A DNA stretch of 37,977 nucleotides from Myxococcales bacterium (GTDB taxonomy: Bacteria > Myxococcota_A > Polyangia > Haliangiales > J016): contig JABAAV010000002.1 of NCBI GenBank assembly GCA_014238595.1, forward strand, positions 18,417 to 56,393, read 5' to 3'. The translations under genes and the position numbers were made by a program. Below the pieces are notes generated by a model. That model did not search any database. It was not told the origin of the DNA and was given only the letters and a program-made list of their open reading frames with translations. The first letter of the stretch is position 1. Each line of letters begins with the position of its first letter. Below are positions 1 through 37,977 of this stretch, piece by piece.

Positions 1-1968
1 GGCTTTAGCACCTAATAGACGTGGAGACATCGCTGCATGTTCACGACTGGATCCTTCACCATAATTTTTGTCTCCAACAATTATCCATCCTAAGTGATTA
101 GCCTGATAATCTCGTGCAACATCACTCACAGGAATATTTGTTTTTTTAGAAAGGAGATTCTTTGTTGTCCCTGTTTTTCCGCTGAAGGCGTTGATACCTC
201 CTGATAACATATTGTTGGATATATTATCGAGATGTCCACGATAGCGCAGCCATTTTCCAGCAGGTGAAATAGCATCAGTTGTACATTTTCCTTTTGCTTT
301 AAACAGAAGAGGAAGTCTTTCCATGTCATGACCATCCCATGGTGTAAACGGTGTTAATTGTTGAAGTCGTTCACTGTGCGGATCTATGATGATGGATTGA
401 GTTTGTGTGTTTTTGTCAATAGCAATTAACCCTGAATCATCAAATACAAATGAATTTTCAGGAAGTTCATCAGCCTGAGGTGCTGTAAAAGTAACTTCTG
501 TCCCTTGATCGGTTCGAATAGAATCTGTCAGCGGATTAAAAGATAGTTTTCCTGCGAAAGCCATTGCTGTAACTATTTCCGGACTTCCAATGAATGCCAT
601 GGTTGATCGATTGCCATCATTACGTGCAGGGAAATTTCGATTATATGACGTTAAAATAGTATTTGCTTCCTTATTGTCTCGTTTCCACTGCCCAATACAA
701 GGACCACATGCATTGGCTAAAACATTCCCTCCAACACTGTTGAGGTCTTCAAGCAAGCCATCTCGTTTAATGGTTTCGTAGATTTGATCAGAGCCTGGAG
801 TGATAAAAAACGGTGCAGCTGCTTTTAATCCATGTTCTTTGGCCTGTCTTGCGATATGTGCAGCCCGTCCAATATCTTCATAGGAAGAGTTCGTACAGCT
901 TCCTATGAGACAAGAGGAAAGGGTATCAGGATAATTTTCTTTTTTGATTGCATCTTTCATTTCATCAAGAGAACGTGCGAGATCAGGTGTATGTGGACCG
1001 ACAAGATGTGGTTGTAGCGTGGATAGATCAATATGAATCACTTGATCATAAAAACGTTCTGGATTTTTCGATACTTCAGGATCCGCACAGAGTTCGGTTT
1101 TGTGTTTAGTTGCCAATGCTGCAATGTCTTTGCGTTGTGTGGCTTTTAAATAGCGTTCCATACGTTCGTCATAAGGAAATACTGATGTTGTTGCTCCTAA
1201 TTCGGCACCCATATTTGTTATGGTACCTTTTCCAGTGCAACTAATTGAAGAAACACCTGAACCGAAATACTCAACAATATGATCGGTACCTCCAGATACT
1301 GTTAAGATTCCACATAATTTTAAAATGACATCTTTAGCAGAGGCCCATCCGTTGAGTTCACCCGTCAAATTGACACCAATAATCTTCGGTGCTTTGACTT
1401 CCCAAGGCAATCCAACCATAACATCAACAGCATCAGCACCACCAACGCCAACGGCGAGCATTCCTAAGCCACCTGCATTGGGTGTATGTGAATCAGTTCC
1501 AATCATCAATCCACCAGGGAAGGCATAGTTTTCTAAAACCACTTGATGAATGATACCTGCACCAGGTTTCCAAAATCCAATGCCATAACGTTCCGATGCG
1601 GTACGTAAAAACTCATAGACTTCATGATTGTCATCTATGGCAGACAATAGATCTTTTTTTGCACCAGATTCTGCACGGATTAAATGATCACAATGTACCG
1701 TACTAGGAACGGCGGCTTCATCACAGCCTGCATTCATAAATTGTAACAATGCCATTTGTGCCGTGGCATCCTGCATGGCAACACGATCAGGATTTAATGT
1801 CATGTAATGCACACCTCGTTCCCATGGCTGATCTATAGGCGCAAGATGTGCACCTAATATTTTTTCAGTGAGCGTGAGAGGGCGGTTGAACCGTTTACGC
1901 ACTGTTTCATGCTTGTGTTGAAACGATGTGTATAAATCGCTAATCGCATTGATAGGGCTATTACTCAT
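1..1968 (-). CDS. acnA: aconitate hydratase, mitochondrial-type (C-terminus runs off the left window edge)
   Basis: Absent from the ORF track because there is no stop in the window. The minus-strand frame is open from the ATG (1968-1966) to position 1. Manual translation reads [42 protein letters not shown]... It contains the aconitase Fe-S ligand contexts [24 protein letters not shown] and [10 protein letters not shown]. Track ORFs 126-335, 590-781, 832-1017 and 1325-1528 are shadow ORFs inside this gene. Confidence 0.9.
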
Positions 1969-2103
1969 AGTCAAAATCCTTTGAAAATAACAGTAAAAAT
2001 ATATAGCGGAATCACGTGATCGATACAAGCGATTGTCATGAATTGAATCCATATTTTACATGATTTCAAGAATGATTTTTAAGCGATTTGGTGAATGTAT
2101 TGA

Positions 2104-2832
2104 ATGATTGACTTTGTTGTTCAATCAAATTTGATGGTATATTCTCTGACTATGAGTGGATGCACTGAATGTTCTAATAAGACAGGATGTACGGATCGTA
2201 AAGGTCCGATGTTAGATCAGGTGTATCAATCACTAGAAAGAATTTATCCTTCGCGTATTTGGGGAGAGCCGAATGATGAAGCACGATTCGGCTCTGGAAT
2301 TTGTATGCATGAAGGGCAAGATTTGGCGCAAGAGATTGAAACAACACTCAAAGCATCTACTGTTTATTGTAGTGGTTCTGACGAAGATTACTGCGATTAT
2401 ATTTATATATTGTGCATGGGTCGCGATCCTTCGTTAATGAAGATTCAGGAAAAACAGCTATCAATGCCAGATGATCTCGAGACACCTCTTCATGAAATGT
2501 ACTTACGCATTTGTTTGAGCAATATGGCAAGACTTGTTGGTGTTCAGCAAGTCTCTGTGTTTCTAGAGCAAGAAGATAGTCGTTATTTTATACGCGAAGT
2601 TCCTCGTGCCGGTGTTTACGATGCACCGCTATTGCCTAGGTTTCAGCAATTGGTTGGAGTATTTCAAAATTATGACATGATGCATGTTGATTTTGGTGAA
2701 ATTTCAGAGCCTCCTGATGGGTTTGATCACAGCCATTATGAAAGTCTTTATGCGAACAAACCAGATGTTGCTAATTATTTGTTTTATCCACAACCAAGCA
2801 CCATGGAAAGTATCTCTGAACTGAGAAGATAG
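2104..2832 (+). CDS. hypothetical protein with N-terminal Cys cluster
   Basis: 242-aa ORF divergent from the aconitase gene. Possible starts at 2104, 2134 and 2152 (MSGCTECSNKTGC...). No family recognised. Confidence 0.55.
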   Translation: MIDFVVQSNLMVYSLTMSGCTECSNKTGCTDRKGPMLDQVYQSLERIYPSRIWGEPNDEARFGSGICMHEGQDLAQEIETTLKASTVYCSGSDEDYCDYIYILCMGRDPSLMKIQEKQLSMPDDLETPLHEMYLRICLSNMARLVGVQQVSVFLEQEDSRYFIREVPRAGVYDAPLLPRFQQLVGVFQNYDMMHVDFGEISEPPDGFDHSHYESLYANKPDVANYLFYPQPSTMESISELRR

Positions 2833-2851
2833 TACTTATTGTTTCATCAAG

Positions 2852-4402
2852 TTAGATAGCAGCAATATTCTCAATAATCGTGTTCACTGATGACTTATCA
2901 CCAGAGAGCGCTGTGCGTTGATGGTAAAACGATAACCCACGCAATCCTCCAAGTTCTTCACCGCCACCTGCTCGACCAGGACCACCATGGGTTAATAGCG
3001 GCAATACCGTGCCAGGGCCAGGCGCATGACCCGCAATTTTCGCGTTACCGATATAGATACGTCCATTGTATGTTGCAAGACGAGGAATCAGTGTTTGCAA
3101 TAACGTTCTATCTTCAGAATAAATTGAAGAAACAAGACTCCCTTTACCTTTAGCTAAGACATGCTCAATATCCTCTGATTTTTTCAATGCTGCAATTGTT
3201 GCTACAGGTCCAAAAATTTCAAGTTCATGCATTGTGGTTGCTTTAAGCGCGTCATTGCTTTTTCGCAGTACAGGTGAAACAAAATATCCTTGAGACATAT
3301 TCGTTTCACCTAACCCTCCAAAGATTTCATCTGTTTGATTCGCTAACAGAGCAATGCCTTCTTTGACATTGGTGTATTGATCTTTGGAAACCAAAGGTCC
3401 CATGTTGCCTTTTTGTGCAGGGTCACCCGTTGGAATCTCTGATAGACGTTCGGCTAAAGCGTTACAAACAATATCTAGTTTATCCTGTGGAACAAAAATC
3501 CGTCGGGTTGCTGTACATTTTTGACCTGTTTTTTGCGTTATATCACGGGCGACATCCTGTAAGAACAACGAGAACGTTTCAGAGTCTTCATCAACATCTT
3601 CACAAAGAACAGATGCATTGAGACTATCAGCTTCAATGTTCAATCGGACAGAGTTTTGTATTAATGTTGGATGAACACGAAGTGTAGCGGCTGTATTGCT
3701 TGATCCAGTAAAAGCAACGGTGTCTTGTGCTGTTAAAACCTTAAGAAAAGGGCGGATATCTCCAATGACAAGAGAAAGCGCACCTTGAGGTAGAATGTTT
3801 TGTTCTATGATTAGTTGTACGATTCGATGTGCGACTAAAGCTGTGGTTGTTGCTGGTTTTGTGATTACAGGCGTTCCTGATAACAATGCAACAGCGGCTT
3901 TTTCGAACATTCCCCATGCTGGGAAGTTAAATGCGTTGATATGAACTGCTACACCACGCAATGGTGTATAGATATGTTGTCCATGAAAACGAGGAGAACG
4001 ACCTAATTGAATTCCTTCTCCATCAATAAGCCATGTTGAATCGCCTAAACTTTTTCCTAAATGAGCATAGGCAGCTAATGTTGCACTTGCACCATCAATA
4101 TCAAATTTAGCATCACCTCTGGTATTTCCACCATTGATAATAGCTAACTCGATTAATTCATCACGATGTTTATGAATTAATGATGCCATGCTTTGTAATA
4201 AATCCGCGCGTTCGGAAAAAGACATCTCTTTAAGAAGAATACCGGCTTCTTGGGTGGCATGATCCAATGCTATTTGAGGATCGATGACGAGTGGCGCTGC
4301 TTGTGCAACGATTGCTTCTGTGGTGGGATTATAAAGATCAATGAGCGAGTCGGTATGTTGTGTAGACCATGTTGATGCAATGTAGCTTGTTATGATATCC
4401 AT
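2852..4402 (-). CDS. PaaZ-like aldehyde dehydrogenase (ALDH domain only, no MaoC hydratase domain)
   Basis: 516 aa, collinear (from memory) with the N-terminal ALDH half of E. coli PaaZ. Shared segments: GVAVHINAFNFPAWGMFEK, GQKCTATRRIFVP, HGGPGRAGGGEELGGLRGLSFYHQRTA. It ends where the PaaZ hydratase domain would begin. Confidence 0.85.
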   Translation of the reverse strand: MDIITSYIASTWSTQHTDSLIDLYNPTTEAIVAQAAPLVIDPQIALDHATQEAGILLKEMSFSERADLLQSMASLIHKHRDELIELAIINGGNTRGDAKFDIDGASATLAAYAHLGKSLGDSTWLIDGEGIQLGRSPRFHGQHIYTPLRGVAVHINAFNFPAWGMFEKAAVALLSGTPVITKPATTTALVAHRIVQLIIEQNILPQGALSLVIGDIRPFLKVLTAQDTVAFTGSSNTAATLRVHPTLIQNSVRLNIEADSLNASVLCEDVDEDSETFSLFLQDVARDITQKTGQKCTATRRIFVPQDKLDIVCNALAERLSEIPTGDPAQKGNMGPLVSKDQYTNVKEGIALLANQTDEIFGGLGETNMSQGYFVSPVLRKSNDALKATTMHELEIFGPVATIAALKKSEDIEHVLAKGKGSLVSSIYSEDRTLLQTLIPRLATYNGRIYIGNAKIAGHAPGPGTVLPLLTHGGPGRAGGGEELGGLRGLSFYHQRTALSGDKSSVNTIIENIAAI

Positions 4403-4464
4403 GGTGGATATTCTAAATGATTTTATTGTAAAATAGCAGGTCGCTTTGGGATGGATTACAGATT

Positions 4465-5079
4465 ATGTATATAAAAATGTTGATTATTAGCGGAATAGGA
4501 CTTCTTTTATCCGTTGTTGTACTTGTATTTCTGGTATTTTCATCCAATGAGCCTATTAACACTAAGGTGATCAAAGCTGCGGAGAAAAGATTTGAAGAGA
4601 CTCAAAAAGCCAATGAGCAGCCTGCTAAGCCAAAGCGTATTAGGCCTAATCGCATTAGATCAAAGGTGAAACGAGATGTCGTTTTGAACGGTAAAACGAA
4701 ACAGGAAGACACTGTAGTGCCGCGTAAGAATCCATATACAGTGTTTGCTTCGAAAGTGGGAAGCATTGACAGGCATACGTTACGTTCCATGAACAGTGAT
4801 TCCAAAAGAACGCCATTGATGTCCGATGAGCTTCGTGAACAAATCCGAAATATTCGAAAGCATTACAGCCAAGGCGATTATGCATATGTTGCCGATCATG
4901 CTGAAGCAATATTCAATGAACGTCCCAACGATGCAGGAACGTTGAGAATGAGTGTGTTTGCACATTGCTCTTTAGGTAACGCAAAACAAGCACAAGACTA
5001 TTATGATCGAATTGATCAAGGTGGACATAAAAAAGCCTTGAAAAATCGTTGTTCTAAACTTGGTATTTCACTCGATTAA
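4465..5079 (+). CDS. membrane-anchored hypothetical protein (N-terminal TM, basic linker, TPR-like C-terminus)
   Basis: 204-aa ORF. Hydrophobic N-terminus MLIISGIGLLLSVVVLVFLVF, then a Lys/Arg-rich linker and a helical C-terminal region. Confidence 0.6.
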   Translation: MYIKMLIISGIGLLLSVVVLVFLVFSSNEPINTKVIKAAEKRFEETQKANEQPAKPKRIRPNRIRSKVKRDVVLNGKTKQEDTVVPRKNPYTVFASKVGSIDRHTLRSMNSDSKRTPLMSDELREQIRNIRKHYSQGDYAYVADHAEAIFNERPNDAGTLRMSVFAHCSLGNAKQAQDYYDRIDQGGHKKALKNRCSKLGISLD

Positions 5080-5096
5080 CTGCAGACCGTTTAATA

Positions 5097-5444
5097 TTAG
5101 GTGTGCGATCTCCGTTTGGGTTTGAGATGTTTGACGATGAAGTTTGTGATCATGATGATGACTAATGCTGTACCAATGGGTATAAGAAACAATGTCAAAG
5201 AAAATGAGCCTGACACATAACCAGCGTACATATAAAAAACCATACCAATCCCTAGGAATAGAGACATTAGGGCAAGCAGATATCCGATAAGAAGTATGTA
5301 TTTACGCTTTTTGAGAAGCTGCAATGATTCAAAAAAAAGAAGTTTTTGTTCAGGAGATAGTGTTTTTAATTCCTGTTCAAAATCTTTTGTAAGTTTGTTG
5401 GATTGTTTGTTTGTAAAGGAATCAGACATGGGCAAAGATGTCAT
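5097..5444 (-). CDS. small membrane protein (two predicted TM helices)
   Basis: 115-aa ORF with hydrophobic stretches ILLIGYLLALMSLFLGIGMVFYMY and LTLFLIPIGTALVIIMITNFIV. Head-to-head with polA. Confidence 0.55.
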   Translation of the reverse strand: MTSLPMSDSFTNKQSNKLTKDFEQELKTLSPEQKLLFFESLQLLKKRKYILLIGYLLALMSLFLGIGMVFYMYAGYVSGSFSLTLFLIPIGTALVIIMITNFIVKHLKPKRRSHT

Positions 5445-5452
5445 AGTCTAAA

Positions 5453-8098
5453 ATGTCTCGTCTTCACATCATAGATGGCCATGCATATATTTTTCGTGGA
5501 TATTATGCAGCTCACAGCAATTTATCGACCAATGCAGGAATGCCCACAGGTGCATTATATCTTTACACCAAGATGCTTTGGCAGATTTATAAAGACGAAA
5601 ACCCTGAATATGTCGTTGTTGTTTTCGATGGACCAGGAAAAACATTTCGTCATGAATTAGATCCTGATTACAAAGCCAATCGTGGAGAAATGCCAGATGA
5701 TCTTAAAAAACAGATGCCATATTTTGCGCCGGTCACAGAAGGGTTTGGCTGGCATGTTCTGACGGCTGACAATGTTGAAGCCGATGATATCATTGCCACG
5801 TTATGTCGAAGGAGTTGTGCTGCGGGGTTTGATGTATCGATTTATTCCAGTGACAAAGATTTGATGCAGCTCGTTGATGATAAGGTGCAACTCATCGATT
5901 CAAAGAGCAAAACTGTTTACTTACCTGAAACTGTAGAGAAAAAATTTGGCGTGTTTCCTTGTCAATTGCATGATTGGTTAACGTTAGTTGGTGATTCTTC
6001 AGATAACATTCCAGGATTGGCAGGAGTTGGTGCGAAAACGGCAACCAAACTCTTAAAAGAATATCGAGACATTGATGATATCATTGCTAATTCGGATATT
6101 GCTCAAACAAAATTTGTTAACAAAGCAAACAATGAAGCAAAAAAAAATGAGGTGAATTCTTCTGATTTGGAAGTTTATGTTCAAACTCATGTTGAAGAAC
6201 AAAAGAAACGACTCCTTCTTTCTTACAAGCTTGTATCTTTGCTTGATGACCTCAGTTTAACATCATCAAAAGAACAATGGATTTGTGACAAGCTAGACAA
6301 TGCATCCTTGGTAGAATTATTTGAAACGCTCGAATTTGGAAAGCTGTCCAATGAGATTTTAGGTCAATCAACTCAACCCGATATTGTAACATCACAATCT
6401 TTCTGTGTTGTTGTTGGTCATATGACATTAGCGAATGAATGGATTGCTGCCATTCAAACAGATAAAAAGTTTTCATTTTATATAGACGCCGAAAAAAACA
6501 ACCATGTTTTTGATATCAAAGGAATCGCTGTTTATAGTTTGTCTAAAGGATCTGCTTATTTTTCTTCTGAATCGATGAATATTGTTTCAGTATTTGAAAC
6601 TGTATTTTGTGACGAAACCATCGTTAAGACTTGTTACGATATCAAACATGCATATGCTGCTTTATTATCGCAAGGCATTGTTATTAAGGGATTGTTTTGT
6701 GATGTCATGTTAGCAGCATATTTAATCGATTCAACACGAAAAGATTATTCATTACAAAAACTATATTTTTTAGCTTGCACCTCCGACAAATCCACTCAAC
6801 CTACGACAATGTTGAGTTATGTCCAGGCCATTTATCAAATGGGTGAACAAACAACTGATGTCATTAAAAAACGTGACATCTATCAAATGGCTTGTGATGT
6901 CGAATATCCTTTAGCAGAACTATTAAGCAGGATAGAACACAAAGGTATTGCGTTGGATCGTTTTGTGTTGAAACAGTTATCCGAAGAATTAGAAGGACGA
7001 TTAAGTCACGCAATAGATTTTGTGAATACGCTCAATGAGAGCCCTATTAATCTAGATTCTTCTAAGCAGATAGGGGTGTTTCTATTTGAAAAACTTGGAT
7101 TGATTAGTCCGGTGATGAAAAAACGGAAGACGGGATATTCTACTGATTTTTCTGTGCTTGATGCCATGCGAGATCAACATGAAATTGTGGATGTTATTTT
7201 AGAGTATAGAACGTTAAATAAACTCAAAAACACATATCTTGATGTGTTACCGAAGCTGATTGATCCTAAAACGCAACGAATCCATACGTCATTCCATCAA
7301 ACTTCAACGGCAACAGGACGATTATCTTCATCGCATCCTAATTTGCAAAATATTCCTATTCGCAGTGAATTAGGAAAAAAAATTCGCAGTGCTTTCATTG
7401 CTCCTCAAGGACGAACATTGATTTCTTGTGATTATTCCCAAATCGAATTACGTTTGTTGGCACATTTTTCTAAAGATGAAACGCTTTGTGATGCATTTCA
7501 TCATAATGAGGATGTTCATGATCAAACAGCATGTCAGATTTTCGATGTCAAATCACCCGAGGCATATCAAAGACATGTTGCTAAAGCGGTCAATTATGGA
7601 TTGGTTTATGGTCAAACAGATTTTGGATTGAGTCGTGTCCTTGGTGTGAATCGCCAAGAAGCCGACCACTATATAACAACTTATTTTAATCGATTTCCCA
7701 AAGTAGCCCCTTATCTTGACAATCTCGTCTGTTTTGCCAAAGAGATGGGTTATGCAAAAACGATTCTAAATCGACGTCGTTATATTCCTGATTTATCAGC
7801 AAACAACTATATCAGAAGAAATGCAGCAGAACGGATTGCCAAAAACACACCACTGCAAGGTAGTGCTGCTGATATCATGAAAATTGCGATGGTTATTGTT
7901 GCTAAACGATTGCAAGAAGAACATCTCGATGCAGCTATTGTATTAACAGTACATGATGAATTAGTGCTGGAATGTGCAACGGATGTAGCAGATGAGACTC
8001 TGACTGTTGTCAAAGACTCCATGGAGCACGCGATCGTTCTCGATGTCCCACTTTCAGTGCATAGTGGTAAAGCTCAAAACTGGGTCGATGCCCATTAA
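5453..8098 (+). CDS. polA: DNA polymerase I
   Basis: 881 aa. 5'-nuclease N-terminus (HIIDGHAYIFRGYYA, GDSSDNIPGLAGVGAKTATKLL). Family A polymerase motifs DYSQIELRLLAH, RHVAKAVNYGLVYG, LTVHDELVLE. Confidence 0.97.
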   Translation: MSRLHIIDGHAYIFRGYYAAHSNLSTNAGMPTGALYLYTKMLWQIYKDENPEYVVVVFDGPGKTFRHELDPDYKANRGEMPDDLKKQMPYFAPVTEGFGWHVLTADNVEADDIIATLCRRSCAAGFDVSIYSSDKDLMQLVDDKVQLIDSKSKTVYLPETVEKKFGVFPCQLHDWLTLVGDSSDNIPGLAGVGAKTATKLLKEYRDIDDIIANSDIAQTKFVNKANNEAKKNEVNSSDLEVYVQTHVEEQKKRLLLSYKLVSLLDDLSLTSSKEQWICDKLDNASLVELFETLEFGKLSNEILGQSTQPDIVTSQSFCVVVGHMTLANEWIAAIQTDKKFSFYIDAEKNNHVFDIKGIAVYSLSKGSAYFSSESMNIVSVFETVFCDETIVKTCYDIKHAYAALLSQGIVIKGLFCDVMLAAYLIDSTRKDYSLQKLYFLACTSDKSTQPTTMLSYVQAIYQMGEQTTDVIKKRDIYQMACDVEYPLAELLSRIEHKGIALDRFVLKQLSEELEGRLSHAIDFVNTLNESPINLDSSKQIGVFLFEKLGLISPVMKKRKTGYSTDFSVLDAMRDQHEIVDVILEYRTLNKLKNTYLDVLPKLIDPKTQRIHTSFHQTSTATGRLSSSHPNLQNIPIRSELGKKIRSAFIAPQGRTLISCDYSQIELRLLAHFSKDETLCDAFHHNEDVHDQTACQIFDVKSPEAYQRHVAKAVNYGLVYGQTDFGLSRVLGVNRQEADHYITTYFNRFPKVAPYLDNLVCFAKEMGYAKTILNRRRYIPDLSANNYIRRNAAERIAKNTPLQGSAADIMKIAMVIVAKRLQEEHLDAAIVLTVHDELVLECATDVADETLTVVKDSMEHAIVLDVPLSVHSGKAQNWVDAH

Positions 8099-8818
8099 TT
8101 ACATGCGTGCTTTGGCAAGATCTTGATACAACAACAATCCCAAAGAATCGATAAATCCTGATGGTGACGAAGTTAGCCATGTGCCGGTAACCGTCACACG
8201 ATCACCTACGTTGTGTTTCGGTGCAGGTTTATGTGCACGTCGTTCTTTTCTGCTCATTCCACGTGTTTCATCACGTCTTAATTTCCGTGGGACATCAACC
8301 ACTCGAAGTCCTTTGCTTCGTGGAGTATCGAGTTTGTCTCCCAAATAAAAATTGGGTCGTTGACATGTTTGTGGTTTTTTAGCAATGATTTTTTTAGCAG
8401 CCCTTTTGGTCATGCCTTGTTTTGTCAATTCTGTAATACAGTCATATTTCCAAATGATATAACCCGTTATTTGTACCGATTGATTGAGAAAACGTCCGCC
8501 ACGTCGTTTCATTTCCAACACCGTATGTGAATTATCTGGATAAGGCGATGGGACTTTGAACTCTGGAATGGGTGGAAGGGTAATTTTCAATACCTTCTTA
8601 GCACTATCTTCTGCGGAGACTTGTGCAGATAAGACAGTAAAGGAGAGAAAAACAGCCAAGGGAAGAATAGATTTTAATAATTGAGAAAACACACCAAATT
8701 CTATAGCATGATAGAAACTATAGGTGCAAGACTTCTTACATGACCTTAGTATCTTATGATATTTTGACGATGTCATTTTGAACCAAGGATTGCTAATGAT
8801 TGAGCTACAAAGGATCAA
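8099..8818 (-). CDS. hypothetical secreted protein
   Basis: 239-aa ORF with a signal-like segment (LPLAVFLSFTVLSAQVSA). An alternative start at 8776 (MTSSKYHK) avoids a 5' overlap with the ABC ATPase gene. Its stop abuts the polA stop. Confidence 0.55.
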   Translation of the reverse strand: MILCSSIISNPWFKMTSSKYHKILRSCKKSCTYSFYHAIEFGVFSQLLKSILPLAVFLSFTVLSAQVSAEDSAKKVLKITLPPIPEFKVPSPYPDNSHTVLEMKRRGGRFLNQSVQITGYIIWKYDCITELTKQGMTKRAAKKIIAKKPQTCQRPNFYLGDKLDTPRSKGLRVVDVPRKLRRDETRGMSRKERRAHKPAPKHNVGDRVTVTGTWLTSSPSGFIDSLGLLLYQDLAKARM

Positions 8819-9476
8819 TAAGAGTTATAATACGGAAACAACGAATCTCCATGTGCTTAAAGATTTAAGCCTTACCATTGCTGCGGGAGAAATGGTGTCA
8901 CTGATGGGATCTTCTGGTTCCGGAAAATCGACACTCTTAAATATTTTAGGCATTTTAGATAGTTATGATTCTGGTGAATATCACTTAGATGGTCGTTTGA
9001 TTCGTGATATGTCTGAGCATACGGCAGCGCTTTATCGTAGTAAAACGATCGGGTTTGTTTTTCAGTCATTTAACTTGATTGGCTTTAAAACGGCAGCAGA
9101 AAATGTGGCATTGCCGCTGTATTATCAGGGTGTCTCATTTAAAAAACGACACAAAATGGCACTGGATTCATTGGAACGTTTTGGTTTGCTCGATTGGGCA
9201 GAACATCTTCCTTCTCAGATGTCAGGCGGTCAAAATCAAAGAGTAGCCATTGCGCGTGCATTGGTTACAAAGCCGCGTATTATTTTAGCCGATGAGCCTA
9301 CCGGTGCATTAGATAGTGAAAATTCAAACGATATTATTGCCGTGCTCAATGAAATCAACAAAGAAGGTATCACGGTAGTGATTGTTACTCACGAAGAAGA
9401 TATTGCAGAACAAACCAAACGATGTGTCCGTATTCAGGATGGAAAAATTATTTCTGACAGTGCTGTTTCAAAATAA
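8796..9476 (+). CDS. ABC transporter ATP-binding protein (MacB/LolD family)
   Basis: Walker A GSSGSGKST, signature MSGGQNQRVAIARAL, Walker B ILADEPTGALD. ATG at 8796 lies 5 nt after AAGGA (8785-8789). The track start at 8778 is a TTG. Confidence 0.95.
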   Translation: MIELQRINKSYNTETTNLHVLKDLSLTIAAGEMVSLMGSSGSGKSTLLNILGILDSYDSGEYHLDGRLIRDMSEHTAALYRSKTIGFVFQSFNLIGFKTAAENVALPLYYQGVSFKKRHKMALDSLERFGLLDWAEHLPSQMSGGQNQRVAIARALVTKPRIILADEPTGALDSENSNDIIAVLNEINKEGITVVIVTHEEDIAEQTKRCVRIQDGKIISDSAVSK

Positions 9477-9487
9477 ACAACTGAATC

Positions 9488-10714
9488 ATGTTGATTGATC
9501 TAAATAGCTGGCAAGAAGTTTTTTTAATGATTCGGCGTAATAAACTACGAACCTTTTTAACTTCATTTAGTATGGCATGGGGTGTCTTTATGTTGGTGGT
9601 TCTTTTGGGTACAAGCAAAGGAGTCGAAAACAATGTTCGTCACAATTTTATAGATGATGCTGTCAATAGTCTTTGGATTTATCCCGGAGCAACATCAATA
9701 TCTTACAAAAATAGGGCAGTTGATCGAGAGATTCAATTTACTAATGAAGATTATGAAATGATTCATGACAGTATAAAAGCAACAGACAAAATTACATCAC
9801 GGATTAGGCCTGGAATTGTTTCGCTGAGTTACAAAGACAAACAAGCATCGTTTGATGTTCGTGCTACACATCCCGATCATCTCTATTTAGAAAAAACAAA
9901 AATAGTCCAAGGTCGTTTTATCAATGAAAACGATATGGTTATGAATCGTAAAATAGTCGTGATAGGTGTTCCTGTGAAAAATGCGTTGTTTGGTTCTGAA
10001 GATGCTATCGGTAAAAGCATTCATATGGGAGAAGCCCTCTATCGTGTTGTAGGTATCTTCAAAGATGATGGCTCTGAACGAGAACTTCGCAAAGCATATA
10101 TTCCTTTATCTACGGCACAAATGTTACATCGTCCAGATGGGACGATTGATCAAGTTATGCTAACGCTGGATCCAAATGCTGACAGTGTTGAAATAGCAGG
10201 TGATATTCAACGACTAATGGCACGGCGTCATCAATTTGATGAAAAAGACACTCAAGCCATTCGTGTGAGGAACAACAAAACAAGGTTTGAGCAAGTCAGT
10301 GATGTTTTTACATGGCTCCGTTTGTTTACTTGGATTGTTGCTATCGGAACAATTATGGCTGGCATCATCGGTGTTGGAAATATTATGGTCATTACAGTCA
10401 AGGAACGCACCAAGGAAATAGGTGTTCGAAAGGCTTTAGGTGCCACACCATCTCGGTTGGTTAGAATGGTACTCAAAGAATCGATGTTTGTTACTATCTG
10501 TTCAGGTTATATTGGGATGATGTTCGGTGTGTTTGTATTATTTGTCGTTGAAAAGATGGGATTTGGAGATAAATTTTTACGTGATACCCAAGTAGACATG
10601 AACATTGTTACTTCAGCAACCTTACTTTTAATTATTGCCGGTGCTCTTGCAGGGTTTTTCCCTGCACGAAAAATTGCAATGGTCAATCCCATTGAAGCGA
10701 TGAGAGCTGAGTAG
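9488..10714 (+). CDS. ABC transporter permease (FtsX/MacB-type, large periplasmic domain)
   Basis: 408 aa. N-terminal TM, a periplasmic domain of about 230 aa, then a C-terminal FtsX-type three-TM bundle (ITVKERTKEIGVRKALGAT). Confidence 0.9.
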   Translation: MLIDLNSWQEVFLMIRRNKLRTFLTSFSMAWGVFMLVVLLGTSKGVENNVRHNFIDDAVNSLWIYPGATSISYKNRAVDREIQFTNEDYEMIHDSIKATDKITSRIRPGIVSLSYKDKQASFDVRATHPDHLYLEKTKIVQGRFINENDMVMNRKIVVIGVPVKNALFGSEDAIGKSIHMGEALYRVVGIFKDDGSERELRKAYIPLSTAQMLHRPDGTIDQVMLTLDPNADSVEIAGDIQRLMARRHQFDEKDTQAIRVRNNKTRFEQVSDVFTWLRLFTWIVAIGTIMAGIIGVGNIMVITVKERTKEIGVRKALGATPSRLVRMVLKESMFVTICSGYIGMMFGVFVLFVVEKMGFGDKFLRDTQVDMNIVTSATLLLIIAGALAGFFPARKIAMVNPIEAMRAE

Positions 10715-10718
10715 ACGT

Positions 10719-11978
10719 ATGATTTTTTTCGATAAAGAACAGTGGCATGAAGTATTTGTCACATTAAACAAGAATCGTTTTCGAGCGATATTAACAGCAT
10801 GTGGCATCGTCTGGGGTGTGTTTATGCTCATCGTTATGCTCGGTTTTGGCAATGGTGTAGAGCGCAGCATTGTACAGAGTATGAGCGGTACTGTGACCAA
10901 TAGTATTTATATTTGGGGAGAAACCACATCGATTCCATATGATGGACTCTCTTCAGGCAAACCGGTTACGTTGACTAATGATGATGTCGAATTGATTGCA
11001 GCAAATGTCCACGGTATTGAACATATTGCCCCTCGCAATCAACTATCAGGGTATGGTTCTGAAACATGGATACGATATAAAGATCGTTCTCGGAGTTATA
11101 GTGTCATTGGTGAATTTCCTCAAATGCAACATATTCAACCGATGAAGCAGGTTAACGGCCGATTTATTAACGAACTGGACATTGAAGAATCACGCAAGGT
11201 TGTGGTGATTGGTCGTCGTGTTGCAGATGAATTGTTTGTTGATATTGATGATCCCACAGGGCTTGCGCTTGAGATTGATGGTATTTATTTTTATGTCATT
11301 GGTGTCTTAGATTCTCCAGAGGGAACCAATCATGGTGATCGACAAATATCTTCAGTATTTATCCCCTTTACAACATTTCAACGTGTATTTAACTATGAAA
11401 ACCGTGTTGGATGGCTTGCGATTACGGTGGACGATACGCTGTCTGCCGAAACCATAGAATCAAATATTAAGCGCATTTTGAAAAAACGACACCGTGTGAA
11501 TCCTATAGACAATCAAGCTATTGGGAGTTTTAATGCAGCAGAAGCTTTTGGAGAACTCAAAGATTTATTTACAGGCATTCATTTTTTGATTTGGTTTGTT
11601 GGAGGATGTACCTTATTGGCTGGTATTATTGGAGTTGGAAATATTATGTTGATTACTATGAAAGAACGCACCAGAGAGATTGGTATCCGTAAAGCACTTG
11701 GTGCCACACCATGGTCGATTGTTTCGCATGTGCTTCAGGAATCTTTTGTATTGACGAGTATTGCGGGTTATATAGGATTATTGCTTGCTATAGGTACGCT
11801 TGAGCTTGCCACTGTGATTTTTAAACACTCAACTGAAACTCAGATCATTCCTCAAATCGACTTTGGTATTGCAATGCTTTCTTTGTGTGTTATTTCTTTA
11901 GCAGGGATTCTCGCAGGTGTATTACCTGCACGAGCCTCTGCACAGGTAAATCCCGTTATTGCTCTTGCAGCAAACTAG
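10719..11978 (+). CDS. ABC transporter permease (FtsX/MacB-type), paralogue of the preceding gene
   Basis: 419 aa with the same architecture (ITMKERTREIGIRKALGAT). Starts 4 nt after the preceding stop. Confidence 0.9.
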   Translation: MIFFDKEQWHEVFVTLNKNRFRAILTACGIVWGVFMLIVMLGFGNGVERSIVQSMSGTVTNSIYIWGETTSIPYDGLSSGKPVTLTNDDVELIAANVHGIEHIAPRNQLSGYGSETWIRYKDRSRSYSVIGEFPQMQHIQPMKQVNGRFINELDIEESRKVVVIGRRVADELFVDIDDPTGLALEIDGIYFYVIGVLDSPEGTNHGDRQISSVFIPFTTFQRVFNYENRVGWLAITVDDTLSAETIESNIKRILKKRHRVNPIDNQAIGSFNAAEAFGELKDLFTGIHFLIWFVGGCTLLAGIIGVGNIMLITMKERTREIGIRKALGATPWSIVSHVLQESFVLTSIAGYIGLLLAIGTLELATVIFKHSTETQIIPQIDFGIAMLSLCVISLAGILAGVLPARASAQVNPVIALAAN

Positions 11979-11993
11979 AATGGAACAGTGACA

Positions 11994-13106
11994 ATGAAAC
12001 GAAAATTAATTATTGGAATAGGTGCTTTATTTGGTGTTTTGTTTTTATGGACCTTGTTAGTCATTTGGGGCAGGTCAGGGACAGAAGATATTGTTATAGA
12101 AACAGAAACCCCTTTTCTTGAAGATATTGTAAAAAAGACAGTGGCGACTGGATCGATTCAGCCAAGACGTGAAATTGAAATTAAATCGCGTGTGTCAGGA
12201 ATTGTAGATGAAATTTTAGTCAATTCAGGTGATTTTATTGAACAAGGAACTGTCATTGCTAAGGTTCGAATTATTCCTAATATCGTACAATTGAACGAAG
12301 CAGAAAGCAGAGTAAAACGTGCTCGAATTAATTTTGAACATTCTAAACGAGACAGAGATCGACATGAGAAACTTTGGAAAAAACAGGTTATTTCTGAGAA
12401 AGATCTTCAAAATTATAGAAAACTATTTCATCTTAAAAAAACAGAACTTCAATCAGCACAGAATAATCTTGAATTGATTAGACGTGGATCATTACAACAA
12501 TCAGGAACCACAGCTGCAAATTTAATACGCGCAACTCTTTCTGGAACAGTGTTGACTGTTCCTGTCAAAGAAGGCACATCAATCACAGAAAGCAATACGT
12601 TTAATGCAGGAACAACGGTTGCCGTGGTTGCCAACATGAACGACATGATATTTGTTGGGACTGTTGATGAATCAGAAATTGGTCAAATTAAAGAAGCGAT
12701 GGAGCTTAACATTCGAATTGCTGCCATCAACAACAAAACCTTTTTTGGTATTTTAGAGCAGATTTCTCCTAAAGGACAAAAGATTCAAGGCGTGACTCGG
12801 TTTGAAATTAAAGCGGCACTTAAAGATTTACAAGATTTAAGAGTTCGTGCGGGTTACAGTGCTACTGCAGAGATTGTTTTGAACAAGCGCGAACAGGTGA
12901 TGGTGATTCACGAATTATTTTTACAGTTTGATTCAGGCAAACCTTTTGTTGAAGTCGAAGTATCTTCTGGGCAATTTGAAAAACGACCCGTGACCGTAGG
13001 ACTCTCTGACGGAATTAACATTGAAATTCTCTCAGGTATTGAAAAAACAGATCGTATTAAAAAACCTCAAACAGATGTTTCATCCATGAAAGGGTATGGA
13101 ACTTAG
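11994..13106 (+). CDS. HlyD-family periplasmic adaptor (membrane fusion protein)
   Basis: N-terminal TM, lipoyl-like segment (IKSRVSGIVDEILVNSGDFIEQGTVIAKV), coiled-coil, beta-barrel C-terminus. GTG at 11988 is an alternative start. Confidence 0.88.
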   Translation: MKRKLIIGIGALFGVLFLWTLLVIWGRSGTEDIVIETETPFLEDIVKKTVATGSIQPRREIEIKSRVSGIVDEILVNSGDFIEQGTVIAKVRIIPNIVQLNEAESRVKRARINFEHSKRDRDRHEKLWKKQVISEKDLQNYRKLFHLKKTELQSAQNNLELIRRGSLQQSGTTAANLIRATLSGTVLTVPVKEGTSITESNTFNAGTTVAVVANMNDMIFVGTVDESEIGQIKEAMELNIRIAAINNKTFFGILEQISPKGQKIQGVTRFEIKAALKDLQDLRVRAGYSATAEIVLNKREQVMVIHELFLQFDSGKPFVEVEVSSGQFEKRPVTVGLSDGINIEILSGIEKTDRIKKPQTDVSSMKGYGT

Positions 13107-13110
13107 TATA

Positions 13111-13983
13111 ATGCAGAGCATGACAGGTTATGGAAGTGGTGTTGTTAGTGATGACTTGCATCATATCACGATAGAAACAAAATCAGTCAATCACAGATAT
13201 TTAGAAGTCAAATGTCGTGGAATCCAAGCATATTCTTATGCAGAAGAACCTTTAATCACATCTGTACGACAGATGCTTTCACGTGGTTCCGTTTTGATTC
13301 ATGTAAACATTGTATCTTCACAACAAAACAAAAAAATAACCATCAATAAAGAAATCGCGTCAAATGTTTATCAAAATTTAAAGCAGTTGACATCTCATTT
13401 AGAAATAGACAATGAAATTCCATTAAGCTTAATTTGTGATCAACCCGGTGTATTGATTTACGATGATATAGAAACTGATCAAACACAATTGACAAACAAA
13501 CTACAAGTGGCATTGAAGACATCATTGGATGCATTGATTGTTATGCGCAAAAATGAAGGCAATCGTTTAAACAAAGATATTAAAAATCACATCAAAGAAC
13601 TTCTAGCGTTAACATTTGATATTGAAGCAAATGTTTCTAATCGAATCGATTCAATTAAAACACGATTAGAAGAGAGGATAGCTTCATTGTTAGATGATCA
13701 CACATTAGATCAATCAAGAATGGCACAGGAAGTTGCTATTTTGGTTGATAAACAAGATGTGTCCGAAGAAATTGTTCGTCTTAAGAGCCATATTGAACAA
13801 TTTGAAGATCTGAGCAATTTCGATGAACCGATAGGACGTCGCATGGATTTTTTGGTGCAAGAATTAGGACGAGAAATCAATACGATTGGTTCAAAGGTTC
13901 AATCAGAAAGTATTACAACACAAGTTATCGAAGCAAAATCTCAATTAGAAAAGATTCGTGAACAAGTTCAAAATGTTGAATAA
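13111..13983 (+). CDS. yicC: YicC-family stress-induced protein (putative endoribonuclease)
   Basis: N-terminus MQSMTGYGSG and the C-terminal YicC signature MDFLVQELGREINTIGSK. Confidence 0.9.
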   Translation: MQSMTGYGSGVVSDDLHHITIETKSVNHRYLEVKCRGIQAYSYAEEPLITSVRQMLSRGSVLIHVNIVSSQQNKKITINKEIASNVYQNLKQLTSHLEIDNEIPLSLICDQPGVLIYDDIETDQTQLTNKLQVALKTSLDALIVMRKNEGNRLNKDIKNHIKELLALTFDIEANVSNRIDSIKTRLEERIASLLDDHTLDQSRMAQEVAILVDKQDVSEEIVRLKSHIEQFEDLSNFDEPIGRRMDFLVQELGREINTIGSKVQSESITTQVIEAKSQLEKIREQVQNVE

Positions 13984-14629
13984 TCCAAAACTGCTCATTG
14001 TATCTTCACCATCCGGTGCAGGGAAAACAACTTTAGTTAAAAAATTGATTAATAATTTTGACACTATTGAGTTTTCAATTTCTTACACAACAAGAATTGC
14101 CAGAGAAGATGAACAAGATGGCAAGGATTATTTTTTTGTCAACGAAGATCATTTTCAACAAATGATTATGAACAATGAATTTGTGGAACATGAAAAAGTA
14201 CATCAATCTTTGTATGGGACGAGTAAGGCCTTTATTGAACGCTCTCTTAAACAAGGTCTTGATCTTGTTTTTGATGTTGAAGGTCGTGGAGGAATTAATT
14301 TATCTAAATTGTTTCCTGCGTATGCGATTACTGTGTTTATACTTCCCCCGGATATGGATGTGTTAGAGCATCGACTTCGATCACGTGGAACTGAATCTGA
14401 AGAATCTATTTGTCAACGGTTGTCAAAAGTATATCAAGAGTTGCTTTATTATAAACAATATAAACATATTGTTATTAACAAAGATATCGATGTTGCCTAT
14501 GATAAAATGTGTGCTATTTATCAATCAGATAACCATATATTAGAATATCCAACAGAAAAAACAGCGATCATGCATGCAGAAACTTTGATTGAAGATGCGC
14601 ACAAACGTTTTATAAAAAACAAACGATAG
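13973..14629 (+). CDS. gmk: guanylate kinase
   Basis: P-loop SSPSGAGKTTL and YTTRIAREDEQDGKDYFFV. Overlaps the yicC end by 11 nt. Confidence 0.93.
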   Translation: MLNNPKLLIVSSPSGAGKTTLVKKLINNFDTIEFSISYTTRIAREDEQDGKDYFFVNEDHFQQMIMNNEFVEHEKVHQSLYGTSKAFIERSLKQGLDLVFDVEGRGGINLSKLFPAYAITVFILPPDMDVLEHRLRSRGTESEESICQRLSKVYQELLYYKQYKHIVINKDIDVAYDKMCAIYQSDNHILEYPTEKTAIMHAETLIEDAHKRFIKNKR

Positions 14630-14640
14630 ATGTCACATTG

Positions 14641-16818
14641 ATGATCGAAATAGATGAGATTCTTAGTAAAGTAAAAGAATACAATCCTCATGCAGATGTT
14701 GCGTTGATTCGATCTGCCTATGAATTTGCCAATGATTCTCATAAAGGACAAAAACGTGTTTCAGGAGATTTATATATTACACATCCTCTTTCCGTTGCAG
14801 AGATAATCACTCGTCTCAGATTGGATGTCCCTAGTATTTGTGCAGGTCTTTTGCACGATGCCGTAGAAGATACGAGTGCAACCACCAAAGATATTGAAGA
14901 CAGATTTGGTGCAGAGGTTGCTTTCCTTGTTGATGGTGTAACGAAGTTAGGAAAAATATCCTACTACACGAAAGAAGAATTACAGTCGGAAAGTTTTCGC
15001 AAAATGCTTTTGGCAATGGTGCGTGATATTCGTGTTATTTTGGTGAAATTTTGTGATCGTTTTGACAACATGCAGACATTGCATCATCTTCCACGTGAAA
15101 AACAAGAACGTATTGCTAAAGAAACAATGGAAATCTATGCGCCGTTAGCACAACGATTGGGCATTGACTGGATGAAACATCAGTTGGAGAACATGGCATT
15201 TCGCTATTTATATCCTGGTGAATATGAGCTTCTTCAAAAAGAACAAGTACAACATGCGCGTCGTGAACAGCGTTATATTCTCGGCATTGAACGGTCGATA
15301 TCCAAGATGATGAAACGAAATGATATTGATTGTCGTGTTTTTGGAAAAATTAAAAATCAATGGTCAATTAGAAATCAAATGAAGCGAACAGGACGTTCTT
15401 ATGAAGATATTGAGAACAAGATAGGTTTTTATGTAATAACAAAAAAGTCACATTTTTGTTATCAAGCATTGGGTGTGATTCATGCCATGTGGACACCTGT
15501 ACCAGGTAGCTTTAAAGATTATATTGCATTACCGAAACCCAATATGTATCAGGCTCTTCACACGTTAGTTGTTGGGAAAGATGGAAAGCGTCTTAAATTA
15601 CAAATTCAAACAGAAGAAATGTATTTGATTGGAGAGCATGGTATTGCGGCTGATTGGCATCACAAAGAAGGCAAAGCTACGATTATTAGTACTAAGAATT
15701 CTAAAAAACTCGCATGGTTAAGACAGCTCACTGAAACACAAGAAGAAACGAATGATCCCATAGAATTTATTGAATCGATCAAAGAAGATTTGTTTTCAGA
15801 AGAAGTTCATGTGTTTACACCACAGGGAGATGTTAAAGCGTTACCAGAAGGGTCAACGCCGATTGACTTTGCTTATATGGTCCATTCTCTCGTTGGCGAT
15901 ACTTGTTCAGGTGCACGCGTGAATGGGATGGTTGTTCCTTTGCGATATTGTCTACGCAGTGGTGATACAGTAGAAATCATCACTTTACCCAAACAAAAAC
16001 CTAATATTGGATGGTTGCGATTGGTTAAAACTGCACATGCTCGAACGAAAATCCGTCAATCGATTCGAAGAGAACAACGAGACAAAGCGTTAGTATTAGG
16101 GAAAAAAATATTAGAGCGCGCATTAAAACAATATGGATGGTCTATTGCTAAGGCTGAAAAAGATGGGTCATTGGATAATGTTTTAACATCTTTAGGTCAT
16201 GATAATGTGACTAATATGTTGATGGCGATTGGATATGGAAAAATTACAACAAGCCAAGTTATTGAAATTATTGTGCCATCACAAGATCAGGTTAAAACGA
16301 AAGAACAGTCTGATTCTAAGACAGGGCCAATGCATAACATTTTGAAACACACACCATTTACATCAGACAAATCGATCAAAATTGGTGATCAAAATAACAG
16401 CATGGTTCGACTTGCGATGTGTTGTAATCCTCTCCCTGGAGATAAAATAATTGGAACCATGACCATGGGGCGTGGTGTTGCCGTGCATCACACGCAATGT
16501 CCTACAGCACTTGATCTTGATCCAACAAGGCGTGTTCCTGTGGAATGGGACAGTAATGATAAAACAGAATACCGTGTTGTCGTTGAAGTGATATCTTCGA
16601 ATAAACCAGGATTGTTGGCCAGTATTTCACAAGCATTTACAAAGTCATCCGTCAATATTTATAAAGCAAGTTGCGTGGCAACAACAGATCGTACACGTGC
16701 AACCAATACATTCCATGCAATGGTGCGTCATATTTCACAACTGCATGATGTCACGGAAACACTATCTAGAATCGATGGTGTGTATTCCACCAGACGCGTC
16801 AATACGCAAAAATCTTAA
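14641..16818 (+). CDS. spoT: long RelA/SpoT homologue: HD hydrolase, degenerate synthetase, TGS and ACT domains
   Basis: HD domain HKGQKRVSGDLYITHP...LLHDAVEDT. Synthetase-like region FKDYIALPKPNMYQALHT. TGS segment VFTPQGDVKALPEGSTPIDFAY. ACT-like C-terminus. A TTG at 14638 is also possible. Confidence 0.93.
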   Translation: MIEIDEILSKVKEYNPHADVALIRSAYEFANDSHKGQKRVSGDLYITHPLSVAEIITRLRLDVPSICAGLLHDAVEDTSATTKDIEDRFGAEVAFLVDGVTKLGKISYYTKEELQSESFRKMLLAMVRDIRVILVKFCDRFDNMQTLHHLPREKQERIAKETMEIYAPLAQRLGIDWMKHQLENMAFRYLYPGEYELLQKEQVQHARREQRYILGIERSISKMMKRNDIDCRVFGKIKNQWSIRNQMKRTGRSYEDIENKIGFYVITKKSHFCYQALGVIHAMWTPVPGSFKDYIALPKPNMYQALHTLVVGKDGKRLKLQIQTEEMYLIGEHGIAADWHHKEGKATIISTKNSKKLAWLRQLTETQEETNDPIEFIESIKEDLFSEEVHVFTPQGDVKALPEGSTPIDFAYMVHSLVGDTCSGARVNGMVVPLRYCLRSGDTVEIITLPKQKPNIGWLRLVKTAHARTKIRQSIRREQRDKALVLGKKILERALKQYGWSIAKAEKDGSLDNVLTSLGHDNVTNMLMAIGYGKITTSQVIEIIVPSQDQVKTKEQSDSKTGPMHNILKHTPFTSDKSIKIGDQNNSMVRLAMCCNPLPGDKIIGTMTMGRGVAVHHTQCPTALDLDPTRRVPVEWDSNDKTEYRVVVEVISSNKPGLLASISQAFTKSSVNIYKASCVATTDRTRATNTFHAMVRHISQLHDVTETLSRIDGVYSTRRVNTQKS

Positions 16819-17078
16819 GGGATTGCTTCGTCTTAGGGGCAGGTTTTCCTGAAACACCCAATGAGGCGGACAGTTGAACAGCATTTAATATGGTGCGTCA
16901 TATTTCACAACTGCATGATGTCACGGAAACACTATCTAGAATTGATAGTGTGTATGCCACCAATGGTGTGTATTCCACCAGATGCGTCAATACGCAGAAG
17001 TCTTAAGGGATCACTTCGTCTTAGGGGCAGGTTTTCCTGAAACACCCAACGAGGCAAACAGTTCAACAGCACTTAATG
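16721..17078. repeat. two-copy tandem duplication (170 nt + ~188 nt) spanning the rel 3' end, the spacer and the 3' end of a convergent small ORF
   Basis: 16721-16890 recurs at 16891-~17078 at roughly 90% identity by eye. Copy 2 contains a nested 18-nt duplication (atagtgtgtatgccacca / atggtgtgtattccacca). Confidence 0.95.
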
Positions 17079-17154
17079 TTGAATGTTGAGCTTGACGATT
17101 TTTACGTCTGCGTCCTGCTTTTTTTGCACGATTGTTTCGGCGTGCTTTTGTCAT
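17011..17154 (-). CDS. possible small basic protein (47 aa)
   Basis: Below the track's apparent length cut-off (shortest ORF listed is 60 aa). Manual translation: MTKARRNNRAKKAGRRRKNRQAQHSTLSAVELFASLGVSGKPAPKTK. The C-terminal half lies in repeat copy 2. No family recognised. Confidence 0.3.
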   Translation of the reverse strand: MTKARRNNRAKKAGRRRKNRQAQHSTLSAVELFASLGVSGKPAPKTK

Positions 17155-17186
17155 TTTTGTGTGGGAAGCCATAAGAGATGAGACTT

Positions 17187-17408
17187 TTATATGGTGTTAT
17201 CTTGTCTGTCAAGAGCAGGACTATCGGAGGATGGAGGCGTATTTTCGGATAATTGCTCTGAATCTTGAGTATGAGCCGATTGTTTCTCTTGCTCAATGGG
17301 TTTGGTTGCTTGTTGATAAATGGCCTGTAATGCGGCATTGGGCAATGGGAGATTGTGTTTTTTTCGATAAGCACCAATGGCTTTGAGCAATGTATCGTAA
17401 GAGATCAT
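17187..17408 (-). CDS. hypothetical protein (73 aa)
   Basis: ORF starting 12 nt downstream of the tmk stop on the same strand. No family recognised. Confidence 0.4.
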   Translation of the reverse strand: MISYDTLLKAIGAYRKKHNLPLPNAALQAIYQQATKPIEQEKQSAHTQDSEQLSENTPPSSDSPALDRQDNTI

Positions 17409-17420
17409 AATTGGGGTAAT

Positions 17421-18029
17421 TTACCATAAACGAGCATGATTGCATGCTTTTAAAATCTGTGAAGCAACATGTTCTAGGGGTTGATGTCCATCAATATGCA
17501 CAACGGGTTCATCTTGGGCGGGTTTTTCAAAAATATCTTGATAAACTTGAGCAATTCTTTTCTGTGTTTCCAAAGCATCATATCGTTCTTGGATACGATT
17601 GTCATTGATACATCGATGTTGTGCCACTTTAGGATCAACTTCAAGAAATATAATCAAATCTGGTTTGTGACAATGTTCATTAATAGTACGAATCCAACGA
17701 TGATCTTCACTGTTCTGATAGGCCAATGATGAATAATACCATCGATCCGATATGACTATGGTACCTCGCTCTAGGGCTGGTATGATTTCACGGCGTACAT
17801 GATCCATACGATCAGCAGCAAAAAGAAGTGCTATGGCACTTTCATCCGTCACAGGACATTGTTTGTGAAGAATGTCTCTCAACAGTTTTCCAATAGGACC
17901 GTCACTGGGCTGGCAGGTAAACGATGACGATATATTCTGTTTCTCTAAAGTATCTACAAGACGCTTTGCTTGCGTTGTTGTTCCTGCACCATCAATGCCT
18001 TCAATTACGATGAGTTTTCCTTGTTGCAT
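17421..18029 (-). CDS. tmk: thymidylate kinase
   Basis: P-loop IVIEGIDGAGTTTQ, DRW/Y motif region (ISDRWYYSSLAYQ), 202 aa. Confidence 0.93.
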   Translation of the reverse strand: MQQGKLIVIEGIDGAGTTTQAKRLVDTLEKQNISSSFTCQPSDGPIGKLLRDILHKQCPVTDESAIALLFAADRMDHVRREIIPALERGTIVISDRWYYSSLAYQNSEDHRWIRTINEHCHKPDLIIFLEVDPKVAQHRCINDNRIQERYDALETQKRIAQVYQDIFEKPAQDEPVVHIDGHQPLEHVASQILKACNHARLW

Positions 18030-19464
18030 CTTTCTCCTTTAATGTAACGATACGAAAAACAAAACCTAGGGCCAAAAGAAACAGTATAATAGCCCCCCAT
18101 AGCATTATTTGATTGGATTTATAGTGTATTTGTTTTAATGGTGTAAGCACTGCAGTCGCACTGGGATGGGTCGGATAATAATAAAGCGCAGATTGAAGCT
18201 CTGTGTTCCCCTCATATCCTTCGTTCATCAGACAAATAGCTTTTGAAAAATGCATGTCTGCATAAGCATAGCGTTCATTGGGTGCATCTAATCCAAGAGC
18301 GATTGCCTTTCCATAAAGAAGTGCTGCCGTACATGCTTGATTGAAGTCTATTGTCTTTGCGTAAAACAAGAATGCTGATGCCATATTTTGTCTTTGAAGA
18401 AACACAGGATCATCCACGAGTATTAAATTATATAAATAGACTGCCTGCTTATAGTCTTTTTGTGCATAAGCATGATGAGCCATTGTTAATCTGACGATGA
18501 TATTGTGTGCATGTTTTGTTTCGAAATAATCAAACAGTTTTTGACTCATTTGTGTTGAAGATTGTTTTTTTATGGAACCAAATGTTTTTTTATATTCACG
18601 CAATAACTCTGCAATTGCATACTTGTTATAGCTAAGCCAAAGCGGATATTCTCGTTGGCTTAATTTGCCCTGTGTCAATGCCAATTTGCGTTTAGGTGCA
18701 TTTGTATGAGGCTTTCCTTGAACATATAAAAACCATGTTTTCTGAGCTTGGTCTCTTACTTCTTTGGAATCATCATACAACGCTGTTTGTAATATTGCTG
18801 GAATCGCTTCACGGTAGGTTGTTTTTCCATAGGCTTGAAGGAGTTTGATTTTAAAACTGTTTGAAGGGGCATGTTGCAAAGCCTTGAATGGATTTTCTCT
18901 ATCCATTTGTTCCAGAATCGTTTTCGCATAGTTGCGTTTCTGAAGATTATCGAAAGATAACTGTTCAATTAATACAAGAATTGCCCATGGATCCATCGTA
19001 CTCAATAGGCGTTGACATTCTTTTTGATATATTGTGCCAATGGGACTTTGCGCAAAGTCAAACAACAATTGTGCTGTTTGTTTTGAAGGTATAGCTGCGA
19101 TAGCATGAATGGCTGCTATATCCCTCAATGTTTCTAATTCTATGAGTGATAAAGGTCCATAAGGTTTTATAGAAAACCCTGTGGTGTCATGACTATTGGT
19201 CATTTTACGATGAAACAATGCGAGTCTTTCTTCGGTAGAAAACAGATGTTTTCGGTGTAAATAAGTCTGAAGATTTTTTTCGTTGTATGTAGACGAACGT
19301 TTAATTGAAATAACAATGCGAGTTAATGAATCTTTTGCATCAATGATTTGGTCTAACCATGACGTTAGATCACTGTTTGTTTGAGCAAGAAGCGGATTGA
19401 GTTTTGTGACTAAGAGAAATGCGATTAACAAAGATTTTATAGAGATTTTAAGTATGAATTGCAT
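18001..19464 (-). CDS. hypothetical membrane-anchored helical-repeat (TPR/HEAT-like) protein
   Basis: 487 aa. N-terminal signal-like segment and a C-terminal TM (IMLWGAIILFLLALGFVFRIV). Its 3' end overlaps the tmk start by 29 nt. Confidence 0.6.
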   Translation of the reverse strand: MQFILKISIKSLLIAFLLVTKLNPLLAQTNSDLTSWLDQIIDAKDSLTRIVISIKRSSTYNEKNLQTYLHRKHLFSTEERLALFHRKMTNSHDTTGFSIKPYGPLSLIELETLRDIAAIHAIAAIPSKQTAQLLFDFAQSPIGTIYQKECQRLLSTMDPWAILVLIEQLSFDNLQKRNYAKTILEQMDRENPFKALQHAPSNSFKIKLLQAYGKTTYREAIPAILQTALYDDSKEVRDQAQKTWFLYVQGKPHTNAPKRKLALTQGKLSQREYPLWLSYNKYAIAELLREYKKTFGSIKKQSSTQMSQKLFDYFETKHAHNIIVRLTMAHHAYAQKDYKQAVYLYNLILVDDPVFLQRQNMASAFLFYAKTIDFNQACTAALLYGKAIALGLDAPNERYAYADMHFSKAICLMNEGYEGNTELQSALYYYPTHPSATAVLTPLKQIHYKSNQIMLWGAIILFLLALGFVFRIVTLKEKDATRKTHRN

Positions 19465-19492
19465 AAGAATGAGATTAATATATTAGTTGATT

Positions 19493-20497
19493 ATGTCTAC
19501 GACATTGGTAACAGGTGCGAGTGGATTCATCGGGAGTGCTGTCGTTCGAGAATTGTTAGCTCTTGGACGGACAGTGCGATGTTATATTCAACCAGGCAGT
19601 AACATCAGCAATCTTGATGGGTTAGATGTTGAAACAGTGTATGGAGACATTAATGATCGTGAGAACATAGAAAAAGCACTTGATGGATGTCATGTTTTAT
19701 ATCATTTAGCAGGATTGTATCGGATTTGGATGAAAGATTATTCTGATGTTTATCATGTCAATGTAGAAGGAACAAAAACTGTTTTGTTTGCAGCAATGCG
19801 AGCTAATCTCGATAAAGTTATTTACACGAGCTCTATTTCTACAGTGGGTTGTCTTGGTAACAAAAAAAGAGCAGATGAAACAACAGCGTTTAATCTGTGG
19901 AATGAAGCCAATCATTATGTGCGTTCAAAATATTTAGGTGAACAAGATGCGCTCCGTTTTGCTCAAGCAGGTGTCCCTTTGGTTGTTGTTAACCCTGTGT
20001 TTCCATTTGGAGCACGTGATAATGTCCCAACACCAACAGGGCGTCTTATTGTAGATACTTTAGCAGGAAAGGTGCCTGGCTATATGCCTGGCGGTTTTTG
20101 TGTTGCCGATGTTGATGATGTTGCTAAAGGTCATATTCTTGTCGAAGAAAAAGGGAAAATTGGCGAGCGTTATATTCTTGGAGGACATAATATTACTTAT
20201 AAAGAGTTTTATGATGCCATCGCAACGCTATCGGGATGTAAACCTGTACGCATCAAACTACCAGCACGGCTTTTGGCAAATGTTGCTTGGTTGATGGAAA
20301 AATATGCAGATAAGGTATCTCAACGTTCACCTCAGCTGACCTATCAAACCGCAGTGTATGCAAGCCGTTATCTTTGGTATGATACAAGCAAAGCTCAGAA
20401 TGAGTTAGGCTTGTCACTGACTCCATTTATGACTGCATTGGAGAAATCAATTCAATGGTTCCAACAAGCAGGATATGACAAAAAGAAATTGAGCTAA
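19493..20497 (+). CDS. NAD-dependent epimerase/dehydratase (HpnA / dihydroflavonol-reductase-like)
   Basis: Rossmann motif VTGASGFIGSAV, YTSSISTVG and YVRSK (YxxxK). Confidence 0.88.
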   Translation: MSTTLVTGASGFIGSAVVRELLALGRTVRCYIQPGSNISNLDGLDVETVYGDINDRENIEKALDGCHVLYHLAGLYRIWMKDYSDVYHVNVEGTKTVLFAAMRANLDKVIYTSSISTVGCLGNKKRADETTAFNLWNEANHYVRSKYLGEQDALRFAQAGVPLVVVNPVFPFGARDNVPTPTGRLIVDTLAGKVPGYMPGGFCVADVDDVAKGHILVEEKGKIGERYILGGHNITYKEFYDAIATLSGCKPVRIKLPARLLANVAWLMEKYADKVSQRSPQLTYQTAVYASRYLWYDTSKAQNELGLSLTPFMTALEKSIQWFQQAGYDKKKLS

Positions 20498-20509
20498 GTG
20501 AGGATATAA

Positions 20510-21904
20510 TTGCTCTATGGTCTTCTAAGGTTTGTTGAGCTACTTCGCTCAAATGGCATTCGTATTTCTACACAAGAATGTATGGATGCAAGCAATGCCG
20601 CAGCCCTGATTGATGTTGGAAATCCGCATTGTATTCAATCCGTATTGCAGACAACTTTAATCAAACGTTCTGCAGATAAGCACACATTTTACGAATTGTT
20701 CGATTTGTTTTTTCATCAAGGCTTGTCTGTTCAAATGGATTCTTCTCCATTGGTGTCTTTGCTTCGAGATGCAGGGTTGAGCACTGAAGCTATCGAGAAA
20801 ATTCTTGCTCGTATTGCTGATGAAGTCAATTCTCTGGATCAAACAGCTCGGATGTTAATAGGCATGCGAACATTGACACCCGAAATTTTGATTCGTTCTG
20901 CCAATTATAATTTAGAACATATTGGGTCTCCATTACAGGCGGGATATCATACACATGCTCTGATTAAGACGCTCAATATTCATGACGCGCTTGATAAAAT
21001 AAATCGAATGTTGACATTGCTGTTGGATGGCATGTGTTTGTCTCCACAAGATGTCTCTGCTATTCAAGGGATGGTTGGCCAAAACGTCGATCGATTACAA
21101 GCGTCTGTACGTCAATATATTCAACAGGAATTTGAAAAACAACATGAAAAATTTATTCGAACATCTTCATCGCTTTTAGAGAAGCCATTATTAGATTTGA
21201 ATGACAATGAGACAGAAGCCCTTAATGACGAGGTAAAGCGTTTTATTATCATGCTCCGAAAAAAAACAAAGACCCGTTGGAAAAAACAACATAGAGGACG
21301 GCTTGATTTTCGTCATTTGCTTCGAAATTCAGCTTCAACTTTAGGTGTTCCAATGACGCTTAGATTTCATCATCGTAACCGCACAAAACCAAGGCTTTTG
21401 GTTTTATGTGATGTTTCGGACTCTGTGCGGAATGTCGCACGATTTATGTTGCAGTTTTCTTATGCACTCCAAGATAGATTTGATCATGTCTATTCTTTTG
21501 CGTTTGTTTCCGAACTTGTAGAAACAACAATGTTATTTCAAGAATCTTCTGTTGAAGAGGCTATCAATAACGTTTATCAAGGAGGGGTTGTTAATGTTTC
21601 TTCAAACTCTAACTATGGGCGTGTATTTAGAGATTTCTTTGACAATCACATTGGGAAAATCAATAAACAAACAACAGTAATGATTATTGGGGATGGAAGA
21701 AACAATTATCACCCAAGTCATAGTGCTGTATTGTCAGACATACGCCGTCGCTCAAAAAAAACACTGTGGATAACCCCTGAATTACCAGAAAAATGGAACA
21801 CTGGTGATAGTATGATGTATGAATATACATCCTATTGTGATCGAACGATTATTGCGTATAATCTCAAAACGCTATGTATGGAGTTGAGCGAACTCAATCT
21901 ATAA
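20510..21904 (+). CDS. VWA domain protein, CoxE-like
   Basis: 464 aa with a TTG start. C-terminal VWA fold with a MIDAS-like LLVLCDVSDSV and later IIGDGRNNY. Confidence 0.75.
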   Translation: MLYGLLRFVELLRSNGIRISTQECMDASNAAALIDVGNPHCIQSVLQTTLIKRSADKHTFYELFDLFFHQGLSVQMDSSPLVSLLRDAGLSTEAIEKILARIADEVNSLDQTARMLIGMRTLTPEILIRSANYNLEHIGSPLQAGYHTHALIKTLNIHDALDKINRMLTLLLDGMCLSPQDVSAIQGMVGQNVDRLQASVRQYIQQEFEKQHEKFIRTSSSLLEKPLLDLNDNETEALNDEVKRFIIMLRKKTKTRWKKQHRGRLDFRHLLRNSASTLGVPMTLRFHHRNRTKPRLLVLCDVSDSVRNVARFMLQFSYALQDRFDHVYSFAFVSELVETTMLFQESSVEEAINNVYQGGVVNVSSNSNYGRVFRDFFDNHIGKINKQTTVMIIGDGRNNYHPSHSAVLSDIRRRSKKTLWITPELPEKWNTGDSMMYEYTSYCDRTIIAYNLKTLCMELSELNL

Positions 21905-21922
21905 TTTAAAGGAAACTGTATT

Positions 21923-22438
21923 ATGCCAATTATTCATTCGTTTGAAGGAGTTTCTCCGACTATTCATGACACTGTGTTTCTTGCAGAAAATGCATCCATT
22001 ATTGGGGATGTTCATATTGGACGCGAATCTTCGATTTGGTACGGAGCCGTGATTCGTGGTGACGTGTATTACATTCGGATTGGGGAACAAACATCCATCC
22101 AAGACAATACAGTGATTCATATTACCGATCAAAAACACGAAACTATTGTAGGCAATCGGGTTACCGTTGGACATTCTGTAACGCTTCATGGCTGCCATGT
22201 TGGAGATCGAGTCATTGTCGGTATGGGATGTACGATTCTAGATCAAGCCATTATTGGTGATCAATGTATTGTTGGTGCAGGTGCGTTAGTTCCCCCTGGA
22301 TTAAACGTTCCTTCGGGCCATTTGGTTGTAGGGGTGCCAGCTCGTGTTAAACGTCCTTTGACGGAACAAGAGAAAGAACAGATAGATTGGAATGCCGCAC
22401 ATTACGTTAGTTTGACGAAACGATATGAAACGAAGTAG
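21923..22438 (+). CDS. gamma-class carbonic anhydrase-like hexapeptide-repeat protein (YrdA/PaaY family)
   Basis: 171 aa. Left-handed beta-helix repeats (IIGDVHIGRESSIWYGAVIRGD, VTVGHSVTLHGCHVGDRVIVGMG). Confidence 0.88.
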   Translation: MPIIHSFEGVSPTIHDTVFLAENASIIGDVHIGRESSIWYGAVIRGDVYYIRIGEQTSIQDNTVIHITDQKHETIVGNRVTVGHSVTLHGCHVGDRVIVGMGCTILDQAIIGDQCIVGAGALVPPGLNVPSGHLVVGVPARVKRPLTEQEKEQIDWNAAHYVSLTKRYETK

Positions 22439-22449
22439 TTTCCAATGCT

Positions 22450-23337
22450 ATGTCAGATAATAAACAACCTTTGTTAAAAGAAAATACGCATCGTATTGAT
22501 ATTCGAGCGATGGCTGAAGAAGCCAAAAACCGTCTTGCCCATTCCGATCGAGCGATGGCGACTCCAGCTGCTGCGGTCTCTGAATTTCAGTCCTCACACG
22601 CTCATTCAAAATGGCTTTGGCCCGTTGTTGTGTTCTCAGGAATTGTTATGGGTATTATGGGGGCATCTGTATTGATCAATGATTCAGAGCGCAATGATGT
22701 GCCTCCCTCAAACACTATAATAGTCAGTGCGGGTACAACTGATGCAGATAGAACGCATCAAGGTACAACACCGTTGACTCAACCCAGTATCAGGAATGCT
22801 AGACCAACGCCATCCCCTAGGGTTGCCATACCATTGACTCCAAAGTCACAGAAAGAATCTGTCAACAAACAAAAACGCCCTCGTAACAAACGAGCCGTGT
22901 CATCGAAAAATTCAAAATCTTCAAAGAAGAAAAACAGTGACATATTAATTCCAACATCAGAAAAATCAAAATCAACGAGTGCCTTGGATCGCCTTCTTGA
23001 AGAGCATTCCGATATATCAGGTGATGTTCCTGCCAAGAAAGTCAAGAAGAAGGTCAAACGTGGCAAACCCTTGTCTAGAACTCAAATCAAAAAAGTGATG
23101 CGTCGGATTGCGCCTAAAGTAAAACGTTGTGCCAAGATACATCGCAAAGAAGGACGGATTTTACTCAATATTTATGTGGCTTCTTCAGGAAAAACCAAAA
23201 AAGTCGATATTCTTAGCAAGCGATATAAGAAAACTAAGGTTGGACGATGTGTTGCTAAGATCGTTAAGCGAACGAAATTCCCTTCATTTACTAAAAAACA
23301 AATGAAAATTCGTTATCCTTTTTTGTTGGAATATTAA
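22450..23337 (+). CDS. TonB-like protein with AgmX/PglI-type C-terminal domain
   Basis: Cytoplasmic N-terminus, one TM (WLWPVVVFSGIVMGIMGASVLI), a Pro/Lys-rich linker and a C-terminal domain (RCAKIHRKEGRILLNIYVASSGKTKKVDIL...GRCVAKIVKRTKFPSF). Confidence 0.7.
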   Translation: MSDNKQPLLKENTHRIDIRAMAEEAKNRLAHSDRAMATPAAAVSEFQSSHAHSKWLWPVVVFSGIVMGIMGASVLINDSERNDVPPSNTIIVSAGTTDADRTHQGTTPLTQPSIRNARPTPSPRVAIPLTPKSQKESVNKQKRPRNKRAVSSKNSKSSKKKNSDILIPTSEKSKSTSALDRLLEEHSDISGDVPAKKVKKKVKRGKPLSRTQIKKVMRRIAPKVKRCAKIHRKEGRILLNIYVASSGKTKKVDILSKRYKKTKVGRCVAKIVKRTKFPSFTKKQMKIRYPFLLEY

Positions 23338-24167
23338 CGCTCTGAGCTTTGTTTCTTGAAGTTCGCAATTTGTTGAATGAGTTTTCTTCGATTTTGTTCA
23401 GAGCGCCATGCTAAGAGTCCCACAAGCAAAATTGACGCAAACGCGGCAATGAGTATCCATTGAAGCAATGTCTTTGATTGTGAGGCAACAACGATAGGTC
23501 CTACGGTCGTCCATGGTGTGTCTTGTGGATTATGTTGAATATCAACAGATGGCACAGCAATAATTTCTACCATGACATGTTCCGGTGTTAATTTTTCCAC
23601 AGATGCAGCAACCAGATTGGCAATCATTGCTTTGTTAATGGGGCTGTTTGTGTCATTTGATTGGGGTGAAATACGTAAAACAATCGAGGCTTGTGGTGGA
23701 GAGGATTGTTTATCTAATAGTGTTTTTTGAGCCAGTGTGACCAAAACATTCGCATCAATAACGCCGTCAATATGCTCAAGATGAGTTGCTATTTCGTGGT
23801 TAAGGGCATCTAAAAAACGTGCTTTTTCTTCTGTGCTTGTTGGGATCATTGAGGAGTTTTTGTAGAGGGCATTAAATCCTTTTTTAGGCTCTTTGGGCAG
23901 GTTTTGTTCTCGAAGAATGGCCATTGCTCTTGCGGCATGCTCTGTGGAGACATAGATCGTTGTGGAAGGTTTGTCTTTATTCTCTATGGTTTTGGCTGTC
24001 GCAATGATATTTGCTTTACCTAAGGCAGCCATGACGTCACGTGCTTGTGAATCATCCAGATTTCTAATGAGTTCTTTTGAGCATGCGACAACCAATAGCA
24101 AGCTAGCGCAGAGCAGTATCTGTAAAAACCGAATTATTATAGAATTTTGGATGAACATTGCCTTCAT
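23334..24167 (-). CDS. sctJ: T3SS inner-membrane ring lipoprotein, SctJ (YscJ/EscJ/HrcJ) family
   Basis: Lipobox LLVVACS. Collinear with remembered YscJ: ACSKELIRNLDDSQARDVMAALG, ARAMAILREQNLPKE, EEKARFLDALNHEIATHLEHIDGVIDANVLV, VPSVD, and a C-terminal TM. Starts at 24194, 24167 or 24158 are possible. Confidence 0.8.
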   Translation of the reverse strand: MKAMFIQNSIIIRFLQILLCASLLLVVACSKELIRNLDDSQARDVMAALGKANIIATAKTIENKDKPSTTIYVSTEHAARAMAILREQNLPKEPKKGFNALYKNSSMIPTSTEEKARFLDALNHEIATHLEHIDGVIDANVLVTLAQKTLLDKQSSPPQASIVLRISPQSNDTNSPINKAMIANLVAASVEKLTPEHVMVEIIAVPSVDIQHNPQDTPWTTVGPIVVASQSKTLLQWILIAAFASILLVGLLAWRSEQNRRKLIQQIANFKKQSSER

Positions 24168-24225
24168 AATCAATTGATAGATGGTGTATAACACTTATGT
24201 TTCATTAACATTGCAAGGAGCTCTA

Positions 24226-24576
24226 ATGAAAAATCAAGTATTTTATTCTGTTTTAATGACTATATTTTTTGTAACCGTTGGCTTGGGAACATATGTTCCT
24301 GTTGAAGCCGTTGCAGCCCCTCCTAAAAACCTGCAAGTGTTTCCAAAAAATACGACTAAAAAAGTTCTTAAAAAGAAAATGAAAAAAATGGCTGCTGCAT
24401 TGGATGTTCAATGTGACTACTGCCACAACACACGTAAAATGGAAGAAGACACGAAGCACAAAAAAGTTGCACGAGACATGCTACGTATGACCGCAGCTAT
24501 TAATAAGGCCAATTTCAAAGGCAAGGATCGTGTGACATGTCTGACCTGTCATAACGGTCAGAAAGAACCTAAATAG
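24226..24576 (+). CDS. dihaem c-type cytochrome, photosynthetic-reaction-centre cytochrome c subunit-like family
   Basis: AAGGAG lies 6 nt upstream of the ATG at 24226. Signal peptide, then two CxxCH motifs (CDYCHN, CLTCHNG) spaced as in the PRC-cytochrome fold. Confidence 0.8.
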   Translation: MKNQVFYSVLMTIFFVTVGLGTYVPVEAVAAPPKNLQVFPKNTTKKVLKKKMKKMAAALDVQCDYCHNTRKMEEDTKHKKVARDMLRMTAAINKANFKGKDRVTCLTCHNGQKEPK

Positions 24577-24604
24577 TAACGTGCTGTTAACGATCTCTGA
24601 TCGA

Positions 24605-24928
24605 TTAAACTTGCATTGACATGATTTGACGCAGTGCGTTGATGGTGTGTTGTGTTGCGTTGGCGATGGTGTTGATGCTCAGACTGTAGTTTTGTGTTTG
24701 AATTTGTAGGGCTAATAAATCGCTCGTATTGAGCGATTTGCCTGTACTGAGTTGAGCTAATTGATGGTGTATATTTTTGCCATGCTCAACGACATCGGTA
24801 AGATAATCCGTGGTAGTTGTGATCGCAGAAGATTGATTAAGTAATGAGGGAAAATCTGTTCGCGAAGAATGATTGGAAGATTGAATAGAACGAGAGGGTT
24901 GGATGGCGTTTTTTGTTGAGATATGCAT
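24605..24928 (-). CDS. sctI: possible T3SS inner rod protein, SctI (YscI/PscI/PrgJ)-like
   Basis: About 107-116 aa. The C-terminus QLSTGKSLNTSDLLALQIQTQNYSLSINTIANATQHTINALRQIMSMQV aligns by eye with the remembered PscI/YscI tail (ELSTPGDDPNSLMQMQWSLMRITMQEELIAKTVGRMSQNVETL). Size and proximity to sctJ fit. Confidence 0.5.
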   Translation of the reverse strand: MHISTKNAIQPSRSIQSSNHSSRTDFPSLLNQSSAITTTTDYLTDVVEHGKNIHHQLAQLSTGKSLNTSDLLALQIQTQNYSLSINTIANATQHTINALRQIMSMQV

Positions 24929-24956
24929 AAAAAGGATATCGTAATGTGACAGCATA

Positions 24957-25886
24957 ATGTTGCGTCATCTCATGCCATATTCAAATCAAAATAATCTCTG
25001 TCCCCAACGTAATGCTGTTGAATACTTTGTATCCTTAATGCCACGCGCTGCATTATTAACAGCCATATCCCGATTGAATACATCGATGCGTATAGAATCC
25101 ACGGATGCTTTGATCGAAGCGTTTTCGTTGAATTTAGCTGGATTTCTTAATGCGATGACCAAAGATTCATTATTGATTCTCGTTCAAGCCTGTCAATTGC
25201 CGAGCGAAGGTTCCGTTGAAGATCTGCGGGCACGGCTTTGGAAACATGGTGCTCATATAGAACGGGACAATTGTTCAGCAGATCAACCATTGCCCATTGT
25301 ATTGGGTGGAAAATTAATACATTTATGGGAAGGGACAGGGAGTTTTCCTGCGGTATCACAATGGCCTAGAACCATACCTTCAGAGCAGCCGATTCCTTCA
25401 AAAATACAAGAACCTGAACATTTAGAAGATTTACTGCATAACGCCAACCAATTGCTTGGCATTCGGTTAGGTGGTGCGACACAGGATAAAGGGGCGTTTG
25501 GATCACGTGTGGCTCATTATTTGGGTGTGATTGAAGAAGGCTATTCTGAATCAGATTGGCGCGGTGAAATTGAGATTAAGACACTTCCAGTCATCGTTGA
25601 TCGTTCTGGATGGTGGCGTGTTAAAGAAGATCCGGCTATTTCTATGCAGCATTGGTCGCCATGGCGAAAACTCCAAAAAATATTGTGGGTTGCCCGTGTC
25701 GCTGATCGTGATGATTCACCCATTTTAAGCTGGTATTATCAAGAATGTACTGAAGATATTCGTTTTTTCTTAAAACAAGCCCTTCATTTGCGTCCTAAAG
25801 GTGATGCAGGAGCAGAAACAAAAGGGTGGTATATTCGTAAGAACTTTTTTATTAAGTCAGGATTTCTTAAATCACTGAACGGGTAA
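24957..25886 (+). CDS. MutH/Sau3AI-family endonuclease homologue with N-terminal SAP-like extension
   Basis: The C-terminal ~150 aa are collinear with remembered E. coli MutH: [14 protein letters not shown] (MutH DKGWIGVLLEIWLG), [13 protein letters not shown] (DFAALGVELKTIPV, D..ExK), [11 protein letters not shown] (KLKRVLWIPV), LHLRPKG (LQIRPKA), GWYIRKNFF (GFYLKKNFT). The N-terminus includes [27 protein letters not shown]. Confidence 0.7.
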
Positions 25887-25897
25887 CGAGCACGTTG

Positions 25898-26968
25898 ATG
25901 ATGACAGATCGCAAAGACATAAAGCCAGTGGAGCCTATTGAAGAAGCCCCTGAAGAATCTTATGAAGAATCTTATGAAGAATCCGAAGATGCATCTGAAC
26001 AATCTTCTGAACAATCTATAGATGCTATTGAAATTTTAGATGATGATTCATCGATCGATATCGAAAAACAATGGGTATCTACGTCGAATTCTTCTTCAAT
26101 TGCTAAATATGATTTATTAGCAGCGTATGGATCAGAAGTGCAAAGATTTCCTTTACTCGATAGAGAACAAGAGCATGCGTTAGCAGTTCGTCTCTATGAT
26201 GATGGCGATCAAGACGCCGGAAAAATGCTCGTTCAAAGCAATCTTCGCTTGGTGATGAAAATCGCATATGAATATCGTCGTGCTTATCATCATCTTTTAG
26301 ATTTGATTCAAGAAGGAAATATTGGATTGATGCAAGCCGTTCAAAAATATGATCCACATCGCGGTGTAAAATTATCGACCTATGCTGCATGGTGGATTCG
26401 TGCTTACATGCTTCGTTTTATTATCAACAATTGGCGGTTGGTCAAAATAGGGACAACGCGAGCACAGCGCAAATTGTTTTTTAACTTAAACAAAGAAAAA
26501 CAACGCCTTGAACAACAAGGATTTGCACCAGAACCTAAACTCATTGCAGAAAAACTCGATGTGAGTGAATCAGATGTGCTTGAAATGGAAGCCCGCCTCT
26601 CAGGATCAGATGCTTCTCTTGATGTTCCAGTGTTTGATGATTCTGAAGCAGAGACTAGGGTGAGCAATGTTCCCAGTGCAGAGAAACTTCGACCTGATGT
26701 GATTGCTGAAGACAATGAATTGAAAGATTTGCTTCATGAGAATCTTAAAGGATTTGGAGAAACGCTTAGCGGACGAGATTTTGAAATATTTGAACTTCGA
26801 TTACTTTCTCATACGCCTTTAACATTACAAGAGCTTGGTGATCGGTATGGTATTAGTCGAGAACGTGCTAGACAGCTTGAAAAACGAATCTTGAATCGAC
26901 TTAAAACTTATCTTGAAACACAAATGGGTAACGCCATTGATACAATAAAATCAGACATGCTGGATTAA
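25898..26968 (+). CDS. rpoH: RNA polymerase sigma factor, RpoH (sigma-32) family, with acidic N-terminal extension
   Basis: Region 2 ([34 protein letters not shown]), an RpoH-box-like QRKLFFNL and region 4.2 ([23 protein letters not shown]). Confidence 0.9.
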
Positions 26969-26977
26969 GGAGTATCA

Positions 26978-27835
26978 GTGTCTTCTCAAACGCAAGGGTG
27001 CCTTTATTTAATTCCAACTCCATTAGGAAATTTGGGAGATATAACCTATCGTGCTGTAGAAGTTTTACGCAGGATTGATATCGTAGCAGCAGAGGATACA
27101 CGTGTGGCGGATCGATTGCTTACACATTTAAATATCACGGTGCCTCAAAAGATTAGTTTTTTTACGGGCAATGAACGGATGCGTTCTGCATATATTATTG
27201 ATGCCTTGAAGATGGGTAAGCATGTTGCTGTCATGAGTGATGCTGGAACGCCAACTATTTCTGATCCCGGTCAAATGTTGATCAAAAAAGCCATCGAATG
27301 CAATATTGCAGTTGTGTCTTTGCCAGGTCCTGTTGCAGGGATTACAGCATTGGTTGCCAGTGGTCTTCCCACGGATCGCTTTTTGTTTGTTGGATTTCTT
27401 CCGAAAGAAGAAGGCAATAGACATCAACAAATCGGGACGTTACGTCAAGAATCTTCCACAATGATTTTTTATGAATCACCACATCGTGTTTTGACAACAT
27501 TACAGGATATGCGTGAAGCGTTTGGATCAATGCGCAAGGCATGTGTGGCACGAGAAATCACCAAAATCTATGAAGAATATTTGCGTGGCACGATCAATGA
27601 ATTGATAGAACAGATTACTGAAAAACCTGTTCGAGGTGAATGTATGATTATCGTAGAAGGTTGTGATGACGATGTTAATACTGTTTGCGTTGAAGACGCT
27701 ATGAATGCCTTGTTAAAAGATGGTGTTGGATTGCGTGATTCAGCCGCAAGACTTGTTATTGTGACAGGAAAATCTCGCCGTGAATTGTATCAATTAGCAT
27801 TATCGCTTCAAAGGAAGCATGATTCATCAACATAA
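26978..27835 (+). CDS. rsmI: 16S rRNA (cytidine1402-2'-O)-methyltransferase
   Basis: GTG start 6 nt after AAGGAG. LYLIPTPLGNLGDITYRAVEVLRRIDIVAAEDTR and MSDAGTPTISDPG. Confidence 0.92.
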   Translation: MSSQTQGCLYLIPTPLGNLGDITYRAVEVLRRIDIVAAEDTRVADRLLTHLNITVPQKISFFTGNERMRSAYIIDALKMGKHVAVMSDAGTPTISDPGQMLIKKAIECNIAVVSLPGPVAGITALVASGLPTDRFLFVGFLPKEEGNRHQQIGTLRQESSTMIFYESPHRVLTTLQDMREAFGSMRKACVAREITKIYEEYLRGTINELIEQITEKPVRGECMIIVEGCDDDVNTVCVEDAMNALLKDGVGLRDSAARLVIVTGKSRRELYQLALSLQRKHDSST

Positions 27836-27858
27836 AAGATGGATTGTGTTACGGTTTT

Positions 27859-29265
27859 ATGGTGAATGTTGAGAAACAAAAATTACTTCGTTATCTTCCT
27901 AAGATTGATGATCTGTTATCCCTAGAGATTGTCAAACAAAAAAAGGCACCTCATAAGATTGTTGTAGAAGCGATTAGAAATGTTATTGAATCTTATCGCA
28001 ATGCTATTTTATGCGGAGATATGACCGATGTTATTGTTGATGCTCATGACATCGTCAATGAGATTGATAAAATCTTACAACCATCGTTACGTAAAACAAT
28101 TAATGCTACAGGTGTGATTCTGCATACAAATCTAGGTAGAGCTCCATTGCCACTCCAATCGATCGAATCTGTATCCGAGATTTCTTTAGGTTATGGAAAT
28201 CTTGAATATGATCTTGAAAAAGGTCAACGTGGATCGCGTCACGATCATATTGCTTCGTTGTTATGCGCCATCACAGATGCTGAAGATGCTGTTGTGGTTA
28301 ACAACAATGCCGCAGCTGTATTGCTTGGATTGGCCGCATTAGGTCGTCAAAAAGATGTTATTATTTCACGTGGAGAATTAATTGAAATAGGTGGATCATT
28401 TCGTATTCCTGAAGTGATGGCTATTTCGCGTGCGAATCTTGTTGAGGTTGGTACAACGAACAAAACACATCTTAAAGATTATAGTGCTGCGCTATCTACA
28501 GACACATCGTTGTTGTTGAAAGTACATCGATCAAATTTCTCTATTGAAGGATTTACATCAGATGTCGATGTCTCTGATTTAGTTGAATTGAGCAAAGGTC
28601 ATGCCATTGATGTGATGGTTGATCTGGGTTCAGGCATGCTCCTTTCACAAGAGGCGTTAAAAAAAGCAAAGCTGCCTATTGAACTGGATGTATCAAGTTG
28701 CATTAATTCAGGGGCTTCGCTTGTTACGTTTTCGGGTGACAAATTATTAGGAGGACCACAAGCAGGTATCTTAGTAGGAACAAAAGCTTGTATTGAGCAG
28801 GTACGTTCACATCCTTTAATGCGTGCACTTCGTCCAGATAAAATGACATTGGCAGCATTGTATGCTGTGTTATCGTTGTATCATCAAGGCAAAGAGCGAG
28901 AGATCCCTACAGTGTCCATGTTGCTGATAGACAAAGATTCATTGCATGTAAAAGCACAAAAGTTATATCAACACATTATAAACAACGGACATGTCCCAGA
29001 GTTTGTCTCGATCGATATCATAGAATGTATATCTAAGGTCGGTGGTGGTGCAATGCCTCAAGCATCCATGTCATCATGGGGGATAGCAATACGTTTTGCA
29101 AAAACTTCTGCGATTAACATTTCTTCTTTAGAAAAAAACATGCGTACTTCACAGACCTCTGTGATTGCGCGTATTGCAGATGATGCATTGATTTTAGATG
29201 TTCGTACCATTTTTGAAGATGAATTTGATTGTGTCTGTGACGCACTTGCCAATGCATGGAGTTAA
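27859..29265 (+). CDS. selA: L-seryl-tRNA(Sec) selenium transferase
   Basis: NATGVILHTNLGRAPL, NNNAAAVLL, SRGELIEIGGSFRIPEVM, VHRSNFSIEGF and FSGDKLLGGPQAG (PLP lysine context). The track start at 27844 is a TTG. Confidence 0.9.
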   Translation: MVNVEKQKLLRYLPKIDDLLSLEIVKQKKAPHKIVVEAIRNVIESYRNAILCGDMTDVIVDAHDIVNEIDKILQPSLRKTINATGVILHTNLGRAPLPLQSIESVSEISLGYGNLEYDLEKGQRGSRHDHIASLLCAITDAEDAVVVNNNAAAVLLGLAALGRQKDVIISRGELIEIGGSFRIPEVMAISRANLVEVGTTNKTHLKDYSAALSTDTSLLLKVHRSNFSIEGFTSDVDVSDLVELSKGHAIDVMVDLGSGMLLSQEALKKAKLPIELDVSSCINSGASLVTFSGDKLLGGPQAGILVGTKACIEQVRSHPLMRALRPDKMTLAALYAVLSLYHQGKEREIPTVSMLLIDKDSLHVKAQKLYQHIINNGHVPEFVSIDIIECISKVGGGAMPQASMSSWGIAIRFAKTSAINISSLEKNMRTSQTSVIARIADDALILDVRTIFEDEFDCVCDALANAWS

Positions 29266-29275
29266 ATCGACACCA

Positions 29276-30238
29276 ATGACCGCGATACATAAACACTATG
29301 AGTTTGAAGGGTGTTCAACCGCCAAAAGTCCTCGGCTCGATAAGTTTCTTGTTGAGATTGATTGTGGACTAACACGTTCTCAAATTAAACGACTCATTGA
29401 ATCAAAAGATATTACCATTAACAATCATTCAACGACCGTGAATTATAAACTTAAAAACGGAGATGTGATTGATGTTTGTATTCCACAAGTTGTTGAATCT
29501 TATATCAAACCTGTTGCGATGGATTTATCTGTGCTTTATGAAGACAGCCATTTGATTGTCATCGACAAACCGGCAGGGTTGGTTGTTCATCCTGCACCAG
29601 GACATTTAGATGATACGTTGGTTAATGGTTTACTAGCGCATTGTGTTGATTTGTCAGGTGTTGGTGGCGTGCTTCGTCCAGGTATTGTACACCGTTTAGA
29701 CAAAGACACATCAGGTGTGCTTGTTGTTAGCAAAACGGATGAGACTCATCATGCCTTAGTGACGTTGTTTCAAGAACGTGATTTAACACGTGAATATGTC
29801 GCGTTAGTATCGCCTTGTCCAAAACAACAAGAAGGTGTCTTTGAAACACAGTATGGAAGACATCCCATACATCGAAAGAAGTTTTCATCACTTGTTGAGG
29901 ATGGAAAAACAGCCATCACGCATTATAAGATTGAACAATCATTTGGAAAAAAAGCAGCAATGATCCGTTGTCGATTAGATACAGGTAGAACCCATCAAAT
30001 TCGTGTGCATTGTGCCGATCACAAAACACCTGTATTAGGTGATGCTGTTTACGGTTATCGACAACGAGAGCCTTTGTTACAAAAAATCGACAAAATACTT
30101 GGTCGCCAAGCGTTGCATGCACAACTGTTAGCATTTGTTCATCCTCAAACAGGGATGGATATGCGATTTTCATCACCCATACCTCATGATATGCAACAAG
30201 CCATAGCGATACTTGGCAGCGAAGAGTTTTTGCGATGA
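29276..30238 (+). CDS. rluD: 23S rRNA pseudouridine synthase, RluD/RluA family
   Basis: S4-like N-terminus (RLDKFLV), catalytic HRLDKDTSGVLVV and GRTHQIRVH. The ATG at 29276 follows the selA stop. Confidence 0.9.
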   Translation: MTAIHKHYEFEGCSTAKSPRLDKFLVEIDCGLTRSQIKRLIESKDITINNHSTTVNYKLKNGDVIDVCIPQVVESYIKPVAMDLSVLYEDSHLIVIDKPAGLVVHPAPGHLDDTLVNGLLAHCVDLSGVGGVLRPGIVHRLDKDTSGVLVVSKTDETHHALVTLFQERDLTREYVALVSPCPKQQEGVFETQYGRHPIHRKKFSSLVEDGKTAITHYKIEQSFGKKAAMIRCRLDTGRTHQIRVHCADHKTPVLGDAVYGYRQREPLLQKIDKILGRQALHAQLLAFVHPQTGMDMRFSSPIPHDMQQAIAILGSEEFLR

Positions 30239-30978
30239 TAAAAATTGTTAAATCTTCAATAATTTCCGATGAATTATTTATACATGGATTCCCTGAACGG
30301 ACAGGAGGGGTTTCTACAGGTCTTTGTTCGTCGTTAAACTTTGGATCTCGATGTGATGATCGTGTAGAAAATGTCATCGAAAATCATAATCGTTTGAGCC
30401 GTGACATAGATGTATTGAATGATGAGATGGTCATCGCTGCTCATGCCCATGGCACTGTTGTTTGGAACACTGACGTTACAGAGAACAAACCTCAAGAACA
30501 TGATGGATTGGTGACAGGACAGCGCGGCAAACTTTTATGTGTCTATGGCGCAGACTGTATCCCCATTGTATTGTGCGATTCAAAATCTAAACAATGTGGT
30601 GCTGCTCATTCAGGATGGCGTGGTACAGCTGCTGGAATTGCCAAAAACATGGTGTCAATGATGGTGTCATTAGGGAGTCGACCTGAAAACATCTGTGTTG
30701 CTTTGGGTCCTTCGATTGCCGCTTGTTGTTTTGAAGTGCAAGACGATGTATTCAATGTTTTTGAAAAAATATCATCTCAAAGCGTACAGAAACGAGATGG
30801 CAAATGTTTTGTTGATTTACATGCAACAACACGAATCATGCTTGAGCAAGCCGGTGTCAAGCCATACAACATCGATGACAATCCTCCCTGTACCTGTTGC
30901 CATCCAGAGCGTTTTTTCTCTTACCGTAGAGATGGTAAAAAAACAGGCTCACACATTGGGTTTATCGGGTTACGGTAG
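30235..30978 (+). CDS. pgeF: YfiH/PgeF (DUF152, laccase-domain) protein
   Basis: ATGA start/stop overlap with rluD. GADCIPIVL, AAHSGWRGTAAGI, CCFEV and SYRRDG. Confidence 0.88.
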   Translation: MIKIVKSSIISDELFIHGFPERTGGVSTGLCSSLNFGSRCDDRVENVIENHNRLSRDIDVLNDEMVIAAHAHGTVVWNTDVTENKPQEHDGLVTGQRGKLLCVYGADCIPIVLCDSKSKQCGAAHSGWRGTAAGIAKNMVSMMVSLGSRPENICVALGPSIAACCFEVQDDVFNVFEKISSQSVQKRDGKCFVDLHATTRIMLEQAGVKPYNIDDNPPCTCCHPERFFSYRRDGKKTGSHIGFIGLR

Positions 30979-32530
30979 GAAGAATATCGATATTATAAGT
31001 TAAGAGCAAATCACCCGTTAATGCCAGCAATGTTGCTGTGGCTTGTAGTGAATCAATAACGGCACGAGAACGACTCAATTTTGCTTTTTCAAGTTCTTCT
31101 TGTCTGCGTAACACATCAAAATTAGTGGCACTTCCATTTTGAAAACGATTTAACTCAATGTCAGCATTTTGCTGTGCTAATTTGATGGATGTTGTTGCGA
31201 TATCAAAACGTTTTTCAGCGGAGCGAATCGTATCAGCAGTACGGATGACTGAAACTGAAACTTCCCGTTTTGTTTCTTCAAATGACAGTGTTCTACGATG
31301 TGCTCGTAACGCTGCATTTTTATGGACACCTTCTGCGTAATTGTTTTCAATTGATCGGGAATACGTTAACGACAATGTTCCTTGGTAATCTTTAAACGTT
31401 CCCATGCGTTCTATTGCTGTTTTAAAATTTTCTGAGAATCCCAATGGCGTAACACTGGCTCTCAAATCTAATTGAGGGAGTGTTGCATCTTTGCTCACAG
31501 CCATATCAATTTCTGTTTCATTAAGATGATTCTTGGATAACGCAAGATTAGGGTTTTTGTTATGAGCACGATGGAGCAATACGTTAGTGTCCTTAGGTGC
31601 TTGTACAACCATTGATGGAAGCGATGTCATGAGTGTGATGTTGTTGTATCCGATTTCCATCCCTGCTAAACGCCGTAATTCTAATGATCGATCATTGATT
31701 TTAATTTGTGCACTTAGCAATGATTCTTTTTTGACAGCCAATGTATATTCTACAGCCAGTCGCTCACTAGGGGCTACAACCCCTGCTGCAATCGCGTCAT
31801 TAGTGATTTTTAATTGAAGCAGAGCAAGGTCAAACGAAGCCTTTTGAATCGCTTTTTCTTGAATGGCGTAAGCCAATTCCCAATAAGTTAAAATAATACG
31901 ACGGATATACTCAGTGTTTGTTGCTGTTTGTTGTAGCAAAGCTGTGTTTTTATCAATCAATGCTTTTTGTTGTTCAGAGCGTGCCACTGTTTTGCCTGCA
32001 CCACGCAACAAAGGTTGTGTGAACGATAATGAAAAGGATGTATTGTATGTTGTGCTTTCAAAGGGGGCATCGAGAAAATCATCAAACGATGTGTCGGATT
32101 GATCATCTGAGAGAGAGACTTTGGATTTTCGTTGTTCGGTAGATCCTGAAATATCAAGCGCAAGGGTTCCCCCAGAAGATATGCTCCGAGCGATTTGGCT
32201 TGAAAGATTCAGTGTATTGTTCTCAACAAGCTGTACAGGTTGTCCTTGCACAAGATCTTTGCGAAAGACTGAAGCATTTGTTGCAATACTTAATCGCCAG
32301 TCATCAAGACCGGCAGCTTGAAGTTCATTGGCATGCGCTGATGAAACATCGAGTGCTGCTTTGGAAATTTGTGAATTTTGTCTAACAGCAACATCAAGAA
32401 TCTCTTTGATCGATGTCGTTGATGGTGTTGACGGTGTTGCAAATCCTGTTGATGCGATCATCAAGAATCCAACACAGATGGTCATGACCCATAACACTCT
32501 GGAGGCAGTATTGTTTGTGTAAAATATCAT
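30962..32530 (-). CDS. tolC: TolC-family outer membrane efflux protein
   Basis: 522 aa. Signal peptide and duplicated OEP helical repeats. Its 3' end overlaps the pgeF 3' end by 17 nt. Confidence 0.85.
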   Translation of the reverse strand: MIFYTNNTASRVLWVMTICVGFLMIASTGFATPSTPSTTSIKEILDVAVRQNSQISKAALDVSSAHANELQAAGLDDWRLSIATNASVFRKDLVQGQPVQLVENNTLNLSSQIARSISSGGTLALDISGSTEQRKSKVSLSDDQSDTSFDDFLDAPFESTTYNTSFSLSFTQPLLRGAGKTVARSEQQKALIDKNTALLQQTATNTEYIRRIILTYWELAYAIQEKAIQKASFDLALLQLKITNDAIAAGVVAPSERLAVEYTLAVKKESLLSAQIKINDRSLELRRLAGMEIGYNNITLMTSLPSMVVQAPKDTNVLLHRAHNKNPNLALSKNHLNETEIDMAVSKDATLPQLDLRASVTPLGFSENFKTAIERMGTFKDYQGTLSLTYSRSIENNYAEGVHKNAALRAHRRTLSFEETKREVSVSVIRTADTIRSAEKRFDIATTSIKLAQQNADIELNRFQNGSATNFDVLRRQEELEKAKLSRSRAVIDSLQATATLLALTGDLLLTYNIDILPTVTR

Positions 32531-32664
32531 CAGTCGTGAAAAATGTGATTGGGTGGCAACCCTGTTAAAATACCCGCAGGAGTCTATCTTGTGTGTACGA
32601 TCTCGTCAAAGGGGGATCGTGTTGTCTAGATCTTTATTATGTGATGTGTTACGAACTATCCCTC

Positions 32665-33288
32665 ATGGATGTCAAGCTTAGAACCTATACATTTCTCGAT
32701 GCCCTTCAACCGCAATTAGCAACATTTATGGGCAAAACAGTCCGTGGTTTTTTGCCCATTCCTGGTCAAGCCTCTCTATTTGTTGAAATTGCACCAGGTA
32801 TTGCGATCAATCAAGTGACCGATCGTGCACTTAAGGCGACCAAAGTACAACCTGCACTTCAAATTGTGGAGCGTGCCTATGGTCTTTTGGAAGTCCATCA
32901 TGATGATCAAGGGGAAGTGTTATCTGCTGGAGAGCAGATTTTGCAATTTATTGACAAAAAAGATGTTGATCGCTTGGCGCCACGTGTTGTGACCAGTCAA
33001 ATTATTCATGGCATCAGTGCCTATCAAACACAGATTATTAATCGAACATCGTCAGGTATGATGGTATTGCCTCAAGAAAGTTTGCTTTTCATTGAAACTG
33101 AGCCAGCAGGATATGTGGTTTTGGCAGCCAATGAAGCTGAAAAAGCGGCTCCTATTTCATTAATTCAGGTTACGCCGTATGGAGCTTTTGGTCGGCTTTA
33201 TTTGTCGGGGTCAGAAGCCGCCGTTGATGCAGCCGCTAAAGCAGCAATCGCTGCATTAGAGAGCGTCTCTGGACAATCAGTAAAATAA
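32665..33288 (+). CDS. BMC-T shell protein, CsoS1D/CcmP-like permuted tandem-domain (double-stacking) type
   Basis: [59 protein letters not shown]...[18 protein letters not shown]...[10 protein letters not shown]...[13 protein letters not shown] is collinear with remembered CsoS1D and Haliangium BMC-T2. An alternative GTG start at 32593, 10 nt after AGGAG, would add 24 aa. Confidence 0.88.
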
Positions 33289-33364
33289 TATGTTGATCAA
33301 GCGTTGATTAGGATCGAATTAAGTCGTAATTTACACCTTAATATTAGAAATGGAGAATTGAACG

Positions 33365-33652
33365 ATGGCTGATGCTTTAGGAATGATTGAAACAAAAGGC
33401 TTTGTGAGTATGGTCGAAGCGGCCGATGCGATGGTTAAAGCCGCAAAAGTTGAGCTTGTTGGTTATGAAAAAACAGGCGGTGGTTTTGTGACGGCAGTAG
33501 TTCGTGGTGATGTTGCAGCGGTTCGTGCTGCTACTGAAGCAGGTCAACGTTCTGCAGAGCGTCTTGGTGAGGTGGTATCAGTACATATTATTCCACGCCC
33601 TCACATTAATGTAGATATCGCTCTTCCTTTGGGACGACAATCTACTCAATAA
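33365..33652 (+). CDS. BMC-H hexameric shell protein (PF00936 type)
   Basis: [60 protein letters not shown]... is very close to the Haliangium ochraceum BMC-H as I remember it. GGAG lies upstream. Confidence 0.95.
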
Positions 33653-33662
33653 TTTTAGGCTT

Positions 33663-33956
33663 ATGCTACTTGGAAAAGTAAGCGGTACTGTAGTTTCGAC
33701 ACGCAAAGAACATTTGTTGGATGGGTTAACATTGTTACTCATTGAGCATTGTCTCCCCAATGGTAAAGGGCAAGGTACATTTCTTGTTGCAACCGATTCG
33801 GTGAGTGCAGGTATTGGTGAAATCGTTCTTTATACGACGGGAAGTTCTGCGCGACAAACCGAATTAACGACAGGCAAGCCCATTGATGCCACTGTGATGG
33901 CAATTGTAGATTCCATTGATATGGGTGGCAGTACAGAATATCTTAAAGATAGTTGA
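33663..33956 (+). CDS. BMC-P pentameric vertex protein (EutN/CcmL family)
   Basis: MLLGKVSGTVVSTRKEHLLDGLTLLLIE...VATDSVSAGIGEIVLYTTGSSAR...IDATVMAIVDSI. Confidence 0.92.
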   Translation: MLLGKVSGTVVSTRKEHLLDGLTLLLIEHCLPNGKGQGTFLVATDSVSAGIGEIVLYTTGSSARQTELTTGKPIDATVMAIVDSIDMGGSTEYLKDS

Positions 33957-33963
33957 GTTGGTC

Positions 33964-35436
33964 ATGAGCCTTCACATGAATGAACAAAACATTGAAGAGC
34001 TTGTCTCTCGTGTGATGGAGCGATTGTCTGATCAATCGTTGTCCTCACTATCATCTAAAAATCTCACTCAATCATCATCGCCACCACAGGCTATGCCACG
34101 AGATGCGGTTGATATTCCTCGTGGAACATTGGGTGTTTTTGAAACACCCGATCAAGCGGTTGCCGCAGCACTGGATGGCTTTGAAAAAAACGAAGCGGCA
34201 CCATTGGTATTGCGCGAAAAAATGATTCAAGCGATGCGTGATGTCACACGAACACATCTTGAAGATTTGGCACGTTACGCTCATATCGAATCTGGTCTTG
34301 GTCGTATTGAAGACAAAATCGAAAAGAATCGATTAGTCCTTGAAAAAACACCGGGGACGGAGATTTTACAACCTATTGCCTATACCGGTGATGACGGATT
34401 AACGCTCATTGAGCGTGCACCCTATGGTGTGTTTTTGGCAGTGACGCCCTGTACAAATCCAACTGAAACGATTCTTTGCAATAGTATCGGTATGATTGCC
34501 GGTGGTAATTCGGTCATTTTTAATACGCACCCGTCTGCCGCTAAAACATGCAATTGGTATATTAGTTTGCTCAATGAAGCGATTGCATCGGTGGGTGGGC
34601 CTCATCATGTGATTGTATCCATAGCTTCACCTACGATTGAAACAGCACAAGCGTTAATGAAACATAAAGATGTACGTCTTGTCGTGGTTACAGGAGGGCC
34701 TGGCGTGGTTCGTCAAGCCATGCAATCAGGTAAAAAAGTCATTGCCGCGGGACCGGGCAATCCACCTGCTTTGGTCGATGCTACCGCTGATATTGCCCAT
34801 GCAGCCAAATCGATTGTGCAAGGTGCCTCTATTGATAACAACATTATATGTACGGCCGAAAAAGAGATTGTCGCTCAATCATCTATTGCCAATGCATTGA
34901 AAGAACAATTAGGAAAACATCAAGCACTGATTTTGTCATCCAAACAAACGCGTGATTTAGAGCGATTGCTTTTAAATGATGATGGCTCTGTCAATCGATC
35001 ATGGGTTGGGAAAAACGCATCTGATATTGCCGCTAATATTGGCATTACAGGTCATGATTTGAAACTTCGTTTATTGGTTTGTGCGGTTGAAGAAGCCCAT
35101 CCCTTTGTTCAACATGAACTTTTGATGCCTGTGATTGGGATGTTTGAAGTTTCAGACATCACCGAAGGCATTGCTGCGTCACTGCGTTGTGAACATCAAT
35201 TTTATCATACGGCTGTCATGCATTCGACAAACGTCGATCACATGTCTGCAATGGCACGGCTGTGTAATTGTTCTATCTTTGTTAAAAATGCACCCAACTT
35301 AGCGGGACTTGGTTATGGTGGAGAAGGGTATACATCCTTTACGATTGCAAGTCCTACGGGTGAAGGGTTAACCACGGCACTTGATTTTACAAGACAACGT
35401 CGATGTAGTCTCAAAGATTCATTCCGATTTGTGTAA
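33964..35436 (+). CDS. CoA-acylating aldehyde dehydrogenase (PduP/EutE-like) with N-terminal encapsulation-peptide-like helix
   Basis: Catalytic Cys context NNIICTAEKE, plus VVTGGPGVV and AAGPGNPP. The N-terminal amphipathic NEQNIEELVSRVMERL is followed by a Ser/Pro-rich linker. The track TTG start at 33916 would overlap BMC-P, so the ATG at 33964 is preferred. Confidence 0.9.
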   Translation: MSLHMNEQNIEELVSRVMERLSDQSLSSLSSKNLTQSSSPPQAMPRDAVDIPRGTLGVFETPDQAVAAALDGFEKNEAAPLVLREKMIQAMRDVTRTHLEDLARYAHIESGLGRIEDKIEKNRLVLEKTPGTEILQPIAYTGDDGLTLIERAPYGVFLAVTPCTNPTETILCNSIGMIAGGNSVIFNTHPSAAKTCNWYISLLNEAIASVGGPHHVIVSIASPTIETAQALMKHKDVRLVVVTGGPGVVRQAMQSGKKVIAAGPGNPPALVDATADIAHAAKSIVQGASIDNNIICTAEKEIVAQSSIANALKEQLGKHQALILSSKQTRDLERLLLNDDGSVNRSWVGKNASDIAANIGITGHDLKLRLLVCAVEEAHPFVQHELLMPVIGMFEVSDITEGIAASLRCEHQFYHTAVMHSTNVDHMSAMARLCNCSIFVKNAPNLAGLGYGGEGYTSFTIASPTGEGLTTALDFTRQRRCSLKDSFRFV

Positions 35437-35439
35437 AGT

Positions 35440-36003
35440 ATGAAAAATATGAAATCTTCATTAGGCGTCATTGAATTATCTTCAATAGCACGCGGTGTTG
35501 TTGTGAGTGATGCGTTACTCAAAAAGGCACATGTATCTTTGATTCGTTCTATGGCGGTATCTTGTGGCAAACACATCATCATGTTTGTTGGTGATATTGC
35601 TGAAGTCGAAGAATCATTTCATAGCGGTGTTCATCATGGCGGATCAGATGTTATCGACAGTGTCATGATTCCGATGGTGGACAAGCAAATTGCAGCGTTT
35701 CTTCCTGATGGTAAATCTATATCACGTCGCAACACTGAAGCATTGCTGGTGATAGAAACAAAAACAGTGTGCAGTACATTGTTGGGCGTTGATGCTGCAG
35801 TCAAAGCTTCTGATGTCGTGGTTATCGAAATGCAGTTTGCTGTCGGTATTGGTGGTAAGGCATTTTCAATGATGACAGGTACGCTGCATGACCTTGAAGC
35901 ATCCGTCGATGCTTTTGAGCACACCGTCACATCAGATCATATTGTGAATACAGAAATTATTGCATCCCCTCATGAAGAGATGCCATCACGATTTTTGATT
36001 TAA
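35440..36003 (+). CDS. BMC-T shell protein, PduT-like tandem-domain (single-layer) type
   Basis: SSLGVIELSSIARGVVVSDALLKKAHVSLIRSMAVSCGKHIIMFVGDIAEV is one BMC domain. A second follows (ALLVIETKTVCSTLLGVDAAVKASDVVVIEMQFAVGIGGKAFSMMTG). Collinear with remembered PduT. Confidence 0.88.
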   Translation: MKNMKSSLGVIELSSIARGVVVSDALLKKAHVSLIRSMAVSCGKHIIMFVGDIAEVEESFHSGVHHGGSDVIDSVMIPMVDKQIAAFLPDGKSISRRNTEALLVIETKTVCSTLLGVDAAVKASDVVVIEMQFAVGIGGKAFSMMTGTLHDLEASVDAFEHTVTSDHIVNTEIIASPHEEMPSRFLI

Positions 36004-36247
36004 AACAACGCGATCAGTGATCAGTAATATCAGTGACAGGCAATCAATGATTGATGAAGTATCGTCAATGTTTTGATGGTCACATCAGATCATATTGTGA
36101 ACACAGAAATTATTGCATCCCCTCATGAAGAGATGCCATCACGATTTTTGATTTAAAACAACGCGATCAGCGATCTAGTGATCAGTAATATCAGTGACAG
36201 GCAATCAATTATTGACGAAGTATCGTCAATGTTTTGATGGTCACATC
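35926..36247. repeat. two-copy tandem duplication (153 nt + 161 nt) bounded by 8-nt microhomology GTCACATC
   Basis: GTCACATC occurs at 35926, 36079 and 36240. Copy 1 holds the real 3' end of the BMC-T gene and a dead copy of the cyclophilin 3' end. Copy 2 holds a dead copy of the BMC-T tail and the real cyclophilin 3' end, plus an 8-nt insertion (cgatctag). Confidence 0.95.
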
Positions 36248-36895
36248 CGTGTGAGGTTTTTGTCTTGTGTTTGTTTGAACACGTGCGATGGCTTTAATGA
36301 TATCGGTGTTGTTGCACATGCCAAATACTGTATGACGACCATTAAGATGTGGCGTTGCTTTTTCTGTAATAAAAAACTGACTGCCATTGGTTGATGGACC
36401 TGCATTGGCCATAGACAAAATACCTGCCTTGTTATGTTTTAAATCAGGATGGATTTCATCAGCAAACGTATAACCAGGACCTCCTGTGCCGACACCGAGT
36501 GGATCTCCACCTTGAATCATGAAATTAGGAATGACACGATGAAAAATAAGCCCATTGTAGAACGGTCGTTTTTCGACTTGTTTTGTTGTTGGATTGATAA
36601 AAGGTTTCATGCCTCGAGCCAGTCCAACAAAATTGGCTACAGTCATCGGAGTTTCTTTTTCGGTCAACAGACATTCGATCATGCCCATTGAAGTATCAAA
36701 CTTCGCTGTTAATTGCCCTGTTCCTGAAAGATCATTAATATACATCTCTAAATCTTGCGGTTGAGGTGGTTTCACATCGCTCATCATGGGCGCTTTGGGT
36801 GTTGCTGCGGGCGTTGGTTCTTTGTTGTCAGATCCACATGCCGATAACACAAGAGTGAGAATGATAAGACTTGATAGTTTTGAATAGATACGCAT
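36209..36895 (-). CDS. cyclophilin-type peptidyl-prolyl isomerase, lipoprotein
   Basis: Signal peptide with lipobox ([20 protein letters not shown]). Cyclophilin core [15 protein letters not shown] and [17 protein letters not shown]. The track start at 36919 is a TTG lying in a repeated sequence. Confidence 0.9.
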
Positions 36896-37375
36896 AGGGA
36901 GCATGTCTAGCATAAACAAAAATCAAAATCCATCATCTGTTGATGGTTAAATTGATGATTAAACCATGATATCGATTAAAAACACGATGTCGACCAGTGT
37001 CTTATTTGTGCACGAAGTATCTTTGATTGAACGAGAGATGGGAATGACATCGATGTGAGGGTGTTGATGTCATTGAGATTAAAATCACATTTCCTATAGG
37101 GAACATGGCTGGCATAAAAATCAAAATCCATCGTTTATAATTAAAAGCATGGTGTCGATCCATGGCATGTTTTTTCATGAGGTATCCTCGATTGAACAAG
37201 GGATGGGAATGACATGGATGTGAGGGTGTTGATGTCATTGAGATCAAAATCACATTTCCGATAGGGAACATGGCTAGCATAAAAAATCAAAATCCAGCAT
37301 CTATAATTAAAAGCATGATGTCGACCAGTGTCATGTTGTTGCATAAGGTACCCTCGATTGAACGAGGGATGTGTT
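36894..37375. repeat. three tandem ~165-200-nt units between the LRR gene and the cyclophilin gene
   Basis: Units at 36894-37095 (202 nt, with an insertion of about 37 nt), 37096-37260 (165 nt) and 37261-~37375 (truncated). Each begins atagggaRcatgKctRgcataaa..aatcaaaatcca and contains gggaatgacatSgatgtgagggtgttgatgtcattgag. Confidence 0.9.
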
Positions 37376-37384
37376 GTGAATGAC

Positions 37385-37448
37385 AATCAGCTTATTGGAC
37401 ACTCAAGTTATTCGACAATCAGTTTATTGGACAATCAGGTTATTCAAT
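37385..37448. repeat. four tandem 16-nt repeats
   Basis: aatcagcttattggac / actcaagttattcgac / aatcagtttattggac / aatcaggttattcaat. The array lies 15 nt from the LRR gene stop codon. Confidence 0.85.
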
Positions 37449-37463
37449 ATCGCATCATGTTTG

Positions 37464-37977
37464 TTAGCAATCTTTGTTATTAAGAATGGCTATGGCAGTA
37501 GGAGGTTCAGTGAGATTGTCAATAATATCATCCACAATGGATTGACATAGATCTTGATTTTCTGAGATTATAAGCAATCCGTTCATTTCTGTGAGTATCG
37601 GTAGAGACAGATTGTTCAAACTTGGCATTGATTCGATTTTTAAATACTCTCCAATGGAAGTGAGCGCTGGAAGTGATAGCGATGTGATGAGGTCGTGGTA
37701 TGAGATCCACAGGTAACCTCCGACAGAGGTGAGCGCTGATAGTGATATCGATTCGAGGTCGTCTAGATCATAGATGCTCAGGTTATCCCCGGCAGAAGTG
37801 AGCGCTGGAAATGACATCGATGTGAGTCTTGGGAGTGAGTGGAATCTCAGGCCACCTCCGACAGATGTGAGCGCTGGAAGTGACATCGATGTGATCTTGA
37901 GTAGGTCTGTGATCCTCAGGCCACCTCCGACAGATGTGAGCACTGGAAGTGGTGGCAGTGATCTGAGTTTGTATAAG
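37464..37977 (-). CDS. leucine-rich repeat protein (23-aa / 69-nt units), 5' end beyond the right window edge
   Basis: The frame stays open upstream of the track GTG start (37943) to the window end (...LRSLPPLPVLTSVGG...). Units follow the pattern LTSMSLPALTSVGGGLRFHSLPR. The C-terminal cap is non-repeat (CQSIVDDIIDNLTEPPTAIAILNNKDC). Confidence 0.85.
   Translation of the reverse strand, partial: LYKLRSLPPLPVLTSVGGGLRITDLLKITSMSLPALTSVGGGLRFHSLPRLTSMSFPALTSAGDNLSIYDLDDLESISLSALTSVGGYLWISYHDLITSLSLPALTSIGEYLKIESMPSLNNLSLPILTEMNGLLIISENQDLCQSIVDDIIDNLTEPPTAIAILNNKDC

Follow-up and report, generated by a model that had tools for sequence, protein, structure and literature searches.

A five-gene microcompartment operon of the Haliangium ochraceum type, very probably a type I main locus, in a low-GC Myxococcales genome

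Gene content and shell proteins

The microcompartment (BMC) operon lies at positions 32665 to 36003 of the window, by which we mean the whole 37,977-nucleotide (38-kb) stretch analyzed here. It consists of five co-directional, closely packed ORFs on the plus strand, in the order Tdp-H-P-AldDH-Ts, with gaps of 76, 10, 19, and 3 nt between the genes. Judging by the Pfam and PDB matches, one BMC-Tdp, one BMC-H, one BMC-P, one BMC-Ts, and one aldehyde dehydrogenase (AldDH) make up the entire main locus, and every tile type that a closed icosahedral shell requires is encoded once in the operon. None of the five ORFs is truncated, their catalytic and gating residues are preserved, and their products are 99 to 100% identical across contigs from several independent samples.

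The first gene (32665..33288, plus strand; start at ATG 32665 and not at GTG 32593) codes for the BMC-Tdp, a CsoS1D/CcmP-like permuted tandem-domain stacking trimer with a gated pore and the ortholog of Hoch_5816 (BMC-T2 of H. ochraceum [HO]). Pfam detected one permuted BMC domain (E = 8.5e-8), and the best PDB match was HO-5816 BMC-T2 (E = 3.2e-94, residues 1 to 204 aligned to 1 to 204), followed by HO-T3, CcmP, and CsoS1D. The E69-R70 pair (VERAYG) is shared with T2, T3, and CcmP, and the protein is 70 to 78% identical to 48 other HO Tdp proteins. The main facet tile would be the hexamer-forming BMC-H (33365..33652, plus strand; Pfam BMC, 3.9e-30), an ortholog of Hoch_5815 (PDB match to HO-5815, E = 4e-48) with 81 to 89% identity to 61 other HO BMC-H proteins. 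It is followed by the vertex-capping pentamer BMC-P (33663..33956, plus strand; Pfam EutN_CcmL, 2e-25), whose best PDB match is the BMC-P chain of the HO shell 5v74 (E = 1.5e-31) and which is 48 to 59% identical to 70 other HO BMC-P proteins; we take it as the main-locus member of an expected BMC-P triplet.

The last gene of the operon (35440..36003, plus strand) codes for the BMC-Ts, a PduT-like tandem-domain trimer orthologous to HO BMC-T1 (Hoch_5812), with two Pfam BMC domains (2.3e-26) and a best PDB match to HO BMC-T1 5dih (E = 4.9e-33), ahead of the PduT structures. This is the most divergent shell component, only 35 to 44% identical to 66 other HO Ts proteins, and it carries a lineage-specific substitution, Cys42 (codon 35563..35565, plus strand), in the pore loop VSCGK. 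None of the 86 other HO Ts proteins has a cysteine in this loop, which reads VSGGK in 52 and VSSGK in 10, while other assemblies from this organism carry the identical Cys42. The residue sits one position past both the cysteine of the PduT CP(G/S)K motif and the site of the engineered HO-T1 mutant 5dii.

In the PDB sequence search, each of the four shell proteins had the corresponding H. ochraceum shell protein as its top solved-structure match, and it is on this best match, ahead of CcmP/CsoS1D or PduT, that membership in the HO clade was judged. The NCBIfam CcmP and CcmL models matched the shell proteins below their cutoffs (259.8 against 340 and 85.4 against 125).

The aldehyde dehydrogenase and its encapsulation signal

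The only enzyme of the locus, and its presumed cargo, is a CoA-acylating, NAD-dependent AldDH (33976..35436, plus strand), identified by Pfam, NCBIfam, PDB, and tree placement. The ORF, read from 33964 or 33976 to 35436, matches Pfam Aldedh (6.7e-30) and NCBIfam NF011927 (620 bits, cutoff 403), and its PDB matches are the acylating enzymes 4c3s and 5jfl (about 1e-120). The most likely start is ATG 33976 (486 aa) rather than TTG 33916, with ATG 33964 as the other alternative; we prefer ATG 33976 because it fits the homolog lengths and the other gene calls. The protein is 65% identical to the H. ochraceum AldDH P0069, 69% identical to the nearest metagenome proteins, and 59 to 72% identical to 86 AldDHs of HO loci. 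The catalytic Cys292 (codon TGT, 34849..34851, plus strand) lies in the NNIICTAEKE motif that the preliminary description had singled out, and its column is invariant in 17 aligned homologs.

At the N terminus (33976..34110, plus strand), alignment and hydrophobic moment point to an encapsulation peptide (EP), NEQNIEELVSRVMERL, with a predicted amphipathic helix at about residues 3 to 18, followed by a Ser/Pro-rich linker at about residues 19 to 45. The hydrophobic moment is maximal at residues 5 to 18, and 17 homologs share the helix but differ in the linker. As read from the sequence, helix and linker form a standard encapsulation signal; the AldDh of HO loci has been reported always to have an N-terminal encapsulation peptide (Sutter 2021, PMC8217296).

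Flanking genes

Divergent from the operon is a gene for a TolC-family outer membrane efflux protein (OEP; 30962..32530, minus strand; Pfam OEP, E = 1.4e-25; NCBIfam TolC family match below the cutoff). A homologous OEP gene is divergently adjacent (at most 500 bp away) in 30 of the 37 HO loci with enough upstream sequence and lies within 5.4 kb in 4 more, so that the TolC-family gene is kept divergently adjacent in about 80 to 90% of HO type I loci, far above any other neighbor. The OEP gene is thus a conserved neighbor of these loci. The 134-bp intergenic region between OEP and BMC-Tdp (32531..32664) presumably holds the promoters of both genes; it showed no promoter-like excess over shuffled sequences and matched no Rfam family, and no conserved sigma-54 -24/-12 element was found upstream of the operon across 42 loci. 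Histidine-kinase and sigma-54-activator genes recur near HO loci.

Convergent with the operon is a gene for a cyclophilin-type peptidyl-prolyl isomerase (36209..36919, minus strand; Pfam Pro_isomerase, 5.2e-42) with a lipoprotein signal, the LSAC lipobox read from the translation. As an exported protein, it is not considered cargo. A cyclophilin gene is found downstream in 26 of 51 HO loci (within 500 bp in 10, farther away in 16) and is absent in 25. The preliminary description had these two genes and their orientations right, and what becomes doubtful, given these frequencies, is its statement that the flanks are unrelated to the operon.

A tandem duplication of about 153 to 161 bp (35926..36247; repeat families D4 and D5, 97 to 98% identity) takes in the final 78 nt of the Ts gene together with the intergenic region and the cyclophilin gene's 3' end, leaving the Ts ORF intact. 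The region is single copy in L001, and the alternatives for the duplication are a polymorphism between strains and an artifact of assembly.

Comparison loci and class assignment

The order Tdp-H-P-AldDH-Ts was found in 86 further loci from genomes and metagenomes, taking all comparison loci that cover those genes, and in none of the 86 was an extra enzyme or BMC-P found within about 7 kb. The GC content of the operon, 43%, stands apart from the 58 to 73% of all 86 other loci. Its shell proteins are 70 to 89% identical to those of GC-rich relatives, compared with only 44% for PolA, whose nearest named relatives are Haliangium and Kofleriaceae. The flanking RluD-like, YfiH-like, OEP, and cyclophilin genes are syntenic with those of relatives, which, together with the kinship of PolA, indicates vertical inheritance. 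Shell proteins conserved far beyond PolA, and ORFs intact in several samples, argue for purifying selection and a working organelle.

The HO BMC type was catalogued from 41 loci, and its type I is defined by a main locus with shell genes and AldDh only (Sutter 2021, PMC8217296). As this minimal content is the defining feature of HO type I (PMC8217296, Supplementary Data 2), we assign the operon at 32665 to 36003 to the HO type I main loci with high confidence. An NJ tree agrees, placing the AldDH inside the HO type I clade with the type II-like sequence of L004 as sister. The preliminary description had named five BMC genes of these same types, which the BMC, EutN_CcmL, and Aldedh matches and the PDB hits bear out for every protein, and had likened their order and sequences to Hoch_5812-5816, as both the PDB best matches and the 65% identity of the AldDH confirm. 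It overstated the case in presenting the organelle as an unclassified oddity: the locus is a further copy of the already catalogued HO type, for which candidate cargo has been proposed (PMC8217296), and not a new kind of compartment. The placement in a known class by way of satellite loci holds at the level of the HO class only.

Search for a signature enzyme

When every window ORF of 100 aa or more was scanned with Pfam, no PduL/Pta, Fe-ADH, class II aldolase, DERA, EutBC, diol dehydratase, or glycyl-radical enzyme came up, in line with the earlier reading that the 38 kb hold no signature enzyme, phosphotransacylase, or alcohol dehydrogenase. Nor did tblastn reveal a class II aldolase or any additional BMC-domain gene in the window; a PduS-like (MNdh) gene, RuBisCO, and carbonic anhydrase were likewise not found in it. 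A satellite locus with a PF00596 class II aldolase plus two BMC-P genes is present in 24 of 30 type I genomes, and this aldolase satellite is missing from 6 of 30; other proposed candidate cargo comprises EP-bearing DERA, EutBC/EutL modules, and PduS/T pairs (PMC8217296). The same survey describes a conserved BMC-P triplet and a pair of BMC-Tdp proteins, the second of which is CcmP-like and encoded on a satellite locus (PMC8217296). A search seeded with a BMC-linked aldolase gave no match attributable to this organism, which is represented by short main-locus contigs. Three close homologs of the BMC-linked aldolase, all of those examined, lie outside any BMC context, which means that this aldolase family is not BMC specific.

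The proposed full gene set is seen directly in a related locus, L004, from a Candidatus Eiseniibacteriota MAG, where RpiR, Tdp, H, P, AldDH, two further BMC-P genes, a class II aldolase, and a second Tdp follow one another in one operon.

Proposed function and alternatives

The native chemistry of the HO organelle is still called enigmatic (PMC8217296), with no later characterization in the literature searched, in line with the preliminary description. [quoted passage not shown] The likeliest signature enzyme would be a satellite class II aldolase of the fuculose-phosphate type (PF00596), with an EP-tagged DeoC-type aldolase as the alternative. The gated Tdp pore may admit a phosphorylated sugar, whose cleavage would yield triose phosphate plus a short aldehyde (lactaldehyde, glycolaldehyde, or acetaldehyde) for the encapsulated AldDH to trap as acyl-CoA. 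Class-wide candidates for the recycling of NAD+ and CoA are passage through the large Tdp pore and a satellite PduS/PduT-type electron module. We put the probability of this reading as a whole, an HO type I metabolosome main locus with remote satellites and aldehyde chemistry expected from the class, at about 0.85. Its most specific element, a sugar-phosphate aldolase as the aldehyde source in this organism, is held only tentatively, at somewhat less than even odds.

A different emphasis follows the conserved neighbor: the HO organelle might be tied to the cell envelope through a TolC-family channel and might here be modified, either into an AldDH-only compartment that has lost its satellites or by recruiting Cys42 as a metal or redox site that lets electrons out and so allows NAD+ to be recycled. 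We consider this unlikely. Slightly less probable still is a stripped-down compartment in an AT-rich, fast-evolving, and possibly reduced genome, with its satellites lost and no dedicated signature enzyme, in which cytosolic aldehydes diffuse in and are detoxified. The shell genes and AldDH do stand alone in the operon, with no candidate in the surrounding 38 kb; the aldolase satellite is absent from 6 of 30 published type I genomes (PMC8217296); the outlying GC content and divergent housekeeping proteins (PolA, 44%) are compatible with genome streamlining; and aldehyde-processing metabolosomes without cofactor recycling have been suggested (Axen 2014, PMC4207490). However, having just one BMC-P and one Tdp would be at odds with the triplet and the pair conserved across the class, enclosing just a downstream enzyme brings no obvious kinetic gain, and satellite loss is pure conjecture.

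A satellite module for ethanolamine or another amino alcohol, with EutBC and an EutL-type BMC-Tsp, would instead make acetaldehyde within the HO shell for conversion by the AldDH into acetyl-CoA. EutL and EutBC do occur on a satellite in four published HO loci, and HO AldDh clusters with the SPU5/SPU7 enzymes (PMC8217296), SPU AldDhs having been assigned acetaldehyde (PMC11585597). As these are only 4 of 41 loci, where the module is described as an add-on (PMC8217296), and the window has no eut genes, such chemistry is very improbable here. It is scarcely credible that these genes are decaying or silent remnants from which no organelle is made. The AT-rich, divergent, and possibly degenerating genome, the duplication clipping the 3' region of the operon, and the lack of a recognizable promoter excess would suit this view, but against it stand five complete ORFs that retain their catalytic and gating residues, a Ts ORF spared by the duplication, shell proteins that show far stronger conservation than PolA does, and protein sequences 99 to 100% identical between independent samples.

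Structural and engineering work on microcompartment shells uses the HO shell as its main model, and another type I locus makes the native substrate no less enigmatic. The lineage that carries this copy lies far from the GC-rich Haliangium/Kofleriaceae genomes sampled to date, and, if the full genome is small, a complete inventory of its EP-tagged proteins and satellite shell genes could shorten the list of possible cargo. Class-wide comparison adds the conserved TolC-family neighbor, the frequent cyclophilin, the recurrent histidine-kinase and sigma-54-activator genes, and the lack of any enzyme within about 7 kb. Should the TolC-envelope or modified-compartment reading be true, it would be the first physiological handle for a functionally orphan shell.

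Comparison with known systems

A carboxysome is ruled out by the CcmP and CcmL scores below cutoff, the lack of RuBisCO and carbonic anhydrase in the window, and the presence of AldDH instead. Nor is this a canonical metabolosome with a complete core (PDU/EUT/GRM), as no signature enzyme, PF06130, PF01515, or PF00465 was found among the window ORFs. With the PduT/BMC-T(SE) iron-sulfur trimers (PMC11626177), the BMC-Ts shares the tandem-BMC fold and a pore-loop cysteine. Those trimers, however, have the 4Fe-4S-ligating CP(G/S)K motif and an adjacent MNdh (PduS), whereas VSCGK places the cysteine one residue out of register and the window has no PduS-like gene, which sets the BMC-Ts apart from iron-sulfur proteins of this kind.

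The PVM metabolosomes carry out fucose/rhamnose chemistry with a class II aldolase as the signature enzyme. Compared by description, PVM loci have the aldolase, PTAC, and other enzymes beside the shell genes and are without this Tdp/Ts set; what PVM and PVM-like systems share with our reading is the proposed logic, in which a PF00596 aldolase frees an aldehyde for an encapsulated acylating AldDH (PMC8217296). The literature places HO AldDh closest to SPU5/SPU7 (PMC8217296). SPU and HO have in common N-terminal EPs on AldDH and BMC-P triplets, with a CsoS1D-like Tdp in SPU5, while SPU loci encode DERA (PF01791), usually RPI, and often PTAC or MNdh (PduS) (PMC11585597), none of which is in the window. 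The HO type II/SPU5-like L004 has the same gene order and is 65% (Tdp), 74% (BMC-H), 49% (BMC-P), and 54% (AldDH) identical to the window proteins; only L004 has the RpiR/SIS regulator, two more BMC-P genes, the PF00596 class II aldolase, and a second Tdp. Other HO loci differ from ours in the 43% GC found here and in the BMC-Ts, only 35 to 44% identical and with a unique pore-loop cysteine. The closest likeness is to H. ochraceum Hoch_5812-5816, with the same five genes in the same order, an AldDH that is 65% identical and shares the N-terminal EP, a locus without any further enzyme, and a host related to Haliangium/Kofleriaceae.

The HO-type operon

The operon at 32665-36003 on the forward strand fits exactly the published definition of type I of the HO class of bacterial microcompartments (BMCs), named after Haliangium ochraceum, in which the main locus holds shell genes and an aldehyde dehydrogenase (AldDH) only (PMC8217296). 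In order, its genes code for a BMC-Tdp (32665-33288; Pfam BMC, with one permuted domain detected), a BMC-H (33365-33652; Pfam BMC), a BMC-P (33663-33956; Pfam EutN_CcmL), the AldDH (33976-35436; Pfam Aldedh), and a BMC-Ts (35440-36003; Pfam, two BMC domains), all on the + strand and tightly spaced, with gaps of 76, 10, 19, and 3 nt. The preliminary description had read this arrangement and these protein types correctly, as well as the likeness to the H. ochraceum shell locus (Hoch_5812-5816), since all four shell proteins have the H. ochraceum counterpart as their top solved-structure match. Tdp matched HO-5816 (BMC-T2) first (E=3e-94, residues 1-204), with HO-T3, CcmP, and CsoS1D ranking lower; BMC-H matched HO-5815 (4e-48), BMC-P the pentamer of the 5v74 shell (1.5e-31), and BMC-Ts the structure 5dih (BMC-T1; 4.9e-33), with PduT below it. 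As the HO-5816 alignment begins at residue 1, we place the start of Tdp at ATG 32665. Tdp keeps the E69-R70 pair common to HO-T2, HO-T3, and CcmP, which from the CcmP and CsoS1D literature we take to be pore-gating residues. The operon codes for every tile type that a closed shell needs and, beside these tiles, one acylating AldDH tagged with an encapsulation peptide (EP).

The acylating nature of this AldDH, previously proposed from the motif NNIICTAEKE, is borne out by its structural matches, the CoA-acylating aldehyde dehydrogenases 4c3s and 5jfl (~1e-120), and by a score above the cutoff of NCBIfam NF011927. The catalytic Cys of the motif is invariant in 17 aligned homologues. ATG 33976 is its most likely start (486 aa), as this length fits the homologues and the ENA gene calls. 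The N terminus carries a conserved amphipathic helix, NEQNIEELVSRVMERL, whose hydrophobic moment is greatest at residues 5-18; a Ser/Pro linker of variable sequence comes after it. Close homologues number in the thousands, and among the best 120 of them (62-69% identical) are the H. ochraceum enzyme (65%) and proteins from Kofleriaceae MAGs. On a neighbour-joining tree, the AldDH falls inside the HO type I clade.

The pore loop of BMC-Ts reads VSCGK, and Cys42 (codon 35563-35565) is found in other assemblies of the organism and in none of the 86 other HO BMC-Ts proteins. This residue is offset by one position from the PduT iron-sulfur motif CP(G/S)K, and likewise from the engineered HO-T1 mutant 5dii. 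Because of this offset from CP(G/S)K, we do not accept BMC-Ts as a natural PduT-type Fe-S protein.

Conservation and host lineage

Comparison loci were drawn from genomes, contigs with homologues, and JGI metagenomes, the last represented by the best 80 of 398 confirmed relatives. The order Tdp-H-P-AldDH-Ts was kept in 86/86 of these loci (JGI share, best 80 of 398), and no extra BMC-P, aldolase, or other metabolosome enzyme was seen in any of the 86 within flanks of up to 7 to 10 kb per side, limited by contig ends. A scan of the genome collection with the AldDH returned 14 loci, four of them of HO type, and none identical to the window operon. As an observation on a single locus, L025 (GCA_050290105.1) carries directly downstream of its HO operon (12730-21449) genes for a beta-elimination lyase, an amidohydrolase, a Zn-ADH, an enoyl-CoA hydratase, two 2-hydroxyacyl-CoA dehydratase subunits, and two BcrAD-type activases. 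It was the sole locus to show such an acyl-CoA-processing gene set downstream of the operon.

The top non-self matches of the PolA encoded in the window are only 44% identical, the named ones coming from Haliangium, Kofleriaceae, and Myxococcales, which, taken with the GC content given below, suggests as the probable host an AT-rich Haliangiales-like lineage that has diverged strongly. These PolA relatives, together with the upstream synteny of RluD-like, YfiH-like, and TolC-family outer-membrane (OEP) genes common to the window and its relatives, make the locus look vertically inherited. The GC content is 43.3% in the operon and 39.7% in the window, and 57.8 to 73.5% in the 86 other HO operons. 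Tdp and BMC-H nevertheless remain 70 to 89% identical to those of GC-rich relatives, and the five operon proteins are 99 to 100% identical across contigs from several independent samples, from which we infer purifying selection and not decay. Metagenome contigs of this organism come from the ENA/Logan sets ERZ23489137, ERZ23489589, ERZ26869290, SRR11455659, and SRR11455655.

Neighboring genes

The flanks had been described as a divergent tolC upstream and a convergent cyclophilin lipoprotein gene downstream, both unrelated to the operon. The genes and their orientations hold, including the lipobox of the cyclophilin (36209-36919, - strand), but "unrelated" is doubtful: the OEP gene (30962-32530 on the - strand in the window) is divergently adjacent, at 53 to 399 bp, in 30 of the 37 HO loci whose upstream sequence is long enough (counted among the window, L002, L021-L027, and L032-L106). 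Four further loci have it 3.4 to 5.4 kb away (34/37 in all), and three lack it. Other flanking gene families are each common to at most 14 loci, so the OEP is far more conserved and is not a random neighbor of HO type I operons. The supplement text of the BMC catalogue makes no mention of it (PMC8217296).

The cyclophilin gene lies downstream in 26/51 loci, and genes for a HAMP-HisKA sensor kinase and an NtrC-type or PDZ/GAF sigma-54 activator recur within a few kilobases in approximately 10 to 13 loci (for example, L002, L021, L022, L027, L052, and L066); neither regulator is present in the window. As NtrC-type regulators neighbor HO operons, a shared sigma-54 promoter upstream of Tdp was considered and rejected, a loose match occurring in only 4/42 upstream regions and none in the window. 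Clustering of the flanks of 87 loci brought out recurrent regulators and unannotated ORFs, with no aldehyde-generating enzyme and no PTAC. The adjacency of OEP, cyclophilin, and regulators may be either functional or inherited synteny. We consider it improbable that the OEP is functionally linked to the BMC or that the locus is a modified AldDH-only or Cys-pore variant, even when these are taken jointly.

Remainder of the window and repeats

The window is otherwise mostly housekeeping (PolA, a MacB-type ABC system, YicC, Gmk, RelA/SpoT, Tmk, a sigma-70 factor, RsmI, SelA, and the RluD-like and YfiH-like genes), with a few T3SS/flagellar-type genes, a second aldehyde dehydrogenase, and six ORFs without a Pfam match. 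The second Aldedh gene (2852-4402, - strand) codes for a PaaZ-type 3,4-dehydroadipyl-CoA semialdehyde dehydrogenase (NCBIfam NF008868, 626 bits) without an EP and was set aside as unrelated to the BMC. A multihaem cytochrome c gene (24181-24576, +) lies between a YscJ/FliF-family gene (23334-24194, -) and a small FliE/T3SS-needle-like gene (24605-24955, -), and these two flanking genes may be fragments of a flagellar or secretion apparatus. The presence of selA (selenocysteine synthase; 27844-29265, +) suggests that the organism probably makes selenoproteins. We found no further BMC-domain gene in the window by tblastn and no riboswitch, RNA, or tRNA around the operon, where promoter-like sites were not in excess in a consensus scan.

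A tandem duplication at 35926-36247, with units of ~153 to 161 bp and copies 97 to 98% identical, takes in the final 78 nt of the Ts gene and runs through the intergenic region into the cyclophilin gene at its 3' end. The terminator-like matches at the operon were discarded, as they mirror this duplicated segment. The sequence is single-copy in L001, another contig of the organism (ena:ERZ26869290:ctg345088), and two other scaffolds end there. L001 is palindromic at 1590-7149 (cyclophilin-Ts-AldDH and then AldDH-Ts-cyclophilin, with an AldDH gene call truncated to 404 aa), most likely a fold-back assembly artifact. Beyond the cyclophilin gene, dense repeats fill 36951-37951 (a 165-bp unit repeated 2.4 times and 16/32-bp units), and a Recep_L_domain/LRR-like ORF there (37464-37943, -) contains 69-bp units. 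Proteins of 1,237 aa and >1,193 aa with the same repeat type are neighbors in L001 (8671-15833). Such repeats are a eukaryote-like family common in host-associated bacteria.

Aldehyde source

As the preliminary description had noted, the window ORFs include no known signature enzyme, phosphotransacylase, or alcohol dehydrogenase (Fe type included). We found no aldolase among them either. By analogy with its class, the aldehyde source is probably encoded elsewhere in the genome. A satellite locus with a PF00596 aldolase and two BMC-P genes occurs in 24/30 type I genomes (PMC8217296), and an Eiseniibacteriota locus (L004) displays the proposed full gene set directly in one operon: RpiR/SIS regulator, Tdp, H, P, AldDH, P, P, class II aldolase, and Tdp. 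In the working model, a sugar phosphate would enter via the gated Tdp pore and be split into triose phosphate and a short aldehyde, which would then be trapped as acyl-CoA.

With the BMC-linked L004 class II aldolase as the query, we found no protein attributable to the window organism; matches were ranked by AT-rich amino acid bias and their clusters inspected, and the AT-biased candidates for a satellite proved to be from Nitrospinota or not attributable. Three aldolases 67 to 71% identical to that of L004 (L110, 3710-7849; L111, 265-4404; L109, 907-6897) are encoded away from BMC loci, with no BMC-P nearby in the three contexts examined; two of the genes directly follow an ExbB/ExbD/TonB/TolB-type cluster, and the third lies beside TRAP-transporter genes. 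The family is therefore not BMC specific, which somewhat weakens the case for an aldolase as the source.

Comparison with the published HO class

The preliminary reading of an organelle of unassigned chemistry is thus partly supported: the identification was correct and the function of the HO BMC "remains enigmatic" (PMC8217296), but the type is already catalogued and candidate cargo has been proposed for it. Of the published HO genomes, only three have a satellite PduS/PduT-type electron module (PMC8217296), a candidate route for cofactor recycling, and the window has no such module. The locus is a further case of a catalogued BMC type in an unusual host, and its "minimal" content is the hallmark of that type.
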